Shown one piece after another: positions 1 to 64,000 of a stretch of 64,000 nucleotides of DNA. The stretch lies in assembly GCA_045656745.1 (NCBI GenBank), contig JAZORT010000028.1, positions 8,862 to 72,861 of the forward strand, given 5' to 3'. This DNA is from Eubacteriales bacterium (lineage in GTDB: Bacteria; Bacillota; Clostridia; Oscillospirales; CAG-272). The translations under genes and the position numbers were made by a program. Under the pieces are notes generated by a model that was not told the DNA's origin, did not search any database, and worked only from the letters and a program-made list of their open reading frames with translations. Numbering within the stretch: the first letter of the stretch is position 1; the number at the start of each line of letters is the position of its first letter.

Positions 1-268
1 TTTTAGTTCCGTCGGTAAGCAAACGCGTATAATAGTTCTCGTTCATCAGCGCAAACGATAAATCCTCTGCAAGCTCGTAATTTTCATTACCGGCAACGAA
101 CAGGTAGATATCCCCCTTGTCCGCCGAAGAATCGTTTGCGTTATTATCGGTGCTTTCGCCGGCATTATTACCTGCGTTCGCGTTCTGTGCGTTATCCCGC
201 TTTGCTTTGCACGAGACGATAAGCAAAAGACATAAAACGAGAGTTAGTAATGTAAATATTTTTTTCAT
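1..268 (-). CDS. lipoprotein, N-terminal part only (gene runs off the left edge)
   Basis: Reverse-strand ATG at 266-268 follows GAAAGGAG. Translation MKKIFTLLTLVLCLLLIVSCKAKRDN... gives a signal peptide plus lipobox (LIVSC), then an N/D/S-rich linker. The frame stays open to position 1. Absent from the ORF track because it is truncated. Confidence 0.6.
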   Translation of the reverse strand, partial: MKKIFTLLTLVLCLLLIVSCKAKRDNAQNANAGNNAGESTDNNANDSSADKGDIYLFVAGNENYELAEDLSFALMNENYYTRLLTDGTK

Positions 269-360
269 AAAGGGCTCCTTTCGTACATATGCAAAACTTA
301 CAAAACATACGGGATAGCCGCACTTCTTAATAAAATGGGCTATCGCTTATGCTTTTTTAG

Positions 361-392
361 AAAAGCGGGGGATCGGATCGATCCCCCGACAA
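361..392 (-). terminator. intrinsic terminator downstream of the 397..1854 gene
   Basis: Hairpin cgggggatcg/cgatcccccg with a 3-nt loop (366-388), followed on the reverse strand by a short T run. It lies a few nt after the stop codon at 397-399. Confidence 0.5.
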
Positions 393-396
393 AAGA

Positions 397-1854
397 TTAT
401 TTCTGGTAAAGTGCAAGGTTGTCTATATAGAAGGTTCCGGAGAGTGCGCCGTTTGCCCAGGTTTCAAAGGTGAGAACGGAATCGGGCGCAACGCAGGTTT
501 CGGTTGCTTTGGACAGCGACTGAATGGTTTCGCCGGTTTCGGAGTTAACTATTTCAAGAGTACAAAGTGCGCTTGCGGCAGCCTCACCCTCAGCGGGTGT
601 ATATTCATAGGTGTAACGAATGGTGAAGTTAAGCATTTTGCCTGCCTCACCTACGAGAGCTGATCCCGTAACGGTTGAGCCGCTGAGATAAAGGTTAACC
701 TGGTTTCTCGAGGACTGTGCCTGCATGGACATCTGTACTCCCGTACCGGTGCTTCCGGAGGTGGTAGCAAGAAGAGGACGGAAGTAAAGTATACCGTTAA
801 GCTGGCTGGGATCAACGGAAATGTCAGCTTCGAAAACAAGAGTATTCTTGCCGCTCTGAGTACCTGTGGGATAAATTCTTACACGCTCGGTATTTGCCGT
901 AGAATCGCAAACCACCTTTATCTTTCCATTTTCCCAAGACGTACCCACACGCATTGCAAACTTTGAGGTATCGGCAAGCTCATCTGCGGAATTAAGTCTG
1001 ATAATTCCCTTTTCGGCAGCACTCTCATCAACAACGAGCTTTACGGTCATATTTTCATCAACGGTAAGAGGATCACCTATGCCAAGCTCCGAAACTACCG
1101 CAACACCGTTAACGTATTTGGTTACTTCCCACATCTTGTTATCGGTATTTTCCGCAGCAAGGTTTGCGGTTTCGCCATCGAGATAGAAGCCGTATGCCTC
1201 TCCGTCAACAGTACCGCCGTTTACATAAACGTAGTTATATTCGTTGAAGAGGGGAACGTCGTTTGACGGATCGTTATCATTATAATTGATGAAGAGATCT
1301 TGCGCTCTCGAGCAATAGTCAAGGGTGTCGAGGTAAAGATTTTTCTGCACGAGTCCCTTGCCCTCGGTCTTTGTGATAAAGCCTTTTTTGTAAAGCATCT
1401 CATTAAGATAGCTTACTATGTTGTAGCCTATAATTTCACTCTTGTATTCTTCACCGTCAACGGTGTTTACCGCCTGAACGTATATGGTTTTATCCGCAAG
1501 CTTCGGAGCTATACCGATAGTTCTGAATATGTAGCACGGCGTACCGTTTACATTATAAATATATGTTCCGTCATCTTTGTTAACGGCGGGAGTTCTGGGA
1601 GTTTGAAGCTCGTTTTGTCCCGCTGCATCCTCGTAAACTCTAAGAGTGATGTTCGAAACATCAATTCCCTCCGCGGGAACTGCGAAATACATATGGAGAT
1701 TATCATCAAAGGAAACGTTCTTGCTGACAATCTCAGGTGTAACCGAGGTGTCTTCTGCCATTACGGTTACGCACATTGAAGCTGCCAAAATAAGGATAAC
1801 TGAAAGAATAGCAATTGCCGGTTTTAATGTTTTTTTGATTGTTTGTTTTTTCAT
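397..1854 (-). CDS. secreted protein: signal peptide, N-terminal domain shared with 25152..27221, one divergent beta-sandwich module
   Basis: I place the start at MKKQTIKK (1854), which follows AAAGGTG, not at the track start 1908. A hydrophobic signal/anchor AIAILSVILILAASMCVTVMA follows. The N-terminal roughly 230 aa align with the 689-aa protein (PEIVSKNVSF.. vs PVIVSQNVEY.., FINYNDNDPSND vs FNYDANPDNDRD, YVYVNGGTVDGEAYG vs YVYVADGAGTVDGTYAS). The C terminus LVFEADI...FYIDNLALYQK resembles the VFETDI...DNTY.G module. Confidence 0.8.
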   Translation of the reverse strand: MKKQTIKKTLKPAIAILSVILILAASMCVTVMAEDTSVTPEIVSKNVSFDDNLHMYFAVPAEGIDVSNITLRVYEDAAGQNELQTPRTPAVNKDDGTYIYNVNGTPCYIFRTIGIAPKLADKTIYVQAVNTVDGEEYKSEIIGYNIVSYLNEMLYKKGFITKTEGKGLVQKNLYLDTLDYCSRAQDLFINYNDNDPSNDVPLFNEYNYVYVNGGTVDGEAYGFYLDGETANLAAENTDNKMWEVTKYVNGVAVVSELGIGDPLTVDENMTVKLVVDESAAEKGIIRLNSADELADTSKFAMRVGTSWENGKIKVVCDSTANTERVRIYPTGTQSGKNTLVFEADISVDPSQLNGILYFRPLLATTSGSTGTGVQMSMQAQSSRNQVNLYLSGSTVTGSALVGEAGKMLNFTIRYTYEYTPAEGEAAASALCTLEIVNSETGETIQSLSKATETCVAPDSVLTFETWANGALSGTFYIDNLALYQK

Positions 1855-1898
1855 TTTTCTTTTTTCACCTTTCATAAAAATTGTTGTTTGAGCATAGC

Positions 1899-2033
1899 TT
1901 ACGTCCATCCATCAGATTCGAGATTTACTTCATCGTCGGTGGACGTCGATATTACGTCCGAAAAGCTGAGTAAAGTAATCAACAGATTGGGGTTTTCGTA
2001 GTCAAGCTTATTTTCCTTTTTTGCGGATTGCAC
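1899..2033 (-). CDS. unannotated small ORF (44 aa), paralog of 24929..25066
   Basis: GTG start at 2033 lies 7 nt after GAAAGGAG. Hand translation: (M)QSAKKENKLDYENPNLLITLLSFSDVISTSTDDEVNLESDGWT, stop at 1899-1901. It ends 44 nt upstream of the secreted protein start. It shares D-[VI]-I-[ST]-T-S and a C-terminal S-[DE]-G-W-T with the other small ORF. Confidence 0.55.
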   Translation of the reverse strand: MQSAKKENKLDYENPNLLITLLSFSDVISTSTDDEVNLESDGWT

Positions 2034-2365
2034 GAGGTTTCTCCTTTCTACACAACGTGTTATTTTATAATCGATCGGAATTCGTATTTATACCGATTTA
2101 TTATCCTATAAAATCTTAGAATTTCAAAGTTCTATTTAGATTGTTCGATTTGCACAAAATCAAGACTAATGTTTGTAAATTTGTAACAAACTCATAAACA
2201 AATCAAAATGAAGCTTTGGTATTCTAACATAATTGTACATAAATATCGAAAAAGAGTCAACTGCTATTTTTAATCAAAAAGCCAAAATTCTTAAGGTGTT
2301 TTGGTCATCACTTTCAAATTACCGCAAAAATACAAAGAAAAAGCCTTGTTTTTTAAAGATTGGGG

Positions 2366-2394
2366 TTGACTTTTCAGCCTAAAACCGCTACAAT
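2366..2394 (+). promoter_or_regulatory. sigma-A-type promoter for the AraC gene
   Basis: TTGACT (2366-2371), 17-nt spacer, TACAAT (2389-2394), about 40 nt upstream of the ATG at 2434. Confidence 0.45.
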
Positions 2395-2433
2395 GATTGT
2401 AGACTCGAAAGATGAAAGGAGACTTTTGGTTTC

Positions 2434-3252
2434 ATGAGCGAATTTGACTATGGAGCGGAATATGCGGTTTTTGATTCGTTTGGAATATCCGGAATTATGT
2501 ATGAGACAGAATGTACTTTGCATAAGGCGCAAAAGAGTTTTTCACGCTATTCCATGATATATGTTACCGATGGCAAAGGTCTTCTTCATACAAAATCGAT
2601 TTCTAAGAATTTATTAGTGGGCAGCGTTGCCATTATCCCACCTTCCAGTGATTGGAGTGTTGAAAACATCGGTGGATTGAAATACATCCGCGTTATTTAT
2701 TTTGGAACCGAAGCAAAACAGCTTGCAAATCAATTCGGAATCAAAAGAACGGTTAAAATTTATTCGGGACTTACCGATCTTGCCGAGCTGTGGGAGCCTT
2801 GTATTCAGCTACCTAACAACATTGCAGTCATAAGATGCAAGGGATTGGTATACTATACCTTCTCGGAAATAGAACGCCTTACCGCCAGCGATTCGGCGGC
2901 GAAGGATGCCCCCGATACCGCTCATAAAATCAAATCGTTTATTGATAACAATTTCACAGATAGCGAGCTTAACCTTAATTACATAAGTGAAAAATTATCC
3001 TACCATCCTAATTATATATCTTCCGTATTTACTGAGGAATTTAATCTAAGCGTAGTAAAATATATAAATATCCAGCGTATTCGGCACGCCTGTTTTCTTA
3101 TGGAGCAAGGAGCTGCTTCTGTCAAAGAAATCGCCTATCTTTGCGGATATGATAATGCCGATTATTTTTCCTCCGTTTTCAAGGCTCAAATGGGAGTTAC
3201 CCCAAAGAACCACATGAAGCACTTACTGATGAATATCAATACCGATTATTAA
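2434..3252 (+). CDS. AraC family transcriptional regulator (cupin-like N-terminal domain plus HTH)
   Basis: C-terminal AraC HTH signature: IQRIRHACFLMEQGAASVKEIAYLCGYDNADYFSSVFKAQMGVTPKNH. RBS GAAAGGAG upstream. Confidence 0.9.
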   Translation: MSEFDYGAEYAVFDSFGISGIMYETECTLHKAQKSFSRYSMIYVTDGKGLLHTKSISKNLLVGSVAIIPPSSDWSVENIGGLKYIRVIYFGTEAKQLANQFGIKRTVKIYSGLTDLAELWEPCIQLPNNIAVIRCKGLVYYTFSEIERLTASDSAAKDAPDTAHKIKSFIDNNFTDSELNLNYISEKLSYHPNYISSVFTEEFNLSVVKYINIQRIRHACFLMEQGAASVKEIAYLCGYDNADYFSSVFKAQMGVTPKNHMKHLLMNINTDY

Positions 3253-3267
3253 CTTTTGTTATAAAAT

Positions 3268-3312
3268 AAAAGCGATTGCCACTCCAGCTCGGACATTGCA
3301 ATCGCTTTTATA
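3268..3312 (+). terminator. intrinsic terminator after the AraC gene
   Basis: Stem agcgattgc (3271-3279) pairs with gcaatcgct (3298-3306), followed by a T-rich run. Confidence 0.5.
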
Positions 3313-3413
3313 AATAGTTGCTTATTATTTTCGGCTTTTTTCTTTATATTTTCGGTTTACACAAATAAAACTTCATGGTAAAATTATATAAAAAACAAGT
3401 TAGGGAGAGAACT

Positions 3414-5480
3414 ATGTGTGAAAAAGAACATTCCGTAAAATTGCTTAATGCCAAAGATTTTGGAGCATCCGGTTCTACATTCGAAGCGGTGGCAACTACT
3501 GTTTCGGGAAGGCGTAGAATAGACGTTGATAACATAGGTGATTTTTCCGTGGGTGATGAGGTGATTCTCAACAACGGATATTCTCACCACGTTTGCGAAA
3601 TGTTTATGGACAGACGCGATACTTCACCGATAAATCCAAGACCGTGGCAGCACGGAGCTCTTCTTAATGGCAGAGTTGAAATGCGCGGAACGCCCTCCGA
3701 TGAGTGGGTGGCCTATTTTATAGACCTTTACCCGGAAGAGCCTAATGTTTTTCGCTGGACCAAAGATTACGGCAGAACCTGGCACGAGAGCATTCCCATT
3801 ACCGAGGGCTGGATAGATCTTGACGGTGACGTTGAGGTCAAAATAGGAAGCTTTGCGGAGAGGGAGTGGGGATGCACGGCTATAATCGTTTGTTCTACTA
3901 GGCTTGTTGCTACAATAGAACGCATCGATGGAAATTCGCTTTATCTGTCAAAGGAAGCAAATCTTGATTCCAAGTGCGTTATTCGCCATTCCGATACAGC
4001 GGCAATTCAAAGAGCGATTGATGCGGCAATCAAAGAAAACAAGGGGGTATTTCTCCCTAACGGAAGATACCGCCTGACCTCTTCGCTTGTTATAAAGGAT
4101 GCGGAAGGATTTACGTTTGAGGGTGAGAGCGGAGTAAACACTATACTCGACAACTCCCTCGGCGCTGTAGGAGCCGAAACCTACGTCGGCTCTTGCTTGT
4201 ACGTAGAACGAGGAAAAGAGGTTAATATAAAGAATCTCTTTATGGTAGGTTGCGCAGGCTTCGAAGAGCGCGATCAATGCACAAATCTTCGTCCGAGAGG
4301 CGGAGATAGTGTCTGGGGCTTCTATTTTCATAAATCCAACGCAACCTGCGTGATCGATACCGAGAGAGTCTACATTGAAAATTGTCACGCAAGACGTATG
4401 TCCGGCGAATGCTTTTACGCAGTAGGTCAAAGACGTACTCCTCCCGATCCCGATCCGGAGTTTTACACGAAAAGCATAACTTATATGCGCTGTTCGGTAG
4501 AAGATTGCGCCAGAAACGCATTTAATACCGCTATACAGTCGGAACGCACTTCTCTGCTTTATTGCAGAATAAAAGACGTTGGCGGATGCGCCTGGGAGGG
4601 ATCGTCAAGATTTACTAATATCGAGGGCTGTTATTTCAGAAACGCCGGCTCGATAGGAATCGGAAACTCCAGAAGACGTAATATATTCCACGAATATCTT
4701 ACCTGCGGTCAGCATCATATTTCCGGCAACTTTTTCGAAAGCGGGTGTTCCTACAGCAAAGCTATGATAAGAGTTGGAGCAGCCGCAGCTCAGGTTATTA
4801 TTACAGGCAATAGCTTCATCAACTTTAATTCAGACGCAATTCATTCATTCGGCGAAGGCGGTGTAGTTGATCTTCCGTCCGAGAACGTCATAATATCGTC
4901 GAATGCTTTTGATATGACTGCAACAGAAAATGAGTCAGAGTCTCGCTGTGCAATAAGAATAACGAACAATTTCGTAACCGTATCGGATAACCAGATATAC
5001 GTAAGAGGCGAATGTGATAAAAACGTTAACGGAATTGAAATATCCGACGACGTAACAAGACTTCAGATACACGATAACACTATTGCAGGCTGCGGCAAAG
5101 CAATCGTTTCTGAAAAGGTTATCGGAAAGGTCGGAAGAGTGGCAGACGAAAAAACGTTTTACCGTGAGGAAGGCCGCCAAGGCGACGAAACCAAGCCGAT
5201 GCTTCTCCGCCGCAGATCTCATCTTTACCGCGGATGGACGCTTGAGTGGCTTAAGGACGGCTCAAAGTCGAAAATTGATTTCTTTGATGCCGAAAAGCTC
5301 ACCTTTAATCTTAAAGAGCCTAAAACAATCGAGGTTGGCGATGAATTTATGATCTACTCCGACGTAAGCGCTCCTTGGAATATTCACGATAACATTATAG
5401 ATGATTGTGAAACTCCTCTTGCTCTTGATACAGAGGCAGGAAAATGTGCCGTACTTAGGAACAACATAATACATAACTAA
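3414..5480 (+). CDS. right-handed parallel beta-helix protein (pectate-lyase superfamily-like), no signal peptide
   Basis: Start moved to the ATG at 3414, which follows TAGGGAGAG. Motifs LNAKDFGASGS and AIQRAIDAAIKENKGVFLPNGRYRLTSSLVI are typical of pectate_lyase_3-type N termini. The remainder is repetitive and rich in G, N, I and V, like beta-helix coils. Confidence 0.7.
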   Translation: MCEKEHSVKLLNAKDFGASGSTFEAVATTVSGRRRIDVDNIGDFSVGDEVILNNGYSHHVCEMFMDRRDTSPINPRPWQHGALLNGRVEMRGTPSDEWVAYFIDLYPEEPNVFRWTKDYGRTWHESIPITEGWIDLDGDVEVKIGSFAEREWGCTAIIVCSTRLVATIERIDGNSLYLSKEANLDSKCVIRHSDTAAIQRAIDAAIKENKGVFLPNGRYRLTSSLVIKDAEGFTFEGESGVNTILDNSLGAVGAETYVGSCLYVERGKEVNIKNLFMVGCAGFEERDQCTNLRPRGGDSVWGFYFHKSNATCVIDTERVYIENCHARRMSGECFYAVGQRRTPPDPDPEFYTKSITYMRCSVEDCARNAFNTAIQSERTSLLYCRIKDVGGCAWEGSSRFTNIEGCYFRNAGSIGIGNSRRRNIFHEYLTCGQHHISGNFFESGCSYSKAMIRVGAAAAQVIITGNSFINFNSDAIHSFGEGGVVDLPSENVIISSNAFDMTATENESESRCAIRITNNFVTVSDNQIYVRGECDKNVNGIEISDDVTRLQIHDNTIAGCGKAIVSEKVIGKVGRVADEKTFYREEGRQGDETKPMLLRRRSHLYRGWTLEWLKDGSKSKIDFFDAEKLTFNLKEPKTIEVGDEFMIYSDVSAPWNIHDNIIDDCETPLALDTEAGKCAVLRNNIIHN

Positions 5481-5484
5481 AAAA

Positions 5485-5525
5485 GGGGCTGTCTCAAATT
5501 TTGCATTTGAGACAGTCCCTTTTCA
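5485..5525. terminator. bidirectional terminator between convergent genes
   Basis: A 15-bp stem ggggctgtctcaaat / atttgagacagtccc (one mismatch) with loop tttgc. It is flanked by an A run upstream and a T run downstream. Confidence 0.6.
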
Positions 5526-5527
5526 TA

Positions 5528-6457
5528 TTAAAAAACAACTGCGGGAAGAACTACCGAAAGAATGGCGAATACAGTGGCGATAATAGTGTATCTGTTGAGT
5601 TTTTCCCCTATAATCGGAGTTGCGACGGCAACAGCCGCAAAGGCAAATGCGGAAGAGAGCGGAGTATATATCGAAACGTCCATCATACCAAGCAAAAGCA
5701 ACTGAACAACAGAGTTAATGTTTGAGTTTAACGTGGTAACCGCTGAGTAAATTGTTTTTTTGCTCTTTACCATTTTCCATAAATCGGAAGGCTTGATTTT
5801 ATCTCGCTTCATAGTAAACGGAAGAACGGGCAGAACTAAAAATGCACTGAATATATTCGTAATAAAGAAGAACGAATTCTGGTCAGTAACATTCGTGTCA
5901 GCAGAGTAGTACTTTAAAACCGCCGTACTCGCAGCGCCAATAAGAGACATAAAAGCAAGTGTTGATAAAACAATTATGAGCTTTTTTCTTTTTTCAGTTT
6001 TGCTTTCGTTTTCAGCTTCAGTTTTAGCTTTGTTGCTATTCCTGCCAATAAACATAACCGCAGTAGCACAAAGCATCATCACCACTCTTAACAATTTCTC
6101 GACAGTGACGACTTCACTAAAAAGAAACATTCCCATCAGTAGTGAAAGGATTAAGCTCATACTACCTGAAACAAAGCTTATAAAAGCAAAGGAAGCATAA
6201 TTGTATACGAATACCGACGGTATGAGAGAAATGATAACTATAATACCGTATATCAATCCGTAAAGTACTACAGTCCAGTTGAATTCAAGATTAAATCCGT
6301 TTAACGCCCAAAAATAAAATAGTGCAAACAAGCTTGTTTCAAACACATAGAATAAAGAACCCGTAATACCGTTCACCGAAAAAGCGGTGCTGTTCTTTTT
6401 TCTCATTACGTCGCTTAATATTCTAGATAAGAAATGTATTCCAAATAGTATGTACAT
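5528..6457 (-). CDS. polytopic membrane protein, DMT/EamA-like transporter (about 10 TM)
   Basis: Start placed at MYILFGIHF (6457), which follows GGAGAA. Hydrophobic segments run throughout, with a central charged loop (KAKTEAENESKTEKRKK) separating two 5-TM halves as in the DMT superfamily. Confidence 0.65.
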   Translation of the reverse strand: MYILFGIHFLSRILSDVMRKKNSTAFSVNGITGSLFYVFETSLFALFYFWALNGFNLEFNWTVVLYGLIYGIIVIISLIPSVFVYNYASFAFISFVSGSMSLILSLLMGMFLFSEVVTVEKLLRVVMMLCATAVMFIGRNSNKAKTEAENESKTEKRKKLIIVLSTLAFMSLIGAASTAVLKYYSADTNVTDQNSFFFITNIFSAFLVLPVLPFTMKRDKIKPSDLWKMVKSKKTIYSAVTTLNSNINSVVQLLLLGMMDVSIYTPLSSAFAFAAVAVATPIIGEKLNRYTIIATVFAILSVVLPAVVF

Positions 6458-6683
6458 CAGTAGTTCTCCATAAGTTTTTTTACATAACACTTGAGAGTTT
6501 TGCCTACAATAATTTTAGCACAAACAAAGAAAAAATGTAAACAACTAAAACTAATACAAATACTTAAAATTTTAAGAATTGTTTTTCTTCTAGGTTTATT
6601 CATTCTTGATCTATAATCTTTTGAACATTCGACCCTTAGCGTTTATTCTTTGTTTTCAGTGGTAAAAAATTGTTGTTAATGAC

Positions 6684-6725
6684 AGAATCCCGAAGAGCGA
6701 TCTCCGGGATTCTTTTGAGGTTTTA
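6684..6725 (+). terminator. orphan terminator-like hairpin in a long non-coding region
   Basis: Stem agaatcccg (6684-6692) pairs with cgggattct (6705-6713), followed by tttgaggtttt. There is no plus-strand CDS upstream. Confidence 0.3.
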
Positions 6726-6789
6726 AAAATAACACGCATAAAAAAATTACTTAACTTTTTGAGTATGAAGAGTTAAAATATATGTGGAG

Positions 6790-6818
6790 TTGAATCTTCT
6801 TTCGAGTTTTGGTAAAAT
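6790..6818 (+). promoter_or_regulatory. candidate extended -10 promoter with no CDS downstream
   Basis: TTGAAT (6790-6795), 17-nt spacer ending in TGg, then TAAAAT (6813-6818). Confidence 0.4.
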
Positions 6819-6825
6819 CGGCTTG

Positions 6826-7252
6826 ACCACATTTTTGACCATTTACAGAATTTTTCTGTGTGGCAACGGACGGACGTATTGGTCAAAAATGTGAAAAATT
6901 GCGGAATATACGGTTTATTTTAGAGCAGATTTGCTTATTTTGCATTTTAGAATGTCTTTGGGAGCACGATGTCAAAGGTAGCGTAGCGGCGCGAGGTGTT
7001 AGAAAACAACTAAGTGTTGTTTTCCCCGAGCGTGACCGAGCCCGCAGGCGAGAGTCAAATCCTGTCATTTCGACCAAAAAAGAGAAATTAGCCCTTGTGG
7101 TTATTTTCTCTTTTTTTACTTTGATGTGCCTGTTCGAAGCTGTTTTGCAAAGCGAAAGCAGGTTCGCATACCGCTTGCGGTATCTGCGTAGCATACCCTG
7201 TCATTCCGACCATCAATAGACGTTTGTCAAACAGTGTCAAACGTCTTTTTTA
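6826..7252 (+). ncRNA. candidate non-coding transcription unit (about 430 nt), family unknown
   Basis: Bounded by the promoter at 6790-6818 and the hairpin plus T6 terminator at 7219-7251. The only ORF (6860..7219) starts at GTG without an SD and is Cys/Arg-rich junk. Internal helices: cacatttttgacca (6829-6842) pairs with tggtcaaaaatgtg (6880-6893); aaaacaac pairs with gttgtttt; aaaaaagagaaa pairs with tttctctttttt. Confidence 0.3.
7219..7251 (+). terminator. intrinsic terminator (plus orientation) overlapping the AraC stop codon
   Basis: Stem gacgtttg (7219-7226) pairs with caaacgtc (7238-7245), followed by tttttt (7246-7251). In the reverse orientation no T run follows the hairpin. Confidence 0.5.
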
Positions 7253-8047
7253 TTTCATGTCAAATAGGGATCTCCTTATATCCAAAGCTGTTTTTCCCAA
7301 ATGGTATTTAAGGAATTTGTTAAAGAGCTCGACGGTGGGAAAGCCGAGGCTTTTGCCGATTTCTTCTATACTGCGCTCTTCTTTTCGGAGCATCGAGCTT
7401 GCTTGGGAGGCTCTTAGGCTGTCGATATATTCCTTTGCGGTCATGGCGCAGGATTTTTTTACAATTCGGCTCAGGTGATCCTTTGTGCAACCAAGCACCG
7501 AGGCTATTTCACAGACCAAAAGAGGCTCTGCGGAGTGTTCCTTACAATACTTACAAAAGCTGTCGAAGAGCCTTTCGGATTTATCGTATTTTTTCGAGCA
7601 AAGAAGTCCAAAAAGCAAATCGAGCAGTATGACCTCGCACCTTTCAACCGGGGCGCCTGAGACAAATTTTTCGTAAACTCTTACGAAATTCAGATCTTCA
7701 CCGCTCTCGGGAAAAAGAAGATTAATCCGCGACTCGGAGTCAAGGAATACCTCGGGCAGGCAGGAAAAGTCTATTTTATAGACCGCGCTTTTTTCTTTTG
7801 CGGTTATTTTTCTGCAAACATCGGCGCTTACTATTGCGCCATAACCGCGGTGCACTGTTGCACACTCTCCGCTAAGCTCGATTTCAATACTGCCGTCGGC
7901 AACGAAGATAAGAGACGTGTCGGAGGTAAAGCTCTCACGCAGGGGGGATTTATTATCTAAGGTATAGTATTCGCATTTTTTCAGGCTAAGCGAGGTGAAG
8001 CTTTTATTTCTGTGATAGGCGCCGTCTTCAAAGCAAAATTTTATCAA
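7250..8047 (-). CDS. AraC family transcriptional regulator
   Basis: C-terminal HTH: SVLGCTKDHLSRIVKKSCAMTAKEYIDSLRASQASSMLRKEERSIEEIGKSLGFPTVELFNKFLKYHLGKT. It is divergent from the GH32 gene. Confidence 0.85.
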   Translation of the reverse strand: MIKFCFEDGAYHRNKSFTSLSLKKCEYYTLDNKSPLRESFTSDTSLIFVADGSIEIELSGECATVHRGYGAIVSADVCRKITAKEKSAVYKIDFSCLPEVFLDSESRINLLFPESGEDLNFVRVYEKFVSGAPVERCEVILLDLLFGLLCSKKYDKSERLFDSFCKYCKEHSAEPLLVCEIASVLGCTKDHLSRIVKKSCAMTAKEYIDSLRASQASSMLRKEERSIEEIGKSLGFPTVELFNKFLKYHLGKTALDIRRSLFDMK

Positions 8048-8178
8048 GTCGTGTTTTTTCCTTTCGAGATGTATTTTTTCCGTTGATTTTTCGCAAATGA
8101 TGTGTTATAGTTATTATATAACACCTAACTTTGTTTTTCAAGTGCATCTTTAGTAAAAGTTTTGAAAAAGGAAAAAAC

Positions 8179-9744
8179 ACGATGGTAAAAGAGACTGTAA
8201 AAATAGAGCACAAATACCTGAGCTTTCCAACAAGCAAATCGGCAAAGAGCAAAAATCTGCTCTTTTTTGACGGCGGTGAGCTTGTTTATGACCTTAATAT
8301 GAACCTTGATGTTATATCGCCGAATTTTACGGCTTATGTTGATGTTAGTCGATTTATGGGCAAGACGCTTACCTTATCTATTCCTCAGCAGACGCTTTTT
8401 AAATACAGCGCCAAGGACGAAATTCCCGAGGACACAGAGGAACAAAAGGCAAAGCGCCCTTACATTCACCATACTGTAAAAAACGGCTGGAATAATGACC
8501 CAAACGGCTTATATTTTTACAACGGAGAATATCATCTTTTTTATCAGTACAACCCCTGCTCCACCGACTGGGAGAATATGCACTGGGGTCACGCGAAAAG
8601 CAGAGACCTTTTTAACTGGGAGGAGCTTGATACGGCGGTATTCCCTGACAAGCACGGCACAGTTTTTTCGGGGTGCGCTTTTATTGACGAGAAAAACCGC
8701 TCGGGACTAAAGGAGGGGGAGCATCCGCCTATTCTTCTTTACTACACTGCGTGCGCAAATTCCTCGGAGCTCTCGCGCGGGACAAAGACTACGCAAAGGC
8801 TTGTTTACTCCGCAGACGGAGGGCAGACCTTTAAGGTTTATCCTAACACCATTGTGGAGCATATGGTTGCCTGCAACCGCGATCCAAAGGTTGTTTGGTG
8901 CGAGGAGATGGAGTGCTACATTATGGCGCTGTTTTTGATAAACGGAGATTTTTGCCTTTTGCGCTCTTTTGACCTTTTGAGCTGGGAGAGGTTTTACGAC
9001 TTCAAAATTACGGGTGACAGCGAGTGCCCGAATATTGAAAAAATGCCCGTCCTAGAGGGTGGAAAAGTCGTTGGTTACAAGTGGGTAATCTTCGGTGCTT
9101 TTGGCACATATATCGTCGGAAATTTTGATAAAGATGGGTTTATTATTGAGCAGAACGCCTTTCGTCCTTGTTCGGCGAGTGCAAACTACGCCGGGCAAAT
9201 CTTTTGCGGGACGGAGAATGAGGTTGTGCTTATTGACTGGATGAAAACGCAGGTTAAGGATGCGCGTTTTTCACAAAGCTTCAGCCTTCCTTACCGACTT
9301 TCGCTCGTTTACGAAAGCGGGCGTTACTTCCTTTGCCGAGATACGGTAAAGCAGTTTAATTCGCTGGTTAAGAGCGTAGAGTCTTATACCTTCAGTGGGG
9401 ATTTGGAAATTCCTATTAACCCCGGGGCATACGAGATACAGCTTTCTGCAAAATATCCTGCAGGGGGCAAGACAACGCTCAACATTTTCGGTCACGATAT
9501 AGTTATCGATACAAAAAAGAATGCTGTTTTTGTTGGAGAGGCCTCCTGCCCTATTTCGTTTGACAGAAAGAATATTGATGTTAGAATTATCGTTGACAAA
9601 TACTCCTTTGAAATCTTTTGTGACGGTGGCAAATTCTTCTTTACTGCCTGCCCTGATATGGACGAAAACTTTACTCACCTGACGGTAAGGCGCGAGGGTG
9701 AGCCGGAAAAGGCAGAGCTTTGTGTTAAGGCGCTGAAAATTTAA
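8179..9744 (+). CDS. glycoside hydrolase family 32 (beta-fructofuranosidase / sucrose-6-phosphate hydrolase type), intracellular
   Basis: GH32 catalytic motifs are present: WNNDPNGLYFYNGEYHLFYQYNP (WMNDPNG block), NRDPKVVW (RDP) and DSECPN (EC). Start placed at MVKETVK, which follows AAAGGAAAA. No signal peptide. Confidence 0.9.
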   Translation, partial: TMVKETVKIEHKYLSFPTSKSAKSKNLLFFDGGELVYDLNMNLDVISPNFTAYVDVSRFMGKTLTLSIPQQTLFKYSAKDEIPEDTEEQKAKRPYIHHTVKNGWNNDPNGLYFYNGEYHLFYQYNPCSTDWENMHWGHAKSRDLFNWEELDTAVFPDKHGTVFSGCAFIDEKNRSGLKEGEHPPILLYYTACANSSELSRGTKTTQRLVYSADGGQTFKVYPNTIVEHMVACNRDPKVVWCEEMECYIMALFLINGDFCLLRSFDLLSWERFYDFKITGDSECPNIEKMPVLEGGKVVGYKWVIFGAFGTYIVGNFDKDGFIIEQNAFRPCSASANYAGQIFCGTENEVVLIDWMKTQVKDARFSQSFSLPYRLSLVYESGRYFLCRDTVKQFNSLVKSVESYTFSGDLEIPINPGAYEIQLSAKYPAGGKTTLNIFGHDIVIDTKKNAVFVGEASCPISFDRKNIDVRIIVDKYSFEIFCDGGKFFFTACPDMDENFTHLTVRREGEPEKAELCVKALKI

Positions 9745-9756
9745 AGGAATTGAAAA

Positions 9757-10617
9757 ATGAAGATACTGGCTTTTGGTGAAATTATTTGGGATGTTTATCC
9801 TGACGGCAAGGCTCTCGGCGGCGCGCCCTTAAACTTCGCGATACACTCTGCAAAGCTTGGCGCTGACTCGTTTATTGTTTCGGCGGTTGGAAATGACGAG
9901 CTTGGCAAGGAGGCATTTCTTGCAATCAAGGAATGCGGTGTTTATACCGACTACATCGGCAAAAACTCCTATCCTACGGGGCGGTGCCTTGTTACTCTTG
10001 ATGAAAACAAGCTGCCCTCATACAATCTTATGACTAATGCTTCATACGATTTTACTAGTCTTTGCGACGAAGAGACCGAGAAAATTGCAAAATCAAATTT
10101 TGATGCGGTTTGCTTCGGCACGCTGGCGCAAAGAAGCGAAAAAACGAGAGAGACCTTAAAAGAGCTTATTAAAGCGGTAGATTTTAAAACTATCTTTTGC
10201 GATATAAACCTAAGAGCGGGAAATTACGACAAGGAGAGCGTTCTTTTTTGCCTTGAAAACGCAAGAGTTTTAAAAGTAAGCCTTGAAGAAGCGCCTTATC
10301 TTACTTCTCTTAGAATATACCCTACTCCTCAGCCAAACACTCCGCACACTTTGGCAAAGGTTTTGTTTTCAAGCTTCAAAAACCTAGATACAATACTGCT
10401 TACTGACGGAGAGCGGGGAGCTTACAGCTTTAACGAGGACTACGTGTCACTGTTTTGCCCTGCGAAAAAGGTTACGGTTGTATCAACCGTTGGAGCGGGA
10501 GACAGCTTTGGGGCGGCGTGGCTTACAGCGCGCCTTTCGGGCAAAAATCCCCTTGAGTCCCTTGAGGGTGCGGTAAATTACAGCGCGGATGTTATCTCGG
10601 GAAAATATACAAAATAA
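9757..10617 (+). CDS. PfkB-family carbohydrate kinase (fructokinase-like)
   Basis: N terminus ILAFGEIIWDVYPDGKALGGAPLNFA and the PfkB signature VGAGDSFGAAW. It starts 12 nt after GH32, so the two are probably one operon. Confidence 0.85.
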   Translation: MKILAFGEIIWDVYPDGKALGGAPLNFAIHSAKLGADSFIVSAVGNDELGKEAFLAIKECGVYTDYIGKNSYPTGRCLVTLDENKLPSYNLMTNASYDFTSLCDEETEKIAKSNFDAVCFGTLAQRSEKTRETLKELIKAVDFKTIFCDINLRAGNYDKESVLFCLENARVLKVSLEEAPYLTSLRIYPTPQPNTPHTLAKVLFSSFKNLDTILLTDGERGAYSFNEDYVSLFCPAKKVTVVSTVGAGDSFGAAWLTARLSGKNPLESLEGAVNYSADVISGKYTK

Positions 10618-10620
10618 GAA

Positions 10621-10653
10621 AAAGGGCTGACGAAAAGTCAGCCCTGAATTTTA
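10621..10653. terminator. bidirectional terminator between convergent genes
   Basis: Stem gggctgac (10624-10631) pairs with gtcagccc (10637-10644), loop gaaaa, flanked by A and T runs. Confidence 0.6.
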
Positions 10654-10660
10654 TCAAAAA

Positions 10661-11491
10661 TTATGCAAGCATATCCACAAGGTCGCGAAGTGCGGTCTCA
10701 AACTTTGCGCCATACCAATGGTCGGCATCACCCTGAGTATTGATAATGCACTTTACGGTGTAGTCTGCGGCAATTTTTGCGGCAGTGAAGATGTCCTTAT
10801 CATTCATAAGCGCGCCGGTGAAAGCAGAGGCGTAGATGTCACCGGTGCCGTGTGCGCCCTTACCAATTTTATCGTGCTCGTAATGGCTCATTTTGCCATT
10901 AGTATAAACCGCAACGCCGGTCTTGCCCTCGCGGTAGCCCACGCCCGTCATTACAACGGTTTTTGCACCAAGTGCGCAGAGCTTTTCGCAAAGCTCGGTT
11001 ACATAAGCCTCGTCATAGCTCTCGCGGTATTCGCATCCGGTGAGGAATGCTGCCTCGGTGATATTGGGGACAAGGATGTCTGCCTCACCGCAAAGGGGCT
11101 TCATTGCCTCAACGTAATCCATATCGAAGATAGAATAAAGCTTTCCGTTATCAGCCATTGCGGGGTCAACAATGCGGACGCAATCCTCGGTACCCATTGT
11201 TGCCAAAATACTGCGGACATAGCCAATCTGCTTTATGCTTCCGAGATAGCCGGTGTAGATAGCCTTGAACTTAATGTTTTCCTTCTGCCAATGAGCCTGA
11301 ATTGCGGGCATATCATCGGTGAGGTCGCGGAAAGTAAATCCGCTGAATCCACCGGTGTGAGTAGAAAGTACAGCAGAGGGGAGAATGCAGGTTTCAAGTC
11401 CGCAAGCCGAAAGAATGGGGAGCGCAACGGTCAGCGAGCACTGACCAACGCAGGAAATATCTTGGATTGTAAGAATTTTTTTGTAGGACAT
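10661..11491 (-). CDS. pdxK: pyridoxal/pyridoxamine kinase
   Basis: N terminus KKILTIQDISCVGQCSLTVALPILSACGLETCILPSAVLSTHTGGF and C-terminal GTGDIYASAF are typical of the pyridoxamine kinase branch of the ribokinase superfamily. Confidence 0.8.
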   Translation of the reverse strand: MSYKKILTIQDISCVGQCSLTVALPILSACGLETCILPSAVLSTHTGGFSGFTFRDLTDDMPAIQAHWQKENIKFKAIYTGYLGSIKQIGYVRSILATMGTEDCVRIVDPAMADNGKLYSIFDMDYVEAMKPLCGEADILVPNITEAAFLTGCEYRESYDEAYVTELCEKLCALGAKTVVMTGVGYREGKTGVAVYTNGKMSHYEHDKIGKGAHGTGDIYASAFTGALMNDKDIFTAAKIAADYTVKCIINTQGDADHWYGAKFETALRDLVDMLA

Positions 11492-11582
11492 TTTAATTTC
11501 TCCTTGAATTTTTGTTTAGTTTATTGTATAATACATCTGATAACATTACAATGGTCAAAAACGGAGAATATTATATAACCAG

Positions 11583-12668
11583 ATGAAATACAAAGTTGAC
11601 AAAAGCGCACATCCTGTTTATTTGCAGATTTACAGACAAATAAAGGAGGATATAATAAAGGGCAATTACCCCTACAACACAAAACTACCCTCAAAGCGCC
11701 TTCTTGCTGACGAGACAGAGACCAGCACGGTTACTGTTGAGCATGCTTATGCTCTTCTTTGCGACGAGGGATATGTTGAATCAAGGGAGAGGAGCGGATA
11801 TTTCGTTATTTTCCGCGTTTGCGACGGCTTTGCACTCTCGTCGGAGCAGAGCGCACCCACCGCTGAGGTTTTGCACACGAAAAGGAGCGGACCGAGCTTT
11901 CCTTTTTCGGTTTTGGCGAAAACGATGAGAGGTGTTATCAGCGATTATGCTGAGCAGATACTCGAAAAATCACCGAGCAAGGGATGCATACAGTTAAGGG
12001 TTGCGATTAAGCAATATCTTGCAAAAAATCGCGGAATTTCGGTGGATGCCGAGCAGATTATTATCGGTTCGGGAGCTGAATATCTTTACGGACTTATTAT
12101 CGAGCTTCTCGGCAGAGAGAGGATTTACGGAATAGAAAATCCCTCTTACAAGAAAATCGAGCAGGTTTACAAGGCTTACGAGGTTTCGCTCGAGGCGCTT
12201 AATCTTTCGGCTGACGGAATTGAAAGCACCGCGCTTTTAAACACCAGGGCTAATGTTTTGCACACCACCCCTTACAGAAGCTATCCTACCGGTGTTTCTG
12301 CCTCGGCAAGTAAGAGGCACGAATATATTCGGTGGGCAAATTCTAACGGCAGATTCCTTATTGAGGATGATTTTGAGTCGGAGTTTTCGGTTTCCACAAA
12401 GCCTGAGGACACTCTGTTTTCACTATCGGGGGGAAATGTTATTTATCTTAACACATTTTCTATGACTATCTCGCCCTCTTTGCGAGTTGGGTATATGGTT
12501 TTGCCAAAGGGGCTTGTTAAGGCATTTGACGAGCGACTCGGCTTTTACTCCTGCACTGTGCCGACCTTTGAGCAATTTGTTATTGCGAGGCTGATACAAA
12601 ACGGAGATTTTGAAAGGCATATAAACCGAGTAAGGCGTCACAAGCGCAAGGAGATGCAGGGGGTATAA
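11583..12668 (+). CDS. MocR/PdxR-like regulator (GntR wHTH plus aminotransferase-like domain), short and lacking the PLP-binding lysine
   Basis: GntR HTH: LPSKRLLADETETSTVTVEHAYALLCDEGYVESRERSGYFV. Fold-type I aminotransferase blocks follow (IIIGSGAEYLY.., YLNTFSMTISPSLRVGYMVLP). It is divergent from pdxK. Length is 361 aa. Confidence 0.8.
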   Translation: MKYKVDKSAHPVYLQIYRQIKEDIIKGNYPYNTKLPSKRLLADETETSTVTVEHAYALLCDEGYVESRERSGYFVIFRVCDGFALSSEQSAPTAEVLHTKRSGPSFPFSVLAKTMRGVISDYAEQILEKSPSKGCIQLRVAIKQYLAKNRGISVDAEQIIIGSGAEYLYGLIIELLGRERIYGIENPSYKKIEQVYKAYEVSLEALNLSADGIESTALLNTRANVLHTTPYRSYPTGVSASASKRHEYIRWANSNGRFLIEDDFESEFSVSTKPEDTLFSLSGGNVIYLNTFSMTISPSLRVGYMVLPKGLVKAFDERLGFYSCTVPTFEQFVIARLIQNGDFERHINRVRRHKRKEMQGV

Positions 12669-12764
12669 AAAAACGGCAAGAACTCATATGCTTCGAATAT
12701 TGTAAGGAATATTTGATGTCAAGGCGGTTTTAGTGAAAACTCAAGTCGTCTTATTCATTTTAGA

Positions 12765-12793
12765 TTGACAATATACCTAATTCGTGATATAAT
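12765..12793 (+). promoter_or_regulatory. perfect consensus sigma-A promoter
   Basis: TTGACA (12765-12770), 17-nt spacer, TATAAT (12788-12793), about 170 nt upstream of the ATG at 12965. Confidence 0.55.
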
Positions 12794-12964
12794 AAATATG
12801 TTGCACAATTTTACACACTAGTTCTATCAATATAGATTTATGTTGATGAAAATGCAAGACTTCCTTATCACATCACTATAAACGTTAAATTGTGTAATAA
12901 CAATGCGAGAAGCCATGTTTTAGTGAGCAGTTTTGACTACACACATTCTTATTGGAGGATACAA

Positions 12965-13369
12965 ATGCAAACAAACGATTTAATTTTCAGCACGCAAAAC
13001 ATCAAGTCAAAGCCTGTGTGGGGAATATGGGTTTTTATAATTGTTTTTCCTATTATGGCGTTTGTCGTTTTTCCTATACTATGGGCATCAATATTAAGCG
13101 GATTTGCAATAGGAATTACTGTTGTCGGTTTCACTAAAATCAAACAGACACAAAAATCTTATGTTGAGTTACACAGTGATAAAATTATCGGCATAGATAT
13201 CAAGGGAGTATCGTTTGAACTTCAATACAACGAAGTTGCTCGATGTGATTTTGCATCGGAAACAGTACGTATTTATTGTAACGGTGGTTATTATGTAGTG
13301 CGCACTCCCAATTGCGAGCAAAAAGTAATTAATATCATTAAACAGCAGAAGGCAATTAATGCTCAGTAA
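12965..13369 (+). CDS. small membrane protein (two TM plus soluble C-terminal domain), unknown function
   Basis: Start placed at MQTNDLIFS, which follows TTGGAGGA. Hydrophobic hairpin: VWGIWVFIIVFPIMAFVVFPILWASILSGFAIGITVVGF. It lies in an A+T-rich block. Confidence 0.6.
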   Translation: MQTNDLIFSTQNIKSKPVWGIWVFIIVFPIMAFVVFPILWASILSGFAIGITVVGFTKIKQTQKSYVELHSDKIIGIDIKGVSFELQYNEVARCDFASETVRIYCNGGYYVVRTPNCEQKVINIIKQQKAINAQ

Positions 13370-13423
13370 TTTAAGCAAACAAAGCAAAACCAAATTCAGG
13401 CTACGTGATATAGCATAAAACAG

Positions 13424-13455
13424 AAAACCACGGCACAAATGAGCCGTGGTTTTTT
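13424..13455 (+). terminator. intrinsic terminator
   Basis: Stem ccacggc (13428-13434) pairs with gccgtgg (13443-13449), followed by tttttt. Confidence 0.65.
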
Positions 13456-13602
13456 CTCGTCATGCGATATCAAAAATATATATGAATGAAAAACAAGATA
13501 CGACACACCTATTACAAGATATGCCGTATCATAATTAATCTATATCTTAGGTTAAGGACTAAAGTTCGTTTTTTTATACTGCTGTGGATTGGGTATAAAT
13601 GA

Positions 13603-14298
13603 TTAAAGTTTAAGCTCGGCTGTGTGGGGGCGGTGGTCGGAGGCGACTATCGCGGGAATGTCTGCCGAAATTATCTCGATATCGGGGCTTACGAAGATGT
13701 AGTCTATCTTCTCTCTCGGGTTATCTGAGGGGAAGCTTAAAAGCTCTTCGGAAAAGACGCTTGCGGTATCCTTCATACGCTCTCTTATAGGCAGAAGAAG
13801 CGGCGAGTCGGGGCGAAGGTTAAAGTCGCCCATAAGAATACATTTTTCTTTTTCAAGGTTAGCTACTACGGTTTTTACGGCGTTTATCTGCTCGTCGGCG
13901 TTGAGGCCGAAGTGGGTTACAAGCACTGTAATTCCCTGTTCCAGCTTAACCTTGAGCACCGCTCTTGTTTCGTAATATTTTGTGCCCGTTTTGGGGTCGG
14001 GGTCGGGGATTGAAATTGTTTCGGCAGATACAATCGGGTAGCGGGAGATAATTGAGTTGCCGTAAGGGCCGAGCTCGAAATCTATTGCCTTGCCGAAGTA
14101 ATAATTAGGCAGGTCTGTTTTCTCGGAAAGAATGCGGGTTTGGTCGGTGTAATCCTCGCCTTTACCTGCTCCGCGCATTTCCTGAAAGCCGACCACATCG
14201 GGGTTGACCATTTTTATTGCATCGGCAATAACGTCAAAATTAATCTTTCCTTCGAGATAGGCAAGACAGTGCTGGGTATTAAAGCTCATAAATTTCAT
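13603..14298 (-). CDS. endonuclease/exonuclease/phosphatase (EEP) family protein
   Basis: Motifs MSFNTQHC, PDVVGFQEM, LVTHFG, MGDFNLRP and ASDHRP match the EEP catalytic blocks. RBS AAGGAGAA. It is the last gene of the reverse-strand operon. Confidence 0.8.
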   Translation of the reverse strand: MKFMSFNTQHCLAYLEGKINFDVIADAIKMVNPDVVGFQEMRGAGKGEDYTDQTRILSEKTDLPNYYFGKAIDFELGPYGNSIISRYPIVSAETISIPDPDPKTGTKYYETRAVLKVKLEQGITVLVTHFGLNADEQINAVKTVVANLEKEKCILMGDFNLRPDSPLLLPIRERMKDTASVFSEELLSFPSDNPREKIDYIFVSPDIEIISADIPAIVASDHRPHTAELKL

Positions 14299-14315
14299 AT
14301 CGTTTTCTCCTTAAA

Positions 14316-15191
14316 TCAAATAGAAAGCAATACTATGGCAACCGTGCCAACAGCAACGCCAACCCACTGCCACCAGCGCATTTTTTCCTTAAAAATCAAG
14401 AGAGATGCAAGGGTATTGAGTGCAAGAGAGCCGACCGCGATAAAGGGATACACAAGAGTCGGAGAAAGCTCCGAGGTCGCAAGGGTTATAACGAGAAAAT
14501 TGATAAAGAAGTTAAGCGAGCCTGCGGTGGCGGGAAGATACCAGGAGCCTTTTACGATAGACTTAAGGTCGCGCTTGTCCGCAAGGATAAATCTGAACAA
14601 AACGAAGGCAAATCCGATACCCGTGGCAACCACCATAAGAAAATCTCCGAACTCCGATTTAAAGTCTAACTGCTGAGTTCTCTGCACTATTGAGCCAAGA
14701 GAATTTCCGACGAAGTAAATCGAAATAAAGAGTATCCACTTCGGGGTTATCTTCTTTTTCTCGTTTTCCTTTTGCTTACCGGGGTAAAGACAGAGCCAAA
14801 GAGTCAAAACGACCAAAACGAGTCCTATTATTACCGTGGGCGTAACGGGGCTGTTCCAAACGAAAAATCCCCAGATACTCGTGGTTATCATCGAAAGCTG
14901 CATTATCAGCGATGAAAGCACCAGCGAGCCCTCGCGATAGGCGTAAACCGAAGCAACCATCGCCGCAACGTAGCCTAACGCAAAAAGGAAGGAGTACGGC
15001 AATACCGCAAGATTTATTTCGGGATTTAAGAGAAATTTTACGAGCCAAAGTAAAAACACGGCTCCCATTTGAATGACGTTGTAAATAGGAGATGCCGAGG
15101 CTTTGTCGGCGTTTTTACGGTTGTAAAAGCTTGCGCTAATTCCACAAGCCGAAAGAAAAAGTGTGGCAGAAACCATAAGTAGGTATGACAT
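14316..15191 (-). CDS. DMT-superfamily membrane protein (possible GlcU/RhaT-like sugar transporter)
   Basis: Start placed at MSYLLMV (15191), which follows GAGGTAATAAAA, 10 nt after the upstream stop. About 10 TM segments in two halves separated by KQKENEKKKITPK. A sugar substrate is inferred from operon context only. Confidence 0.65.
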   Translation of the reverse strand: MSYLLMVSATLFLSACGISASFYNRKNADKASASPIYNVIQMGAVFLLWLVKFLLNPEINLAVLPYSFLFALGYVAAMVASVYAYREGSLVLSSLIMQLSMITTSIWGFFVWNSPVTPTVIIGLVLVVLTLWLCLYPGKQKENEKKKITPKWILFISIYFVGNSLGSIVQRTQQLDFKSEFGDFLMVVATGIGFAFVLFRFILADKRDLKSIVKGSWYLPATAGSLNFFINFLVITLATSELSPTLVYPFIAVGSLALNTLASLLIFKEKMRWWQWVGVAVGTVAIVLLSI

Positions 15192-15201
15192 TTTTATTAC
15201 C

Positions 15202-17145
15202 TCAACAAATCTTTTTTGCTCCGTAATAGATAAAGAGCATCTGCAAAAGTCTGCCGTTGCCGGAGGCGTTCGGCATCCAGGGGGCAACATAGGCATCGTG
15301 GTCATCTATGCGCTCGGGCTGAAGATACTCGGTTGTTACATTGTATTTGAGAAGCGCGTCGATAAGCTTCTTTTGTTCTGTTTTATTACCGATCTTTTCA
15401 TAATATCTGAACAAATGGAGCTCAGCGGAGGTGGTATACCAGGTTCTTCCCGTACCAGTTGTCGAGCGATAACACGGCCATATAAGGCAGTTTTTCGATT
15501 GACCGCCGTGAGAATAGGTATGAAGAAGCTTTTCCGCATCAGACGTACCGTATCCCGCCGCGCCTACTTCAAGAAGAACGTAAGGATAAACATATCCGAA
15601 AGGATCCTTATTAAGCTCGGCTTCTATCTCGGGAATATTTTTCGGATCTCTCGGAAGATAGAGGAACTGCGAGTCACGCTGTTCCGTGGCAAATTTTTCA
15701 AATATTCCTTTTACAACCGAGAAATACTCAAGATATGCTTCTTCCGTTTCCTTCAAATACTTAGAATTATAAGCTTTCAAAAGGCTTACAAACTCACTAT
15801 AGCATGAAAGAGTACCGCAATCGGTGCCCATCCACTGCTGAGCCTTGGAAATATGGTGGTCGGAGCATATTCCGGGCGGCATTAGTCCCGGTATGATTCC
15901 CTCTATGCTCTTTGACTTTGCGCGCTCGCGCTCGCAATATCCGAAGGCGAGCATTGCCGAGTCAAGGTATTTATCGAAGAGTGCGGAATTGCATCTTGCC
16001 GCCGCTGCAAACATGGAAAGCGCTGTGGAGGTGCGCGTGTTCCACGGAACGTGGGTGTAGAAAATTCTGCCCTTATTTTCCCCGCTCTTTTCCTGAAGCT
16101 CGCCGAAATAGTGGGCAATACCCCTATCAACGTAATCCTCGTAGCCGCCTATATAGCAAAGCGCGCGAACCATTTCAACCGCCTCGGGCCAATGGTAGCG
16201 CTGAGTTGCACCCTGACGCATTATTGTGTAATCTCTGTCGTGGGGGTGGGCAAACATCTGGAGCATTTGCGCAAGGAAGTTATAGAAGAGGGGTTTTACG
16301 CCCTTCATATCGGGGATATTTTTCGCCTTTGAAAGCTCGGATTTCCAAAAGTCGATGCACTCTTTTCTTGCTGTGTTATAGCTTTTCGGCTCTTGTTCAC
16401 TTCTTGTAAAGGCAAAGGTAAAGGTGCGCCTTTCATAGGGGGAGAGGGTTAATTTTATGGTAAAATCGCTCTCGTCATCAAAAGAAAGGTCTGCCTTTTT
16501 ATCAAGATAGAACTTATATTTTCCGTCGGTCAGGACTTTGCCCTTTACCTCGAGCTTTTCTGCTTCAAGAAAACGCTCGCGTGTAGGATTGTAGCCGTCA
16601 TAGCCGTCGGGCTCGTTACATCCCGTAAACAAAAATTCCTTGCCGCGTCTTACAAGACCCGAAAGTTCTACTGTTTCTTCAAAGCCGAAGTTATTTTCAA
16701 CGGTTACCTTGATATAAGCGGTAGGTATGCGCTTATTATCGCAAAAGGCTTCCTCGAAAAATGTCAGTGCATCAAAATCCTTTTTAAACGAGTGGACGGG
16801 AATTCCGTCACTGCGGGTGTTATATTTGACATTTTCGGCGGGCATCAGCTCGTGTGACCAGGTGTAATTCTGATAATTAGGGTTTCCTCTTTGTCTAAAG
16901 CGCAGGTCACTCTCGCGCTTTAAGGTAAACACCACCGCTGCGGAATCCTCGGTGCAAACACCCCAGAACATACCGTATTTCGGGTGCTCATAGTGGTGCT
17001 GAGGATTTTCGGGCGGTATTTCGCCTATCATTATCATAGAGTTAGGCCACATTGTTACAATGTTTTCTGCCTGAGGGGGATGAATATATCTTTTACTGGT
17101 AAAGGGCTTGCCCCAGGGATTATCGTGAGAGCTTAAATGTGACAT
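15202..17145 (-). CDS. hypothetical 647-aa cytoplasmic protein, possibly an (alpha/alpha)6-barrel glycoside hydrolase-like enzyme
   Basis: Long ORF tightly packed in the operon, with no signal peptide. The N-terminal half looks beta-rich and the C-terminal half helix-rich with W/Y/H-rich motifs (HWPEAVEM.., GTDCGTLSCY..). I recognise no diagnostic family motif. Confidence 0.6.
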   Translation of the reverse strand: MSHLSSHDNPWGKPFTSKRYIHPPQAENIVTMWPNSMIMIGEIPPENPQHHYEHPKYGMFWGVCTEDSAAVVFTLKRESDLRFRQRGNPNYQNYTWSHELMPAENVKYNTRSDGIPVHSFKKDFDALTFFEEAFCDNKRIPTAYIKVTVENNFGFEETVELSGLVRRGKEFLFTGCNEPDGYDGYNPTRERFLEAEKLEVKGKVLTDGKYKFYLDKKADLSFDDESDFTIKLTLSPYERRTFTFAFTRSEQEPKSYNTARKECIDFWKSELSKAKNIPDMKGVKPLFYNFLAQMLQMFAHPHDRDYTIMRQGATQRYHWPEAVEMVRALCYIGGYEDYVDRGIAHYFGELQEKSGENKGRIFYTHVPWNTRTSTALSMFAAAARCNSALFDKYLDSAMLAFGYCERERAKSKSIEGIIPGLMPPGICSDHHISKAQQWMGTDCGTLSCYSEFVSLLKAYNSKYLKETEEAYLEYFSVVKGIFEKFATEQRDSQFLYLPRDPKNIPEIEAELNKDPFGYVYPYVLLEVGAAGYGTSDAEKLLHTYSHGGQSKNCLIWPCYRSTTGTGRTWYTTSAELHLFRYYEKIGNKTEQKKLIDALLKYNVTTEYLQPERIDDHDAYVAPWMPNASGNGRLLQMLFIYYGAKKIC

Positions 17146-17151
17146 AGCCGT

Positions 17152-17724
17152 TTAGTCCTTCCTTTTCTCAAGCTTTAAGGGATAGTCGCCGAGGTGCTCC
17201 ATTTTAAAGCCGTTTGCTTTATAGGTTTCGTAATCAAACGCTTCAAGCTCGTCTATTGCAAGCTTGTGGAATTCATAGAAGTTATACCACCACTCGTAGC
17301 CTGTGCCAAGGTCTGCGTTAAGATATGCATCGGCAATATCGCAACCCATGGCGGGTGCTACATAGAATGCGCCCATTGCGAGTACATTTACACCGTTGCC
17401 GGTGATAGCTCTGAGGGCGGCGGGAACACTCTCAACAACGCCTGCGTGGACATGGGGGCACTTGGATGCTGCGATATGGATACCCATACCCGTTCCGCAG
17501 AAGAGGAGCGCACGCTCGAAGTTGCCCTCGGAAATCTGCGCACCAACGCGGAGTCCTACTCTATGGAACATATTTTCGGTATCATTAGGGTCGGAGTCCT
17601 TAGTTACTCCAAGGTCGGTTATCTTCCAGCCCTTTTCACGAAGGTGGTCACAAACTGCCTCTTTAAGGGGATATCCTGCGAAATCCGCGCCTACTACCAA
17701 ATACTTTTCTTTAACTGTTTTCAT
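17152..17724 (-). CDS. RpiB/LacA/LacB-family sugar-phosphate isomerase
   Basis: Start placed at MKTVKEKYLVVGAD, which follows GGAGAATAAAAAA. Motifs: VVGADFAGYPLKEAVCDHLREKGWKITDLG and LFCGTGMGIHIAASKCPHVHAG. Confidence 0.8.
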   Translation of the reverse strand: MKTVKEKYLVVGADFAGYPLKEAVCDHLREKGWKITDLGVTKDSDPNDTENMFHRVGLRVGAQISEGNFERALLFCGTGMGIHIAASKCPHVHAGVVESVPAALRAITGNGVNVLAMGAFYVAPAMGCDIADAYLNADLGTGYEWWYNFYEFHKLAIDELEAFDYETYKANGFKMEHLGDYPLKLEKRKD

Positions 17725-17728
17725 TTTT

Positions 17729-18508
17729 TTATTCTCCGTTTGTATATTTTGCAAGCGCTTCGCCTGCTTCTCTACCTATAATTTCATAGCCTTTATCATT
17801 AAAGTGGCCTATTGCATTAAAGTTTTTATATTCATCGTTAAGGCTGAGCCTTGCGGGGGCATCGGTCAGCATAATAAAGTCGGGGTCTATGGAGGGGAGC
17901 TTTTCCTGCGCTCCCATTATAATTTCGTCACGCGTTTTTCCATACTCGTTGGAGGCAACGCAGTTTTTATACCAAACATTTATTGCGCAGAAATATCCGA
18001 CCTTGATAAGACAAAACTTATCGATACCGAAATCCTCTTTAAGCTTGTTTTTATAGCTTATAATACGCTCGGTATACTCCTGCTCGGTGGTTTCGATAAC
18101 CGCGTCCGACTCGCCCTGAAGCCATATATAATAGATGTTATCAACCTTGCCGAGAGTTTTTGCGTATTCTATGCCTGCTTTGATTTTTTGCCTTGCGTAA
18201 TGGTATCTCTGAGTGCCGTAAAGCCACTGTCCGATAGTAGTGTTACCGCAGGCGCAAGGAATAGCGAAGACTTCTCTGCCCGAGTTTTTTATGTAATTTT
18301 TGCAAAAATCGGGTAGCAGTGAGCCACCTTCCTTTGCTGCGGCGAGAATATACTCCGAGAAGTTTTCACCGGCGGGGTGCTGCATAGGCTTTACGCAATT
18401 TTCATTCCATTTATATTCAACGGCTCCCTCTACGGGGGCGTTGTCGGCAGGGAGCGTGTAGCTTGCTCCCTGCATATTACTTTGTCCGCCAAAGATTATA
18501 ATGTCCAT
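17729..18508 (-). CDS. carbohydrate esterase, sialate O-acetylesterase-like (SASA / DUF303 type)
   Basis: N terminus MDIIIFGGQSNMQGAS carries the GQSNM block; WLQGESD lies downstream. Confidence 0.75.
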   Translation of the reverse strand: MDIIIFGGQSNMQGASYTLPADNAPVEGAVEYKWNENCVKPMQHPAGENFSEYILAAAKEGGSLLPDFCKNYIKNSGREVFAIPCACGNTTIGQWLYGTQRYHYARQKIKAGIEYAKTLGKVDNIYYIWLQGESDAVIETTEQEYTERIISYKNKLKEDFGIDKFCLIKVGYFCAINVWYKNCVASNEYGKTRDEIIMGAQEKLPSIDPDFIMLTDAPARLSLNDEYKNFNAIGHFNDKGYEIIGREAGEALAKYTNGE

Positions 18509-18518
18509 TTTTTGTTCC

Positions 18519-21080
18519 TCAATAGTAGATTTTTACAGGACCGAAAAGTCCGCCCTCAAGGTTGCTTTCGCAAAACGCCATTTGCTTATCGTGATAGGGG
18601 GAGAGTTGCCATTTTGCAAACTTTTCAAAGGTTTTGGTATACTTATATTCGTTCGAGGCGGTGTTTGTCACTCGAATTTCGAGAGTATTCTTATCCTCCA
18701 GCATCTCGCAAGGAATACTGATTACATAGGGATATGCAATCAAAGTGCCTATATGTTTTCCGTTAAGGAAGAGATTCGCCGAATAGTTTACCTTACCGAG
18801 GTCGATTTTAATATACCTTGAGTCGGTTTTTGGACGGGCAAACTCGGTTATATAGGCTCCCGTACCCGAGAAGCTCTCGCCTACCCTCGCTCTCCAATCG
18901 CCGAGAGAGACAGGCGAGGGATTTTCATCAAAGCTCTTTCGGTAAATTTCCATATCTCCGAGAATGAACTGAGAATGCCTCTTGAAAAGAAATTCTCCGT
19001 CAAGGGTTATCTCGTTTTCGGGATCGTTTTCAAGCTCGAAGCTCTCGTCTGTATAGAGGAGGGCTACTGTCTCGCCCGAGGCGAGCGAAAGCTCAGCCTT
19101 GCCGTCTTTTACGCAGAGAGCGCGGAGCTTACCTGCGGTAATATCCACAAGGACGGGTGCTTTTTCCGAAACCGAGAGGCTGAAGCTTTCAGGGGCAAAG
19201 CTTTGGTTAAAGATGATATCAAGTCTGCCGTTTTCAAGCGACTTTGAATAGGTGCGCAGATTACCGGAGGAGAAGTCGGCAGAAATGTCGGGAGAGGTAA
19301 TTCCTCTGCAATTTTCCACCATTTCTGCTCCCGAAATTGCGGGGGTAAGAGGAGATGTGACAACGGCAACCCTGCCGCCCTTGGCAATGAATTTTTCAAG
19401 CTTTTTGACAACTCGGTCGGGAATATATTTTGAGGGGGGAACAACTACCGTTTTGTAGCTTGCTTTACCCATTGAAATAACACCCTTGTTGAGCATATCT
19501 TCATCGCACAAATCGAAAACATCATCGTCAATTATATCGAAATATGTACCGTCAGCTTCAAGCTCAAAGCCTGCTTTTTCATAGGCGTCGCAAACGGTTT
19601 TTGCATTCGCTCCCGACCAGATGTCGCACATAGGATAATAGAGAGCTAAGTCAACCATTCTTTCGCCGAGAGAGGTGATATATGCGAGTCTTTCGGTGTA
19701 CTCGTTAAAGGCTTTGAGATCGGTGCTTTCCTGAAGCTCGGCGCCATAGTTAGGACGCTCGCCTGTCATAAAGAAACCTTTTCTGCCATAATTTATCACC
19801 ATATAATTGAAAATATTGATTCCTCGGATAGCCTGGAAGCCTATGGTATAACGCATTTGGTCATAGGTGGTTCCCTGACCGTAAACACCGAAGCTTTCAC
19901 TAGCCGAAAGGTCAACGCCGATCTGTGCTGCGGCGGAGGACGCATACCTTGGGAAGAAGCGGTTTTCGGCAGTAATTATATCGTCAACAAGCTTCTGCTC
20001 GGAGGGGAAAATCTGACGCCAGATTGCGTCAACGGCGGGGATATCAAAGTTACGAAGAGAGCGCATAACATGGTAGCTTGCACTCCTTATGCTTCCTCTC
20101 GGGTGGTCGTCTCCGTTAAGGTGGCCCACGAAGGACATACCGTGATCGTTAGACCACTTTTTCTCTCTTTGCAAATAATTCTTGCAGAAAAGCTCGCTGC
20201 AAAGGTCGTACCATTTTATTATTGCAAGCGCGGAATCCTCGGGGACGGAATAGTCCTCCTCGGGCAGGTAAAGTCCGTCGCAAATTTTGCCCAAAACATC
20301 AAGATGCGGTTTTATGGATTCGCCGTATCTGCGCTCGTATTCGGCTTCTATTTCAGGGCTGAACGGTACGGGGGTCGGAGCGCAAGGCTCGTCGGAGAAA
20401 ACGGCGGTAATTTCCTTGCCGAAATGCTCGGAGAGGGTGCGAACATATCCGGGGAAGGTTTCCTCGATAAAGGCATCGGTGGACTCGGCTCTCGTAAGGT
20501 CGGGATAGTCGGGAGTTGCGGGCCATTTGAAGTAAAAACGCTCGGAGAAATACTCTTTAATCTCGGTATCCGAGTCGAAGATATACCCCTTCTCTATCAT
20601 CTTTCCGTTTGGTAAAAATGCGGAGGAGGCATCGGCAGATGGGGTATAGCTCTCCCCTGCCTTAAAGGTCAAAATTCGTTTACCGAGACCGCGCCTTGCA
20701 AGATCAGGGCGCTTAAGAAGCACCCTTCCGCAGGCACCGCCTGAGGGCCAACCGCCCTCGTCATATATCCAAGCCGCAAGTCCTCTCGAAAATGCCGACT
20801 TCAAGGCGTAGGCATACGCCTCATAATACGGCTCGGTGAGGTAGTCGGGCTCAAGCATTGTGGGCATTGTGGAGGGGCGGAATGTTTTCGGCTCGGGGAT
20901 TATGTAAAACGCCTTTATTCCAAGACTTACGAACTCGTCAAGCTGACGGTCTGTTTCTTCCTTGGTAACGGGGGCATTCCATACCCAGCTGTAAAATGGA
21001 GAGTAGCTTTTTTCGGGGTTTAAAAAGGCGGATTCGGTGAATTTTTTGTCGGTTACTCTGAAATTCTTGTTGTAATTCAT
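18519..21080 (-). CDS. large intracellular glycoside hydrolase, GH106-like (putative alpha-L-rhamnosidase type) with C-terminal galactose-binding-like domain
   Basis: The N-terminal pattern PFYSWVWNAPVTKEETDRQLDEFVSLGIKAFYIIPEP...YDEGGWPSG resembles, from memory, pfam Glyco_hydro_106-type TIM barrels. The C-terminal NLFLNGKHIGT... is a jelly-roll-like segment. No signal peptide. Confidence 0.5.
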   Translation of the reverse strand: MNYNKNFRVTDKKFTESAFLNPEKSYSPFYSWVWNAPVTKEETDRQLDEFVSLGIKAFYIIPEPKTFRPSTMPTMLEPDYLTEPYYEAYAYALKSAFSRGLAAWIYDEGGWPSGGACGRVLLKRPDLARRGLGKRILTFKAGESYTPSADASSAFLPNGKMIEKGYIFDSDTEIKEYFSERFYFKWPATPDYPDLTRAESTDAFIEETFPGYVRTLSEHFGKEITAVFSDEPCAPTPVPFSPEIEAEYERRYGESIKPHLDVLGKICDGLYLPEEDYSVPEDSALAIIKWYDLCSELFCKNYLQREKKWSNDHGMSFVGHLNGDDHPRGSIRSASYHVMRSLRNFDIPAVDAIWRQIFPSEQKLVDDIITAENRFFPRYASSAAAQIGVDLSASESFGVYGQGTTYDQMRYTIGFQAIRGINIFNYMVINYGRKGFFMTGERPNYGAELQESTDLKAFNEYTERLAYITSLGERMVDLALYYPMCDIWSGANAKTVCDAYEKAGFELEADGTYFDIIDDDVFDLCDEDMLNKGVISMGKASYKTVVVPPSKYIPDRVVKKLEKFIAKGGRVAVVTSPLTPAISGAEMVENCRGITSPDISADFSSGNLRTYSKSLENGRLDIIFNQSFAPESFSLSVSEKAPVLVDITAGKLRALCVKDGKAELSLASGETVALLYTDESFELENDPENEITLDGEFLFKRHSQFILGDMEIYRKSFDENPSPVSLGDWRARVGESFSGTGAYITEFARPKTDSRYIKIDLGKVNYSANLFLNGKHIGTLIAYPYVISIPCEMLEDKNTLEIRVTNTASNEYKYTKTFEKFAKWQLSPYHDKQMAFCESNLEGGLFGPVKIYY

Positions 21081-21082
21081 AA

Positions 21083-21724
21083 TTATTTCCTCAAAAGATA
21101 GTCGCAGACAACACCCGCAAGAAATTCATAGCCATTGTCATTAGGATGAAGTCCGTCAACGGTAAACTCGTCGCCCGTATTGACAAGAGGCTTTGCAAAG
21201 CCATCGGAATAAAGGTCGATATAATCGATAGCATAGTCGGAGAGGATTTTACGCATTACATTGACATACTCCTCAAGGCTTGCGCCACACTCGTCAGCAT
21301 TTTCGCCCTTACAGGCCTTTGGCTCTTCGTCAAAACGGCGAAGAGGAAGAAGGAAGCAGAGCTTTTCCTTACCGTATTTTTCGATCAAGGCGTCAATGAG
21401 CAGATAAAGTCCGCCCGCAAAGCTGTTTTCATCCCTTTCGCCAACCCTGCCAAGGTGGAGATTGCCGTGGCCGAAGTCGTTTGTTCCGCCAAAAATGAAA
21501 ACTCGGTCTGCCTCGCTCGGCATTATTGTCAAACGAAGTCTGAAGTCAAAATCCCATTTTGTCGATGCGGAAACCCGCTTTTGCCTTGCAATTCTTGTAC
21601 CGCTGATACCGTAATTTATTACCTCGTGTCCCGTTTTTTCGCCAACGAGGCTTACATAATTTTTCTCGGGGGCGCTGGCTCCCACGCCCTCGGTTATACT
21701 GTCACCCAGAAACAAAATTCTCAT
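21083..21724 (-). CDS. SGNH/GDSL hydrolase (esterase)
   Basis: Block I MRILFLGDSITEGVG, block III GGTNDFG, block V DGLHPN. Confidence 0.85.
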   Translation of the reverse strand: MRILFLGDSITEGVGASAPEKNYVSLVGEKTGHEVINYGISGTRIARQKRVSASTKWDFDFRLRLTIMPSEADRVFIFGGTNDFGHGNLHLGRVGERDENSFAGGLYLLIDALIEKYGKEKLCFLLPLRRFDEEPKACKGENADECGASLEEYVNVMRKILSDYAIDYIDLYSDGFAKPLVNTGDEFTVDGLHPNDNGYEFLAGVVCDYLLRK

Positions 21725-21920
21725 ACTTTTATTTTCTCCTTAACAAGGTCATAGATAGTATTTTTTGATTATAGCACGATTTTTTTAAAAGTTCAATAGA
21801 ATTATCCGACAATGGCGGAAAATTCATCTTTGCAATATAACAAATCGATTATAGCATAGAAGAAATCGGCAAAGCTATAACAAAACATAGTTAAACTTGA
21901 ATAAAATCGTCAAAGTTTAA

Positions 21921-21951
21921 CAGCCCGACAGCTTTTGTCGGGCTGTTTTTT
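21921..21951. terminator. hairpin terminator between the AraC gene and the downstream operon
   Basis: Stem cagcccgaca pairs with tgtcgggctg (21921-21945). A T6 run follows on the plus strand, and an A run precedes the hairpin on the minus strand. Confidence 0.45.
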
Positions 21952-21968
21952 CGGCTTTGCGGTCGGGA

Positions 21969-22739
21969 CTAATTTTTCAGCCCGTTTTTATACTCCTTTG
22001 GAGATATTCCGTAATACTTTTTGAATATTCTCGAAAAGTATGCAACATCAAGGATACCGCACCGCCCTGCGACCTCGCTAATACTGAAATCATAAAGGTT
22101 CATCAGTGCCTTCGCGTTTTTCATTCTTACGGAAGTAAGGTACTTTATAGGTGTCATTTTCGTTACAGAAAGGAATTTCGCCCTTATGTAATCCTCGGCA
22201 TATCCGCTTGAATTGAGGATAGTAGTAACGTCAATATCCGGATCTGCAAAATTCTTCTCAATCTCGGCACTGATCTTATGTATAACCGAGTACATATTCG
22301 GCTGAACGTCTATATGAAGCAGCAAAAACTGAATAAAGGATTCGCAAAGGCTCCTTGCATACTCTTCATTTATATAGATATTGCGCATTATTGCCTCGGC
22401 AAGAAGTCTGCCCTCACCGTAATCGTTGTCGGTAATTTTATGAAGGTCATCGGCAGAGAGCGCAAGTCTGTCAAAGCTGCCGCCAATATTTATGATTTTG
22501 TGACCGTGCTCGGAATAAACCGAATGCTCAACTCCGGGAGGAGCAATAAAAATACATCCGGGATAAAAGGCGTATTTTTTATCACCGCTGCACATCATTC
22601 CGTTGCCCTCGCGGACTACCATTATCTCGTAATGGCCGTGTGTATGGGAGCGATAATAGTTTTCGCCATCGTTTGTCAGCTTTGCGTAAATCAACTCTGC
22701 CCTCTCCTCAAATATATGTTTTTTAAAATTATAACACAA
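21969..22739 (-). CDS. AraC family transcriptional regulator (cupin plus HTH)
   Basis: Cupin block HTHGHYEIMVVREGNG. HTH: ILNSSGYAEDYIRAKFLSVTKMTPIKYLTSVRMKNAKALMNLYDFSISEVAGRCGILDVAYFSRIFKKYYGISPKEY. Confidence 0.85.
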   Translation of the reverse strand: MCYNFKKHIFEERAELIYAKLTNDGENYYRSHTHGHYEIMVVREGNGMMCSGDKKYAFYPGCIFIAPPGVEHSVYSEHGHKIINIGGSFDRLALSADDLHKITDNDYGEGRLLAEAIMRNIYINEEYARSLCESFIQFLLLHIDVQPNMYSVIHKISAEIEKNFADPDIDVTTILNSSGYAEDYIRAKFLSVTKMTPIKYLTSVRMKNAKALMNLYDFSISEVAGRCGILDVAYFSRIFKKYYGISPKEYKNGLKN

Positions 22740-22965
22740 AACTATCTTTTGTGCAAGTATTTGTAGTTTTTTTTATATCTTTTTTCAAAGTTTTGTGCTA
22801 ATATAATATATAGGAAGGGATCTCTTCTTGAGTTAAGGTGGGATTTTTTTACCAATCCAAGTATGTTTTTTCCAACCTTTGCAAAAACATTGTGCAAAGG
22901 TTACAAATTTGAATTGTTGTTTTTGTTGATTTTTTAATACATGCATTTTGCACGGCAGGTAGCGT

Positions 22966-24780
22966 ATGAAAACTGAAATTTCAAGTGAAAAAATCACGTC
23001 ATTCGTCGGCGATATTCTTCCCGTTTGGTTGATTTGCGAGGATGACGTCAGTAAAGAGGATATAAAGTGGACTATCATCGGCGAAGCGGCGCACATGCGC
23101 ACATTTGAAAAAGAGGATTACGCTTTTCGCCAGCCCGATCCGCGCCCCGGATTTACCCACGGAGTTTTGGTCACGCTGGATAAGCCGGGCAAAGCAGTTG
23201 TCAGTGCAGAATACGCAGACAAAAAATACTCCTGTGACATTCTCGTGAGAGAAGCGGTGCATACCGAGAGCGGAAGAATGAATTATTACACCGCCGATCT
23301 TCACAACCACACGACTATGATCCACCGTTACGAGGAGCTTCACTTAAGAAACGGCGACTTTCAAGAGGATTACGTACGGTATATCAAGGAAAAGGACGAT
23401 ATTGATCTTTCGGTAATTTCCGACCATGCCGACGTTATTGACCGTTGGGAATTTTTCAAGGGATTTATTGACGTTGATACGGCAAAACCCATGAACCCGA
23501 TAATTTTACCCGGTTCGGAATCGGAAATAACCTTGATCGAGGACGACCGTTACGGTCAAAGCCACAAAAACGCAGGAGAGATCGTCGTTCTCTGCGCTGA
23601 CGATATTGCCGCCGTTAAGGATTACGGTGAATTCCTTGATCGTATGAGCACAAGCCCCCACATCATTGCAATTCTTGCCCATCCCCAGGTTCTCGGATTT
23701 GACAAAAACGGTATTTGGAACTTTTCTCTTGAAAAACACAGGGATGACGGCTTTAGGGACGTTGTAAAGCTTATTGAAATGGGCGATGCCAGAGTCGAAA
23801 GCCGCGACGACGATATTATCAACGAATTTATATATTCCGTGGCGCTGGACAACGGTTACAGAGTTTCAACCACCTGCTCTTCCGACAAGCACGAAGCTCC
23901 CTGGGGCAAGGAGGCTTGCGAAGGAAAGACCATCGTCATGGCTCCCGAAAAAACGAAAGAAGCCTTTATTGACGCTCTGCGAAATGGTCGCTGTTACTGC
24001 TCGGATAGCGGAAACATAAAGCTTTACTGCGAGGTTAACGGCAAGGCACTTCCCTGCGACCTTGAACCCAACGAAAAATACCGATTCCACGTTGAGGTTG
24101 ATTATTTTGAAAAGGACGAGGACAGCGTTCCCGTAAAATGCGCAGTTATTTCGGACTACGGAAAATGCGTTAAAGAAATTACGAATGCAGATTTTTCCTC
24201 CTTCGATTTCGAAATTGAATCGGATAGTGCAAGGTGGTTCTACCTAAGACTTGAGGACAGAAAGCACCGCAAAACGCTCTCCCCACCCATCTATTGCACG
24301 AGAGAATACGATCCGATCCTGAAGGACGAGCCAAATCCTATTGATAAATCCGAATTTGAAGCAAAAGAGCTTATTTCGGGAACGAACGCTTCGGTTATCA
24401 TAAACGACAATCCCTGCGAAGCCTTTGAAAGCGAGCTTGGTCAAGCTGAAATTCTTATAGATATGAAGAAAATTCACGAGATCTCTGCTCTTGGGCATTA
24501 TCCTTACCGCTTGATCAGAAAAAAAGAGGTCGATGCGGCGCCGATAGTTGCATCGTTTGCGGGAGAATACGAGGTTTCGATTTCCACCGACGGCAAAAAC
24601 TTCACTACAGTAGCCGAGGGTGCTGTCAGAGTCTACGGTGGCGAGGTAATCATAAGATTTAAACGATCCAAGGCGAGATTCGTAAAATTCACCGTGAAAT
24701 CCAACGCCGGAAAAATGACGGGATACCCGAAATACGAAGGCCTCGGACTTAAGATCGGAGAGTTGACGGTTTTTGAATAA
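22966..24780 (+). CDS. PHP-domain (CehA/McbA-like) metallohydrolase with N-terminal Ig-like and C-terminal F5/8 type C (discoidin) domains, no signal peptide
   Basis: YYTADLHNHTTM plus VISDHADV give a PHP-like metal-binding pattern. The C-terminal segment ...YEVSISTDGKNFTTVAEGAVRVYGGEVIIRFKRSKARFVKFTV resembles a discoidin domain. Confidence 0.65.
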   Translation: MKTEISSEKITSFVGDILPVWLICEDDVSKEDIKWTIIGEAAHMRTFEKEDYAFRQPDPRPGFTHGVLVTLDKPGKAVVSAEYADKKYSCDILVREAVHTESGRMNYYTADLHNHTTMIHRYEELHLRNGDFQEDYVRYIKEKDDIDLSVISDHADVIDRWEFFKGFIDVDTAKPMNPIILPGSESEITLIEDDRYGQSHKNAGEIVVLCADDIAAVKDYGEFLDRMSTSPHIIAILAHPQVLGFDKNGIWNFSLEKHRDDGFRDVVKLIEMGDARVESRDDDIINEFIYSVALDNGYRVSTTCSSDKHEAPWGKEACEGKTIVMAPEKTKEAFIDALRNGRCYCSDSGNIKLYCEVNGKALPCDLEPNEKYRFHVEVDYFEKDEDSVPVKCAVISDYGKCVKEITNADFSSFDFEIESDSARWFYLRLEDRKHRKTLSPPIYCTREYDPILKDEPNPIDKSEFEAKELISGTNASVIINDNPCEAFESELGQAEILIDMKKIHEISALGHYPYRLIRKKEVDAAPIVASFAGEYEVSISTDGKNFTTVAEGAVRVYGGEVIIRFKRSKARFVKFTVKSNAGKMTGYPKYEGLGLKIGELTVFE

Positions 24781-24784
24781 AAAC

Positions 24785-24823
24785 AATGAGAGGTACCTCT
24801 CATTAACCAACCAAGTTGGTTAA
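24785..24823. promoter_or_regulatory. two abutting perfect palindromes
   Basis: aatgagaggtacctctcatt (24785-24804) and ttaaccaac-caa-gttggttaa (24803-24823) lie just after the stop of 22966..24780 and about 105 nt upstream of the small ORF. No T run follows. Confidence 0.35.
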
Positions 24824-24928
24824 TGGCGATTAGGCGGTTTATTATATTTTGGTTTTTACCGAGCAATCGGCAAAAATATAAAGCAGTTCGCAAAAACATT
24901 TAGATAAACGAAAGAAAGGAGTAACGGT

Positions 24929-25066
24929 ATGCCAAAAGAAAAACAGGTCTACCAAAATGCAGACGTTGAAATCGTCGACTTAAAAAACAAGGACATTATT
25001 ACTACGTCGAGCGTGAGTGATTGGCTGAACCCGGACGGCAACGTCGACAGCGAAGGTTGGACCTAA
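24929..25066 (+). CDS. unannotated small ORF (45 aa), paralog of 1899..2033
   Basis: ATG at 24929 lies 8 nt after GAAAGGAG. Hand translation: MPKEKQVYQNADVEIVDLKNKDIITTSSVSDWLNPDGNVDSEGWT, stop at 25064-25066. It lies 85 nt upstream of the secreted protein gene. Confidence 0.55.
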   Translation: MPKEKQVYQNADVEIVDLKNKDIITTSSVSDWLNPDGNVDSEGWT

Positions 25067-25151
25067 GCGCTAAGCGCAAAATCCGAAAGGATCAAAAAAA
25101 CGCCCCGCGGGGCATTACAAAAAAACAAATTTTTGAAAGGAAAACAAAAAA

Positions 25152-27221
25152 ATGAGCAAAAACACTAAAATCTTAGTTATGGTTCTTTCCCTTGCCCTTA
25201 TGATCGGTGCAGCGGTTGGAATCAACGCTTCTGCTACTACCGATAGCGAAGCTCCCGTAATCGTTTCACAGAACGTTGAATACGGCGGAAACTACGCTCT
25301 TATGTATGCCGTTAAGGCAGACTCGGTTTCCGAGAGCGTAACTCTTAAGGTATACGACAATGCAGCATGCGAGGGTAATGCTTTGTGGACCGGCACTATT
25401 GCCGCTACCGAAGCTAACCAGCAGACCGTTAAGGGCGTGCAGTGCTACGTATTCACCACCAACGGTATCCCCGCAAAGGATATGGACACCCAGTTCTACG
25501 TAAAGGTTTCTTCCACCACCGGTGAGACCGTTAAGAGATACAGCGTTGCAGAGTATCTTTACGAGCGTCTTTACAAGAACGGCGTTGCATTCTCTACCAC
25601 AGAGGGTGACATTAAGCGTGCAGAGCTTTACAACACCATTCTTCTCTACGGTAAGCAGGCACAGGACGTTCTCTTCAACTACGACGCTAACCCCGATAAC
25701 GACAGAGATACCTTCGTTACCGATATGAAGTACGTTTACGTTGCAGATGGCGCAGGAACTGTTGACGGCACTTACGCTTCCGGCATTTTCGTTAAGGGCG
25801 CAAGCGTTACTCTTGCGATAGACAAGGCTATCGAAAGCTGGGATCTCTACGATGCTACTACCGGCGCAAAGATCAAGTCTATAAACGCAGGCGAAAGCTT
25901 CGCGGCAGATACTCACGTTAAGGCTGTTGCAGTTGCTACATACAGAGGTACAGGTAAGTATGCAAACTATGCGGATACCATCAACTACACAGGCGCTACA
26001 ATGGACGCTCTTATGGCTTCCAAGGACGTTACCACAAGCACAAAGAGACCTCTCGGCACTGCTAAAAAGGTCACCTTCTCTGACGGTGCTCTCGTATTTA
26101 CAAGTACCGGCTCAAGCTGGGGTTCTGTTGACTTCTACGGTCATAACCTCGACAACACCTTCGTGCTTGACACCGACTTCTTCATTGACGGCGCAACCAT
26201 AGATAAGAACCGCGCAAGCTACTTCGTTGGTCAAACTTCTTCTCAGATCGGTACAGCAGACGGTACTCTGTACGGCTTCGCACTTCAGATCTATTCCAAT
26301 CCCGACACAACTGTTGGCGGATATATGCTTGAGATAAGAAACAGCGATCTTCCCGTTGCTATCCCCGCAGGCAAATGGGTAAACGTTCGCCTTGAGGCTT
26401 ACGGTACAGCTACCGGATCTGCTATGAAGCTCTTCATAAACGGTGAGCTTGCTGCCGAATCAACAGTTTCTGCATCCATCGCATCTCTCGCAGGCCTTCA
26501 GTTCTGCCACTGCTCTACTTCCGGCGGCAACGGCTTCTCCGCAGGTGTTATGAAGCTTGACAACACCTACTTCGGTTCTATTCCCTTTGCAGGTGAGCGC
26601 GGAACGGGTGACTACGCTGAATCCGCTCTTAACTACACCGGCGTTACATTTGATTCCCTTAAGGCTGACGGTACTATCACCGCAGTTAAGACCGGCGCAA
26701 CCGTTTCTGAAAAGACTCCCGAGTCTGACGCTGCTCTTAAGTTTGACTACAAGGCAAACTCTACTTGGGGTAGATACAGCTTCAAGAACGCTACCGAGGT
26801 TACCGACAGCTACGTATTCGAAACAGATATCTGCTTCAACAATATTTCTATTCCCGCAGGTCGTGGATTCGCATTCTACGGTACCTCCAATCTTTCCGCA
26901 GATGCAGGACTCTCTTTCTTCGGCTTCACACTTGTAAAGCTTGATGACGGCGGATACGGCGTTCGCCTTAACAGCTCCAAGAACACTCCTTACGCTATCA
27001 ACCAGGGCGAGTGGTACAATATCAGAGTTGAAGTTGACGCTATTTCCAACTCCACCATGTATCTCTACGTAAACGACGTTGTCGTTGACACATACAACTT
27101 CACAAACTCTCTCACCGGCATTATGGGTGTTCAGCTTATGTGCTGGTCTACTTACAGCGGCACAGAAGGCTTCACCGGTGAAGTTTACGTTGATAACACC
27201 TATGTTGGCGCAAAAAAGTAA
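25152..27221 (+). CDS. secreted protein: signal peptide, N-terminal domain shared with 397..1854, two beta-sandwich (ConA/LamG-like) modules
   Basis: Signal peptide MSKNTKILVMVLSLALMIGAAVGINASA. Modules span about 25941-26579 and 26592-27209, each with the core VF/LxTD...(K/E)W(V/Y)N(V/I)R(L/V)E...(L/Y)(F/Y)(I/V)N(G/D)...DNTY(F/V)G. Confidence 0.8.
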   Translation: MSKNTKILVMVLSLALMIGAAVGINASATTDSEAPVIVSQNVEYGGNYALMYAVKADSVSESVTLKVYDNAACEGNALWTGTIAATEANQQTVKGVQCYVFTTNGIPAKDMDTQFYVKVSSTTGETVKRYSVAEYLYERLYKNGVAFSTTEGDIKRAELYNTILLYGKQAQDVLFNYDANPDNDRDTFVTDMKYVYVADGAGTVDGTYASGIFVKGASVTLAIDKAIESWDLYDATTGAKIKSINAGESFAADTHVKAVAVATYRGTGKYANYADTINYTGATMDALMASKDVTTSTKRPLGTAKKVTFSDGALVFTSTGSSWGSVDFYGHNLDNTFVLDTDFFIDGATIDKNRASYFVGQTSSQIGTADGTLYGFALQIYSNPDTTVGGYMLEIRNSDLPVAIPAGKWVNVRLEAYGTATGSAMKLFINGELAAESTVSASIASLAGLQFCHCSTSGGNGFSAGVMKLDNTYFGSIPFAGERGTGDYAESALNYTGVTFDSLKADGTITAVKTGATVSEKTPESDAALKFDYKANSTWGRYSFKNATEVTDSYVFETDICFNNISIPAGRGFAFYGTSNLSADAGLSFFGFTLVKLDDGGYGVRLNSSKNTPYAINQGEWYNIRVEVDAISNSTMYLYVNDVVVDTYNFTNSLTGIMGVQLMCWSTYSGTEGFTGEVYVDNTYVGAKK

Positions 27222-27257
27222 TTTATAAGCAAAAAAACAACTGCTAATTAATTGTTT

Positions 27258-27318
27258 CAGCCGCCGCACTCAAGTCACGGCGAGCAACGCTCTCTAAAAA
27301 AAGTGCGGCGGCTGTTTT
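27258..27318 (+). terminator. intrinsic terminator (long loop)
   Basis: Stem cagccgccgcact (27258-27270) pairs with agtgcggcggctg (27302-27314), followed by tttt. Confidence 0.55.
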
Positions 27319-27393
27319 AAATTTAAAATTCTTACAAAGCTTAAAAGTTCAAATCAAACAGTTTTAACCACTCATTTTTTGAGGTATAAATTT

Positions 27394-28644
27394 ATGAACA
27401 AGAATTTACTCATAGGCGTTGAGCCTAAGCTAGCAGAGGCTCTTGACAGCCTTATTTCACTTTTTGATATGAGAACCATGCTTTGGTTCGCAAGACTATA
27501 CGACCCCGAAACGGGCGCATTCTATTATTCTAACAGCGGAAGAGATTACGAGGGCTTCGGTCCCGATCTTGAAAGCACGGTGCAGGGATTGCGCTGTGTT
27601 GCTAACCGCGGTATGCTTGACAATTACGGCTGCAGTCTTAAAGACGCATTGCCTAAAGATATAATAAACAAACTCCTTAACTTTACGATCAACTGTGCAG
27701 ATCCCGACGGATATTATTATCATCCGCAGTGGGGCAAAAACATATACGTTCAGCGCAGAGGCCGCGACCTTACTTGGGCAGAACAGATATTCGAATGGTT
27801 TGATGCAAAGCCGCCTTATCCCACCGCAACCCAGCTTTTGGCACAGGGCGAGCAGAACAAAGACGATGCAAGCTCTGCCCTTCCCGATTATTTCAAGAGC
27901 AAGGGCGCATATATAGATTATCTTGATTCTCTTGATTTTGCACACAAATCCTATCCTGCAGGAAACACGCTAAACGCACAGTATCCACAGATAAAAGCGG
28001 CAGGACTTCTTGATGCCACCTGCGAATATCTCATAGCTCACCAAAACGCGAAAAACGGTCTTTGGGAAGAAGAGATAAGCTACGACAGCGTTTCGGGACT
28101 TATGAAGGTTGCGGGATTCTTCGGCAACGCGGGAATGAAGCTTCCGAACTTTAATCGAGCAATAGATTCCTGTATTGATGCAACCCTTTCCGATCTTCCC
28201 GCTGCAGCGGTAGTTCAGGTGTACAACCCTCATTCGGCGGTTTCAAGCCTTACCGGCGGTATGAAAAAAATGGGTGACGAAGATGCTGTTGCATACAGCA
28301 AAAAAAGGTATCTTGACAACATTGTTCCGCTTATTGAAAAAACAAGAGATAAGCTTTTAACCTTTAGAAAGCCGGACGGCTCGTTCTCATATATGCCCGA
28401 CAGGTCGGCTTGCAAGTCGCAGGGCGCGCCCGTTGCTATCTATATGGAAAACGAGGGCGACGTTAACGCTACGACAATTGCTATGAGCGGCGGTGTCGGA
28501 ATGCTTCTCCACAATCTTGATATGCCGTTTAAGATTTACGACAGCAGTGATTTTGCTGAATTTATTTCGGTGCTTATGGCTCAAACGGTTGTAAGGAAAA
28601 AACCGGTCCCCGAAGGAAGAGAAAGCTCTCCCGGCAGATTCTGA
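27394..28644 (+). CDS. cytoplasmic prenyltransferase/terpene-cyclase-like alpha/alpha-toroid repeat protein (unknown function), paralog A
   Basis: Start at MNKNLLIG, which follows GAGGT. QW-like repeats: DPDGYYYHPQWG, QNAKNGLWEEE, KPDGSFSY, GDVNATT. No signal peptide. It aligns end to end with 39120..40343 and with residues about 241-690 of the 1845-aa lipoprotein. Confidence 0.7.
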   Translation: MNKNLLIGVEPKLAEALDSLISLFDMRTMLWFARLYDPETGAFYYSNSGRDYEGFGPDLESTVQGLRCVANRGMLDNYGCSLKDALPKDIINKLLNFTINCADPDGYYYHPQWGKNIYVQRRGRDLTWAEQIFEWFDAKPPYPTATQLLAQGEQNKDDASSALPDYFKSKGAYIDYLDSLDFAHKSYPAGNTLNAQYPQIKAAGLLDATCEYLIAHQNAKNGLWEEEISYDSVSGLMKVAGFFGNAGMKLPNFNRAIDSCIDATLSDLPAAAVVQVYNPHSAVSSLTGGMKKMGDEDAVAYSKKRYLDNIVPLIEKTRDKLLTFRKPDGSFSYMPDRSACKSQGAPVAIYMENEGDVNATTIAMSGGVGMLLHNLDMPFKIYDSSDFAEFISVLMAQTVVRKKPVPEGRESSPGRF

Positions 28645-28692
28645 TAAAAGTAATGTTTTAATAAAAATTATGTAATAAGGAAGGAAAGTTTA

Positions 28693-31600
28693 ATGAAAAA
28701 AAGCTTAAGTTTATTACTTGCTATTTTTGTTTTGCTCTTGGGGCTTAGTCTTTCATCCTGCAATTCCAAAAAAAATGATAAGGATAAAACTGACGATTCT
28801 GCTTCAAACAACAGCACGACAAATCCCCCGAACTCAAGCACCGATGCTTCGGGAGCTATTTCGGAGGGCTCGAAAATTACCATTATTTACTCAAACGAAG
28901 AAGGAAGCAAAGAAACGGCTAACCAATACAGCACCCTTCTTTCAAAAATACAAACCGCGCTTCTTTACGGCGATGTGTATTACGATGCCGTTTACGGTCA
29001 GGAGTCCTCTTCTCCCGTAAAGTATGAGATCATCGTTGGTAGATCCAATCGCTCAATTTCAACCACCGCTTACAAAAGACTTTCGAGAGTTGAAGTTTCA
29101 AAAGAAGAGGAAACCGATTATCTTCTCGGTTACGGAAGATGGATCGTTTATGCCGAGGGCGGCTCTATTGCCATAGCTTACGATGATGACGAGCATCTTG
29201 CCGCAGCTTCAAGCGCGATCAATGCTCTTATTGACGGATATTTTTCCGGCGGTGCTATTTCGTTTGAAGACGGAGTTCTTGCCGAGGGCGTAGCAGACTA
29301 TTATTCTGTTTATGAAAAACAGGATCAAGAGCAATTAGATCAGCAATGGTTCCGTCTTAAGGAGCTTCTCGGCGAGGACATTACGGCAGCTTTGCAAAAT
29401 CTTTACGGAATTTATTCTGACGGAATGATCGAATGGATGGCTAACCTTTGGGAGCCGTACACCTGTGTATGTACTACCGAGGAATGTACGCATTCTTCAA
29501 CCTACTGCGGCGGCGGAGCATTCTATTACTCCAATTCCGGCCGTAACACCGAAGGCTTCCTTCCCGACTCGGAATCAACAAGACAGATTCTTTATTTCCT
29601 TGAAAATTCGGGTATGCTAAAGACCTATAAGCAAATTCCCGATGAAATGAAGGCCGGTATCGTTCGCTTTTTAAAGAGCCTTCAAGACCCCGAGTCCGGA
29701 TATTTTTATCATCCGCAATGGGGTGACACTATTTCAAACTCCCGACGCGGACGCGACCTTGGCGACTGTACTACCCTGCTTGTTGCCTTTGGCTCTGCAC
29801 CTACATACGATGCTCCCAACGGAACAAAGGGTGACGGAATTTTAGCAGACGGAACTCCCGTTGAACAAGCAGCGCCCGCATCCCGCCTTACCGAAAGGCT
29901 TGGTCTTTCATCCGCTGTTGCAGTTTCAAAGGTTGTGCCCACCGCGGCGGCAATTCCCGCACATCTTGTTGACAAAGAATCCTTTGAAGCTTATCTTAAA
30001 GGACTTAACATAAGAGAAAACTCCTATGGTGCGGGCAACGAGCTTGCTGCACAAATGTCCGAAATTATACAGCGCGACAAGGTTCTTAAAGCAGAGGGCA
30101 AAAACTACTCGCTTGTATCTATTCTTATAAACTTCTTAAACGAAAACCAGAATCCCGACACCGGTGCTTGGGACTGGCCTATGGAAAACGATACCAGAGG
30201 AGCTTACCACGCAAACAACGGCGTGCTTAAAATCTCTATGGTTTACAGCAATGCCGGCGTTTTGTTACCTAACTACACAAAGATGGTAACCAATGCAGTC
30301 AACACTCTTCTTGACCCCGCAACTCCCGGTGCAGTTGTTGACGTTTACAACGTTTGGTACACTCTTTCTATGGTAAAGGGTAACATTGAAAGCTACGGAG
30401 GCGAAGAGGCAAAAGCGCATCTTGCGGCATTCCAGGAAGAGCTTCTTGCGAATGCGGTAACTCTTATTGACGCTACGAGAGAAAAGCTTGTTATTTTCTT
30501 GAAGCCCGACGGTTCGTTCTCTTATCACCCGAAATATTCATCCTCTAACTCCCAATCTGCAACCGTTGCCGTTCCGCAGAGCGAGGAGGGTGATGTTAAC
30601 GCAACGACCATTTGTTGTACCGGTACTATCAGCACAATGTTCAACGCCCTCGGACTTACGAAGCTAAGACCGCAGATCTATACCGATGTTGACTATATGC
30701 GATTTATTCACATCATTGAAAATCTCGACAAGGTTATAAAAGACGAGATTCCTCCTCTTGAAATAGAAGCCACCGGCGACGAAAACAAGGGCAAAGGAAA
30801 ATATTACGAGGATTCTCTTCACTTTGACGGAAGATTTTCAGACCTTGTAAACCAGGGACTCTTCTATTCGCAAAACGATATTATCAACCTTGACAGACTG
30901 AACGTTGGCGCATACGTTGGCACGACCACGGTAAATAAGGACAAGGTTATGGCGTACGGTAAGCTTATCGGCGGAAGCCCTTACCTTTACATCAACCTTA
31001 TGAACGGCAAAAATGGCAACGCAATTGTTTTTGAAACGGATATCTGCCTTATAGGCGGTTCTACCGAGTATTCTGACGGTGCCGTACTGCAGTTCTGGCT
31101 TGACGATGCAAATATCACAAACAGCGAAATGTGGTGGAACGGCTCATTCGCCTTAAAGCAGGAAGAAACCATTTTGGGCGGCGAAGATCCGATACAGCAA
31201 TATTCGGTTTCTCCCACGATGAAAAAACATCTGGTTACCTACCAAACCTGGCACAACATTCGCCTTGAGGTACAGAATTCGGGAATTGTCGGTGCTGAGA
31301 TCCGACTTTACCTTGACAACGTTCTTATAAACAGAAGCTACGTTTCTACCGCGAACACCTCGCTTGACCACCTTACTCTCAGATTCAGAGGTGACAGCGG
31401 CATTGACAGCGTTGTTCTCTTTGACAATATGTTCCTCGGTTCGTTTGACTCCATTCCCGCAGACAACACCGAGCTTATTCCGGATAACATCGAAATAGGC
31501 ACGATTGACGAGAATATCAAAAACGAGCAAATTCGCGGAACGGGTGTTTACGCAAAAGACGCTCAAACCTATGCAGATGTCAACCTTACCTACCTGAGTC

Positions 31601-34230
31601 TTATCGGAAAAATCGGCTCACAGGACGGAAAAATCACCTTTGACAAGGCCTTCTCCGGTCACTATGCGCAAATCAAGCATATAAAAAACACCGGCGAGGC
31701 TATGGTATTCGGTTCTACGACGTCAAGCGACCCCTATCTGTTCTTCTATGCTGAAGGAAACGAAGACGAAAACGACAAGTCCTTGGTCTTTGAAACCGAC
31801 TTTGCATTTATGTCGGGAACGGCAGAGGGCAGATCAGACAACCTCGTAATGCAGCTTTACGCTTCTAAAACAGAGGGTGTTTCCTACTGGTACGGACTCG
31901 GTCTTTCGATCCAACATATTGACGGAAAATATTATCTATGCGGAACAAATCTTAAGCTTCAATTGCCTGTTGCAACCTGGAATACTATTCGTATAGAGGT
32001 TGATGATACTTCAAAGACAGGCTCAGAAGCAAGAATTTACGTTAACAACACTCTTGTATCAACCTTTAACACTACTTCAAACTCCACCTACGTTCCTAAT
32101 ATGATGATACGCTTTATGTCACAGTGTAAGGACGGTAAAGTATACTTTGACAACACGTATTTCAGAGCTCCCATTGAGCCTCCGCCTCCTACACCCGTAA
32201 ATCCTCCCACAGGAACCGAGAGTGACAATATAAGCAACGGCGTGCTTTATGAAAAAGCTGAGAAATACGAGGGCAGAACCCACGAAGCTCTTATTGCCGA
32301 CGGCATAATGGCGATGAATACCAACAGAGGCACGGGTGATTTAAGAACCCTTTCCTTCTCCGACGGAGCTTTGCACTACAAGTCCAGAGGCTCTTCTTGG
32401 GGCTCGATAAACTTCGTAAGCCAAACTGACGGCACGGGATTTGTATTTGAAACAGATATCAAGCTTTCGGGAGTTGTTGCTTCGAAGGACAGACCTATTC
32501 AGTTTGCGGGAAGCTCCAATAACGGAAGCGGTAACGCATCGGTTTATCCCTTCAACATCTCAATATTCCCCTACTCCGACAAGAACGTTGGCGGTTACCT
32601 TATAACCATAAAGGGTAATACCGAGGATGTTGCCTGGATTCCCGAAGCTACCTGGGTAAACATTCGCTACGAGTTTGATACAACAGGATCCGAAGCAGCT
32701 ACAAGACTTCTTATAAACGGCGTTGCCGTTCTTGAAGCAACGTCTACCGGCGCAATCTCAAATATAACAGGCGTTGAGCTGTTTACCATGTCAACGAGCG
32801 GCGGTGTCGGATTTATTGCAGGCACTATCTCGCTTGACAATACCTGGTGCGGCGTATTGACCGAATCTGCACCAACTCCTCCTTCCGGCGGCGGTGAGGG
32901 CGGAAATACCCCCACAGAGCCTGAAACTCCCGTAGATCCTCCCGTTTCAAGCGATGATTACTACGGCAAGGGCGTATATTACGACAAGGCGATCAATTAC
33001 ACAGGCGCAACTCACGCATCTCTTATTTCCGCAGGCCTTATGGCAGAAAACACACCAAGGGGTCTTGGCGGTAAAACGCTTTCCTTCACTGACGGAGCTA
33101 TGGTTTACGCCGGAGTAAAATCCTCATGGAGTGCTATAAACTTCATAAAGCGCGGCTCGGGCGAAGGTATGGTATTCGAAACCGACATAAAGATCGACGG
33201 AGCCGATATCTCGAAGAACAGAGCCACCCAGTTTGTCGGTACTTCAAACAACGGTACCGGAAACGCGGGACTTTACGCATTCCGTATTTCTATTTATTCA
33301 AACGCTGACGGCGGTTATATCATTGAGATCAAGGACAGCGACAAGCAGATCGCAATTCCCGAGGGCAAGTGGGTAAACATCCGCTATGAGTTTGAGACTC
33401 TTACTCTCGGCTCAAGCGTTAAGCTCTACGTAAACGGCGAGCTTGTTATCGAGACCGTATCAAGCGACTCTATATCCAATATCAAGGGCGTTGAAATGCT
33501 TCATTCGTCCAATAACGGCGCAGATCTCGGCTTCTCAAACGGTACTATCACGCTTGACAATACCTATTGCGGAAGCATCTTTGTCGACCAAGGCTCAAGA
33601 GGCGAGGGCGCATACAAGGACTTGGCTGCGGGCTTTGAAGGCGTGACCTTCGATGATCTTGTAACAAGCGGCGCTATTACGCCCGTCAACGCCTCCTCTG
33701 CCCCTGCTTCTATCGTTGATGTGTCGGGTGACAATGCTGTAAAGGTATCGTCAAGCGGCTCGTCCTGGGCAAGATACAGCATCAAGAAGCAAGGTACTGC
33801 CGCTAATATGGTATTTGAGACCGATATGATGATCGAGGATTACTCAAGCTCGGCTACAAGATACTTCTACATCATGCCTACCTCGAATCTCTCGGCAAAC
33901 GCCTCGCTCTATGCTGCGTATATCGTGCTTATGCCTAATTCCGATGGTGGATACGATATCTACCTTAACGATGCAAGCGAAAGCAAGTATACCGTAACCC
34001 AGGGCAAGTGGTTTAACCTTAGAGTTGAATTTGACGGTCTTAGTATGGGCGACAGATTCTGCATCTACGTAAACGGTGAGCTTCTTGCCGAAGCCACCCT
34101 GCAAAAGTCCATTTCAAACGCTCAGGGACTTCAGCTCCAGCTCCCCGGAAGGAGCGGAGATAACGCAGGCGTTGTAGGTAATATCTACTTCGACAACACC
34201 TATCTCGGCGACAAGAAAACTGAAGAATAA
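28693..34230 (+). CDS. 1845-aa multidomain surface lipoprotein: lipobox, N-terminal domain, alpha/alpha-toroid domain, five beta-sandwich modules
   Basis: MKKSLSLLLAIFVLLLGLSLSSC gives a signal peptide plus lipobox, followed by a low-complexity S/N/D linker. The toroid domain spans about nt 29413-30762. Five modules occupy nt 30784-34212, separated by Pro/Thr-rich linkers (IEPPPPTPVNPPTG, APTPPSGGGEGGNTPTEPETPVDPP). Confidence 0.85.
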   Translation: MKKSLSLLLAIFVLLLGLSLSSCNSKKNDKDKTDDSASNNSTTNPPNSSTDASGAISEGSKITIIYSNEEGSKETANQYSTLLSKIQTALLYGDVYYDAVYGQESSSPVKYEIIVGRSNRSISTTAYKRLSRVEVSKEEETDYLLGYGRWIVYAEGGSIAIAYDDDEHLAAASSAINALIDGYFSGGAISFEDGVLAEGVADYYSVYEKQDQEQLDQQWFRLKELLGEDITAALQNLYGIYSDGMIEWMANLWEPYTCVCTTEECTHSSTYCGGGAFYYSNSGRNTEGFLPDSESTRQILYFLENSGMLKTYKQIPDEMKAGIVRFLKSLQDPESGYFYHPQWGDTISNSRRGRDLGDCTTLLVAFGSAPTYDAPNGTKGDGILADGTPVEQAAPASRLTERLGLSSAVAVSKVVPTAAAIPAHLVDKESFEAYLKGLNIRENSYGAGNELAAQMSEIIQRDKVLKAEGKNYSLVSILINFLNENQNPDTGAWDWPMENDTRGAYHANNGVLKISMVYSNAGVLLPNYTKMVTNAVNTLLDPATPGAVVDVYNVWYTLSMVKGNIESYGGEEAKAHLAAFQEELLANAVTLIDATREKLVIFLKPDGSFSYHPKYSSSNSQSATVAVPQSEEGDVNATTICCTGTISTMFNALGLTKLRPQIYTDVDYMRFIHIIENLDKVIKDEIPPLEIEATGDENKGKGKYYEDSLHFDGRFSDLVNQGLFYSQNDIINLDRLNVGAYVGTTTVNKDKVMAYGKLIGGSPYLYINLMNGKNGNAIVFETDICLIGGSTEYSDGAVLQFWLDDANITNSEMWWNGSFALKQEETILGGEDPIQQYSVSPTMKKHLVTYQTWHNIRLEVQNSGIVGAEIRLYLDNVLINRSYVSTANTSLDHLTLRFRGDSGIDSVVLFDNMFLGSFDSIPADNTELIPDNIEIGTIDENIKNEQIRGTGVYAKDAQTYADVNLTYLSLIGKIGSQDGKITFDKAFSGHYAQIKHIKNTGEAMVFGSTTSSDPYLFFYAEGNEDENDKSLVFETDFAFMSGTAEGRSDNLVMQLYASKTEGVSYWYGLGLSIQHIDGKYYLCGTNLKLQLPVATWNTIRIEVDDTSKTGSEARIYVNNTLVSTFNTTSNSTYVPNMMIRFMSQCKDGKVYFDNTYFRAPIEPPPPTPVNPPTGTESDNISNGVLYEKAEKYEGRTHEALIADGIMAMNTNRGTGDLRTLSFSDGALHYKSRGSSWGSINFVSQTDGTGFVFETDIKLSGVVASKDRPIQFAGSSNNGSGNASVYPFNISIFPYSDKNVGGYLITIKGNTEDVAWIPEATWVNIRYEFDTTGSEAATRLLINGVAVLEATSTGAISNITGVELFTMSTSGGVGFIAGTISLDNTWCGVLTESAPTPPSGGGEGGNTPTEPETPVDPPVSSDDYYGKGVYYDKAINYTGATHASLISAGLMAENTPRGLGGKTLSFTDGAMVYAGVKSSWSAINFIKRGSGEGMVFETDIKIDGADISKNRATQFVGTSNNGTGNAGLYAFRISIYSNADGGYIIEIKDSDKQIAIPEGKWVNIRYEFETLTLGSSVKLYVNGELVIETVSSDSISNIKGVEMLHSSNNGADLGFSNGTITLDNTYCGSIFVDQGSRGEGAYKDLAAGFEGVTFDDLVTSGAITPVNASSAPASIVDVSGDNAVKVSSSGSSWARYSIKKQGTAANMVFETDMMIEDYSSSATRYFYIMPTSNLSANASLYAAYIVLMPNSDGGYDIYLNDASESKYTVTQGKWFNLRVEFDGLSMGDRFCIYVNGELLAEATLQKSISNAQGLQLQLPGRSGDNAGVVGNIYFDNTYLGDKKTEE
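30784..34212 (+). repeat. five tandem copies of a roughly 210-aa beta-sandwich module inside the lipoprotein gene
   Basis: Approximate module boundaries in nt: 30784-31443, 31531-32166, 32221-32856, 32953-33576, 33586-34212. Each holds (V/L)VFETD(I/F/M), W(H/N/V/F)N(I/L)R(L/I/Y/V)E, (L/I)Y(L/V)(D/N)N or (I/V)NG, and a terminal (F/L)DN(M/T)(F/Y/W)(L/F/C)G. Confidence 0.75.
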
Positions 34231-34243
34231 CGAAACAAGAAAA

Positions 34244-34276
34244 CGGCTCCCGTTAAAGAGCGGGAGTCGTTATTTT
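34244..34276 (+). terminator. intrinsic terminator after the lipoprotein gene
   Basis: Stem cggctcccg (34244-34252) pairs with gcgggagtcg (34260-34269) with one mismatch, followed by ttatttt. Confidence 0.5.
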
Positions 34277-34311
34277 AGCAAAACATCTACAAAAAAATCG
34301 GAGAATCCAAA

Positions 34312-35262
34312 ATGAAAAACGAGAAAATCTGGGCATTCCTCATTCACCTCGGCTCTAATATGTGGGCAAAAAAAGGTACAACGTGGGGAAGAAGACTGCA
34401 CATAGAAGAATTTGGTTATAAAGACGAAATGTTCTGTGACAGAGAGGTTTGGAAAAAGGTCGTTGACTTCCTTCCCTCTCAAGGCTTTAATACCCTGCTC
34501 ATCGACATAGGCGAGGGACTTGTGCTTGACTCTCACCCGGAGATTGCAACCAAGGGTGCTTGGACAAAGGAAGAATTAAAGGCAGAAATCGTAAGGCTTC
34601 GCGAAATGGGAATTACCTGTATTCCGAAGTTTAATTTCTCCACAAGACACAATGCATGGATGGGAGAATGGGCTTACAGAGTCGGCGCACCGGAATATTA
34701 CCAGATGTGCCGCGACATCGTTGAAGAGGTTATTGACCTCTTTGAAACTCCGAAGCTTTTCCATCTTGGTCTTGAAGAGGAGATAGCTCACCAAAACGAT
34801 AGCGTAAATATCTGCCGTTCCGCAAAAAAGAAAATCGAGGATGCACTCGACCTTATCAACCTTTGCATAAAAAGAGGCGTGCGCCCTTGGATATGGCTTG
34901 ACGTTGACGGCTTTGGCGGATGGGATAATTTCTGTAAGAATATCCCCAAGGAAACCGTAGTATCGACCTGGTTCTACGGAATAATCCCCCCTAACGGCAA
35001 TCCCAAAAGCGCACCTAAAGAGGCTTATTACATGAAGGAGCTTGACGAATACGGCTACGAGCAGATCCCCACAAGCTCATCAAGGCAGTATCATCTGAAC
35101 TCCAAGGAAACGATGATGTTCGGGCAGGAATACTGTAATAACGGTACTATCATCGGTCATATGACCGCGTCTTGGTATCTTACTACCGAGCGCAGACTTT
35201 ACGCACTCTATAACGATGCCTACATATTTAACTGGGCAAGAAAAGACGTTTTCGGCGAATAA
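34312..35262 (+). CDS. 316-aa cytoplasmic TIM-barrel-like hydrolase candidate, tandem paralog 1
   Basis: RBS GGAGAA. The motif FHLGLEEE recalls the GH20-type H-x-G-x-D/E-E catalytic block, but the family is unassigned. It has the same length as the next gene and, by eye, is about three quarters identical to it. Confidence 0.7.
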   Translation: MKNEKIWAFLIHLGSNMWAKKGTTWGRRLHIEEFGYKDEMFCDREVWKKVVDFLPSQGFNTLLIDIGEGLVLDSHPEIATKGAWTKEELKAEIVRLREMGITCIPKFNFSTRHNAWMGEWAYRVGAPEYYQMCRDIVEEVIDLFETPKLFHLGLEEEIAHQNDSVNICRSAKKKIEDALDLINLCIKRGVRPWIWLDVDGFGGWDNFCKNIPKETVVSTWFYGIIPPNGNPKSAPKEAYYMKELDEYGYEQIPTSSSRQYHLNSKETMMFGQEYCNNGTIIGHMTASWYLTTERRLYALYNDAYIFNWARKDVFGE

Positions 35263-35283
35263 ATTGAAAAAAGGAAATAAAAA

Positions 35284-36234
35284 ATGAGAAACGAAAGAAT
35301 TTGGGCATTCCTCATACACCTAGGCTCAAATATGTGGGCTAAAAAAGGAACTACTTGGGGAAGAAAAATACACGAAGAGGACTTTGGCTACAAGGAAGAG
35401 ATGTTCTGCGACAGAGAGGTTTGGCGCAAGGTCGTCGACTTCCTTCCCGAACAAGGCTTCAACACCCTGCTTATCGACATCGGCGAAGGTCTGCAGCTTG
35501 ACTCTCACCCCGAGCTTGCCACCAAGGGCGCTTGGACAAAGGAAGAGCTTCGCGCGGAAATCAAGAGGCTGAAGGAAATGGGAATCACCTGTCTTCCCAA
35601 GTTTAACTTCTCCTGCCGTCACAACGCTTGGATGGGCGAGTGGGCTTACAGAGTAGGCTCTGCCGAGTATTATCAGATGTGCCGTGACATCGTTGAAGAG
35701 GTTATCGACGTATTCGACACTCCCGAGCTCTTCCACCTCGGTCTTGAGGAGGAAGTCCCCCACCAGAACGACGAGGTCAGCATTTGCCGTTCTCCCGAAA
35801 AGAAGATCGAAGACGCTCTCGACCTCTTTGCCGTCTGCCGTAAAAAGGGCGTTCGTCCTTGGATATGGCTCGACGTTGAAAGCTTTGGCGGTTGGGATAA
35901 GTTCTGTGAAAGAATTCCCAAGGACGTCGTTATTTCGACCTGGCACTACGGAATGATCCCCAACAACGGCGATCCCAAGAAGGTTGACAAAGAAGCGTAT
36001 TACATCAAGGAGCTTGACGAATACGGCTACGACCAGATCCCCACAAGCTCTACCTGGGCTTGGCATTGCAACACCAAGGACACTATGAATTACTGTAAGA
36101 TGTATTGCGAAAACGGTACGGTTATCGGATATATGACCGCCTCCTGGATGCTTACCTGCAAGCGCAAGCTCCACGCCCTTTACAACGATGCATATACCTT
36201 CGGCTGGGCAAAGCGTGATATTTACGGAGAATAA
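35284..36234 (+). CDS. 316-aa cytoplasmic TIM-barrel-like hydrolase candidate, tandem paralog 2
   Basis: Collinear with 34312..35262 (MRNERIWAFLIHLGSNMWAKKGTTWGR.. vs MKNEKIWAFLIHLGSNMWAKKGTTWGR..). It starts 21 nt after paralog 1. Confidence 0.7.
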   Translation: MRNERIWAFLIHLGSNMWAKKGTTWGRKIHEEDFGYKEEMFCDREVWRKVVDFLPEQGFNTLLIDIGEGLQLDSHPELATKGAWTKEELRAEIKRLKEMGITCLPKFNFSCRHNAWMGEWAYRVGSAEYYQMCRDIVEEVIDVFDTPELFHLGLEEEVPHQNDEVSICRSPEKKIEDALDLFAVCRKKGVRPWIWLDVESFGGWDKFCERIPKDVVISTWHYGMIPNNGDPKKVDKEAYYIKELDEYGYDQIPTSSTWAWHCNTKDTMNYCKMYCENGTVIGYMTASWMLTCKRKLHALYNDAYTFGWAKRDIYGE

Positions 36235-36235
36235 G

Positions 36236-37120
36236 ATGCTTTCTGTTTTAGAAGATCTAAAATCCTCACACATAATCAAGGGTGACGAGCGACATGCCTA
36301 CCGCGACCCTGCGGTGCTTTATAAGGATGGTGTGTTTTACATTTATTTCACCTTGGTCGAAACCGAGGCGGACGGCACGGTGTATATGTATACCGCTGAA
36401 ACGCGCACGGCAGACCTTACGAATTTCACTCCGATAAAAAAGCTTACAGTACGCGACAGAAGATATAATTTTTCAAGTCCGGGTAACGTTGTTTTTCACG
36501 ACGGGAAATACAAGATGTGTCTGCAGACCTATTGCAGAGAAAACGGCGAAAAGTTCGGCAACGACAACAGCCGAATCTTCATTATGGAAAGCGCGGACCT
36601 TGAGAGCTGGGATACTCCCTACCCTATTTTGGCAAAGGGAGCCACTCCGCTCTCCGAGCTTGGCAGAATGATCGACCCATACCTTATTTATGAGGAAGAG
36701 GCTGACGTTTGGCATCTCTTCTACAAGCAAAACGGCGTAAGCCACTCCACCTCGCACGATTTGAAGCATTTTAATTACGAGGGCTTTATCGACGGCGGTG
36801 AAAACGTGAGCGTTATCGAAGCGGACGGCGGCTACTATATGTTCCATTCGCCGAGAAACGGCATCGGAGTTAAATTCTCCTCGGATCTGCGTAATTGGAG
36901 GGATGTCGGAGAGCCTCTCGTGTTCGGTCAAAGCGGATGGCCTTGGGCTATGGGCAGACTTACCGCGGGAGCTATCGTTGAGCTTTCGGAAAACGGAGGA
37001 CCGCTTTATCTTATGTTTTTCCACGGCACGGGACCCGAGGACGAGGAAGTTATATTTGACACTCACGCGGGTATCGGCGTTGCCTGGAGCTTTGATCTGA
37101 AAAACTGGATATGGAAATAA
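36236..37120 (+). CDS. five-bladed beta-propeller glycoside hydrolase-like protein (GH43/GH32 clan-like)
   Basis: Start placed at MLSVLEDL (ATG at 36236, 1 nt after the upstream stop). Motifs YRDPAVLYKDGVFYIYFT and MIDPYLIYEEEADVWHLFYK resemble GH43-type Asp-containing blades. No signal peptide. Confidence 0.6.
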   Translation: MLSVLEDLKSSHIIKGDERHAYRDPAVLYKDGVFYIYFTLVETEADGTVYMYTAETRTADLTNFTPIKKLTVRDRRYNFSSPGNVVFHDGKYKMCLQTYCRENGEKFGNDNSRIFIMESADLESWDTPYPILAKGATPLSELGRMIDPYLIYEEEADVWHLFYKQNGVSHSTSHDLKHFNYEGFIDGGENVSVIEADGGYYMFHSPRNGIGVKFSSDLRNWRDVGEPLVFGQSGWPWAMGRLTAGAIVELSENGGPLYLMFFHGTGPEDEEVIFDTHAGIGVAWSFDLKNWIWK

Positions 37121-37152
37121 CGAAAAGGACTGCGAATTCGCAGTCCTTTTCG
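37121..37152. terminator. perfect 32-nt palindrome, bidirectional terminator
   Basis: cgaaaaggactgcgaattcgcagtccttttcg lies between convergent genes. Confidence 0.65.
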
Positions 37153-37173
37153 TTATAGTTTGTGGTTACTTAA

Positions 37174-38190
37174 TTATTTTCCGCTCATTTTGTGAACGAG
37201 AGGCCAGGAAGCATCGGCATAGAATCTGTGTCCCTCAGGGCCTGTAACGAGCGCACAGTTATCGGGCACGCCTGCAGCCGCGTAGAGGGGCTTTATAATC
37301 TCCATTGTTTCTACAACGCCCTCGTCGGGGAAGATATCGTCATACTTTCCGTTTACAACGATAAGGTTACGGGGAGCGATAAGTCCGCCGATGTCGCCCA
37401 TATCAAAGTATCTTGCGATATTAGGCACGAAGTTGCAGACGCAATGCTCCATTGCCGCAATAGAATGCTTGTAGGTGCAGACTGCACAGGAGGGCATAGC
37501 AAGCTTTATACGCTCGTCGATCGCCGCTGCATAGAAGGTTGCAGTTCCGCCGCCGGAGTTACCCATGAGCATTACGTTTTCTCTGTCGAGGAAGTCGAAG
37601 TTTTCAAGGGCGTCGATAACGGTCATGGTGTCAACCACACGCTCGCCTATGGTAGTTCTGCCGTTGATGATCGCGCTCATTGAGGAAACGTGACAGCCGG
37701 GGTTCTTAGAAACCGCCTCCTTGTATCCGAGCTCGCCAAAGTTACGCTGCTCGATAGCGATAGCCGCAAAGCCTTCCTTAACCGCTCTTACAACAAAGTC
37801 GCGGTCACCGCCGGATATTGACTGAACATCTCTTGCGTATATGGGATTACCGAGAGAAATGTGCATACCGGTTGAATGTCCCTGAAGAGTAAGCATTACG
37901 GGAATGGGTGCTTTTACGCCGTGGGGAACACGCATAACGCAAGGGAATACATAATTTTCTTCACTTTCAAGAGTGAAGCGGTATTCGTCGTAGCCCTCAC
38001 ATTCCTTCTTATATTCAATTGTGAAATTGTTGTTTTTTGCTCTATGTATATTCTGGAGTCCGAGAAGCTCGGCAAGCTTTGCTCTCGCTTCCTTCTGCCA
38101 CGCAGCAAAGTCACCGCCTTTATATCGCATTGAAGGCTCCATGGACTTTATTATTTCGAGATTATGCTCCCAAGGCATACGCTTTAACAT
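37174..38190 (-). CDS. alpha/beta-hydrolase, putative carbohydrate (acetyl) esterase
   Basis: Nucleophile elbow MLMGNSGGGTATFYAA (G-x-S-x-G). The overall layout resembles acetyl-xylan-esterase/dienelactone-hydrolase-type proteins. No signal peptide. Confidence 0.7.
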   Translation of the reverse strand: MLKRMPWEHNLEIIKSMEPSMRYKGGDFAAWQKEARAKLAELLGLQNIHRAKNNNFTIEYKKECEGYDEYRFTLESEENYVFPCVMRVPHGVKAPIPVMLTLQGHSTGMHISLGNPIYARDVQSISGGDRDFVVRAVKEGFAAIAIEQRNFGELGYKEAVSKNPGCHVSSMSAIINGRTTIGERVVDTMTVIDALENFDFLDRENVMLMGNSGGGTATFYAAAIDERIKLAMPSCAVCTYKHSIAAMEHCVCNFVPNIARYFDMGDIGGLIAPRNLIVVNGKYDDIFPDEGVVETMEIIKPLYAAAGVPDNCALVTGPEGHRFYADASWPLVHKMSGK

Positions 38191-38366
38191 TTTATTTTCT
38201 CCTTAAAATTTATTTTGCACACGCGCATAATTATTATAGCACAGCATCAAACTCCAGTCAACAGCAAAACTGACATTAAATTAAAAATTTCAAATATAAC
38301 AGAAAAATGCAAAACCTATTGCACAAAACATAAAATTATGTTATAATATCATAACAAAACATAAAA

Positions 38367-39095
38367 ATGGAGTTTGTTATGATTAACGTAAAATTAATCG
38401 AAAGTGAAGCTTCAAAAACCACTAAAACAGCACCGGAGCATAGAATCATCCAAATAATCGAAGGCAAAGGTCAAATCAAAACAGCAAGATCCTCTTACGA
38501 TCTGTTCCCCGGTCTTATAGTAATAATTCCGCCAAAGCTTGAATACACCTTGTCATTCAGCGCTGAAAGCAGATTGATTTCTATGGAAGGCAACTTCTCA
38601 AGGCTATACTTTTTAAAAGAGGTTTACTGTCTTCTTGACAACCTTTACAAAGAAGGACAGATGCTTGCCGAGGCTATGCTTCGACACAGCCGTGAAAACA
38701 AGGATTATACCGTTACCCTCTTCGATGCATATTTGAAATATATCTCGCTTAACGTCACCGCTTTTGACAGCTTTAATTCAATAATACACTCTATAACGAC
38801 AAAAATTGAAAACAGTTACAGCGATCCATATTTCGACCTTATGCAGCTGATAAGCAGTCAAGGATATGCTACCGACTACGTTAGAGCGAAATTCCTAAAG
38901 ATAACGGGAATGACGCCGGTTGAATATCTGATGAACGTCAGAATAAACAATGCAAAAACGATGCTTGAAATATTCGACGATGCTTGCATTCAGGAAATAG
39001 CCTCAAGATGCGGTTATTTTGACTCCGCGTACTTTACAAGGTGCTTTAAAAAGATCGTTGGAATGTCACCGAGAGAATACCGGCAAAAGCACTAG
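38367..39095 (+). CDS. AraC family transcriptional regulator
   Basis: HTH: LISSQGYATDYVRAKFLKITGMTPVEYLMNVRINNAKTMLEIFDDACIQEIASRCGYFDSAYFTRCFKKIVGMSPREY. The ATG at 38379 (MINVK), which follows GGAG, may be the true start. Confidence 0.85.
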   Translation: MEFVMINVKLIESEASKTTKTAPEHRIIQIIEGKGQIKTARSSYDLFPGLIVIIPPKLEYTLSFSAESRLISMEGNFSRLYFLKEVYCLLDNLYKEGQMLAEAMLRHSRENKDYTVTLFDAYLKYISLNVTAFDSFNSIIHSITTKIENSYSDPYFDLMQLISSQGYATDYVRAKFLKITGMTPVEYLMNVRINNAKTMLEIFDDACIQEIASRCGYFDSAYFTRCFKKIVGMSPREYRQKH

Positions 39096-39119
39096 CGTTT
39101 GCGGAGCAAAAGCTCGTGC

Positions 39120-40343
39120 TTAAGGCATTCTTCCTTCGGGAACGGGCGCTTTTACTACCGGCTTTTGAGCTCTTATAATTGATATGAATTCTTCAAAATC
39201 AGCCTTGTCGAAGGTTTTGGAAGAGATTCCCAGATTTGTAAGCAATATTGATATTACACCGCCCGAAACTATCGTAGTGGCATTTACGTCACCTTCTGCC
39301 GTTTCCTTAAGAGCGGAAGGAACATTTTGAGATCTTGCGGCTGAAAAATCGGGAGAATAGGAAAAGCTTCCGTCCGGCTTTGCAAACACCCTTGCCTTAT
39401 CGGTGGCCGAGCGTACTATATCGTAGGCATTTTCGTGCAACCTTGAGATAAGCTTTGACGCGTCGTAGCTTTCATCCACGAGCTTTAACATATATATCTG
39501 CTGGCTCAATGCAGATATGGGGTTATAAATATAAACTATTTGGTCTACCTTATCCTTGGATTTCAGCAATGAAAAGATACTGTTTGCTACCGTTTCGGAA
39601 TAATTGATCTTTCTTCCGGCGTTGATATATATAGCGCTGAGCTTCATTAAGCCGGAAATACTTCGGTAGGATATTTCATCCTCCCAAAGACCGTTCTTAA
39701 GATTTTGCTTTGAATCAAGGAATTTACAGCACTCATCAAGTAGTCCTGCTGCTTTTATTTGTACCATTTGGGAATTGAGGGCATTTCCGAAGGGGAAAGA
39801 GCTTTTAAGCTCAAATTCCTTTTCAAGATATTCGCGAAATACCTTTTTGCTCTTTAAGTGGTCGGGAATCGCTTTTGCGCTTTGGCGCTCGCTTCCCTGA
39901 AGCAACTCAACGGCGGTTTTTCTCGGCGGGGTTTTGCCAAGCATATTATAGACTATTCTCCCCCACTGAAGGTCGCGACCTCTTCTCGACGTTCCTATAT
40001 TTTTTCCCCATTGAGGATGATAGAAATATCCGTCATCCGAAAGGCAGGAGTCGGCAAATCCAACAAGCTTATCCGCTATATCGGCAGGCATAGCCTTTGC
40101 CATGCTTCCATAGGATTCGATCATTCCTCTGTCGTCTATAAAGCGCAAAATCTGTGCTGTGCTTTCAAGGTCTACGCCAAAGCCTTCGTGATCCCTCGCA
40201 CTCTCCGAATAGTAAAAAGCTCCGCTTTGGGGATCCCAAAGTCTTGCCATCCAACGAACGGCGTCCATATTAAGCAAAAATACGAATTCCTCAAGAGCGT
40301 CTGCAAATTTTCTATCAAGTCCCAAAAGAAAATCTTTATTCAC
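39120..40343 (-). CDS. cytoplasmic prenyltransferase/terpene-cyclase-like alpha/alpha-toroid repeat protein, paralog B
   Basis: I prefer the GTG start at 40343 (VNKDFLLGLDRKFADAL), which follows AAGGAG and aligns with MNKNLLIGVEPKLAEAL of paralog A. The track ATG at 40376 has no SD. Motifs: DDGYFYHPQWG, QNLKNGLWEDE, KPDGSFSY, GDVNATT. Confidence 0.7.
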   Translation of the reverse strand: MNKDFLLGLDRKFADALEEFVFLLNMDAVRWMARLWDPQSGAFYYSESARDHEGFGVDLESTAQILRFIDDRGMIESYGSMAKAMPADIADKLVGFADSCLSDDGYFYHPQWGKNIGTSRRGRDLQWGRIVYNMLGKTPPRKTAVELLQGSERQSAKAIPDHLKSKKVFREYLEKEFELKSSFPFGNALNSQMVQIKAAGLLDECCKFLDSKQNLKNGLWEDEISYRSISGLMKLSAIYINAGRKINYSETVANSIFSLLKSKDKVDQIVYIYNPISALSQQIYMLKLVDESYDASKLISRLHENAYDIVRSATDKARVFAKPDGSFSYSPDFSAARSQNVPSALKETAEGDVNATTIVSGGVISILLTNLGISSKTFDKADFEEFISIIRAQKPVVKAPVPEGRMP

Positions 40344-40569
40344 GGTTGTATACACTCCTTGTAAAAAATATATCATCTGTTTGTATTATAATATATTTTA
40401 TCTGAAAACAGCTAGGACAAAACAGAGCGTGTTTTGTACAAAACATAAATTTGGCGTATTTTGCCTCTAATATTACGGCAATGTGCAAGTTTATATCGGT
40501 ATAATCCGTTGTATATATCCGAGTATAATGCTATAATTTACATAATCCATAAAATTTAAGGAAGAAAAC

Positions 40570-41874
40570 ATGAAAAAATACGATCTAACAGTCATAGGCG
40601 GCGGATTTGGCGGCGTAAGCGCGGCGATCTCTGCGGCAAGAGAAGGACTAAAAGTCCTTATCGTTGATAAAAACGGCAGTTTTGGCGGCGCAATGTCATC
40701 AGGGTTGGTATATCCCTTCTGCCCTTATTGGACTTCCGACGGACGTTTCGCAACGAAAATAATAAACTCGGGAATTTTCTCCGAAATGCGTAAGAGAGCC
40801 TTCGAAAAGGAGTTCCCCGAGGGCAATTTTGAGCTTTTTGATGCTCCGATAGACATTAGAGCAACCGACAACAAGCTCCGTTTCTTCTCTCCTGAATTTT
40901 TCAAGGCAGTGCTTGATGATATGGTAAGCGAAGCGGGAGTTGACGTTATTTTCCACGCCACGCTCTGCAAGGTTGACTGCGAGAACGGGAAAATAAAATC
41001 CGTTAGCCTTGCAACGAAATCCGGAATGTTCGAAATCGAAGCCGACTATTTTGTTGACGGTACGGGTGACGGTGCTTTATTCTACCTCGCAGGCTGCGAT
41101 CACCTTCTCGGCAGAGAGGAGGACAATCTCACCCAACCGATGACAACCTGCTTTAGAGTTTGCAATATCGATACCGATTTATACAAAAAAGAGCTTCCGG
41201 AGCTTCAAAAGCTTTACAAGGAGTACAGAAGCTCGGGCAAGATCAAAAATCCAAGAGAAAATCTTTTGCAATTTTACGGTCTTGGCGACGGTATAATACA
41301 TTACAACACAACGAGAGTAGTTAAATTTAATCCCGTTGATCCTTTGGAAATTTCCAAGGCTGAAATAGAGGCAAGAAGCCAGGTAATTGAAGTATTCTCG
41401 TTCTTAAAAAACAACTCAAAGGCATATAAAAACGCAACGCTTATCTCCGTTGCGAGCGAAATAGGCGTCAGAGAGTCGAGAAAACTTATCGGAGAGCATT
41501 TACTTACAACCGATGAGTTGTTTGAATCGGTGAAATTTGAGGACAGAATCGCTTTAGGAAACTACGACGTTGACATACATTCGCCGGACGGAACGGGAAC
41601 CTGTATCAAAAAATACGATCCTTCAAAATACTACTATATTCCCTACCGTTCGCTTTTACCAAAGGAATACGATAATCTTCTCGTTGTGGGAAGGTGCATT
41701 TCGGCAAGTCACGAGGCACAATCATCGGTAAGAATTATGCCTATTTGTGCATCGATGGGACAAGCCGCAGGTGTTGCAATAGCCAACGCAAAGAAGAACG
41801 GTAAAAGCACAAAGAATATTGATATTAGTGAGGTTCAAAACCGCCTTCGCGAGCTTTCGGCGGCAATAGACTGA
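40570..41874 (+). CDS. FAD-dependent oxidoreductase (FAD_oxidored / GidA-like Rossmann N terminus)
   Basis: The dinucleotide-binding motif YDLTVIGGGFGGVSAAISAAREGLKVLIVDK is followed by GGAMSSG. RBS AAGGAAG. Confidence 0.8.
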   Translation: MKKYDLTVIGGGFGGVSAAISAAREGLKVLIVDKNGSFGGAMSSGLVYPFCPYWTSDGRFATKIINSGIFSEMRKRAFEKEFPEGNFELFDAPIDIRATDNKLRFFSPEFFKAVLDDMVSEAGVDVIFHATLCKVDCENGKIKSVSLATKSGMFEIEADYFVDGTGDGALFYLAGCDHLLGREEDNLTQPMTTCFRVCNIDTDLYKKELPELQKLYKEYRSSGKIKNPRENLLQFYGLGDGIIHYNTTRVVKFNPVDPLEISKAEIEARSQVIEVFSFLKNNSKAYKNATLISVASEIGVRESRKLIGEHLLTTDELFESVKFEDRIALGNYDVDIHSPDGTGTCIKKYDPSKYYYIPYRSLLPKEYDNLLVVGRCISASHEAQSSVRIMPICASMGQAAGVAIANAKKNGKSTKNIDISEVQNRLRELSAAID

Positions 41875-41875
41875 T

Positions 41876-43525
41876 ATGATTTTTATACATAACTACGCTC
41901 CCAAATATACCGCAAAGCTTATAGAGCTTGGAATAGCGAAAAAGGGCGACGGATTTAAAATTTCTCAACACTATGCAACACCCGAAGAAATGCGTTTTAA
42001 CAACGTTGCAAAAAAAGACGGAGAGCTATATAAAATCGTAAAAAAGCTTGGCTCCTGCTTTTATATAGACCGTCTTCAGGGGGGAACCTTTTATTCGGAA
42101 TACGACTATGACGAGGAATTACTGTCGGAATACGAAAAACTCTGCGATTTTCTCGGTTTTCAGCTTCACGAGCTTGGCACGACCAGAATGCTGGACTGGA
42201 ACAGGATCGACAGACAGTTAAAAGCATTTGGATACGAGAAAACGGAAGAAAATATTATCGAAGCTGTAAGAGCCGTTTCGGCAAACAAGGTCGTTTTGCA
42301 CTTTTCTCAAGGACGCCCTTCGGAATATGCACAAAAAGAGATGCCCAAAACTCTAACGGAAGCATTTGACGATATTAAATCGGTTTTGGAAAATGCTATC
42401 AAGCGCACTAAAAACAGAGTGTTTAACTGCGATGCGGGCACTATGCTTGCGGCGATTGATACAACGCTCAATCTTCCCCTTTCATTTATTGAGGTTGGAT
42501 GTCAAACGAAATTTTCGAGAACGCAATACGCCTTAAGACGAGGTGCATCCCACGCTGTCGGAGCAAAATGGGGCGCATATCTTGAGCCGTGGAGTCACAT
42601 GGCAAACGGTACTACCTGTTATTGCTTTATGCGCGACGGATCAAATGAGTGGAACATTCAAGGCGAGGGATTTGCATATCATCATGACGGCGAAAGAGGA
42701 GGAAGCTCTATGTCGTATGCAAAAAGAATGATGTATTATACCCTGTTCTCGGGAGCGGACTATTTCTCAGAGGAATGGGGACAGTCCAACACCTTCTACG
42801 ACTTTGAAAGCTTTGAATTATCCCCTTACGGAAGGATAAAAAAAGAATTCTGCGACTTTGCAACAGACTTTAAAAACGTAAAAGCCTATGCGCCCATCGC
42901 AATCGTTATCCCAAGAGAATACGGTGTTTTAAACACACACACGAGAGTTTTCCCCTACGAAACCATCATCGATGATACGAAGACGAAAAGAAGGATGGAA
43001 ACCGCAGAAAGACTTGCGTCCTTTATTTACAACAAAGCAAATCTCGGAAGCGAGGACGAATATTTTTCAAACGGCGTACTACCCAGCATTTTTGATGTTA
43101 TTTTCGAGGATTCCTACGAAAAGATCCCCGAGAGCTACGAGCTTATAATTGATCTTTCGGGAATGATACAAAAATCCGACCGAACGATTGACGGTTGGAG
43201 TGACGAAGTATTTGACAAAATCAAAGAATTTAAAGAGAAAAAAATGCCTGTTGAAATCTCAGCAACGGCCGATCTCGATTACACAATTTTTACAAACAAC
43301 GAGAAAAAATACGCGGCAGTATTTAACCACGCAGGCGTTTCAAAAACCGTTGAACATGGCGAATCTACAAATCCCGAGGCATGTGTCTTCTTAAGTGCGA
43401 ATGCAAAGAATGGCAAGATCACGAAGCTTTACAATCTCTCAAATTCCGATTGTTCACTTGAAAATGGCAAACTTTCCGGATCGCTGCAAGGCGGTGAATT
43501 TATCCTCTTTGAATACGAAGAATAA
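41876..43525 (+). CDS. hypothetical 549-aa cytoplasmic protein, translationally coupled to the FAD oxidoreductase
   Basis: ATG at 41876 lies 1 nt after the upstream TGA (ctgATATGatt). No signal peptide or TM segment, and I recognise no family motif. Confidence 0.65.
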   Translation: MIFIHNYAPKYTAKLIELGIAKKGDGFKISQHYATPEEMRFNNVAKKDGELYKIVKKLGSCFYIDRLQGGTFYSEYDYDEELLSEYEKLCDFLGFQLHELGTTRMLDWNRIDRQLKAFGYEKTEENIIEAVRAVSANKVVLHFSQGRPSEYAQKEMPKTLTEAFDDIKSVLENAIKRTKNRVFNCDAGTMLAAIDTTLNLPLSFIEVGCQTKFSRTQYALRRGASHAVGAKWGAYLEPWSHMANGTTCYCFMRDGSNEWNIQGEGFAYHHDGERGGSSMSYAKRMMYYTLFSGADYFSEEWGQSNTFYDFESFELSPYGRIKKEFCDFATDFKNVKAYAPIAIVIPREYGVLNTHTRVFPYETIIDDTKTKRRMETAERLASFIYNKANLGSEDEYFSNGVLPSIFDVIFEDSYEKIPESYELIIDLSGMIQKSDRTIDGWSDEVFDKIKEFKEKKMPVEISATADLDYTIFTNNEKKYAAVFNHAGVSKTVEHGESTNPEACVFLSANAKNGKITKLYNLSNSDCSLENGKLSGSLQGGEFILFEYEE

Positions 43526-43547
43526 AGCGATAGTAAATTCTTTCATT

Positions 43548-43586
43548 AAAAAAAGGAGTACGAAACCTAGTTCGTACTCCTTTTTT
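43548..43586 (+). terminator. intrinsic terminator
   Basis: Stem ggagtacgaa (43555-43564) pairs with ttcgtactcc (43571-43580), followed by tttttt. An A run precedes the hairpin. Confidence 0.7.
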
Positions 43587-43618
43587 AGTCTTTGTGCATA
43601 ACAAAAAATCCCACACTC

Positions 43619-43692
43619 TGTGCGTGAGGTGGTCGATCCACGGCTTCGCCAAAACAAAAGGATGCCACAAGGGCATCTTTTATACGGGTGGG
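43619..43692. repeat. copy 1 of a duplicated roughly 65-75-nt element (hairpins, terminator, short tRNA-Val 3' fragment)
   Basis: tgtgcgtgaggtggtcgatccacggcttcgccaaaacaaaaggatgccacaagggcatctttt, followed by atacgggtggg. It is nearly identical to 43786-43871. Confidence 0.7.
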
Positions 43693-43785
43693 TTTTGCCG
43701 CTTTGCGTCAATATTTCTGCGTTCACCGCTGAAAAGCAAGCTTTTCGACGGTTTTACTTGAAATGCGAACCACATTCACGCACTT

Positions 43786-43871
43786 TGTGCGTGAGGTGGT
43801 CGATCCACGGCTTCGCCAAAAACAAAAGGATGCCACAAGGGCATCCTTTTGTTTTGGTGGAAACGGGTGGG
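43786..43871. repeat. copy 2 of the duplicated element, abutting and overlapping the 3' end of tRNA-Val
   Basis: tgtgcgtgaggtggtcgatccacggcttcgccaaaaacaaaaggatgccacaagggcatcctttt, followed by gttttggtggaaacgggtggg. The hairpin ggatgcc/ggcatcc with flanking A and T runs serves as the tRNA terminator. Confidence 0.7.
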
Positions 43872-43931
43872 CTCGAACCACTGACCCCCTGCATGTCAAG
43901 CAGGTACTCTGACCAACTGAGCTACGCTTCC
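43855..43931 (-). tRNA. tRNA-Val (anticodon GAC), CCA encoded
   Basis: Hand-folded cloverleaf: acceptor GGAAGCG/CGTTTCC; D arm GCTC-AGTTGGTCA-GAGT; anticodon arm CCTGC-TTGACAT-GCAGG; variable GGGTC; T arm AGTGG-TTCGAGC-CCACC; then A-CCA. Confidence 0.85.
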
Positions 43932-43947
43932 GAATATTAACGCAAGT

Positions 43948-43976
43948 ATGATACCACATAGCGGAGAAAAAGTCAA
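43948..43976 (-). promoter_or_regulatory. promoter of tRNA-Val
   Basis: On the reverse strand: TTGACT, 17-nt spacer ending in TGg, then TATCAT, about 17 nt upstream of the mature 5' end. Confidence 0.5.
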
Positions 43977-44036
43977 TAGATTTTTTAAAAAGTTTGTTTC
44001 TCTGTTTATACTTGATATGCTTTTTGTTTTTTTCTC

Positions 44037-44065
44037 TTGATATTTTCTTTATTTTGTGCTATAAT
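44037..44065 (+). promoter_or_regulatory. strong extended -10 promoter
   Basis: TTGATA (44037-44042), 17-nt spacer ending in TGc, then TATAAT (44060-44065). Confidence 0.55.
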
Positions 44066-44071
44066 TGAAGT

Positions 44072-44295
44072 GCCAAACGAATCGAATATTTTTATTAAGG
44101 GTATTTTTTATTTATGGGGATATTATACCTTTTTTCGCTGTACACTATCGTTGTGGATTTAGCAAAAATGTAAACTCCAAGCGTTAGTGTACGGCTAGAT
44201 TTCATATCCCTATTCTAATTCTTCGATTTGTTTGGCGACAATCGGAGTTTGCGTTTTTCGGTGCGGTGACTTCGGTTGCCGCACTTTTTGTTTTT
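44072..44295 (+). promoter_or_regulatory. structured 5' leader with a long-range closing helix and an intrinsic terminator (candidate riboswitch/attenuator, class unknown)
   Basis: gccaaacgaatcgaa (44072-44086) pairs with ttcgatttgtttggc (44222-44236), 14 of 15 positions. An inner helix pairs gtacacta with tagtgtac. The terminator at 44261-44295 lies 25 nt before the ATG. Confidence 0.4.
44261..44295 (+). terminator. leader terminator with a UUCG tetraloop
   Basis: Stem gtgcggtgac pairs with gttgccgcac (10 bp including two G-U pairs), loop ttcg, followed by tttttgttttt. It sits between the promoter and the RBS GGAGGAATGAAAATG. Confidence 0.6.
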
Positions 44296-44320
44296 ATCGA
44301 AAACGAATGGAGGAATGAAA

Positions 44321-45271
44321 ATGGAAGAACAGAACAATCAGAATTTTGAAAAACAAGAAACCGATGAGAACAAAGCTAGCGAGTCGGGCAAACAAAAAAA
44401 GCCGTTATCGCGTAAAACGAAAATGGCTATTATCATTGGTGCCGCAGTAGCAGTCATTGCAATAGTAATAGCAATAATAATTGCATTTCTCGGAAATGGC
44501 AATCGCGAGCATACTCATAACTGGCGTTACAACACAACAAAAGACAGAACATGTACGGAAAACGGAATTATGATAAAGAAATGTGACGTTTGCGGAGAAA
44601 CTACAGCCATTGATCTTTTAGCCGAACATTCTTACGGAGACTATCAACGTATTCAAGCAAACTGTATAATGGAAGGAAAGCAAGCCCGTTTTTGTAAGGT
44701 ATGCGGTCACGAAGATTCGTACGCTATTTCCGCGCGCGACTCACATTCATTTTGGAGTGATTGGACTATAGTAGAAGAAGCCGACTGCTTAACCGAGGGT
44801 AAAAGAGAGCGCAAATGTTATTATTGCGATGAATATGAACGGGAAATCATTCCTGCGCAACATAAATATTTAAACGGAACATGTACCGTATGCAATCGCG
44901 GATTGTTAAATTTTGTACTCCCCGATGCACCTATAATCGTACACGATTTCATCTCTAACGATTTAATTGATGAAACGTGTAAAATAACATCAATAGAACT
45001 TAAAGAAATTGAATACCGCAACGGAAAATACACAATAACATTCGTTTGGTCCGGTGAAAAAACATATGACAATAATGGCGATAACTATTCTTCCTCGGTT
45101 GGATTTGCTTATAAGATATACGATTCCGAGGGGTTTGTCGTATATTCTTCACAAACAATGTCGGTCGCAGTTAAGGTTGGTGAAAAGTTCCGCAACGAGG
45201 AGTTTACTACTGTCAGTCTAGACATTGACCCCGACGAACAATATACGATGGAAATTTTGAATTTGGACTAA
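44321..45271 (+). CDS. membrane-anchored protein with Cys-rich (zinc-ribbon-like) repeats and a C-terminal beta-rich domain
   Basis: Start at MEEQNNQ, which follows GGAGGA. TM segment MAIIIGAAVAVIAIVIAIIIAFL. It has 3-4 repeats of H-x(1-3)-(W/Y)-x(6-9)-C-x3-G-x5-C-x2-C. Confidence 0.7.
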   Translation: MEEQNNQNFEKQETDENKASESGKQKKPLSRKTKMAIIIGAAVAVIAIVIAIIIAFLGNGNREHTHNWRYNTTKDRTCTENGIMIKKCDVCGETTAIDLLAEHSYGDYQRIQANCIMEGKQARFCKVCGHEDSYAISARDSHSFWSDWTIVEEADCLTEGKRERKCYYCDEYEREIIPAQHKYLNGTCTVCNRGLLNFVLPDAPIIVHDFISNDLIDETCKITSIELKEIEYRNGKYTITFVWSGEKTYDNNGDNYSSSVGFAYKIYDSEGFVVYSSQTMSVAVKVGEKFRNEEFTTVSLDIDPDEQYTMEILNLD

Positions 45272-45576
45272 CGTATAATTCCTTTCAACTCAATTTAATA
45301 CTTTCCAAATTAATTACAAACAGTCAGCGAGCCGTTTGTTGAACCGAAACAGCAAGAACGGACGTTGAATTAAAAAGCTCTCGTAGTATTTTGAAAGCTG
45401 CTTCTTTTTCAGGAGCAGCTTTTTCGTTTTTTCGGATCAATATATATTGCAAAGAATTTGAAAATGTGTTAGGTTGTTATTAGTTAAATAATTTTTATAA
45501 GGCAACGGTAAATATGATATTCGCCCCTGAAGTTTAACACTTTAGGGGCGAATGTTTTTTCATAAATATCGATCGT

Positions 45577-46029
45577 TTATTTAATTTTTTCGAGTAATGC
45601 TTCGCAACCTTTAACGATATCGCGGTAGGTAAGCTCAAAGTCGCCTGTGTACCAGGGGTCTGCCACATCACGAGGGGTGGTTGTGAAATCAAGGAGCTTT
45701 GTGATTTTTGCCTTTGGGTCGGAGCCGAAAATGCGGTGCATATTTCTCACGTTTGCCGAGTCCATACCTATGAAGAGATCGTATTTTTCGTAGTCGGAGC
45801 GTTCAAGCTGAACTGCCGAGCGCCGAGCAAATTTTATGCCGTATTTTTCAAGAATTCGACGGGTGCCGGGGTGGATGTCATTACCTATTTCCTCGGTAGA
45901 TGTAGCGCAGGAGGAGACGGTGATTTTACCCTCGGGCAAGCCACGCTTTTTCAGTATATCCGCAAAGACAAACTCTGCCATCGGGCTGCGGCAAATGTTC
46001 CCGTGGCACACAAACATTACTTTAAACAT
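45577..46029 (-). CDS. low-molecular-weight protein-tyrosine phosphatase
   Basis: Start at MFKVMFVCHGNICRSPMAE, which follows GGAGCATATA and carries the C-x5-R-S P-loop. A DPWY Asp loop lies near the C terminus. Confidence 0.85.
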   Translation of the reverse strand: MFKVMFVCHGNICRSPMAEFVFADILKKRGLPEGKITVSSCATSTEEIGNDIHPGTRRILEKYGIKFARRSAVQLERSDYEKYDLFIGMDSANVRNMHRIFGSDPKAKITKLLDFTTTPRDVADPWYTGDFELTYRDIVKGCEALLEKIK

Positions 46030-46085
46030 TATATGCTCCAATATGTTTCTGCTCTGTTTTAACTCTTGTAATTTCCGTTTTTTGA

Positions 46086-46553
46086 TTATCCGAGGTCTTC
46101 AAAACCGGACTGGCGAAGAGCCTCGTAGACGGCTATTGCAACTGCGTTTGAAAGGTTGAGGCAACGAAGAGTTGGGCGCATTGGAATACGGACCGCGCGG
46201 TCGATATTTGCCTCTACAAGCTCGGGAGGCAGCCCTCTTGTTTCGCAGCCAAATACGAGATATGCGTTATCGGGATATTCCACCTGGGCATAATTTTTCT
46301 TTGCCTTTGAGGAGAAGAAATACATTTCCGCATTAGGATTTTTAGAGACGAAATCCTCGTAATTTTCATAATAAAAAACATCAAGCTTATCCCAATAGTC
46401 AAGCCCTGCTCTTTTCAGGGTGCGGTCGGAAATTTCAAAGCCTATGGGATAGATTATATGCAATGCGGCACCTGTTACGGCGGCGGTGCGGGAGATGTTT
46501 CCCGTATTTTGCGGTATTTCGGGAGAATAGAGGACTATGTTGATTTTTTTCAT
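46086..46553 (-). CDS. trmL: tRNA (cytidine/uridine-34 2'-O)-methyltransferase, SpoU/TrmH class
   Basis: INIVLYSPEIPQNTGNISRTAAVTGAALHIIYPIGFEISDRTLKRAGLDYW and the C-terminal RIPM...RCLNLSNAVAIAVYEA match TrmL blocks. Length is 155 aa. Confidence 0.85.
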   Translation of the reverse strand: MKKINIVLYSPEIPQNTGNISRTAAVTGAALHIIYPIGFEISDRTLKRAGLDYWDKLDVFYYENYEDFVSKNPNAEMYFFSSKAKKNYAQVEYPDNAYLVFGCETRGLPPELVEANIDRAVRIPMRPTLRCLNLSNAVAIAVYEALRQSGFEDLG

Positions 46554-46736
46554 TTTTTCCTTGGTATTTCCTTGGTACGTGATTTTTATACTAGTTTAGC
46601 ACACTTGGAGAGAAAAATCAAGAGAGGCGGTGATTAAAAAATTTTATTTAATTTACATTTTAGACTTTATTTTTAAAATACTTTGTGTTATAATATAATG
46701 AATTATTATTTGCCCACGCGAAAGGAATTGTTCACA

Positions 46737-49484
46737 ATGGGACTTTTTAAAACTTACAGTGAAAAACAAATAAAGCGCATTTTGCCCTTGGTTGACGCTA
46801 CGGAGGCTCTTGGAGAAAGATTTGCCGAGATGAGCAACGAGGAGCTGAAGGCTTATACCGATAAACTGAAGGGAGACCTTGCTGACGGCAAGACTCTTGA
46901 CGATATTCTTCCCGAGGCTTTTGCCCTTGTAAGAGAGGCAGACACCAGAGTGCTTGGAAAACGCCCCTACCGCGTGCAGATCATGGGCGGTATTCTCCTG
47001 CACCAGGGCCGTATTGCCGAAATGAAAACCGGTGAGGGTAAGACTCTTGTTGCTACAATGCCCGCATATCTTAACGCACTTTCGGGCAACGGCGTTCACA
47101 TCGTTACGGTAAACGATTACCTTGCTAAGCGTGACTCTGACGAGATGGGCAGAGTTTACGGCTTCCTCGGTCTTACTACCGGTCTTATTATCCACGGACA
47201 AAACGGCTCGGAAAAGAGAGCGGCGTACAATGCGGATATTACCTACGGAACAAATAACGAGCTCGGCTTCGACTATCTTCGTGACAATATGGTTGTTTAC
47301 AAGGAAAAGATGGTACAGCGCGGTCACAACTTTGCTATCATCGACGAGGTTGACTCCATTCTTATAGACGAGGCGAGAACTCCCCTTATTATTTCGGGTC
47401 AAAGCTCAAAGTCCACCGACCTTTATACCCTTGCTGACAGACTTGTAAGAACTATGAGCCGTCACGTTATCAAGGAGGTTGACGCCAAGGAGGACCTTGA
47501 CACCTACAAAGAGGACTTTATCGTTGACGAAAAGGCGAGAACTGCCGTTCTTACTCAGCACGGTATTGAAAAGGCGGAGAGATACTTTAACCTTGAAAAC
47601 CTTTCCGACCCTCAGAACGCAAGTATTTATCACCATGTAAATACCGCTATAAAGGCTCACGGCGTTATGAAGCGCGACGTTGATTACATTGTTAAGGACG
47701 GAAGCGTTATTATCGTTGATACGTTCACCGGCCGTCTTATGCCCGGACGCCGTTACAACGACGGTCTTCACCAGGCTATTGAGGCAAAGGAGGGTGTAAG
47801 CGTTCAGCGCGAGTCCCGCACTATTGCGACCATTACCTTCCAGAACTATTTCCGTATGTACAAGAAGCTTTCGGGTATGACGGGTACTGCTCTTACGGAA
47901 GAGGACGAATTTAAGCAGATTTACGCCCTTGACGTTGTTGAGGTTCCCACCAACAAGCCTATGATAAGGCTTGACTGCAACGATGTTGTTTACCGCACCA
48001 GAAGAGGAAAGCTTTACGCGATAGTTGAGCAGATAAAGGAATGTCACGAAAAGGGACAGCCCGTTCTTGTCGGTACAGTTTCTATCGACAAGTCGGAGGA
48101 GCTTTCGCAGATTTTGAAAAAGAGCGGAATCCCCCACACCGTTCTTAACGCAAAGCACCACGAAAAAGAGGCCGAAATCGTTGCTCAGGCAGGAAAATTC
48201 GGCAGTGTTACCATTTCTACAAATATGGCCGGTAGAGGTACAGATATTATGCTCGGAGGAAATCCCGAGTATCTTGCTAAAAACGAAATGCGCAAGGCAG
48301 GCTTTGAGGAAGGCCTTATCGCTATGGCTACAAGCTCCGCGCCCTCGGATGACGAGGAGGTAAGCCGAGCAAGAGCTACCTTTGCCGAGCTTTACGCAAA
48401 GCACAAGGCGGAAATCGCGCCTGAGGCTGAAAAGGTGCGCGAGGCGGGCGGTCTTTACATTCTCGGTACAGAGCGACACGAGAGCCGCCGTATAGACAAC
48501 CAGCTCCGCGGTCGAAGTGGCCGTCAGGGAGACCCGGGTGAGTCGAGATTCTTCCTTTCGCTTGAGGACGACCTTATGCGTCTTTTCGGCTCGGACAGAA
48601 TTATCGGTATGTGCGAGCGTCTCGGTCTTGACGAAAGGACTCCCATTGACGCGAAGATACTTTCGGGCTCTATTGAGCAGGCACAGAAGCGCATAGAGGA
48701 CAACAACTTTAACAGACGTAAGAACGTTCTTACCTACGACGATGTTATGAATCAGCAGCGTCAGGTTATTTATCAGCAGCGCTCCGAGGTGCTTCACGGA
48801 ATCAATATTTCCGAGACCATTACGGGAATGATAACCCGCTCGGTTGGCGAGACCTTTGACTTCTGCTTCGGTGTTGACACTCCTGAGGATTGGAAGATCG
48901 ACGAATTCAAAAACCATTACCTCGGCAAGCTTACCGATGAGCGCTTCGAGCTTTCTCTCGAGGAGCTTCGCGAGATAGACAGAGAGGATATGCGTCAGGC
49001 ACTTATCGACAAGGCTCTCGAAATCTATCACTCCAAGGATGAGCTGTTCTCTGCAGCTGAGGGTATGCCCGAAAACGCAATGCGCGAGGTTGAAAAGGTT
49101 ATCCTTCTTCAAAACGTTGACAAAAAGTGGATGGACCACCTTGAGGAGATGGATGAGCTTAAGGAATATGTCGGTCTTAACTCCTACGCACAGCGCGACC
49201 CCGTTGCAATGTACAGAATTCAGGGTGCGGATATGTTTGACCAGATGGTTGACGATATTAAGGAGGACACAGTAAGACAGATTCTTACCGTTACTCCCAG
49301 AGTTCAGTCCACCGAGCGTGTTCAGGTTGCAAAGCCTACCTCAGAGGGATTTGACGGCGGAAAATCCATAGTGCGCAAGCCCGTAACCGTTACCAAGACA
49401 GGCAGAAACGACCCCTGCCCCTGCGGCAGCGGTAAGAAGTACAAAAAATGCTGCGGCATGTCGGTTGCTGCCGATAAAGACTGA
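46737..49484 (+). CDS. secA: preprotein translocase ATPase SecA
   Basis: Start at MGLFKTYSEKQIKRI, which follows AAAGGAA. Walker A MKTGEGKTLVA, DEVDSILIDEARTPLIISG, TNMAGRGTDI, and the C-terminal zinc motif CPCGSGKKYKKCCG. Confidence 0.95.
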   Translation: MGLFKTYSEKQIKRILPLVDATEALGERFAEMSNEELKAYTDKLKGDLADGKTLDDILPEAFALVREADTRVLGKRPYRVQIMGGILLHQGRIAEMKTGEGKTLVATMPAYLNALSGNGVHIVTVNDYLAKRDSDEMGRVYGFLGLTTGLIIHGQNGSEKRAAYNADITYGTNNELGFDYLRDNMVVYKEKMVQRGHNFAIIDEVDSILIDEARTPLIISGQSSKSTDLYTLADRLVRTMSRHVIKEVDAKEDLDTYKEDFIVDEKARTAVLTQHGIEKAERYFNLENLSDPQNASIYHHVNTAIKAHGVMKRDVDYIVKDGSVIIVDTFTGRLMPGRRYNDGLHQAIEAKEGVSVQRESRTIATITFQNYFRMYKKLSGMTGTALTEEDEFKQIYALDVVEVPTNKPMIRLDCNDVVYRTRRGKLYAIVEQIKECHEKGQPVLVGTVSIDKSEELSQILKKSGIPHTVLNAKHHEKEAEIVAQAGKFGSVTISTNMAGRGTDIMLGGNPEYLAKNEMRKAGFEEGLIAMATSSAPSDDEEVSRARATFAELYAKHKAEIAPEAEKVREAGGLYILGTERHESRRIDNQLRGRSGRQGDPGESRFFLSLEDDLMRLFGSDRIIGMCERLGLDERTPIDAKILSGSIEQAQKRIEDNNFNRRKNVLTYDDVMNQQRQVIYQQRSEVLHGINISETITGMITRSVGETFDFCFGVDTPEDWKIDEFKNHYLGKLTDERFELSLEELREIDREDMRQALIDKALEIYHSKDELFSAAEGMPENAMREVEKVILLQNVDKKWMDHLEEMDELKEYVGLNSYAQRDPVAMYRIQGADMFDQMVDDIKEDTVRQILTVTPRVQSTERVQVAKPTSEGFDGGKSIVRKPVTVTKTGRNDPCPCGSGKKYKKCCGMSVAADKD

Positions 49485-49489
49485 CGGCT

Positions 49490-50185
49490 ATGGGATTCGG
49501 TATACTTTTCGTAGGATATTTCCTGCTTCTTAACATCAGCACACCCGAGCTTACCGACGCTGTTGCGGCGGCGGTAATGCTCTATGCCTTTTACAAGCTC
49601 AAAGAGGTCTGCCCCGAATTTAAAAAAGGGGTGGGCGCCTCTCTTGCCTTCTTGATTTTCGGCCTTTTCGAGCTTTTTGTTGCCGTATCATCGACTCTTG
49701 GCATTATAAGCTTGCCAGCCCTGCCCATAGGGCTTATACCAATGATTCGCCACCTTTTGGCGGCGGTTTGCTCATTCCTTATGCTTCTCGGAATGAGAGA
49801 GACGGCAAGCGAGGTTGAGCTGCCTGCTATTGCGAAAAAGTGCAACCGCAACTTATACCTTACGGCGGCAGTTTACGGAATACACATTCTTCTTGAAGCC
49901 GAAAGCGTAGCAAATCTTTTGCCTGCCGGCTTTGCGCTCGGACTTTACATAACCGCTCTTGTGGTTACTCTTGCAAGGCTTGCAGTAATAATTCTCAACC
50001 TTTCGGCTATCTATTCCTGCTATATGAGGATATGTATGCCCGGTCAGGAGGACCCGAAGCCTAAGCAGAGCCGCTTCGGTTTCGTTAACGACTTCCGCAA
50101 GCACCAAGAGGACAAGCAGAGAGAATACGCCGAATACAGACTTGAGAAATTGAAATCCAAGAAAAACAAAAAAAGAAAGAAATAA
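49490..50185 (+). CDS. polytopic membrane protein with a Lys-rich tail, unknown function
   Basis: About 6 TM segments. The C terminus is charged (KLKSKKNKKRKK). It starts 5 nt after secA. Confidence 0.65.
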   Translation: MGFGILFVGYFLLLNISTPELTDAVAAAVMLYAFYKLKEVCPEFKKGVGASLAFLIFGLFELFVAVSSTLGIISLPALPIGLIPMIRHLLAAVCSFLMLLGMRETASEVELPAIAKKCNRNLYLTAAVYGIHILLEAESVANLLPAGFALGLYITALVVTLARLAVIILNLSAIYSCYMRICMPGQEDPKPKQSRFGFVNDFRKHQEDKQREYAEYRLEKLKSKKNKKRKK

Positions 50186-50189
50186 AAAT

Positions 50190-51623
50190 ATGAGAAAAAA
50201 GAAAGAAAAGGACAGCTTTTCTTATTTTAAGCTTGCCGTAGCGCTGATTTTTCTCCTCAACCCTTGTATAAAATTCGTTGACCTTCTTGCGGATTTTGTT
50301 GCCTGCATTATTATTTCGAAAATGCTTTCGGGCTATTGCGACCGCTCGGAGGGCTTTACAGAGGCGAGAGATTCATTCGTTAAGCTGGGCTGGCTATCCT
50401 TTATGAAAATTCCTGCCTTTATCCTCGCGGTAATGATAAGAGGAAAGAACACGGTCGATAACGATATAAGCGTTCTTTTCACCCTTATTTTTGCAGTGTT
50501 TGAGGCTTATATGCTTATCGTTGCGGTGAAATGCCTCTTCTCTGCTCTTTTCCACGTTGGACTGCGCGGCGGAGCGGACGCAACCATTCTCCCCTTTTCC
50601 GCTTTGGGCAAGAAAATTCGCGTAAGGCCCGAAGTCTTAAAGGTTATGAGCTATATTTTCGCCGCTTTAAGGTCGGCTGCCTGCTTCCTTCCGGAGACGC
50701 TGATGCTTTCTACCACAGAGGATGCTTACGGAAACCCGAAGCTTTTCAGGCTGAAGGCTATGTATCCAAAAATATTCCTTATCGGCGTTTTTGTAACTCT
50801 TGCTTTGGGGTTGATTGTCTTTATATTGTATATGGCTTATTTCAGAGCCATTCGCAAGGAGGGCGCGCTGAAGAGCGGAATAATTTCGCTCCATACAGAG
50901 GGCGAGCTTCTTGAAATTGAGGAATATATCAACGCAAAGAGGCTTAAAAGAAAGCTTAGATTTATTGCACTTACATCATTCTTCTCGTTCGATATAGTCA
51001 TTGAAAATATGGCTAATATTGATATTGTTCCCGACTTTATTTTCGGAATTTTGATTACCCTTGCGACCTGCAAGCTGCTGAGCACGAAAAAGGTAAAGCT
51101 ACTTTTAGGAATACCTGCAGGGCTTTACACTTTGCTCTCGCTGGTAAACTTTGTTCTCACCTTGAATTTCCTTGACAGCTATGAATACATCTCTCTTGTG
51201 CACAAGGCTGCGAAGGACGCGTATCTTCCCATACTCAATATAGGAATTGCACAGTATTGCCTTTGGATAATCTCGATTTTTGTAGTCTGCTCGGTTTTAT
51301 ATACCTTTGTTAAGAAATATACGGGTATAGATGTTGACCAAAGGTCAAGGGTTACTGTGAAAAACGACCGCAGAAGACTCTCGGGAATTCTTGTTTTCGG
51401 CTTCCTCGGTACGGCGATCGGTCTTTGCAAGGTCATAGGTCTTTTCCTAAACTACAATATGTCGGTTATGGAATTTACCGTTCAAAACAGAGCGAAGGAT
51501 ATTATCACATCTCCTCTGCCCTGGTTTAACACATTCTCGTTCATTTTGAACATTGCTTTCGTTGCATACACCTGCTACTTCATTTCCTGCCTCACCGACG
51601 AGGTAGACTTGAAATACTCATAA
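50190..51623 (+). CDS. polytopic membrane protein, unknown function (distant N-terminal similarity to the preceding gene)
   Basis: Multiple TM segments. N-terminal LIFLLNPCIKFVDLLADFVACIIISKML compares with FLLLNISTPELTDAVAAAVMLYAFYKL of 49490..50185. Confidence 0.65.
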   Translation: MRKKKEKDSFSYFKLAVALIFLLNPCIKFVDLLADFVACIIISKMLSGYCDRSEGFTEARDSFVKLGWLSFMKIPAFILAVMIRGKNTVDNDISVLFTLIFAVFEAYMLIVAVKCLFSALFHVGLRGGADATILPFSALGKKIRVRPEVLKVMSYIFAALRSAACFLPETLMLSTTEDAYGNPKLFRLKAMYPKIFLIGVFVTLALGLIVFILYMAYFRAIRKEGALKSGIISLHTEGELLEIEEYINAKRLKRKLRFIALTSFFSFDIVIENMANIDIVPDFIFGILITLATCKLLSTKKVKLLLGIPAGLYTLLSLVNFVLTLNFLDSYEYISLVHKAAKDAYLPILNIGIAQYCLWIISIFVVCSVLYTFVKKYTGIDVDQRSRVTVKNDRRRLSGILVFGFLGTAIGLCKVIGLFLNYNMSVMEFTVQNRAKDIITSPLPWFNTFSFILNIAFVAYTCYFISCLTDEVDLKYS

Positions 51624-51639
51624 AAGGAAAGGTCTGCTT

Positions 51640-52581
51640 TTGGCAGATTGGGTTTTTTCATCAATGAAACCAAACAAATCTTTGGGCTTTGATTTTTCGG
51701 CAAAAATCAAGTCGCTTTCAGACAAGACTAAAGCTCTGCCCAAGAAGCTCAAAAATCTCTTAAAAAAAGAAAATTTCAAGACACTGTTTACAGAAAAGCT
51801 TGATGTTCTTGTTTCGGCACTTATTATTGCTACGGGCATTTGTTTTATTGTCTGTGACTACATACTCTTCAAGAGCGGCGGGGTAAGGCCTTATTCTGCC
51901 GAGAGGGTTGGAAAATTCCTTATTTTTCCTATGATCATGTTAGGGATTACGGCAGTTTTCGCCTTTATCGACGGCCTCAGAAAAAACAGACGCACCCTCT
52001 GCGAGCGCGGAGGATATAACGAGATGGCAAACGACCGCCTTGGCAGAATTACCAAAAAGCTTTTGGCGGACTTTGACCTTGGCTCGGCGTCCGAGGAGGT
52101 AAAGAGCGAGCTTTCGGCTCTTAGAAAAAAGAGGGTTAACACCCTTACCGTTGCTATATCAACTACCTCTACCGCTTTTGTTTTTTCGGTTATTACCCTT
52201 ATAAACACCGACAAATTTACGGTTGAGCATGTTAATGCCGATATTGCAAGGGCTGCGTGCGTTATTATTTTTGCCTCGGTATTAAGCTTTATTGCCTGGT
52301 GCGTTTATTCCTCGCAGTGCTTCAATACAAGAAACGAGGAGAGAAGAATAATCCGCGAGGCTCTGCGCGAAAATCCCGACCTGCGACTTCCCAAGGCTGA
52401 AAAAGAACAGAAAGGAAGACTCTCCCGCATTATTGAAAGCGAGAAGGCAGGCTTTATACTGAAGGCTTTGCTCCTTGCTGTTTCGCTCGTCCTTATCGTG
52501 CTTGGAATAATGAACGGCGGTATGGCGGACGTTTTGTCAAAGGCGGTAGCTATTTGTATGGAGTGTATAGGAATTGGCTGA
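51640..52581 (+). CDS. membrane protein ending in a CXXC-IGIG motif (CD1871A-like C-terminal module)
   Basis: TTG start lies 7 nt after AAAGGAAAGG; an alternative ATG is at 51664. The C-terminal ...LLLAVSLVLIVLGIMNGGMADVLSKAVAICMECIGIG consists of a TM helix plus C-x2-C at the extreme C terminus. Confidence 0.6.
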   Translation: MADWVFSSMKPNKSLGFDFSAKIKSLSDKTKALPKKLKNLLKKENFKTLFTEKLDVLVSALIIATGICFIVCDYILFKSGGVRPYSAERVGKFLIFPMIMLGITAVFAFIDGLRKNRRTLCERGGYNEMANDRLGRITKKLLADFDLGSASEEVKSELSALRKKRVNTLTVAISTTSTAFVFSVITLINTDKFTVEHVNADIARAACVIIFASVLSFIAWCVYSSQCFNTRNEERRIIREALRENPDLRLPKAEKEQKGRLSRIIESEKAGFILKALLLAVSLVLIVLGIMNGGMADVLSKAVAICMECIGIG

Positions 52582-52582
52582 T

Positions 52583-54196
52583 ATGAAAAACATTTTTACA
52601 AAAATCAAAAACTTTTCTGTGCGCCACGCTCCCACAAAGCGCAGACTTATTCAGGTTTATTCCGCCCTGCTCTTTAACGCAAACCTGAAGGGATATATTT
52701 CCGGCTCGGGCGGTATATTTAAGGGAGATACAAAGAATTTCTGCACACCGGGTCTTAACTGTTACTCCTGTCCGGGCGCAATAACATCCTGTCCTCTCGG
52801 TGCATTGCAAAACGCCTTTGCTTCAAGCGGAAAATCGGCACCCTATTATATGCTCGGTATAATTCTTTTGTACTGTGTAATGTTCGGCCGTTGGATATGC
52901 GGTTGGCTTTGCCCATTCGGTCTTGTTCAGGACCTTTTACATAAGATTAGGACACCCAAGGTGAAAAAGAGCAGAATTACGAAGGTGCTTTCGGTATTCA
53001 AGTATATTTTGCTTGTAGTTTTTGTGGTGATTTTACCTCTTATTTATGTTCTTCGCGATATTCCTCTGCCTGCGTTCTGTAAATACATTTGCCCCGAGGG
53101 TACATTCGGCGGAGCGCTCGGCCTTTTGATAAATCCCGCAAACGACGGCTTCTTCTCAGGTCTTGGTCCGCTCTTTACCTGGAAATTTATACTGATGATT
53201 TCCTTTATTGTGGCGGCGGTGTTTATTTACAGAGTATTTTGCCGTTTCTTCTGCCCTCTCGGCGCTATTTACGGTCTGTTTAACAAGATTGCAATTTTCG
53301 GCATTAAGCTTGAGAAAAAGGCCTGCGTTGACTGCGGAAAGTGCGTTACAGCCTGCAAGCTCGATATTAGAGAGGTTGGCGACAGAGAGTGTATTCAATG
53401 CGGTGACTGTATTGCGGTTTGTCCCACTCAGGCAATTACCTGGAAGGGCTCGAAGATATTCCTTCCCAAAAACGATTTTGAAAAGGATACTTCCTCGGTT
53501 TGCTCCGAGGATGCAACCAACGTTATAACCGTAAACAACAACGCAGTTGCGGAAAATGCGGCAGAGCGCTTCAAGAAGAGATCGAGAATAACCGCATCGG
53601 TAATTCTCGCATCGGTGCTCCTTGCTGCTCTTGTTTACTTTAACATAGTTGATCCGCTTATCAACAAAGACGAGCGCCCCGATTACAGCGACTTTGACGA
53701 CGAGGGCGTTGACGAGGAGCTTGCAAAGATACCCTTCGGCGAGGAGGTTGGCGACAGATGTCCCATTATGACTCTCGACCTTGTTGACGGCTCGGGAAGT
53801 ATTTCTATTTCCTCACTTCGCGGAAAGGTTGTTGTTATAAACTTCTGGGGCACCTGGTGCGGCCCCTGCAAGGCGGAGCTTCCCTACTTTAACAGAATAG
53901 CCTCGGAATACGAGGGTGAGGTTGTTGTTCTTACCATTCACACCGCGTATAACAAGACCTCAAAGGCTGAGGCTCCCGGATATATTAGCGAGCATTTTGA
54001 CGGCTCGAAGATGCTCTTTGCTTACGATATTCCCTATGACGATTACAGCGATGAGTATTACACGGCGCTTGGCGGTCTGGGCGGTTATCCTATGACCCTT
54101 GTTCTTGATGACAGAGGCGTTATTTCCTTTACAAAGCAGAATTCGATGCATTACGAAGAGCTGAAGGATGCTGTTGAAAACGCGTTAAACAAATAA
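52583..54196 (+). CDS. membrane polyferredoxin (NapH/MauN-like, 2x[4Fe-4S]) fused to a TlpA/ResA-like thioredoxin domain
   Basis: ATG at 52583 follows the upstream TGA by 1 nt. Motifs: CYSCPGAITSCP, CGWLCPFG, CRFFCPLG, CVDCGKCVTACK and CIQCGDCIAVCP. After an extra TM segment comes FWGTWCGPCKAELP (thioredoxin WCxxC). Confidence 0.8.
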   Translation: MKNIFTKIKNFSVRHAPTKRRLIQVYSALLFNANLKGYISGSGGIFKGDTKNFCTPGLNCYSCPGAITSCPLGALQNAFASSGKSAPYYMLGIILLYCVMFGRWICGWLCPFGLVQDLLHKIRTPKVKKSRITKVLSVFKYILLVVFVVILPLIYVLRDIPLPAFCKYICPEGTFGGALGLLINPANDGFFSGLGPLFTWKFILMISFIVAAVFIYRVFCRFFCPLGAIYGLFNKIAIFGIKLEKKACVDCGKCVTACKLDIREVGDRECIQCGDCIAVCPTQAITWKGSKIFLPKNDFEKDTSSVCSEDATNVITVNNNAVAENAAERFKKRSRITASVILASVLLAALVYFNIVDPLINKDERPDYSDFDDEGVDEELAKIPFGEEVGDRCPIMTLDLVDGSGSISISSLRGKVVVINFWGTWCGPCKAELPYFNRIASEYEGEVVVLTIHTAYNKTSKAEAPGYISEHFDGSKMLFAYDIPYDDYSDEYYTALGGLGGYPMTLVLDDRGVISFTKQNSMHYEELKDAVENALNK

Positions 54197-54202
54197 AAAA
54201 GT

Positions 54203-54241
54203 CCCTGCGTTTCCCTAGAGGGAGGCGCAGGGTTGTTTTTT
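54203..54241. terminator. bidirectional terminator
   Basis: Stem ccctgcg (54203-54209) pairs with cgcaggg (54226-54232), with an inner ccct/aggg pairing. ttgtttttt follows, and an A run lies upstream. Confidence 0.6.
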
Positions 54242-55202
54242 ATATTTTAACGGTAGTTTTTGCGGTTATTATGGTAGGATTGCCGTCAAGCATAATATAG
54301 ACGGGGATATCCGAGGGATTTTCTATCTCGGAATCGCTGACGCGAAGGGCTTTTACCGCATCCTCGTAGGCGAGAATGTCACCGACAGAGGCGTAATAAT
54401 AATCGTTTTGGCGGTTGCCGTATTTTTCGGCAAAGGCGAGAAGGTCGCCCCACTTGTTCGCGGTTTCGTAATCTACCGAATGTACTCCGATAGAGAAGAA
54501 TTTAAGCTCGCCGTCATCGGGATAATTTTCGTAAAGCTCGGCTACTGCAAGAAGGCTGTTGTGAGAGGCGTTGTAGGTCCAATTAAATCTATCGGCAGGC
54601 ATTGCAAAGCCTGTTGTGTCGCGGAGGTCGCCTGTCTTTCTTATATTCTGGTATCCTTCCTTGATAAGGTGCTCGCGCGCGCCGACAGAGCCTCTGCCGT
54701 GGGGCCAGGCAAATCCGCGGACGCTTCCTTTACCGAATACTTCCTCGAGGCCTGCCTTTGTTCTGTCGGCAAAGCGGTTATAGTCCTCGTTCGGAGAAAC
54801 GGCGTGCCAGCCTCTCGGCACATCGTATGTACCCGTATTCTTTCCCCATATTTTATAGATATGAACAAGATATACGCCCTCTTCGGTCTTGTAATAATGG
54901 TCGAAGTCGGGGCGGTTGCGGTCAAAGGGCTCGGTTGCTATTTCATCGGTGATGTCATCATCAATAGCTATGGCGTGCTTTTCGCAATGGTTTGCTATCT
55001 CATAGCCCTCGTAAAGCTCGCGGTAAAACTCGGGCGGTTTAACATTCCAATGGTGGAGATTAAAGGTGCCGAAAATTCCCGCGGGGCGGACAATGTCAAG
55101 AAATTTTTTATCCATTTCGAAATTGCCGTCGTCAATGGTGAATGTTATTGATTTTCTTGTAAAGCCGGGGAAAAAGTTTTTATCAACTCTTTTATTTTGC
55201 AT
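54240..55202 (-). CDS. polysaccharide deacetylase (CE4/NodB-like), cytoplasmic
   Basis: NodB-like motifs: TFTIDDGN (TFDDG), ANHCEKH (H-x4-H), FAWPHGRG (R/W-P-x-G). It overlaps the cysE stop by 11 nt. Confidence 0.7.
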   Translation of the reverse strand: MQNKRVDKNFFPGFTRKSITFTIDDGNFEMDKKFLDIVRPAGIFGTFNLHHWNVKPPEFYRELYEGYEIANHCEKHAIAIDDDITDEIATEPFDRNRPDFDHYYKTEEGVYLVHIYKIWGKNTGTYDVPRGWHAVSPNEDYNRFADRTKAGLEEVFGKGSVRGFAWPHGRGSVGAREHLIKEGYQNIRKTGDLRDTTGFAMPADRFNWTYNASHNSLLAVAELYENYPDDGELKFFSIGVHSVDYETANKWGDLLAFAEKYGNRQNDYYYASVGDILAYEDAVKALRVSDSEIENPSDIPVYIMLDGNPTIITAKTTVKI

Positions 55203-56040
55203 TGTAGTAAACCACCTCTCCTGCGGGGACGGAGCGGGTCAGCCATACGTTACCGCCGATAACGCATCCGTCACCTATTTTAGTGTTTCCGCCGAGTATT
55301 GTTGCATTTGCGTAAATTACAACGCCGTTTCCGATGTCGGGGTGGCGCTTTATTCCCTTTACGGGGTTCCCCTCTTCGTCAAGCTCGAAGCTCTTAGCTC
55401 CAAGGGTGACGCCCTGATATATCTTTACTCTGTCACCTATGGTGGTTGTTTCACCAATGACTATACCGGTGCCGTGGTCGATGAAGAAATATTCGCCGAT
55501 TGTTGCGCCCGCGTGGATATCAACACCCGTTTTTTCGTGGGCAAACTCGGTCATAAGCCTTGAGATATAAGGAATTGAGCGAAGGTAGAATTCGTGGGCG
55601 AGGCGGTATATGGATATGGCGTAAAAGCCGGGGTAAGACAGTATTACCTCCTCGGGCGACCTTGCGGCAGGGTCTCCCTCGTAAAGCGCGATAACATCCT
55701 TTAAGAGCTTTTGCTTTATTGCGGGCAAGAGGCCGAGAATTTCGTAGGTTATCTTCTCGGTATCCACAACAGAATCCTCGTCAAAGAAATAATAAGAGGC
55801 GGTTATCTGCCTTTTTAACAGAGTGAAAACCTCTTTCGCAACCTCGGAAAGCCCCTTTCCCTCATCCTCATCAAGAAGGAAGTATTCAGGAAACATAAGG
55901 TGCTGAATTTTCTTTATTATTTTAACCACCTCGTTTCTCGAGGGGACCATTACGGTATGTTTTTTAAAATAACTGCACGAAAGCTCACTTGATGCCGAAA
56001 GCTCACATAAAACCGCACTTATCTTTTCATCGTAGGACAT
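55192..56040 (-). CDS. cysE: serine O-acetyltransferase (long EpsC/CysE type)
   Basis: Left-handed beta-helix hexapeptide repeats: GVDIHAGATIGEYFFIDHGTGIVIGETTTIGDRVKIYQGVTLG...IGNGVVIYANATILGG. RBS GGAAAGGAG. Confidence 0.85.
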   Translation of the reverse strand: MSYDEKISAVLCELSASSELSCSYFKKHTVMVPSRNEVVKIIKKIQHLMFPEYFLLDEDEGKGLSEVAKEVFTLLKRQITASYYFFDEDSVVDTEKITYEILGLLPAIKQKLLKDVIALYEGDPAARSPEEVILSYPGFYAISIYRLAHEFYLRSIPYISRLMTEFAHEKTGVDIHAGATIGEYFFIDHGTGIVIGETTTIGDRVKIYQGVTLGAKSFELDEEGNPVKGIKRHPDIGNGVVIYANATILGGNTKIGDGCVIGGNVWLTRSVPAGEVVYYNAK

Positions 56041-56079
56041 ATAAGTCTCCTTTCCTTGCGAAGAAAATAATATAGGTTA

Positions 56080-56108
56080 ATTTTATCACACACTACCCCG
56101 CTTTGCAA
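56080..56108 (-). promoter_or_regulatory. promoter of the cysE-deacetylase operon
   Basis: On the reverse strand: TTGCAA, 17-nt spacer, TAAAAT. The leader is only about 35 nt, so there is no room for a T-box or riboswitch. Confidence 0.45.
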
Positions 56109-56334
56109 CACTTTTTTAAAATTTTGGGGGATAAATTTGTTTTTTCGTTTTTTGGGGAAATTACGATGCAAATATTTTTTCTTTTTGAACAAAATATTAC
56201 AAATAGCCGTTGATTTTTATTATTATGTATGTTATACTATATTTGTAAAGATATGTCTGCACAGCAGGACTGCTTGATGCTATAAAAAGAAAGGAAGCGG
56301 CGGTGTTTTTTTACCGCGGCTTTGGTTATATAAA

Positions 56335-59300
56335 ATGGGAAAAGGGATTTATACTTACTATAAAAACCGTCTCGTTGAGATAGGAGGCGGAAACAAGTGC
56401 CTCTATCTGAAAAAGGTCGTAAGACGCGGCGCGTATGATGTTGGCCGCATTTTCAGCACCCGTGAAAAGAAGATTGCGGAGCTTTTCGACACTCTCTGGA
56501 ACGGCAGGGGCTCCTCTTTCACTCTTCTTTGCGAAGAAGAGGTTGACGAAATTGCCGAAAACATTTCTTCGACAGAGCCTGACGAGGCCGAGGGTGAAGA
56601 GGAGAAAAAGTCTTCAAGAAAATCTAAGGGCAACGACAAAATAAAGCTGCTGGAAGCAGAGGTTGCCAGGGTTAAGGAAATAAAGCGCGAGATTGAGGAA
56701 ATCGAGCGCGAGACGGGAAGAAACGAGCTTTACTTAGGCTATCCTTTTGTTTTCGGCTCTGTGTCCCAAGGCTCAAGCCGCTCTATGATAAAGGCACCCC
56801 TTGTGCTCTTCCCCATAAGGATTGACATTCCCGATGACAGAACGGTTGAGATAAGCCTTAACGAGGCGGAGAAAATTCAGCTTAACCGCGCTCTTATCCT
56901 ATCCTATGCTCAATCAAAGAAGGTTGACATTGAGAACCTTGAAATCGAGTTTGACGATTTTTCAAGCTTCAAGGGGATAAAGCAGCTAGTTGACTATCTT
57001 AACCACGCTAAAATCAAGGTGGAATACACCACCTCAAAGAATATTTACCCTTATTCAAGGTTTAAGGAGCCTGACGAGGACAGCGAGCTTTCGTTAAGAT
57101 ATGCCGCAGTTCTTGCGCGCTTCCCCCTCTCTAACTCGATTTATAACGATTACACTCTTCTCGAGCGTAAAAACCTTACTAACGATGCGATAAACGAGCT
57201 TCTTCGCACCTCTAAGAAGAGCGGATTTAAGCTCTTTGGCAAGATTAAGGCTTTGCGCGGCGGAGCAAAGGCTAAGCGGGATAATTCGAAAAAATCCTAT
57301 ACTGCAAAGGCAAGCTACACCGTAAAAATGCTTGACTACGCTCAGTCCGAGGTAGTACGCAAGGTTGACGAGCTTGGTAACATGGTTATCTACGGCCCTC
57401 CGGGTACGGGAAAATCCCAAACTATCGTTAATGTTATTACAGATGCCGTTGTAAAAGGCAAAAAGGTACTTGTTGTTTCACAAAAGAAGGCGGCTCTCGA
57501 TGTTGTTTACTCCCGCCTCGGCACTCTTAACGAGTCGGCAATGTATATCAACGACGAGGCAAAGGAGAAAAAGGCCTTCTACGAAAAGACATACGCTCTG
57601 CACAAGAGACTTGTTCACGGAAGAAAGGCAGAAATCGAGCCTCGCCAGGCAGAATTCGACGAGCTTGAGGAAAAAATTCTTAACGAGCAGAACACCCTTG
57701 AGTCTATGTACGCGCTTCTTAACAACAAGCGTCCATTCGGACTTTCACTTACCGAGATGTATTCCTCGTCCTATATGTTAAACAAGGATTCGGGCGAATA
57801 CGGGGCATATCTCAATATGCTTGAGTGTCCTGACATTCTCGCTATGAATTACAAGGAGCTTTCCGAGGCGCTCTTTAAGATAAAGGCAAAAAATCTCTCC
57901 GAGACCTATTACGAATTTGCTCAGGAGAAGAATAAAAATCCCCTTATTGAGCTTATGCTCCCCGATGTTGAGATACACACCCTCGGCATTGTAAGGGATG
58001 GGCTTACCGAGGCAGAAAAATCCAGACGCGGTCACTTTAATTTCGCAAAATACCCCTATCTCAGGCAGGTGCTTGCTCACTACAACCACCTTGACGACCA
58101 AAAAAAGCGACGCGCCATTGTAAAGCTTGTTGCAAAGCTGGAAAATCCCGACTCCCTCTTTAACAAAAAGGCGGAGGAGAAAATGTCGGCGCAGTTTGCT
58201 GACACAGTTGAGGCTATCAGGCGTTATATCGAAAAATACGACTGCTTAAAGCAGGTTATGAGCGCAGACGGTTACTTCTCGGTTATTGACAACCTTTTAA
58301 GAGGAAACACCGCCTTTGTTAAGTATGTTTTCGAGGCTATTGACCATTATCTCGAGCTTCGAGATGTTACAAATCTTTTCAGAGCGATGGACAAGGGTGT
58401 TGTCAGCGTTCTTGAATTCGCATTCAACACTACAAAGAATGAAAAGGAATACAAGGAGCTTATTGATAAAGTAATGCTTCTTAGAATATACCACGAGCTG
58501 ACCATTGCGGAGGAGGAGTGCAAGGATTCTCTTGCTATGCTTCTTGACTTCCCGAACGTTACCTCCCGCATTTACAAGCTCAAGGAGGCGGAGCTTTCGG
58601 TTGCGGCAAAGCTGTGCGCTGTAAAGAGCTCGGGCAACTACCGCGAGATGTATTCCGCTGCGGAAAATGCAAAGGACTACCTCTACCAAATCTCAAAGGA
58701 GCAGAAATTCTGGCCTATCAGAAAGATGATGGAGGTTTACGGCAACTTTGTAACCACCCTCTTCCCCTGCTGGCTCCTTTCCCCGGAGAACGTTTCGGCA
58801 ATTCTTCCTTTAACGAAGAATATGTTCGATGTTGTAATCTTCGACGAGGCTTCGCAGGTATTTATTGAAAGCACAATACCCACCATATACCGCGGAAAGA
58901 ACATTGTTGTTGCGGGTGACTCAAAGCAGCTTCGTCCCTCGGCAACCTTTATGAAGAGATATATGGGTACCGATCCTGAGGTTTTGGAGGATTACTCGGT
59001 GCAGGCGGCGCTTGAGGTTGAGAGCCTTCTCGACCTTGCGGTTTCACGATATGAAAGCGCAAATCTTACCTATCATTACCGCAGTAAGCACCAGGAGCTT
59101 ATCGACTTCTCCAACTGTGCATTCTATTCATCAAATCTTCAGATTGCTCCCAATATTTCAACCAACAAGGCAAACAGACCTATCGAAAGATACAAGGTTG
59201 ACGGTCGTTGGGTGGACAGAACAAATCCCACCGAGGCAGAAAAGATTGTTGAAATCCTTGAAAAGATTTTTAAGACCAGAAAGAACAACGAGAGCATTGG

Positions 59301-60117
59301 TATTATAACCTTTAACATTGACCAGCAGACCTGCATTGCCGATGCCATTGAGAAGGAAGCAAGGCAGAACAAGAGCTTCGGCGCTTATATTGCCGAGGAG
59401 CGCCTCCGCACAGACGGCGGCGAGGACACAAGCCTCTTTATCAAAAACCTTGAAAATGTTCAGGGTGACGAGAGAGATATTATCATCTTCTCCATTGGAT
59501 ATGCTCCTGCGGAAAACGGCAAGGTTCATTCAAGCTTCGGCTCTCTTTCGACAGAGGGCGGTGAAAACAGACTTAATGTTGCTATAACCAGAGCGAAATC
59601 GAAGATTATCGTTGTTACCAGCATTGAGCCTGAGGACCTGAAGGTTGAAAACTCGAAGAACCTTGGACCGAGATTGCTGCGCGATTATCTTGCCTACACT
59701 AAGGCGGTTGCGGAAAGCGACAACGATGGCGCGAGGGCAATTCTGCGCGGTCTTAACCCTGCGGAAAAGGCTGAGGAAGAAATCCCGACGGGTCTTCCCC
59801 GCACAGAGGATCAGATTAAGGCAGGGCTTGAAAAGCTGGGCTACGCGGTGCATACGGGTCTTGGCAACGAGAACAACCGCATTTCCCTTGCGGTCTATGA
59901 CGAGAAGGAGGACAGATACCTTGTCGGCGTAATTCTCGACACCGATGCCTTTGCCTCCTCGCCCGCTTCTATGGAGCGAGATGTTTACAAGCCCAAGTTC
60001 CTTGAGGCAAGGGGTTGGAATCTTATGCGAGTTTGGTGCAGAGATTTCTGGATTTCTCCTGAAAAGGTTGTAAAATCTATCGCTTCTGCCGCTGAAAAGG
60101 CAAAAAAGAAGGCATAA
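56335..60117 (+). CDS. 1260-aa SF1 (Upf1/Dna2-like) helicase with N-terminal DUF4011-like and C-terminal DUF3320/REase-like regions
   Basis: Walker A VIYGPPGTGKSQTI, motif II VIFDEASQV, then GDSKQLRP, YRSKHQELIDFSN, VQGDERDIIIFS and LNVAITRAK. The C terminus FLEARGWNLMRVWCRDFW is typical, from memory, of DUF3320-containing helicases. Confidence 0.8.
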   Translation: MGKGIYTYYKNRLVEIGGGNKCLYLKKVVRRGAYDVGRIFSTREKKIAELFDTLWNGRGSSFTLLCEEEVDEIAENISSTEPDEAEGEEEKKSSRKSKGNDKIKLLEAEVARVKEIKREIEEIERETGRNELYLGYPFVFGSVSQGSSRSMIKAPLVLFPIRIDIPDDRTVEISLNEAEKIQLNRALILSYAQSKKVDIENLEIEFDDFSSFKGIKQLVDYLNHAKIKVEYTTSKNIYPYSRFKEPDEDSELSLRYAAVLARFPLSNSIYNDYTLLERKNLTNDAINELLRTSKKSGFKLFGKIKALRGGAKAKRDNSKKSYTAKASYTVKMLDYAQSEVVRKVDELGNMVIYGPPGTGKSQTIVNVITDAVVKGKKVLVVSQKKAALDVVYSRLGTLNESAMYINDEAKEKKAFYEKTYALHKRLVHGRKAEIEPRQAEFDELEEKILNEQNTLESMYALLNNKRPFGLSLTEMYSSSYMLNKDSGEYGAYLNMLECPDILAMNYKELSEALFKIKAKNLSETYYEFAQEKNKNPLIELMLPDVEIHTLGIVRDGLTEAEKSRRGHFNFAKYPYLRQVLAHYNHLDDQKKRRAIVKLVAKLENPDSLFNKKAEEKMSAQFADTVEAIRRYIEKYDCLKQVMSADGYFSVIDNLLRGNTAFVKYVFEAIDHYLELRDVTNLFRAMDKGVVSVLEFAFNTTKNEKEYKELIDKVMLLRIYHELTIAEEECKDSLAMLLDFPNVTSRIYKLKEAELSVAAKLCAVKSSGNYREMYSAAENAKDYLYQISKEQKFWPIRKMMEVYGNFVTTLFPCWLLSPENVSAILPLTKNMFDVVIFDEASQVFIESTIPTIYRGKNIVVAGDSKQLRPSATFMKRYMGTDPEVLEDYSVQAALEVESLLDLAVSRYESANLTYHYRSKHQELIDFSNCAFYSSNLQIAPNISTNKANRPIERYKVDGRWVDRTNPTEAEKIVEILEKIFKTRKNNESIGIITFNIDQQTCIADAIEKEARQNKSFGAYIAEERLRTDGGEDTSLFIKNLENVQGDERDIIIFSIGYAPAENGKVHSSFGSLSTEGGENRLNVAITRAKSKIIVVTSIEPEDLKVENSKNLGPRLLRDYLAYTKAVAESDNDGARAILRGLNPAEKAEEEIPTGLPRTEDQIKAGLEKLGYAVHTGLGNENNRISLAVYDEKEDRYLVGVILDTDAFASSPASMERDVYKPKFLEARGWNLMRVWCRDFWISPEKVVKSIASAAEKAKKKA

Positions 60118-60212
60118 ACAAAAAATAGTTGTAAAAAAACTGTTACAACTATTGAATTAATTTGTTTTCAAGTGTATAATACATTATGATTTAAAAAGAA
60201 AGGTATTTTATT

Positions 60213-60698
60213 ATGTTTTTCAATTCACTTTTAACTAACGCAGGCGGAAGCAGCTTCGGCCTTATTCTGATGATCATTATGATCGCTGTGTTCTATTTCC
60301 TTGTTATGCGTCCCCAGAAGAAGCGCGAAAAGAAGGAAGCTGAAATGCGCGCAGGCGTTGCGGTAGGCGACGAGGTTACCACTATCGGCGGTATTATCGG
60401 TAAAGTTGTTTCTGTTAAGGACGAGACCTTCGTTCTTGAAACCACCAAGGACAAAACCAAAATTCGTTTCCTTAAAGGCGCTATCAGAAGCATTGATGTT
60501 TGCGCCGCTGACCTTGCTGCTCAGATAATGAGCGCTAAGGAGGCTGAGGCAGCAGAGGCCGAGGCTAATGCAGACACTGAAGAGCCCGCAGAGTCCAAGA
60601 AGGACCTTGCAAAGAAGGCAAAGGAAGAAAAGGCAAGAGCTAAGGCTGAAAAGAAAGAGCAGAAGGCTAAAGAAAAGGCTGAAAAGAAGGCTAAGTAA
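60213..60698 (+). CDS. yajC: preprotein translocase subunit YajC with a long Lys/Glu/Ala-rich C-terminal extension
   Basis: The TM segment plus FYFLVMRPQKKREKKEAEMRAGVAVGDEVTTIGGIIGKVVSV is the YajC core. The last 60 or so residues are low complexity (AKEEKARAKAEKKEQKAKEKAEKKAK). Confidence 0.85.
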   Translation: MFFNSLLTNAGGSSFGLILMIIMIAVFYFLVMRPQKKREKKEAEMRAGVAVGDEVTTIGGIIGKVVSVKDETFVLETTKDKTKIRFLKGAIRSIDVCAADLAAQIMSAKEAEAAEAEANADTEEPAESKKDLAKKAKEEKARAKAEKKEQKAKEKAEKKAK

Positions 60699-60737
60699 TT
60701 TTTAAGGCATTCAGTTTTTTGGAATATTTTATAAGCT

Positions 60738-60779
60738 CTCCGAATAGGTTGTACAAGGACTTATTCGGAGGCTTTTTTT
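60738..60779 (+). terminator. intrinsic terminator after yajC that contains the next gene's SD
   Basis: Stem ctccgaata (60738-60746) pairs with tattcggag (60762-60770), followed by gcttttttt. The ATG of the next ORF is at 60780. Confidence 0.6.
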
Positions 60780-61178
60780 ATGCTTAATTTAAAATTAAAA
60801 GGAAGAAACAGAAAACCCGAGGGAATATCGCTTATTCTTTTGCTTTTTGCTCTTGGGGTTTTATCTCTCATTATCTGCTCGGTTATCTCTTCGGCGGTTG
60901 TATATTCCCTAAAAGACCCGCAAAGGGCTATTGGGTTAGGCGGACTTGCTTCTATTATCCTTGCGGGCGGTGCTTCGGGGCTTTTCGCATCTTACTTCAC
61001 TAAGGGTGAGATAAGACAATGCGCTATCCCTCTCGGTGCGGTGGCGGCTATTTTATTCCTTATTCCGCTATTTTTCAGCGGTAGCGCGGGAGGGGGTATA
61101 ATGAACGCTCTTTGCTACTTTGGCACTGCGGTAATTCTCTGCCCCGTATTCAAGAAAAAGAGGCACAAAAGAAGATAA
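60780..61178 (+). CDS. small four-TM membrane protein, unknown function
   Basis: The basic N terminus is followed by Gly/Ala-rich TM segments and a basic tail KKKRHKRR. The SD GGAGG lies 8 nt upstream, inside the terminator stem. Confidence 0.55.
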   Translation: MLNLKLKGRNRKPEGISLILLLFALGVLSLIICSVISSAVVYSLKDPQRAIGLGGLASIILAGGASGLFASYFTKGEIRQCAIPLGAVAAILFLIPLFFSGSAGGGIMNALCYFGTAVILCPVFKKKRHKRR

Positions 61179-61205
61179 GGCGGGCGCTATTCTCGTTATA
61201 AAAAA

Positions 61206-61238
61206 GAAAACCGCGGATTTAAAACCGCGGTTTTCTTA
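61206..61238 (+). terminator. intrinsic terminator
   Basis: Stem gaaaaccgcgg (61206-61216) pairs with ccgcggttttc (61225-61235), followed by a T-rich run. Confidence 0.55.
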
Positions 61239-61255
61239 GAAAAGCTTTATATTTT

Positions 61256-61292
61256 GGGCAGAGGCGAAACAAACCGCCTCTGCCCGTTTTTT
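61256..61292. terminator. GC-rich hairpin terminator between convergent genes
   Basis: Stem gggcagaggcg (61256-61266) pairs with cgcctctgccc (61275-61285), followed by gtttttt on the plus strand. Confidence 0.6.
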
Positions 61293-61335
61293 ATGAATTG
61301 TTTTATAACGAAGCTTTTAATTTAAGCGGTGTTAA

Positions 61336-63516
61336 TTACCACTTGCAAACATTGCCAAACTCGTCGTAATACCAATATCTTCCTCCCTCTTGGGGCTCGG
61401 TTGCAGAGTAGAAGTAAAGGTTATTGGTAAGCTTGATTTTTTCAAGGAAGGTATTATCACCGATAAGGGCATCATACTGCTCAGAGGTACCGGTGTAGTA
61501 AACCTCTTCAATAGTGCCCGAATCACAGAATGCAAAGCTTGAAATATGCTTAACATCAGCGAAGATAACGAGATAAGATACAAGCTCACCGTTCAGGTAG
61601 AGATCGCCCTTGTTGTACAAGGGGCTGGCAAAGGTGTTGCCGAAGCTTATTGCATACCACTTGTTAATATCATCGATATAAACGCTCTTGATCTGTTCAC
61701 ACCCGTTAAATGCATTCTCGCCTATCTTATAAACAGACGAAGGGATAACAACGGAAACAAGCGAGGTACAGTTTTCAAAAGCACCGTTTCCGATGCGAAC
61801 AACGCTTTCGGTAATCTCTACGGACTTGATAGCGCTGCATTCCGCAAACGCCATATCCGAGATATACTTAACGGTAAGAGGAAGATGTATTTCATCAAGG
61901 CTGATACAACCGTTGAATGCGGCGGTCTCAATTCCCTCAAGGGCATCGCCAAGGTCGATTTCAAGAAGGCTTGTGCAGCCTCTGAATGCGTATTTCTCGA
62001 TATAAACAACACCTGCGGGAAGAGTAACCTCGGAAAGTGAGCTGCAACCGTCAAATGCTGCGTGAGCAACAACGAGGAGAGACTCGGGCAAGGTAAGGTT
62101 CTTCAAAGCAGCGCATCCTGCGAAAGCTCCGTCACCAATGTCGGTAAGAGTGCCGTTTATCTTTGCGGTTTGAAGAGCGATACACTCGGCAAAGACATAG
62201 TCACCCATAGCAATAAGGTTTTTGGGAATATTTACGGTTTTAAGATGATCATAACCGTAGAACTGATATGAGGAGATTGCAGTGACAGAGGAAGGAAGAT
62301 TAAGCTCCTTTAACACCTTGTTTGAAACATAGAGCTCCGCGCTGCCGCTTACGGGGTTTGCGCCACCGTTTTCAAAGGAGATAGCAAGCCAGCTCTCCAA
62401 TGAGGGGATATAAACCGACTTCATACTATAGGTCTCGGCAAATGCATCATAACCGACAAAGCCAAGCTTGTTACCAAGCTTTACAGAGCTGAGAGAGGCG
62501 CAATCAGCAAAGGCTTCTCTGCCAATAACCTCAACCTTAGAGACGTCGGAGATGGTTTCAAGGGCGTAGCAATCAAGGAACGCCTTCGCACCGATAACCT
62601 TTACGTCAGAGGCGAATTTAACCGACTTGAGGGCTTCGCAGCCCGCAAAGAGAGATGCGCTGATTACGGTGATGCTTTCGGGGAGCTCGGCAGAGGTGAG
62701 TGACAGACATCCCTCAAAGACACCCTCGCCGATAGTAACGATATTACCGTTAAGCTCTATTTCCTGAAGTGAGGCACAGTTTTCAAAGGCGCGGTCACCG
62801 ATAGCACTTACATTATTAAAATATATGTAAGAAAGAGCGGTGCATCCGCTGAAAGCGCGCTTGCCGATAGTTTTTACAGTATCGGGGATATAAACTACCT
62901 CAATAGCATCGCATCCCGCAAAGGCGCCCTCAGAAATACCGACAACAGTATAACCGCCTATATTCTCGGGAACGAGCATTTCATCGGAAAGAGCCTGGAA
63001 AACGCGGTCGATAGTGCAGGTTTTGTCAGCCTCGTTAACCGAGAAGAGAATTTCCTGCATTCCCCAAGCGGGAAGATATTCGCTAACGAAAGAATCATTG
63101 CAATTTTCGCAAGTGTAGGTGGTGTAACCGACCTGATCATAGGTTGGCTCAAACACCTCAGCAACATATTCGTGGCCGAGAGCGGGGATAACCTGACGGT
63201 CAAGCTCCTTATTACAAGCCTTACACTTTCTGTACTTTGCACCGTCGTTTTCACAATCGGGGTCAACGGTTACCCAGCTGCCAACCGAGTGACCGGGAGT
63301 TGTAACAGACTCAATCTGCACCTCGCCGCACTCACAGCTTCTTGTCTTGAGGCCGTCGGTCTCGCAAGTTACCTTACGAAGAGTGGTCCACTCCGAAAAC
63401 GCGTGTATATGATCGAGCGGTGCCTCGGGCAAGGGAGGATTTTTCTCCTTTGCGCAGGATGCTAAAAGCAACGCCGCAACTGATATGCTTAATAAAAACA
63501 AAAAGCTTTTTTTCAT
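61336..63516 (-). CDS. surface lipoprotein with N-terminal Cys-rich repeats and BspA-type leucine-rich repeats
   Basis: MKKSFLFLLSISVAALLLASC gives a signal peptide plus lipobox. Cys-rich repeats such as HAFSEWTTLRKVTCETDGLKTRSCECG occur about three times. Many LRR_5-like units follow (IPDTVKTIGKRAFSGCTALSYIYF, LPESITVISASLFAGCEALKSVKF ...). Confidence 0.85.
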   Translation of the reverse strand: MKKSFLFLLSISVAALLLASCAKEKNPPLPEAPLDHIHAFSEWTTLRKVTCETDGLKTRSCECGEVQIESVTTPGHSVGSWVTVDPDCENDGAKYRKCKACNKELDRQVIPALGHEYVAEVFEPTYDQVGYTTYTCENCNDSFVSEYLPAWGMQEILFSVNEADKTCTIDRVFQALSDEMLVPENIGGYTVVGISEGAFAGCDAIEVVYIPDTVKTIGKRAFSGCTALSYIYFNNVSAIGDRAFENCASLQEIELNGNIVTIGEGVFEGCLSLTSAELPESITVISASLFAGCEALKSVKFASDVKVIGAKAFLDCYALETISDVSKVEVIGREAFADCASLSSVKLGNKLGFVGYDAFAETYSMKSVYIPSLESWLAISFENGGANPVSGSAELYVSNKVLKELNLPSSVTAISSYQFYGYDHLKTVNIPKNLIAMGDYVFAECIALQTAKINGTLTDIGDGAFAGCAALKNLTLPESLLVVAHAAFDGCSSLSEVTLPAGVVYIEKYAFRGCTSLLEIDLGDALEGIETAAFNGCISLDEIHLPLTVKYISDMAFAECSAIKSVEITESVVRIGNGAFENCTSLVSVVIPSSVYKIGENAFNGCEQIKSVYIDDINKWYAISFGNTFASPLYNKGDLYLNGELVSYLVIFADVKHISSFAFCDSGTIEEVYYTGTSEQYDALIGDNTFLEKIKLTNNLYFYSATEPQEGGRYWYYDEFGNVCKW

Positions 63517-63657
63517 TTTAATGTCCTACCGAATTTGGAAATATTGAAAAACAAACAAATTTTGTATATGTTTTATATAATTATATTAACATAAATTATC
63601 CGTTCTGTCAATATTTATTAAATTATTTTTTCATCTTTTTAAATATTTGGTCGTTTA

Positions 63658-64000
63658 TTAATTGAAGCTTATTTTTCCGCCGAGGGATGAAATCTTTTCT
63701 TCAAGAAGCTCGTATCCGCGAAGTATTCTTTCGGGATAATATATTTCGCTCTCCCCTTTCGCGCAAAGGGCGCACAAGAGACAGGCAATTCCTCCGCGAA
63801 GGTCGGGGGAGCGGGCGGAGGCCGGGCGAAATACCGAGGGGTAGATGCGTGCGCTTCCCTCTCTGCGCTCGGAATTCAGACCAAAACAGGAAAGCTCGTC
63901 AAGATAGCCGAATCTTTCGGGAAAGACTTCATCAAAGACCTCACCTCCGCTATGGGCGGCAAGAATTACCGAGGCGATCGGCTGAAGGTCGGTGGGAAAT
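63658..64000 (-). CDS. murA: UDP-N-acetylglucosamine 1-carboxyvinyltransferase, C-terminal part (gene continues past the right edge)
   Basis: Hand translation of the reverse strand: FPTDLQPIASVILAAHSGGEVFDEVFPERFGYLDELSCFGLNSERREGSARIYPSVFRPASARSPDLRGGIACLLCALCAKGESEIYYPERILRGYELLEEKISSLGGKISFN, stop at 63658-63660. It matches the MurA C-terminal blocks (FPTD.Q, DLRGG, RGYE). Confidence 0.75.
   Translation of the reverse strand, partial: FPTDLQPIASVILAAHSGGEVFDEVFPERFGYLDELSCFGLNSERREGSARIYPSVFRPASARSPDLRGGIACLLCALCAKGESEIYYPERILRGYELLEEKISSLGGKISFN

Follow-up and report, generated by a model that had tools for sequence, protein, structure and literature searches.

The question raised by this locus is what fills an odd gap in the window, that is, in the whole stretch of 64,000 nucleotides analysed here. 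The ORF-free gap spans positions 6458–7249; with the ATG at 6457 as the start of the EamA-like gene, its length is about 790 nt. The genes around it (EamA-like, pectate-lyase-like, AraC-type, GH32 and PfkB) are syntenic in relatives. Its borders are as follows.

5528 to 6457, minus strand: EamA-like gene, left border of the gap
7250 to 8047, minus strand: AraC-type gene, right border of the gap

The first-pass annotation placed here a single candidate non-coding RNA of about 430 nt, with a promoter, several helices and a terminator, and all the features that it listed are present within 1–2 nt of the positions given there. It found no likeness to RNase P, tmRNA, SRP, 6S RNA or riboswitches, and an Rfam scan agrees: no family is matched at the gathering score or at E ≤ 10, the best of the chance-level scores being 23 bits to a miRNA model with a gathering score of 70. 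Its checks did not include tRNA signatures. Both parts of the region, units X and B, are derived from tRNA-Pro(UGG), and the proposal of an RNA of unknown kind falls accordingly. The segment from 6823 to 7252 is probably the decayed remnant of a tRNA-Pro(UGG) operon.

CCTGTCATTYCGACC is found twice in the gap, at 7061 and 7197, with 0.17 occurrences expected. Both copies end in ACCA followed by a plus-strand terminator hairpin, and the repeat represents the 3' T stem and 3' acceptor strand of a tRNA, with its discriminator and CCA. A BLAST search of the window with the tRNA-Pro(UGG) gene of the related contig L007 gives three colinear matches (E = 5e-5, 8e-4 and 3e-3). Positions 31–48 of the tRNA match 6956–6973 exactly (18 nt, 100%, E = 5e-5), positions 58–76 match 7058–7076 (19 nt, 95%), and positions 61–76 match 7197–7212 (100%). 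With the tRNA-Pro gene of L010 as the query, the first match lengthens to 6956–6979 (24 nt, 87.5%), and 7055–7082 is matched over 28 nt (93%), including the first bases past the CCA. Unit X is made of the following parts.

About 6823 to 7076, plus strand: unit X, a tRNA-Pro copy from a promoter-like site to the CCA
6902 to 6955, plus strand: 5' part of X, in which CGGAATATA resembles the tRNA-Pro 5' acceptor strand and U8/A9 (CGGGATGTA)
6956 to 6979, plus strand: tRNA-Pro(UGG) positions 31–54, with the anticodon loop, 3' anticodon stem, variable loop and 5' T stem
6980 to 7054, plus strand: T-loop insert of X (insert 2), 75 nt, with a hairpin at 7002–7024
7055 to 7076, plus strand: tRNA-Pro positions 55–76, with the T loop, 3' T stem, 3' acceptor strand, discriminator A and CCA

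A degenerate stretch after CGGAATATA replaces the D arm and the 5' anticodon stem. In the alignment, a GCGC/GCGC D stem is missing from the window, as is a CGTGC that could pair with GCACG at 6964–6968, so that the anticodon stem is incomplete. The 5' T stem reads AAAGG, not GCAGG. Aligning the window with contigs L058 and L059 shows that insert 2 cleanly separates GGT from TCRAATCC in all three. X can thus be read as a copy of tRNA-Pro without a D arm or 5' anticodon stem and with 75 nt inserted in its T loop. ARAGORN detects no tRNA in the gap, the sole tRNA of the window being tRNA-Val at 43855–43931, and the Rfam tRNA model (RF00005) has no match in 6400–7350 even at E ≤ 10; the same tools detected intact tRNA-Pro in L007, L010 and L059. 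As with tRNA fragments and pseudogenes, there is significant identity to a tRNA together with an intact counterpart at the same locus in relatives.

X is followed by a terminator, a second tRNA-Pro remnant and a second terminator.

7076 to 7122, plus strand: terminator A, composed of A6, an 18-bp imperfect stem (hairpin 7076–7116) and T7; −17.0 kcal/mol
7119 to 7212, plus strand: unit B, a second tRNA-Pro remnant, with the T arm and acceptor and a T-loop insert of its own
7158 to 7166, plus strand: GCAGGTTCG (5' T stem and TTCG), the start of the interrupted T arm of B
7197 to 7212, plus strand: CCTGTCATTCCGACCA, the second tRNA-Pro 3' end, in B
7215 to 7252, plus strand: terminator B, hairpin GACGTTTGTCA...TGTCAAACGTC followed by T6; −12.5 kcal/mol, with the U tract on the plus strand only

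The A/G-rich hairpin near 7076–7116, previously taken for an internal helix of one RNA, is present and belongs to terminator A. Since this is a full intrinsic terminator, the region is cut into the two units X and B, and the single transcription unit of about 430 nt is split. The plus-oriented hairpin with T6 described near 7219–7251 is terminator B, and the AraC stop codon (7250–7252, minus strand) falls within its T tract. A simple terminator scan missed both terminators because the stem of A is too G-C-poor and the loop of hairpin B is too long. The insert of B is 30 nt long, follows GCAGGTTCG and contains the hairpin ATACCG/CGGTAT. The hairpin of terminator A is the one that follows intact tRNA-Pro in L059 and in several homologues of a spurious ORF of the gap (motif TKKEK..VVFSF), and the hairpin of terminator B lies directly 3' of intact tRNA-Pro in L007 and L010. 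Unit B is kept in L006 (98%) and, downstream of tRNA-Pro, in L059.

Units X and B recur in several contigs. L007, whose AraC DNA is 99.1% identical to that of the window, has an intact tRNA-Pro(UGG) gene at this spot; terminator B comes next, as far from AraC as it is in the window. In L059 (NCBI GCA_054280675.1), the order is promoter, X, intact tRNA-Pro, terminator, unit B and another terminator. The promoter is a strong TTGACA-17-TATAAT. X of L059 is formed by CGGGATGTAGCGCAGTTG followed by about 110 nt in the D loop, GCGCGCGTGCTTTGGGAGCACGATGTCGCAGGT followed by about 75 nt in the T loop, and TCGAATCCTGTCATTC-GAC; these three tRNA pieces match the neighbouring tRNA-Pro except for one deleted C. 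The intact tRNA-Pro lies 14 nt past X, and the terminator after it is nearly identical to terminator A. In L010 (a Eubacteriales MAG, 5145–5669), a 21-nt 5' fragment of tRNA-Pro lies 203 nt upstream of the intact gene, the order being tRNA-Lys, 5' tRNA-Pro fragment with an insert, intact tRNA-Pro, terminator B and tandem units. The two tandem units are 124 nt long, are 94% alike and each end in the degenerate tRNA 3' end ACATTCCGAC; L007 and L058 have one such unit each, which in L058 comes after X and a terminator-B-like hairpin. Insert 1 of L010 and insert 2 of the window have short stretches in common (GCGAGAGTCA, AGCGTAGCG), at chance level. Searching metagenomes for the tRNA-3'-end/terminator pattern or the U-unit pattern gave 0 matches.

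These arrangements lead to a plausible history of the gap. In related Eubacteriales, the locus consists of a promoter, X, an intact tRNA-Pro, terminator A, unit B and a terminator, with X itself a copy of tRNA-Pro that D-loop and T-loop inserts interrupt; this is likely to be the parental arrangement. The window would then be an L059-like operon from which the working tRNA has been deleted, leaving X joined straight to the tRNA 3' end (TCAAATCCTGTCATTTCGACCA) and terminator A. The junction may have arisen by recombination between the 3' piece of X, about 20 nt long, and the identical 3' end of the neighbouring tRNA, a deletion step that we infer from two arrangements only. The promoter and the two terminators would be inherited signals of the tRNA operon, and transcription of the plus strand therefore probably persists. 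One predicted transcript of about 220–300 nt would end at 7122; a second, perhaps a read-through product or a separate RNA of about 130 nt, would end at 7252. Neither predicted RNA would be able to work as a tRNA.

The varied ways in which the tRNA parts are broken from one genome to the next agree with a relic. On the other hand, X (6823–7078) of the window shares 93% identity with L058 in spite of unrelated flanks on both sides, and the identity is unevenly spread. The non-tRNA insert 2 is the best-kept part (75/76, 98.7%), the rest of X being about 89% identical; the tRNA-derived pieces are at 91–92%, 6902–6955 at 92.5% and the leader 6860–6902 at 79%. A neutral relic would not predict the best conservation in insert 2. 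Therefore, there is the possibility that X has been co-opted as a tRNA-derived sRNA. The conserved T-loop insert is the sole part of the region left without an explanation, the rest being mostly debris of the tRNA-Pro operon. The earlier view of a non-coding region with plus-strand promoter-like and terminator signals thus stands, and the region is kept as a unit in at least one unrelated contig; the idea that it encodes a new RNA does not. For annotation, what looked like a new large non-coding RNA is a false lead, and the odd 790-nt gap is accounted for as tRNA-operon debris.

The promoter-like sites and helices of the region are as follows.

6790 to 6818, plus strand: extended −10 promoter-like site TTGAAT-17-TGgTAAAAT, found by pattern scan, not conserved in L058
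6823 to 6851, plus strand: promoter-like site TTGACC-17-CAGAAT, found by pattern scan, kept in L058
6828 to 6841 and 6880 to 6893, no strand assigned: perfect 14-bp inverted repeat CACATTTTTGACCA ... TGGTCAAAAATGTG; −26.2 kcal/mol
7002 to 7024, plus strand: 9-bp hairpin inside the T-loop insert of X; −9.9 kcal/mol

The site at 6790–6818, put forward as the promoter, is present in the window but is not conserved in L058, the closest homologue. The block conserved with L058 begins at 6823, and 6823–6859 is identical at 35 of 37 positions (94.6%). The region contains 6 promoter-like matches compared with 2.5 ± 1.5 in shuffled sequences, a mild enrichment. The similarity of the promoter and leader of the window to the strong L059 promoter is not significant, 227 of 300 shuffles having scored as well. 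The proposed 14-bp helix is likewise present as a perfect inverted repeat but is not conserved in L058, where mismatches without compensating changes occupy four of its six outer positions. The left arm of the repeat overlaps the site kept in L058 at 6823–6851; if transcription starts from that site, near 6858, the left arm is therefore not in the RNA. A MITE was considered for the inverted repeat and for insert 2 and was rejected, neither sequence recurring elsewhere in the window or in 470 kb of fetched loci. The small hairpin reported near 7003–7023 is confirmed at 7002–7024.

The plus strand of 6820–7255 folds better than shuffled sequences (z = −5.0), with z = −3.6 for the minus strand, a signal that the palindrome and the terminators produce. 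Taken alone, the X cores of the window (6903–7078) and of L058 fold no better than shuffles (z = −0.44 and −0.82, respectively). The first-pass annotation had named covariation as a check on its RNA. RNAalifold on three sequences each finds no compensatory change in the 37 predicted pairs of X and one in the 29 pairs of B, and the RNA fold of the region is without covariation support.

The locus differs greatly among close relatives. Strains in which the AraC gene is 97–99% identical have four different sequences at this spot. L006 shares terminator A, unit B and terminator B with the window (97.7%), and its DNA to the left of 7076 is different. L008 and L009 have a MatE gene 32 nt past AraC and no tRNA remnant; their AraC protein is 262 aa long compared with 265 aa, with a different 3' end of the gene (L008 5100–5170, L009 2574–2640), and the strain breakpoint therefore lies within the end of the AraC gene. 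From the other side, the similarity of L011 to the window ends at about 6618 and a GFO_IDH_MocA gene adjoins its EamA-like gene, the product of which is 96% identical; that of L013 ends at about 6672, with other genes beyond. More distant AraC relatives (46–49% identical) have yet another neighbour. To judge from these comparisons, the locus is a recombination hot spot, at which near-identical strains differ in having an intact tRNA-Pro, a deleted tRNA-Pro or other genes. Exact look-ups of the GH32, AraC and EamA-like proteins of the window returned no record, and a scan of a genome collection with the AraC protein found no relatives.

The alternative that takes up the conserved insert is that X and B are working sRNAs evolved from tRNA-Pro copies, with a conserved hairpin module in the T loop of a tRNA-like scaffold. 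Such RNAs would use the tRNA operon promoter and end at the tRNA terminator, and their acceptor-like end might be trimmed by tRNA-processing enzymes. The contrast between insert 2 and the tRNA pieces and leader is consistent with this, as are the conservation of unit B between the window and L059 and the persistence of insert 2, with changes, in L059 and about 8 other contigs, where it stands beside differing tRNA-like parts; its translation motif GSVAARGVRKQLSVVFPERDRARRRE is what recurs in these further contigs. The stems of paralogous inserts differ in sequence with their pairing kept (AACAAC/GTTGTT, AATAAC/GTTATT and AACGAT/ATCGTT), the acceptor pair G3-T70 of the window is G3-C70 in L058, and X of L059 folds well (z = −5.2). 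However, double compensatory changes are as scarce as RNAalifold indicates for both units, the window and L058 versions fold no better than shuffles, and which tRNA-like parts are broken varies between genomes. Moreover, the homologues were collected by a protein search, which favours the conserved stretch. A single sampling project supplied many of the contigs, which may be closely related or gene-converted paralogues, and the loci have no shared neighbour gene that could point to a partner protein. Working sRNAs are possible on this balance, at a low probability.

A bolder form of the same idea is that X and B represent an undescribed tRNA-Pro-derived RNA family of uncultured gut or rumen Eubacteriales, in which the T loop carries a conserved hairpin module of about 75 nt and the D loop a second one, co-transcribed with tRNA-Pro as a natural "tRNA-scaffolded" sRNA or a new bacterial tRNA intervening sequence. 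This is unlikely. If true, a tRNA copy with conserved inserts in both elbow loops, carried beside a working tRNA-Pro, would be a new bacterial route to build or carry sRNAs.

Several known systems resemble the arrangement in part. In archaea, tRNA genes have introns at non-canonical positions, the D loop and the T loop included. X of L059 is similar in that tRNA-Pro is split cleanly in these two loops into pieces matching an intact gene, but the host is bacterial and no bulge-helix-bulge pairing can be read at the junctions. For the 75-nt insert, no intron family is matched and no junction complementarity can be read, and the exons are defective in every copy seen; with a damaged acceptor end of X in L059 and missing 5' parts in the window, no functional tRNA could result. 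In enterobacteria, the 3' external transcribed spacers of tRNA operons act as sRNA sponges. The candidate here would similarly be a non-tRNA RNA that uses the promoter and terminator of a tRNA operon, but those sRNAs are spacers cut out by RNase E and not tRNA-like copies. The tmRNA and YrlA/Y-RNA-like RNAs share with X an acceptor-like pairing, a T arm and an encoded ACCA end around a large non-tRNA insert; they differ in that ARAGORN and Rfam give no match here and that the T loop itself is interrupted in the window. Neither a tmRNA tag reading frame nor a Ro-binding stem was identified in the region. The relic reading resembles the partial and disrupted tRNA genes described for prokaryotes (PMC9897764), which also have tRNA-identical stretches unable to form a cloverleaf, a strain-variable tRNA locus and direct repeats of the tRNA 3' end. 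The window differs from those fragments in that no mobile element or integrase lies between the copies, which are 120–136 nt apart, that every copy has its own terminator, and that X has all the tRNA parts in order, broken by conserved D-loop and T-loop inserts.

The tRNA pieces might also be attachment-site scars, left by elements that were inserted by integrases targeting the anticodon loop, T loop or 3' end of tRNA-Pro and later deleted; the "inserts" would be remains of element ends, left behind together with incomplete copies of the tRNA and terminators of foreign origin. Breaks are seen at the anticodon loop at 6956, in the T loop at 6979/7055 and 7166/7197 and, in L007, at the 3' acceptor strand, and these three are the classic places of integrase crossover. 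The locus is hypervariable between strains, and 7055–7076 has the T-loop variant TCAAAT together with T70, unlike the strain's own type as seen in L007. Partial tRNA genes produced by element integration are common and well documented (PMC9897764). Against such an origin, the window has no gene for an integrase or another mobile-element protein close to the gap, nor is one apparent on those short parts of L007, L010, L058 and L059 that were read. The repeats are only 120–136 nt apart, and no partial and complete tRNA copies flank an integrase element, the copies being 136 nt apart. The inserts are clean, about 30–110 nt long and conserved, and not element-sized. BLAST of 6480–7260 against phage and plasmid collections gave zero matches, and scans of viral contigs with the palindrome and both ends of insert 2 gave nothing but one chance match in high-GC coding DNA. 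In IMG/VR, the 22-nt tRNA-Pro 3' end TCRAATCCTGTCATTYCGACCA occurs in 43 viral contigs (L015–L057), nearly always as part of a complete tRNA-Pro(UGG) in phage arrays of 10–25 tRNA genes and not as an att fragment, L023 being the only one without a detectable tRNA; these matches are therefore uninformative on att sites. Attachment-site scars are an improbable origin of the pieces, and the decayed tRNA-Pro operon is the preferred reading.

Two ORFs overlap the region.

6860 to 7219, plus strand: 119-aa ORF, spurious and non-coding
6883 to 7194, minus strand: 103-aa ORF, spurious and non-coding

That either of them encodes a small protein is very improbable: the 119-aa ORF has 11 matches among 1.84 billion representative proteins (best E = 3e-32), but these read through tRNA sequence and terminators, its frame is shifted by indels in L059 and P0042, the differences between the window and L058 fall 4/6/8 over the codon positions, Pfam gives no match for the gap ORFs, and a search for homologues of the minus-strand ORF returned zero. 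The 11 matches are unnamed ORFs on short contigs that run through tRNA-Pro and the terminators (motif LWEHDVAGSNPVIPTKKEK and similar), several of them carrying the T-loop insert of X, and they are translations of homologous non-coding DNA with frame-breaking indels. A protein-coding gene was thus rejected, and the gap is non-coding, as the first-pass annotation had held from the lack of a credible CDS; the conserved small protein that it had named as evidence against its RNA was not found. The protein search with the 119-aa ORF was still useful because homologous DNA came to light through it.

At the left end of the gap, a further hairpin lies just within the strain-variable segment.

6684 to 6720, plus strand: orphan intrinsic-terminator-like hairpin AGAATCCCGAAGA/TCTCCGGGATTCT followed by TTTTGAGGTTTT; −16.9 kcal/mol

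It has no plus-strand gene upstream and stands directly past a conserved block upstream of the EamA-like gene. This block (6531–6672) is kept in relatives with an EamA-like protein down to 73% identity and contains …AAAAATGTAAACAA…AAAATTTTAAGAATTG… with a minus-strand promoter TTTACA-18-TGxTAAAAT. It is found twice in L013 (2487–2620 and 900–1046), the second copy before an unrelated 35-aa ORF, and it may be a shared promoter/operator block. Also in L013, the reverse strand of 2000–2460, between the GFO_IDH_MocA and EamA-like genes, has a strong TTGACA-17-TATAAT promoter followed by about 450 nt without a called gene, at the end of which stand A/T-rich terminator hairpins. Its sequence is unrelated to the gap of the window, and it is possibly another non-coding unit.

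Positions 1–17 of contig L058 are CGACGCTCTTCCGATCT, which we take to be an Illumina adapter tail; the first bases of that contig would then be contamination. A locus similar to the tRNA-Pro gap is found elsewhere in the window, at the tRNA-Val(GAC) gene (43600–43931, minus strand), where a partial 3' end and a terminator are duplicated. The tRNA is followed by a terminator, GTGGTTCG (5' T stem and TTCG), about 80 nt, CCCACCCGT (3' T stem and acceptor start) and then second copies both of the terminator and of the 32-nt stretch GGCGAAGCCGTGGATCGACCACCTCACGCACA. Duplications of a partial tRNA 3' end together with its terminator may be general in this genome.

Follow-up and report, generated by a model that had tools for sequence, protein, structure and literature searches.

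A lipoprotein with a predicted alpha/alpha toroid and five LamG-type modules is part of a conserved gene cassette of herbivore-gut Clostridia

In a 64,000-nucleotide stretch of an Eubacteriales genome (hereafter the window), an open reading frame at exactly 28693..34230 on the forward strand encodes a lipoprotein of 1845 aa, composed of a lipobox signal peptide, a tether, a 160-aa N-terminal domain (N-domain), an alpha/alpha toroid and five LamG-type modules. Both the extent of the frame and the architecture of four domain types had been part of the original prediction, and both were upheld, the latter by translation, AF2 models and module comparison. That prediction took the gene alone; the gene belongs to a cassette that is conserved and present in many copies. 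The genes and signals that concern us are the following.

397..1908, minus strand: second secreted protein of the C2 family (cluster 2 member), 503 aa, no Pfam match
21969..22739, minus strand: AraC-family cassette regulator (cluster c1), Pfam HTH_18, HTH_AraC and AraC_binding
25152..27221, plus strand: secreted partner C2 (cluster 2), 689 aa
27379..28644, plus strand: cytoplasmic toroid paralog (cytTOR), 416-421 aa, without signal peptide, 33% identical to lipoprotein aa 230-687
28677..28688, plus strand: Shine-Dalgarno sequence AAGGAAGGAAAG, by direct reading
28693..34230, plus strand: lipoprotein gene, 1845 aa, by translation
34237..34283, plus strand: terminator-like hairpin and U-rich tail, by folding against shuffles
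34312..36234, plus strand: two tandem genes for 316-aa cytoplasmic proteins, weakly GH20-like (cluster c22; Glyco_hydro_20 E 2.4e-4, sub-threshold)
39120..40376, minus strand: second cytoplasmic toroid paralog, 418 aa, adjoining an AraC gene at 38367-39095

The gene has the ribosome-binding site that had been ascribed to it and, for the terminator, a terminator-like hairpin: the Shine-Dalgarno core AAGGAAGG ends 8 nt ahead of the ATG at 28693, and the downstream hairpin at 34237-34276 (dG -22.2 kcal/mol, z -5.7; none of 200 shuffles folds equally well) is directly followed by UUAUUUU. Because the lipoprotein gene begins 48 nt behind the stop codon of the cytoplasmic toroid gene that precedes it, and we found no promoter-like site in this gap, the lipoprotein gene is probably co-transcribed with the toroid gene rather than being a stand-alone unit. 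An exact-sequence look-up showed the lipoprotein to be absent from the protein collection. Within the gene we distinguish the following parts, all on the plus strand.

28693..28761, plus strand: lipoprotein signal peptide with lipobox L-S-S-C (Cys23), from the translation
28762..28866, plus strand: low-complexity S/N/D/T-rich tether, aa 24-58, from sequence composition
28867..29337, plus strand: N-domain, aa 59-215, predicted alpha/beta accessory domain of the GH20b/GH84/GH115/GH67 N-terminal type (AF2, Foldseek)
29338..30762, plus strand: alpha/alpha toroid, aa 216-690, conserved core of the family (AF2 model)
29458..29514, plus strand: four-Cys insertion of the toroid, aa 256-274 (C258, C260, C265, C272), from the sequence
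29800..29967, plus strand: long toroid loop, aa 370-425, whose second half LTERLGLSSAVAVSKVV is a motif of secreted forms, by comparison
30781..31446, plus strand: module M1, aa 697-918, by homology; conserved in the ortholog at locus L007
31528..32139, plus strand: module M2, aa 946-1149, by homology; conserved in the same ortholog
32233..32859, plus strand: module M3, aa 1181-1389, 52% identical to M4
32953..33582, plus strand: module M4, aa 1421-1630, sharing 47% identity with the first C2 module
33592..34209, plus strand: module M5, aa 1634-1839, Laminin_G_3; 37% identity with the second C2 module

Lipoboxes were recognised by a positively charged n-region and a hydrophobic h-region followed by [LVI][ASTVI][GAS]C. 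The N-terminus of the protein, MKKSLSLLLAIFVLLLGLSLSSC, reads MKKS-LSLLLAIFVLLLGLS-LSSC and ends its lipobox at Cys23, as had been proposed, and an equivalent lipobox is found in most long family members. The protein is thus predicted to be a bacterial lipoprotein (an Lgt/Lsp substrate) that is lipidated and exposed at the surface. What had been called an S/N/D linker is the tether of aa 24-58. The epithet 'giant' was an overstatement: since relatives reach 2351 aa in genomes and at least 2627 aa among the exhaustive-search matches listed, 1845 aa is mid-range rather than exceptional, and that this should be the longest protein of the family is ruled out.

Behind the tether, where a domain of about 180 aa had been proposed, there is indeed a conserved unit of ~160 aa (aa ~59-215). 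It is confined to the secreted forms of the family, and the E, G and R of its EIxxGxxxR motif are invariant. We found no sequence match for this N-domain in Pfam, NCBIfam or the PDB; Glyco_hydro_20b gave none either, and aa 1-690 as a whole are without any Pfam match even at E <= 1. In a Foldseek search of the PDB, however, the AF2 model of the N-domain (pLDDT 88.7) matched the corresponding domains of the GH84 enzyme CpGH84A (6pv4, E 2.2e-4, prob 1.00) and of a GH115 enzyme (4c90, 8.6e-4), and N-domains of GH20 and GH67 were also within the top 20 matches. Judged by its model, the N-domain shares the fold of the N-terminal accessory domains of GH84, GH115, GH20 and GH67. It resembles these both in predicted fold and in its place directly upstream of a presumed catalytic domain, but differs from Glyco_hydro_20b in having no Pfam sequence match, and it precedes an alpha/alpha toroid where in those enzymes a TIM barrel follows.

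The toroid named in the original prediction was recovered in the AF2 model as an all-helical domain of aa ~216-690 (pLDDT 91.5, pTM 0.90). Searches of Pfam, NCBIfam and the PDB with the whole protein and with the cytoplasmic paralog gave no family match for it, the paralog at 27379..28644 having no sequence match at all in the three collections. Foldseek against the PDB returned nothing at E < 1e-3; the best match was a squalene-hopene cyclase (8pak, E 5.5e-3, prob 0.99), followed by GH105, GH76, GH116 and TED, and among the matches were the non-enzymatic intrinsic factor, transcobalamin and complement TED. The family profile, searched against the PDB, found only the TED of complement C4 (E 0.15), with the F-x-K-x-DGS-F/Y hairpin alone covered. 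When 35 toroid-only members were searched against Pfam at E <= 10, we obtained only scattered sub-threshold matches to Prenyltrans (three of the 35, best 0.003), TED and SQHop_cyclase (SQHop_cyclase_C in one). In the toroid we found no signature of a known GH or PL family, and no characterised member of the (alpha/alpha)6 CAZy GH or PL families resembled it significantly in sequence or structure. A literature search found nothing relevant; the family of this toroid is uncharacterised.

Some 20 toroid residues, polar or aromatic, are conserved to at least 92% in both the secreted and the cytoplasmic class (419 members), namely W248, Y278, R284, D292, E294, T296, Q298, Y339, H340, Q342, W343, R351, R354, D355, W493, K513, N553, E632, D634 and N636. 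The invariant motifs GxFYYSNSxR, LPDxEST, YFYHPQW, RRGRD, KxDGSFSY and EGDVNAT belong, as far as sequence comparison indicates, to no described family, and the shared residues suggest that secreted and cytoplasmic toroids have the same putative site. Reading of the sequence also revealed repeated Q-x-P-x-x-G-x-F/Y hairpin motifs.

The toroids of squalene-hopene cyclase, prenyltransferase, complement TED, GH105, GH88, GH76 and GH116 are all-helical like ours and show a weak affinity to it in fold or sequence, but no match is significant, TM-scores over the toroid matches are 0.2-0.4, and the DxDD and CGEQ motifs are missing here. Because neither motif is present, we rejected both a thioester TED domain (C[GAS]EQ) and a class II cyclase (DxDD); membership of the terpenoid cyclases and prenyltransferases also fails on the Pfam threshold, which was not passed. 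A rival reading sees in the toroid a terpenoid cyclase-like or prenyltransferase-like enzyme, or another lipid or isoprenoid enzyme, which would not act on carbohydrates but, in the herbivore gut, on triterpenoid or saponin aglycones from plants, for instance. The rank of 8pak among the Foldseek matches, the sub-threshold Prenyltrans and SQHop_cyclase_C matches and the repeated hairpin motifs fit this idea, but besides lacking DxDD the toroid has TM-scores of only 0.31 and 0.40 for the best Foldseek match, all of these matches are below significance, isoprenoid diphosphates would be out of reach outside the cell, and the consistent genomic context is one of AraC regulators, glycosidases and amino-sugar catabolism. 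We regard it as highly improbable.

Relative to the cytoplasmic toroids, two insertions had been described as specific to the lipoprotein. The Cys-rich one, said to hold five Cys, has four in the pattern CxC-x4-C-x6-C and is modelled as a beta-hairpin with pLDDT 65-73. Only 43 of 234 secreted members (~18%) have it; it is the mark of a subclade, and its standing as a general lipoprotein feature is ruled out; outside the secreted forms it occurs in one 481-aa protein without signal peptide (P0109). The Ala/Pro-rich insertion had been put at about 60 aa, but the loop measures 106 aa vs 75-78 aa in the cytoplasmic paralogs of the window, which leaves ~30 extra residues; its stretch of aa 370-425 is modelled with low confidence (pLDDT 53-79). 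The first half of this loop, PTYD.P.G.KGDGILADGTP, is ancestral and shared by 39 of 83 cytoplasmic members, whereas the LT..LG.S.A.AVSKVV segment was found in 154 of 213 secreted members vs two of 83 cytoplasmic ones, both of these matches being spurious. The claim of specificity therefore stands for the AVSKV half and, within its limited distribution, for the four-Cys insertion, both essentially secreted-only, and falls for the first half of the loop.

Module-by-module comparison confirmed five homologous beta-sandwich modules, of which M1 and M2 are, as had been noted, the more divergent (22-28% identity to any other module, compared with 52% between M3 and M4 and 31-35% between M5 and these two). 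The Pro/Thr linkers said to join them exist between M2 and M3 and between M3 and M4, but the M1-M2 linker is not Pro/Thr-rich and M4 and M5 are three residues apart. M5 alone exceeds the threshold of Pfam Laminin_G_3 (PF13385; 42.1 bits vs a cut-off of 27.6, E 1.2e-10), and M1-M4, which have motifs in common with M5 and are 22-35% identical to it, were assigned to the LamG type by this homology. The module profile matched an alginate lyase (6kcw, 3.7e-4), CBM66 (4b1m, 7e-3) and CBM40 (4c1w, 7e-3), the last of which was also matched by the C2 profile (0.03). By sequence the modules fall within the ConA-like superfamily, home of CBM66, CBM40 and jelly-roll lyases, with binding or cleavage as putative functions. 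M5 and the profile matches resemble Laminin_G_3, the CBM66 of B. subtilis levanase, the CBM40 of NanA and jelly-roll alginate lyases; the modules of the window differ from these in their own conserved motifs VFETD, WxNxRxE and DNxYxG and in arrays that vary between orthologs. Module number and type vary even between orthologs: family members have anything from none to 6 or more modules, and the copy-number comparison that the original prediction had suggested gave five modules here vs four in the syntenic ortholog at L007.

That the long frame is an artefact of assembly or sequencing that joins separate genes is hardly credible. Repeated modules can in principle mislead assemblers, but we found no support for such an event: the ortholog at L007 is continuous in the same layout, 271 other family members likewise combine N-domain and toroid with long C-terminal regions after them, G+C is even along the gene, and long repeats are missing from its DNA, the modules sharing only patches of 32-44 nt at 62-88% DNA identity. 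An artefactual fusion is ruled out because of the shared layout, these relatives and the lack of long repeats.

We then turn to the neighbours. C2 has a type-I signal peptide, an N-terminal domain of unknown type and two LamG-type modules, the first of which shares 47% identity with lipoprotein module M4 and the second 37% with M5. Its sole Pfam signal is a sub-threshold Laminin_G_3. The two cytoplasmic toroid paralogs of the window are each 32-33% identical to the lipoprotein toroid. At locus L007 the AraC regulator is 62% identical to that of the window, and a single gene there is 66-69% identical to the tandem c22 proteins. The second C2 protein, at 397..1908, is probably part of a further cassette extending beyond the left edge of the window. 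Carbohydrate-related genes in the window code for a GH43, an esterase, a GH106-like protein and the GH20-like proteins. A BspA-type LRR surface protein is also encoded in the window.

To place the locus, we retrieved the best 77 distinct genome loci, which came from 15 genomes among 185,579 species representatives searched. The lipoprotein gene forms a conserved cassette of roughly 7-12 kb with genes for a cytoplasmic toroid, the secreted C2 and an AraC regulator; among these 77 loci the cassette occurs in ~15 genomes of uncultured herbivore-gut Clostridia (ruminant, deer) in many copies each, up to 20 of the 77 coming from a single genome. The three largest clusters of neighbouring proteins are the toroid proteins, C2 (typically ~500-700 aa, secreted) and the AraC regulators; C2 lies beside toroid genes in 51 of ~80 loci, and in 42 loci the cassette has a c1 regulator on its flank. 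Genes for a toroid-only cytoplasmic paralog and for C2 almost always lie next to the lipoprotein gene, with an AraC regulator usually near, and in 62 of 89 cassettes the cytoplasmic toroid gene is at most three genes away on the same strand, usually directly adjacent. Components are fused in some cases, C2 to a toroid in L014, P0040 and P0059, and an XRE-type HTH to a toroid in L002 and L037. Genes for GH20, DUF4838, GH4 or GH39 proteins, all without signal peptides and hence cytoplasmic, are often found near; one locus (L004) has NagA, NagB and Gfo/Idh/MocA, another (L001) GlcNAc 2-epimerase, DUF4838 and PIG-L. An exhaustive HMM search (best 150 of 1424 matches listed) gave 1424 clusters at 50% identity for the toroid family, many of whose members have 650-850 aa and few or no modules.

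The identity matrices of secreted and cytoplasmic toroids are correlated (r = 0.63, reached in 0 of 999 permutations), also among paralogs within one genome (r = 0.47), and a lipoprotein is on average closer to its own partner toroid than to non-partners of the same genome (39.4% vs 35.0% identity, p = 1e-4). This pattern suggests that the two toroids are functionally coupled and co-diverge. In the window itself, the lipoprotein is about as close to the distant paralog (32% identical) as to the neighbouring one (33%), a point against the glycan-acquisition reading set out next.

On this evidence we lean slightly towards reading the gene as the cell-surface component of a PUL-like glycan-acquisition cassette built on a possibly new carbohydrate-active family, in which catalysis is putative. 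By functional analogy, the cassette joins a co-localised regulator, surface proteins and intracellular glycosidases, multiplied per genome. The lipid anchor would keep the toroid close to the membrane, while the LamG array and free C2 would extend through the wall and bind polymer, which the toroid would cleave or at least hold at a conserved putative pocket of Asp, Glu, Arg, Lys, His and aromatic residues. The products might then be imported, the cytoplasmic toroid working on the same chemical motif beside GH20, DUF4838, GH4 or GH39 enzymes and the AraC regulator sensing a product, and different cassettes would serve different glycans; our leading guess for the substrate of the family is HexNAc-containing or acidic glycans. 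Further observations count against the glycan reading. ABC-like clusters were present in only ~4 loci, a transporter being no part of the cassette; no signature of a known GH or PL family was found; and what weak sequence and fold resemblance the toroid shows is to cobalamin-binding proteins and to the toroid branch of prenyltransferases, terpene cyclases and TED, a number of which are not glycosidases.

The HTH-toroid fusions bear on whether the toroid is an enzyme at all. They are cytoplasmic proteins without TM segment, take the place of the AraC gene as well as of the cytoplasmic toroid, and retain almost all of the conserved putative pocket residues, which suggests that the toroid can act as a ligand sensor. 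The surface protein could then be a device for non-catalytic glycan capture, its toroid binding a ligand as in transcobalamin, intrinsic factor or TED and the cytoplasmic paralog serving as a sensor or chaperone that feeds AraC, with cleavage left to other enzymes. The one-component sensor-regulator layout of the fusions with their preserved pocket, the presence of these binding proteins among the Foldseek matches and the lack of a catalytic signature in our searches are in line with this. We nevertheless hold it to be unlikely, if worth serious attention, for the N-domain is of a type that precedes catalytic domains, and a putative pocket in which five acidic residues, besides Arg, Lys and His, are kept in >92% of 419 members is more typical of an enzyme. 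Moreover, C2 and the lipoprotein are the sole extracellular components of the cassette and the neighbouring GHs are all cytoplasmic, so that a captured polymer would be unusable for want of an extracellular depolymerase.

The length, the modularity and the ortholog-dependent module number would also suit an adhesin or structural protein of the envelope, whose LamG array attaches to host or plant surfaces and whose toroid is a scaffold, and the BspA-type LRR protein in the same window could be cited in its favour. An adhesin would, however, leave the cytoplasmic toroid partner, the co-divergence, the AraC regulators and the conserved polar putative pocket unexplained, and it sits poorly with the many family members that have few or no modules; we consider it improbable.

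Returning to the glycan-acquisition reading, a wider and more tentative proposal is that the toroid represents a new family of carbohydrate-active enzymes (hydrolase or lyase) that occurs as matched extracellular and cytoplasmic pairs and, together with C2 and AraC, might constitute the principal, massively diversified foraging system of uncultured herbivore-gut Clostridia, a monoderm counterpart of Bacteroidota PULs made of different parts. If so, ~1400 unannotated sequence clusters would be at the core of nutrient acquisition in certain ruminant and deer gut Clostridia, a large coding block (up to 20 retrieved loci in one genome) would be accounted for, and the CAZyme repertoire would gain a new catalytic or binding fold family, recruited also, as the HTH-toroid fusions suggest, as a transcriptional sensor. 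The combination of lipoprotein toroid, cytoplasmic toroid and C2 would then be a marker for Gram-positive glycan-utilisation loci, whose prediction is still poor, and the co-diverging toroids outside and inside the cell would offer a natural system for specificity matching across the membrane.

PULs include the Sus-like systems of Bacteroidota and the 'Gram-positive PULs' of Lachnospiraceae. The cassette is like them in forming regulator-linked clusters, each presumably for one glycan, many per genome and of presumably diversified specificity, with surface lipoproteins and intracellular exo-glycosidases. It differs in having neither a SusC/SusD pair nor a transporter gene, in a toroid pair and a C2 that belong to no described family, in its monoderm clostridial host, and in using the same domain as a matched pair outside and inside the cell.

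The predicted lipoprotein gene was confirmed exactly as an open reading frame of 1845 aa at 28693-34230 on the + strand. As read from the translation, its N-terminus (MKKSLSLLLAIFVLLLGLSLSSC) is a lipoprotein signal peptide with the lipobox L-S-S-C and Cys23, followed by a tether of 35 residues rich in S, N, D and T. A Shine-Dalgarno sequence (AAGGAAGG) ends 8 nt 5' of the ATG, and 3' of the gene there is a strong hairpin at 34237-34276 (dG -22.2 kcal/mol, z -5.7), followed by UUAUUUU. Because only 48 nt separate the start of the gene from the stop codon of the one before it, and this gap showed nothing like a promoter, it is probably co-transcribed with its upstream neighbours. An artificial fusion is excluded: there is a continuous ortholog, relatives that share the layout number in the hundreds, and long DNA repeats are absent. 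We regard an assembly artefact as extremely improbable.

A word-indexed search with residues 1-760 of the lipoprotein returned 148 relatives, all either unnamed or called 'hypothetical protein [Clostridia bacterium]', while searching 1.84 billion proteins exhaustively with an HMM of the toroid alone gave 1424 50%-identity clusters, the matches listed being up to 2627 aa long. Scanning one genome for each of 185,579 species yielded 219 confirmed matches; the best 77 loci of these come from just 15 MAGs, with up to 20 in a single genome. The hosts are uncultured Clostridia, Oscillospiraceae and Eubacteriales, and those labelled are from deer gut. Gene-by-gene analysis of about 80 loci defined a conserved cassette, the gene order of which is permuted. 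Its components, with their positions in the window and their size ranges across loci, are:

21969-22739: AraC regulator, usually present
25152-27221 (+): C2, a secreted partner protein that has a type-I signal peptide and, at its C-terminus, LamG-type modules, 450-730 aa
27379-28644: cytoplasmic toroid-only protein, 410-490 aa
28693-34230 (+): lipoprotein with lipobox, N-domain, toroid and variable C-terminal region, 650-2351 aa

DUF4838, GH20, GH4 and GH39 proteins recur in the neighbourhood, none with a signal peptide, and individual loci add NagA, NagB and Gfo/Idh/MocA, or else GlcNAc 2-epimerase and PIG-L. No transporter was found as a cassette member in the approximately 80 loci.

Several other genes in the window deserve mention. 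Encoded between the AraC gene and C2 (22966-24780, +) is a 604-aa protein whose C-terminal domain is of the F5/8 type C (discoidin) kind; it may be another of the secreted proteins with which this cassette binds carbohydrate. At the left edge (397-1908, -) lies a second C2-family secreted protein, and another cassette probably exists just beyond. A cytoplasmic toroid at 39120-40376 (-), which we call an orphan because it has no lipoprotein partner, has an AraC gene of its own beside it (38367-39095, +); the + strand genes that follow downstream encode a PF12831 FAD-dependent oxidoreductase (40570-41874) and a protein of 549 aa without a Pfam match (41876-43525). Farther along, an unusual fusion (52574-54196, +) joins 4Fe-4S domains (Fer4_5, Fer4 dicluster) to a C-terminal Redoxin/AhpC-TSA thioredoxin-fold domain, and a 1260-aa protein (56335-60117, +) combines DUF4011 and AAA_11/AAA_12 helicase domains with a restriction-endonuclease-like domain (MTES_1575) at its C-terminus; it resembles a helicase-nuclease for defence or DNA processing and is unrelated to the lipoprotein.

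The cassette of the window is syntenic with its closest locus, L007, which comes from a water-deer colon MAG; the identities are 62% for AraC, 62% for C2, 73% for the cytoplasmic toroid, 51% for the lipoprotein and 66-69% for the GH20-like proteins. The variation in module copy number for which the original prediction had proposed looking is indeed found here: the L007 lipoprotein (1635 aa) keeps M1 and M2, and then has two M5-like modules in place of M3-M4-M5. C2 of L007 is split into ORFs of 325 and 174 aa (6519-8024), reflecting either a frameshift/pseudogene or a MAG assembly error. In the window, tandem paralogous 316-aa genes (34312-35262 and 35284-36234, +), whose products lack a signal peptide and match the GH20 catalytic domain only below threshold, appear to be a recent duplication, since L007 has a single copy.

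Self-comparison of the lipoprotein resolved five homologous beta-sandwich modules with the common motifs VFETD, WxNxRxE and DNxYxG:

aa 697-918: M1
aa 946-1149: M2
aa 1181-1389: M3
aa 1421-1630: M4
aa 1634-1839: M5

As predicted, M1 and M2 are the more divergent, with 22-28% identity to any other module, whereas M3 and M4 share 52% and M5 is 31-35% identical to these two. Pro/Thr linkers, on the other hand, join only M2 to M3 and M3 to M4, and not the remaining modules. M5 exceeds the Pfam Laminin_G_3 threshold, and module profiles gave weak PDB matches to ConA-like CBMs and jelly-roll lyases (alginate lyase 6kcw, 3.7e-4; CBM66, 7e-3; CBM40, 7e-3, or 0.03 with the C2 profile). M4-M5 share 41% identity over 430 aa with the module pair of the neighbouring C2, which indicates module exchange within the cassette. 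That the lipoprotein, with this array, is an adhesin seems very unlikely to us.

The N-domain (residues 59-215), in which E, G and R of the motif EIxxGxxxR are invariant, has no match in Pfam. Its AlphaFold2 model (pLDDT 88.7) matches accessory domains that stand N-terminally in GH84 (6pv4, E 2.2e-4, prob 1.00), GH115 (4c90, 8.6e-4), GH20 and GH67 enzymes. The toroid (residues ~216-690) gave a confident all-helical model (pLDDT 91.5, pTM 0.90), and its sequence has no match in Pfam, NCBIfam or PDB. Foldseek found no PDB match with E < 1e-3; the best was squalene-hopene cyclase (5.5e-3, TM 0.31/0.40), followed, all at E > 1e-3, by GH105, GH76, GH116, 2-epimerase and glucuronate dehydratase, and lower down by intrinsic factor/transcobalamin and complement TED. 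The toroid profile and scans of individual members gave TED, Prenyltrans and SQHop_cyclase, all sub-threshold, and neither CGEQ nor DxDD is present in the toroid, which we consider very unlikely to act enzymatically on isoprenoids or lipids. The toroid is thus a new family inside the broad six-hairpin fold class.

Both insertions proposed as lipoprotein-specific exist in the toroid. The Cys-rich one, modelled with moderate confidence as a beta-hairpin, has four cysteines (C258, C260, C265, C272; CxC-x4-C-x6-C) instead of five. Within the family set of 424 members it occurs in 43 of the 234 parsable secreted forms and in essentially no true cytoplasmic form (single exception seen, P0109), so by sequence distribution it is a marker of a subclade of secreted proteins and not of lipoproteins in general. 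Since short and long versions always have four Cys, two disulfides or a structural Zn site would fit equally. The Ala/Pro-rich insertion lies in a loop of 106 aa, compared to 75-78 aa in the cytoplasmic paralogs of the window (family medians: secreted 100 aa, cytoplasmic 80 aa). Its first half (PTYD.P.G.KGDG...) is also found in 39/83 cytoplasmic members; only the second half, LT..LG.S.A.AVSKVV, is specific: at least 154 of 213 secreted members have it, and convincingly no cytoplasmic one. This segment, modelled with low confidence (pLDDT 53-79), would suit a lid or interaction motif.

Around 20 polar/aromatic toroid residues, among them D292, E294, D355, E632, D634, R284, R351, R354, K513 and H340, are each at least 92% conserved in secreted and cytoplasmic classes alike. 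Across 62 cassettes, identity matrices of lipoprotein toroids and their cytoplasmic partners correlate with r = 0.63, equalled by 0/999 permutations (r = 0.47 among paralogs of one genome), and mean identity is 39.4% to the own partner versus 35.0% to same-genome non-partners (Wilcoxon p = 1e-4). By these shared residues and correlated identities, the two toroid forms seem to rely on a common site, and they co-diverge. Secreted fusions of about 930 aa (L014:15872-18667 (+), P0040, P0059), consisting of signal peptide, C2 domain, LamG module and C-terminal toroid, link C2 and toroid functionally. Elsewhere (L077:9806-18648), a divergent subtype (GGYYATTSGHDTEGFGPD) is represented by four toroid proteins in tandem, each 670-730 aa long, with a ~200-aa C-terminal extension and neither N-domain nor lipobox.

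Cytoplasmic fusions of 685-687 aa (L002:7938-9998 (+), L037:6072-8126 (+)) combine an XRE-type HTH (Pfam HTH_3) with an SRA-like region and a toroid, have no transmembrane segment and keep nearly all of the conserved toroid residues. As they substitute for the cytoplasmic toroid as well as for AraC, of which no gene lies nearby, the toroid may be the ligand-sensing domain of a transcription factor here. These fusions, together with non-enzymatic toroids among the fold matches, speak for a non-catalytic role of the toroid in binding or sensing, which is possible if somewhat doubtful.

The best-supported reading, which we favour with modest confidence, sees the lipoprotein as the surface part of a cassette for foraging glycans, similar to a polysaccharide utilisation locus. 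Its putative lipid anchor would hold N-domain and toroid close to the membrane, presumably exposed at the surface. The polymer, a substrate we infer, would be bound by the LamG array together with free C2, and cleaved by putative catalysis, or at least held, by the toroid at a conserved acidic/basic/aromatic pocket; imported products would be processed by the cytoplasmic toroid and exo-glycosidases, with expression controlled by the AraC regulator. In the databases and literature searched, the toroid family itself, the pairing of its extracellular and cytoplasmic copies, the C2 partner and the extreme copy number that the cassette reaches in one narrow lineage of uncultured bacteria are undescribed. 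The lipoprotein is ordinary for its family, and it is the family and cassette that merit experimental attention. Every fold class present is already known, and the overall logic resembles that of known glycan-utilisation loci.

Follow-up and report, generated by a model that had tools for sequence, protein, structure and literature searches.

How is transcription carried through to a gene whose start codon lies behind both a strong promoter and an intrinsic terminator? The question arises at a locus in the window (the whole 64,000-nucleotide stretch of DNA analysed here), for which the original prediction had proposed a novel structured leader acting by attenuation. The proposal is now supported: the leader has no Rfam match, its helices are conserved and covary across homologues, and a candidate antiterminator was found. 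The features on which this reading rests are as follows.

44037-44042, + strand: -35 hexamer TTGATA (promoter scan)
44057-44065, + strand: extended -10 element TGcTATAAT (promoter scan), with a predicted start at ~44071-44072
44071-44086, + strand: P1 5' strand UGCCAAACGAAUCGAA, the extreme 5' end of the predicted transcript, pairing with 44222-44237
44116-44129, + strand: side hairpin P2a GGGGAUAUUAUACC, then a U-run; marker of the large size class
44140-44147, + strand: P3 5' strand GUACACUA, paired with 44185-44192 in the MFE
44162-44178, + strand: X, the apical conserved element G-c-AAAAAUGUAAACUCC; proposed anti-antiterminator strand, pairing with Y at 44244-44259
44185-44192, + strand: P3 3' strand UAGUGUAC (sequence reading and MFE)
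44222-44237, + strand: P1 3' strand UUCGAUUUGUUUGGCG, whose inner part alternatively pairs with the tail (H-alt)
44238-44259, + strand: switching sequence, consisting of the tail ACAAUC and Y GGAGUUUGCGUUUUUC, with three alternative partners
44241-44276, + strand: antiterminator hairpin AT, AUCGGAGUU..CGU with GCG..GACUUCGGU (folding and covariation)
44260-44295, + strand: intrinsic terminator T, with stem 44260-44270/44275-44285 (11 bp), UUCG loop and U-tract 44285-44295
44296-44304, + strand: AUCGAAAAC, a weak match to the subfamily element Z (CACCGAAAAA); complementary to UUUUUCGG, which lies 5' of T
44309-44323, + strand: SD GGAGG (44309-44313) and ATG (44321), the ATG 26 nt past the U-tract (sequence reading)
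44321-45271, + strand: downstream gene, presumed to be controlled; 316 amino acids, comprising a TM helix at the N terminus, four Cys-rich repeats and a domain at the C terminus

Sequence reading and a promoter scan agreed on the extended -10 promoter predicted earlier (TTGATA-17-TGcTATAAT, start near 44072), a strong sigma-A-type promoter that matches 11 of 12 consensus positions with a 17-nt spacer plus the TG extension. The first 15 nt of the transcript had been proposed to pair with 44222-44236 and to close about 135 nt. This helix, P1, joins gccaaacgaatcgaa (44072-44086) to ttcgatttgtttggc (44222-44236) and extends to 16 bp, one of them G:U, when U44071:G44237 is added (duplex energy -22.6 kcal/mol). 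It closes a 135-nt domain that begins at about +1 and is long, irregular and rod-shaped. The inner 8-bp helix anticipated within the domain exists as P3; its assigned coordinates (44145-44152/44187-44194) were 2-5 nt off, and the strands lie at 44140-44147 and 44185-44192. Together, P3 and the apical hairpin account for -23.3 kcal/mol at the locus. Helices of other sequence in the equivalent position were seen by eye in alignment A2. Downstream of the domain, the expected UUCG-loop terminator between promoter and SD was recovered both by reading and by a terminator scan (-17.6 kcal/mol, the stem being followed by TTTTTGTTTTT). RNAfold of 44072-44330 gave -86.6 kcal/mol, compared with -56.7 +/- 4.3 kcal/mol in 200 dinucleotide shuffles (z = -7.0).

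A leader family in gut and rumen Clostridia

The conserved cores of known riboswitches had not been recognised in the leader by eye, and a search of Rfam 15 agreed: no family reached threshold at the locus, tRNA-Val being the only one to do so anywhere in the window, and the best sub-threshold match within 43400-44500 was sbrA (23.8 bits against a threshold of 45). The same held for 18 further members of the family, whose copies of the motif had no Rfam 15 match. No description of the family was found in the literature, in the texts of motif-discovery papers or in 200 of the 408 supplementary files of PMC8040213. Pattern scans uncovered homologues of the element, at least 157 of them distinct, in gut and rumen metagenomes and MAGs of Oscillospirales type, and a single genome often has several (at least 119 stretches in the genome scan and at least 120 in the metagenome scan). 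CM R1, which was built from 53 metagenome sequences with the window excluded and spans X through the P1 3' strand, tail, Y and T, matched the locus at 44154-44292 over its full length (1-130; 108.5 bits, E 1.3e-22), and the family architecture is present there, with the promoter directly preceding the P1 5' strand and P1 closing a rod with X at its tip. The locus is thus apparently one member of a large, widespread and so far undescribed leader RNA family of gut and rumen Clostridia. Other CM matches in the window were weak (27227-27325, 34213-34286 and others; E 0.05 or higher) and look like unrelated hairpins. An association with phages was rejected, with only 3 matches in the viral collection.

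Across the family, -35 boxes are TTTACA/TTGACA-like, and 66 of 67 members have a TAnnnT -10-like hexamer no more than 18 nt ahead of the P1 strand, most commonly 6 nt from the G of GCC. P1 itself spans 12-25 bp and in virtually every member starts at the predicted +1/+2; its pair types include GCCAAAC/GUUUGGC, GCGACAC/GUGUCGC and GCUACAC/GUGUAGC. The domain it closes falls into two size classes (92-125 and 146-172 nt) that have little in common beyond P1, AAUA and X; the P2a block GGGGnUAUUAUACCCUUUUU is conserved in alignments A1 and A4 and missing from the small class, A2.

An SD and an ORF of at least 50 amino acids follow 141 of the 157 elements (90%) at a median distance of 29 nt (middle half 21-41 nt), and the remaining 16 (~10%) have no ORF behind them. 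Tandem units, each with its own promoter and terminator and no ORF between, occur in L208 (three units), L047 and L049. The downstream products are mostly lipoproteins and BspA-type LRR surface proteins, with LRR_5, lectin, SLH, dockerin and Zn-ribbon proteins also represented. For the 316-amino-acid product at the locus, Pfam gave no family above threshold, none of its 28 homologues is annotated, and an exact-protein look-up for the window ORF and P0001 returned no record. The genes for its orthologues in L001, L004 and L014 are preceded by this leader too, and orthologous leaders stand upstream of homologues sharing only 37-51% protein identity. Copies within one genome are highly diverged, always in one position and orientation relative to the ORF.

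Covarying helices and a switching sequence

We assessed pairing in alignments A1 (40 genome sequences) and A4 (63 metagenome sequences ascertained on another motif); invariance is partly forced by the search pattern TTTTTCGGTGCG in A1 and A2 and by the tail 20-mer in A4. P1 was paired in 91.6% of cells in A1 and 95.9% in A4, with 8 and 5 compensatory pairs. The long-range helix X:Y reached 95.3% (7 compensatory pairs) and 92.2% (6 compensatory pairs), and AT, a 12-bp helix, 95.6% and 95.9% (4 in each). T, too, shows compensatory changes (6 such pairs in A4); 99.3% of its cells are paired in A1 and 97.0% in A4. The pairing observed in A1 was reached by 0 of 500 shuffles, which ignore phylogeny, and slid controls were 41-50% paired. 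In aggregate, covariation in two independently ascertained alignments supports P1, X:Y, T and AT as helices, so that the check put forward with the original prediction, conserved and covarying helices in orthologous leaders, came out positive (92-96% paired for P1, 97-99% for the terminator). The numerous G:U pairs of A1 and A4 are confined to the + strand and so favour pairing at the RNA over the DNA level. The apical hairpin as first drawn, the P2 pairing and a short version of H-alt were only 70-82% paired on A1, with weak covariation.

X (family consensus GGUAAAAAYGCAnnCUCC) sits at the tip of a ~57-bp rod across 110 members in MFE folds, its A-run unpaired in 85 of these 110. Its partner Y is the conserved tail directly 5' of the terminator (GGAGnnnGCGUUUUUC; family tail and Y: ACAAUYGGAGnnnGCGUUUUUC). 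X:Y forms a 16-bp helix adjoining the terminator, with a duplex energy of -19.2 kcal/mol at the locus. An extension of X:Y into the stem of T, which would make it a direct antiterminator, was rejected: the nucleotides after U5 vary (CGG, CAG, GAG, UG) and only the junction pair covaries (in A4, GC 48, CG 6, AU 2, UA 1).

The switching sequence has two further partners. Y can pair with the 5' arm and loop of T to give AT, which alone has -12.0 kcal/mol at the locus and is the MFE of nascent locus transcripts from which the 3' arm of T is still missing (-58.0 to -70.0 kcal/mol). Through ACAAUC, the sequence can also pair with the P1 3' strand to give H-alt (44224-44231 with 44238-44244, loop UUGGCG, -5.4 kcal/mol at the locus). 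Support for H-alt came only after re-anchoring across P1 types, in A6, where it was 86.5% paired with 4 compensatory pairs, a level reached by 0 of 500 shuffles.

Element Z (CCGAAAAA past the U-tract) had been considered as a core feature through its pairing with UUUUUCGG. It is present in 6 of 6 leaders found via protein homology but in only 17 of 98 of the unbiased metagenome set, and therefore lies outside the family core; its apparent prevalence had been imposed by the genome search pattern.

A predicted attenuator and competing readings

We consider that the leader probably regulates the downstream surface-protein gene by transcription attenuation with three mutually exclusive helices, and assign this model a probability of roughly 0.55. 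An intrinsic terminator lies between promoter and start codon, and a mutually exclusive antiterminator uses the 5' arm of T; since X:Y and AT both show compensatory changes, they supply the alternative pairings that an attenuator requires. As read from sequence, the layout is that of a classical anti-antiterminator, antiterminator and terminator. In the OFF state, X would capture Y and block AT, so that T would fold and transcription would stop at about 44290, releasing a terminated RNA of ~220 nt. In the ON state, the closed rod would hold X locked at its tip, well away from Y, and Y would be left to pair with the emerging 5' half of T; AT would then delay terminator folding while RNA polymerase reads into the gene. 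H-alt, which engages the P1 3' strand with the tail, would compete with P1 and go with the OFF state. We infer termination, read-through and any regulation from these sequence features.

Folding energies constrain how such a switch might operate. AT holds several G:U pairs and is weaker than T, and can thus act only kinetically. In the nearest-neighbour model, the closed rod at the locus has -77.3 kcal/mol compared with -60.5 kcal/mol for a nested fold with X:Y enforced. The closed rod is far more stable, so that X:Y would seem to need a helper, or a 3D architecture that folds back, in order to form; both X:Y and P1 could also be present at once, in a pseudoknot, instead of being alternatives. 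A leader-peptide mechanism was rejected, as indels of every length interrupt the interior and no start codon is conserved there. Given that the domain varies and that the sequence of X is conserved, we lean towards a protein or other macromolecular or kinetic signal as input, in preference to a metabolite.

The strongest competitor, which we nonetheless regard as unlikely, is a metabolite-sensing riboswitch, in which the P1-closed rod would be an aptamer for a small molecule or ion and the ligand would tune P1 and the rod, and thus the availability of X, leaving the downstream expression platform (X:Y, AT and T) unchanged. The layout is typical of one, with a P1 3' strand that has an alternative partner (H-alt) followed by antiterminator and terminator; multiple copies per genome precede functionally related genes, some positions outside helices are conserved (AAUA after P1, and P2a GGGnUAUUAUACCCUUUU), and given the missing Rfam match this would be a new class. 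An aptamer is harder to reconcile with two domain sizes, widely varying helix lengths and sequences, few conserved unpaired positions and a common core that is hardly more than P1, AAUA and X. The surface-protein genes also share no metabolic theme and so suggest no ligand. The metal or thiol ligand considered earlier was based only on the Cys-rich repeats of one product and found no support among downstream genes, which encode diverse surface and membrane proteins and form no metal or redox regulon.

Somewhat less probable still is a stand-alone or dual-function sRNA, for which the ~220-nt terminated transcript would be the product and the downstream gene would be expressed by leaky read-through. 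Elements without an ORF, some of them in tandem, fit an sRNA gene equally well as a leader. Each unit has a strong promoter and a strong terminator of its own, both transcript ends are base-paired, and a U-run directly precedes the terminator hairpin with its poly-U tail. A U-rich stretch, terminator hairpin and U-tail make up the Hfq-binding module of enterobacterial sRNAs, which this arrangement resembles. Against such a product, the 90% of elements that are tightly spaced from a same-strand SD and start leave no space for a second promoter, the AT helix and its compensatory changes would be purposeless in a pure sRNA gene, and no conserved single-stranded seed region is evident.

We give a slightly lower weight, also improbable, to a constitutive 5' UTR module that involves no switching, in which the +1 helix would shield the mRNA from 5'-end-dependent decay or P1 and X:Y would be RNase III sites. 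The near-invariant start of P1 at the predicted +1/+2 suits this role; 5'-terminal stem-loops stabilise Gram-positive mRNAs (aprE and ermC leaders), and UTRs of this kind are common on mRNAs for S-layer and surface proteins. It would, however, be counter-productive to place a strong intrinsic terminator between stabiliser and gene, and a passive role needs no three exclusive covarying pairings (X:Y, AT and H-alt).

The weakest candidate is a DNA-level element, in which recombination at the inverted repeats would operate an invertible switch or the repeats would be the termini of a miniature mobile element. The element is multi-copy and has a cwpV-like layout (inverted repeats flanking ~135 bp between promoter and surface-protein gene, with a terminator in the leader), but we consider this reading very improbable: on the + strand, G:U or U:G occupies many positions of the repeats, which would be A:C mismatches in DNA and in the opposite strand, the interior is itself one long hairpin that inversion would change little, the diverged copies of a genome keep a constant position and orientation, and X was recognised in forward orientation in 55 of 71 metagenome instances and is in the same position in the aligned A4 rows. 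On the frequent G:U in the repeats and the lack of an inverted allele among the 71 metagenome instances, an inverton of the Clostridioides difficile cwpV type was rejected.

Related systems, implications and natural variants

The attenuator model can be set beside several known systems. Similar to Firmicutes terminator/antiterminator leaders, the family places a terminator between promoter and SD and occurs in several copies per genome, as a regulon would. As in the S-box/SAM-I, T-box and trp-type platforms, Y has two possible partners, a sensor-linked strand upstream (X) and the 5' arm of the terminator. Unlike these leaders, it matches no Rfam model and lacks a leader peptide as well as any specifier or T-box sequence; its sensor would be a long, variable rod starting at +1, and its anti-antiterminator lies in an apical loop, ~75 nt away from the strand it pairs with. 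ZTP (pfl) riboswitches and others of the pseudoknot type likewise pair a distal sub-domain with a strand directly 5' of the terminator and so decide whether the terminator forms. Here the long-range helix is 16 bp, largely conserved in sequence and outside the terminator stem, it would act indirectly by hiding the antiterminator strand, and no ZTP core is present (no Rfam match).

Premature termination in a long 5' leader also governs clostridial surface and adhesin genes in the C. difficile cwpV switch and the c-di-GMP-I/II riboswitches. The present family, by contrast, has no DNA inversion signature and no GEMM or c-di-GMP-II match, belongs to other taxa (Oscillospirales-type MAGs) and includes its own conserved promoter in the module. 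Stabiliser stem-loops (Bacillus subtilis aprE and ermC leaders, the E. coli ompA 5' UTR) resemble it in that a helix takes in the first transcript nucleotides; they are short hairpins with neither a downstream terminator nor alternative pairings, whereas P1 closes ~150 nt and has a competitor in H-alt.

More speculatively, the family may be an RNA sensor of a new class that co-ordinately gates a variable surface-protein regulon, whether it works as a riboswitch or is recognised by an RNA-binding regulator dedicated to it. On this tentative reading, the regulon would take in BspA-type LRR proteins, lipoproteins and lectin, SLH and dockerin proteins of abundant, mostly uncultured gut and rumen Oscillospirales. 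Such a sensor would have an unusual architecture, a rod from +1 with the anti-antiterminator in its apical loop, and opening of its 5'-terminal helix may link termination to RNA decay. If the attenuation model holds, one RNA module would control many surface proteins, the molecules that meet host, phage and diet, in very common human and animal gut bacteria that are among the least tractable. The family would then be a new class of orphan RNA for which an input signal could be sought, with a searchable motif and clear mutational predictions as a handle on the regulon, and a natural three-helix attenuator with a 5'-terminal sensor domain would be a potential genetic part. Even a constitutive module would annotate hundreds of currently blank intergenic regions.

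Natural variants bear on the switching sequence apart from X. Six leaders have lost P1 and X and retain Y and T. Their tail/T-apex pairs differ yet stay complementary (GAAGU/ACUUC, GAGG/CCUC, GGAGU/ACUCC and AGCCG/CGGCU), and 4 of the 6 fold into AT as their overall MFE. Where gene calls were checked, a divergent gene for an XRE-type HTH protein (repressor-type) lies upstream of these X-less leaders.

A leader-RNA family upstream of the 316-amino-acid protein gene

The region upstream of window gene 44321-45271 belongs to a large family of leader RNAs that Rfam 15 does not contain and for which we found no description. The leader finding is real. The window copy comprises the following parts:

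44037-44042 and 44057-44065 (+): promoter, TTGATA, 17 nt, TGcTATAAT (11 of 12 in a promoter scan)
44072-44086 and 44222-44236 (+): closing helix P1, gccaaacgaatcgaa complementary to ttcgatttgtttggc; U44071:G44237 extends it to 16 bp with one G:U
44140-44147 and 44185-44192 (+): inner 8-bp helix
44260-44285 (+): intrinsic terminator T, a UUCG loop on an 11-bp stem, followed by TTTTTGTTTTT (terminator scan)
44321 (+): ATG start, preceded by GGAGG

Promoter, closing helix, terminator and translation start all agree with the original prediction; its inner helix exists as well, 2-5 nt from where it had been placed. The predicted transcript folds at -86.6 kcal/mol, against -56.7 +/- 4.3 for shuffles (z = -7.0). 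No known riboswitch class had been recognized at the locus, and indeed an Rfam 15 check there returned only the neighbouring tRNA-Val; 18 other members tested likewise matched no Rfam family. Just downstream of that tRNA-Val(gac) (43855-43931, minus strand) lie two ~73-nt direct repeats, 43609-43681 and 43776-43849, which are 90-97% identical and each contain a terminator-like hairpin.

A recognizable leader is present on contigs whose encoded homologues share 37-51% identity with the window protein. These leaders share TATAAT followed after 6 nt directly by GCCAAAC, a long variable hairpin and a conserved 3' block (GTTTGGCGACAATYGGAGTnnGCGTTTTTCGGTGCG-hairpin-TTTTT). Scanning species-representative genomes with a degenerate pattern from this block yielded at least 119 stretches; the matches listed include ~75 true members, from MAGs labelled Oscillospiraceae, Ruminococcus, Acutalibacteraceae, Dysosmobacter, Faecousia, Eubacteriales and Clostridia, with 2-4 copies in several genomes. 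A second scan, anchored on a 20-mer of the tail, found at least 120 stretches in human-gut, rumen and other metagenomes, and 3 matches came from a viral collection. We counted at least 157 distinct elements overall, part of whose sequence invariance is forced because the scans were pattern-based and cover the matches listed only. With a covariance model (CM) built from metagenome sequences only, the window reaches 108.5 bits (E 1.3e-22). Our literature search, which included the text and some supplements of motif-discovery papers, found no description of the family.

The window also holds a second, degenerate member at 12766-12965 (+), upstream of ORF 12966-13369 (a 134-amino-acid protein with two TM segments). 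It has a promoter (TTGACA-17-TGATATAAT), P1 (TTGCACAATTT/AAATTGTGTAA) and an X-like element (GAAAATGCAAGACTTCC); its Y/T region has decayed and the U-tract is absent (nhmmer E 7.8e-4; CM 12.2 bits, E 0.75).

Domain architecture and covariation

Among the matches listed, an extended -10 box precedes the P1 5' strand by a few nucleotides in nearly all members. P1 spans 12-25 bp and covaries between types (GCCAAAC/GUUUGGC, GCGACAC/GUGUCGC, GCUACAC/GUGUAGC, GCCACAC/GUGUGGC and ACCACAC/GUGUGGU). The domain that it closes falls into a small class of 92-125 nt and a large class of 146-172 nt, the latter marked by an extra hairpin, GGGnUAUUAUACCC, and a subsequent U-run. Predicted structures of 110 members show the domain as a rod (median 57 bp), 88% of whose pairs enclose the conserved A-run of element X (GGUAAAAAYGCAnnCUCC); in 85 of 110 minimum free energy (MFE) structures this A-run lies unpaired at the rod's tip. 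For the large class, RNAalifold chose over P1 a 16-bp long-range helix between X and Y (GGAGnnnGCGUUUUUC, directly 5' of T). The rod tip is ~49 bp from the base and Y begins 7 nt past it, so X:Y pairing needs rod opening or a folded-back architecture.

As the original prediction had proposed checking, helices are conserved in orthologous leaders (P1, X:Y and T), with compensatory pairs in both alignments. In 40 genome sequences (A1), P1 is 91.6% paired (8 compensatory pairs), X:Y 95.3% (7) and T 99.3%; pairing falls to 41-50% with slid partners, and 0 of 500 shuffles, which ignore phylogeny, reached the observed values. The 63 metagenome sequences of A4 were ascertained on the tail and are therefore unbiased for X and most of Y and T; here P1, X:Y and T are 95.9%, 92.2% and 97.0% paired, with 5, 6 and 6 compensatory pairs, and the junction pair covaries from G:C to C:G, A:U and U:A.

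Competing helices and a putative attenuation switch

The 5' arm and loop of T are also complementary to the tail and Y (GGAGUY with RACUUC, GCGU with GCGC), a pairing that would form an antiterminator, AT. Counted first as 7 bp and later as 12 bp, AT in its 12-bp version is 95.6% (A1) and 95.9% (A4) paired with 4 compensatory pairs each, against 27-56% in slid controls; the identity of the base following GGAG is associated with that of the base preceding CUUC (Fisher p = 0.0013, ignoring phylogeny). A third competitor, H-alt, joins UUGU of the inner P1 3' strand to ACAA of the tail and covaries across P1 types (UUAU/AUAA, CUGA/UCAG, AUGU/ACAU, CUGU/ACAG); H-alt shows 86.5% pairing and 4 compensatory pairs, which 0 of 500 shuffles that ignore phylogeny reached. 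Isolated energies in the window (kcal/mol) are -22.6 for P1, -19.2 for X:Y, -17.6 for T, -12.0 for AT, -23.3 for inner helix P3 plus apical hairpin and -5.4 for H-alt. Once the T loop has emerged, AT is the MFE structure of the window's nascent RNA (-58.0 to -70.0 kcal/mol).

The terminator between promoter and SD and the covarying alternative helices support the earlier reading as transcription attenuation. The family appears to be a new example of this known type of system, with an anti-antiterminator/antiterminator/terminator switch backed by covariation. Y would be the switching sequence. When X captures Y, AT would be blocked, T would fold and the transcript would end at ~44290; H-alt could then replace P1, giving adjacent helices H-alt, X:Y and T. 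If instead the closed rod holds X at its tip, Y would pair with the 5' half of T as this emerges, and read-through by polymerase into the gene would follow. In the nearest-neighbour model the window's closed rod (-77.3 kcal/mol) is favoured over the X:Y fold (-60.5), which is a weakness of the switch model and may hint at the involvement of a factor. Because the X loop sequence is conserved and the rest of the domain variable, a protein, other macromolecular or kinetic input seems somewhat more likely than a metabolite, although a metabolite riboswitch would use the same expression platform.

In some homologous genes the leader is short, retaining the tail, Y and T without P1 and X:

L003/L007: X-less leader
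L010/L012: X-less leader
L045:7460-7560: X-less leader
L070: X-less leader
L103: X-less leader
L130: X-less leader

Their tail/T-apex pairs vary with complementarity kept (GAAGU/ACUUC, GAGG/CCUC, GGAGU/ACUCC, AGCCG/CGGCU), and the overall MFE is AT, not T, in 4 of these 6 leaders, as expected from the switch model: loss of X would leave Y free, AT would win and the terminator would be bypassed. A divergent XRE-type HTH (XRE/HTH_3) gene lies upstream in L003, L007 and L010, where gene calls were checked, and a palindrome follows the -10 box in L010, L045 and L130; control in X-less leaders would move to a promoter-level repressor.

Stand-alone sRNAs are suggested by orphan copies (~10% of the matches listed) and by ORF-free tandem promoter-RNA-terminator units:

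L208:14040-14696 (-): tandem array of complete units
L047:4100-4530: tandem array of complete units
L049:1200-1710: tandem array of complete units

Units follow one another at a spacing of ~215 nt without intervening ORFs, and a gene comes only after the last; in L208 this encodes a 154-amino-acid protein, itself without annotation, to which SLOG-type products of L024 and L122 are similar. Tight coupling of elements to ORFs, together with the AT helix, nevertheless points to a cis role. A passive 5' stabilizer would explain neither the terminator nor three competing helices. A DNA inversion switch conflicts with the orientation of X, constant among the matches listed, with the near-palindromic interior and with the G:U-rich repeats; the frequency of such pairs on the plus strand argues for pairing as RNA, not DNA. 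Separately, a 1353-nt metagenome contig (L192:239-513) carries a palindromic arrangement, a single rod flanked on both sides by outward tail, Y and terminator, which may reflect folding back of the assembly at this long hairpin.

A subfamily element, Z, (CA)CCGAAAAA, lies a few nucleotides past the U-tract (window 44296-44304) and recurs in L001, L004, L014 and many genome loci; in the unbiased set 17 of 98 have it. The complementary sequence, UUUUUCGG(UG), stands on the 5' side of the terminator, and Z could clamp the terminator region in read-through mRNA.

Genes behind the element

Among the matches listed, 141 of 157 elements are followed by an SD and an ORF of at least 50 amino acids (median distance 29 nt). 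Among these 141 products, an N-terminal hydrophobic stretch is present in 92 and a lipobox-like motif in 42. Pfam searches of 60 products found BspA-type LRR_5 (14), LRR_8 (13), zinc ribbon (4), C-type lectin (3), Listeria-Bacteroides repeat (3), SLH (2) and dockerin (2) domains. Judged by these domains, the genes probably constitute a surface-protein regulon rather than a metal or thiol regulon.

The window's 316-amino-acid protein combines a TM helix with Cys-rich repeats; a Pfam search matched it to no family, and none of its 28 homologues is annotated. The repeat (H-x-[YFW]-G-[ED]-W ... C-T-E-x-G ... C-x-C-G-E), which matched no Pfam model, also occurs at the N-terminus of many element-linked products, often just past the lipobox (L026, L030, L034, L065, L068, L070, L087, L109, L119 and L120). 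A 78-amino-acid DUF1413 gene follows the orthologue in L003, L004, L007 and L012; in its place the window has a terminator at 45393-45423.
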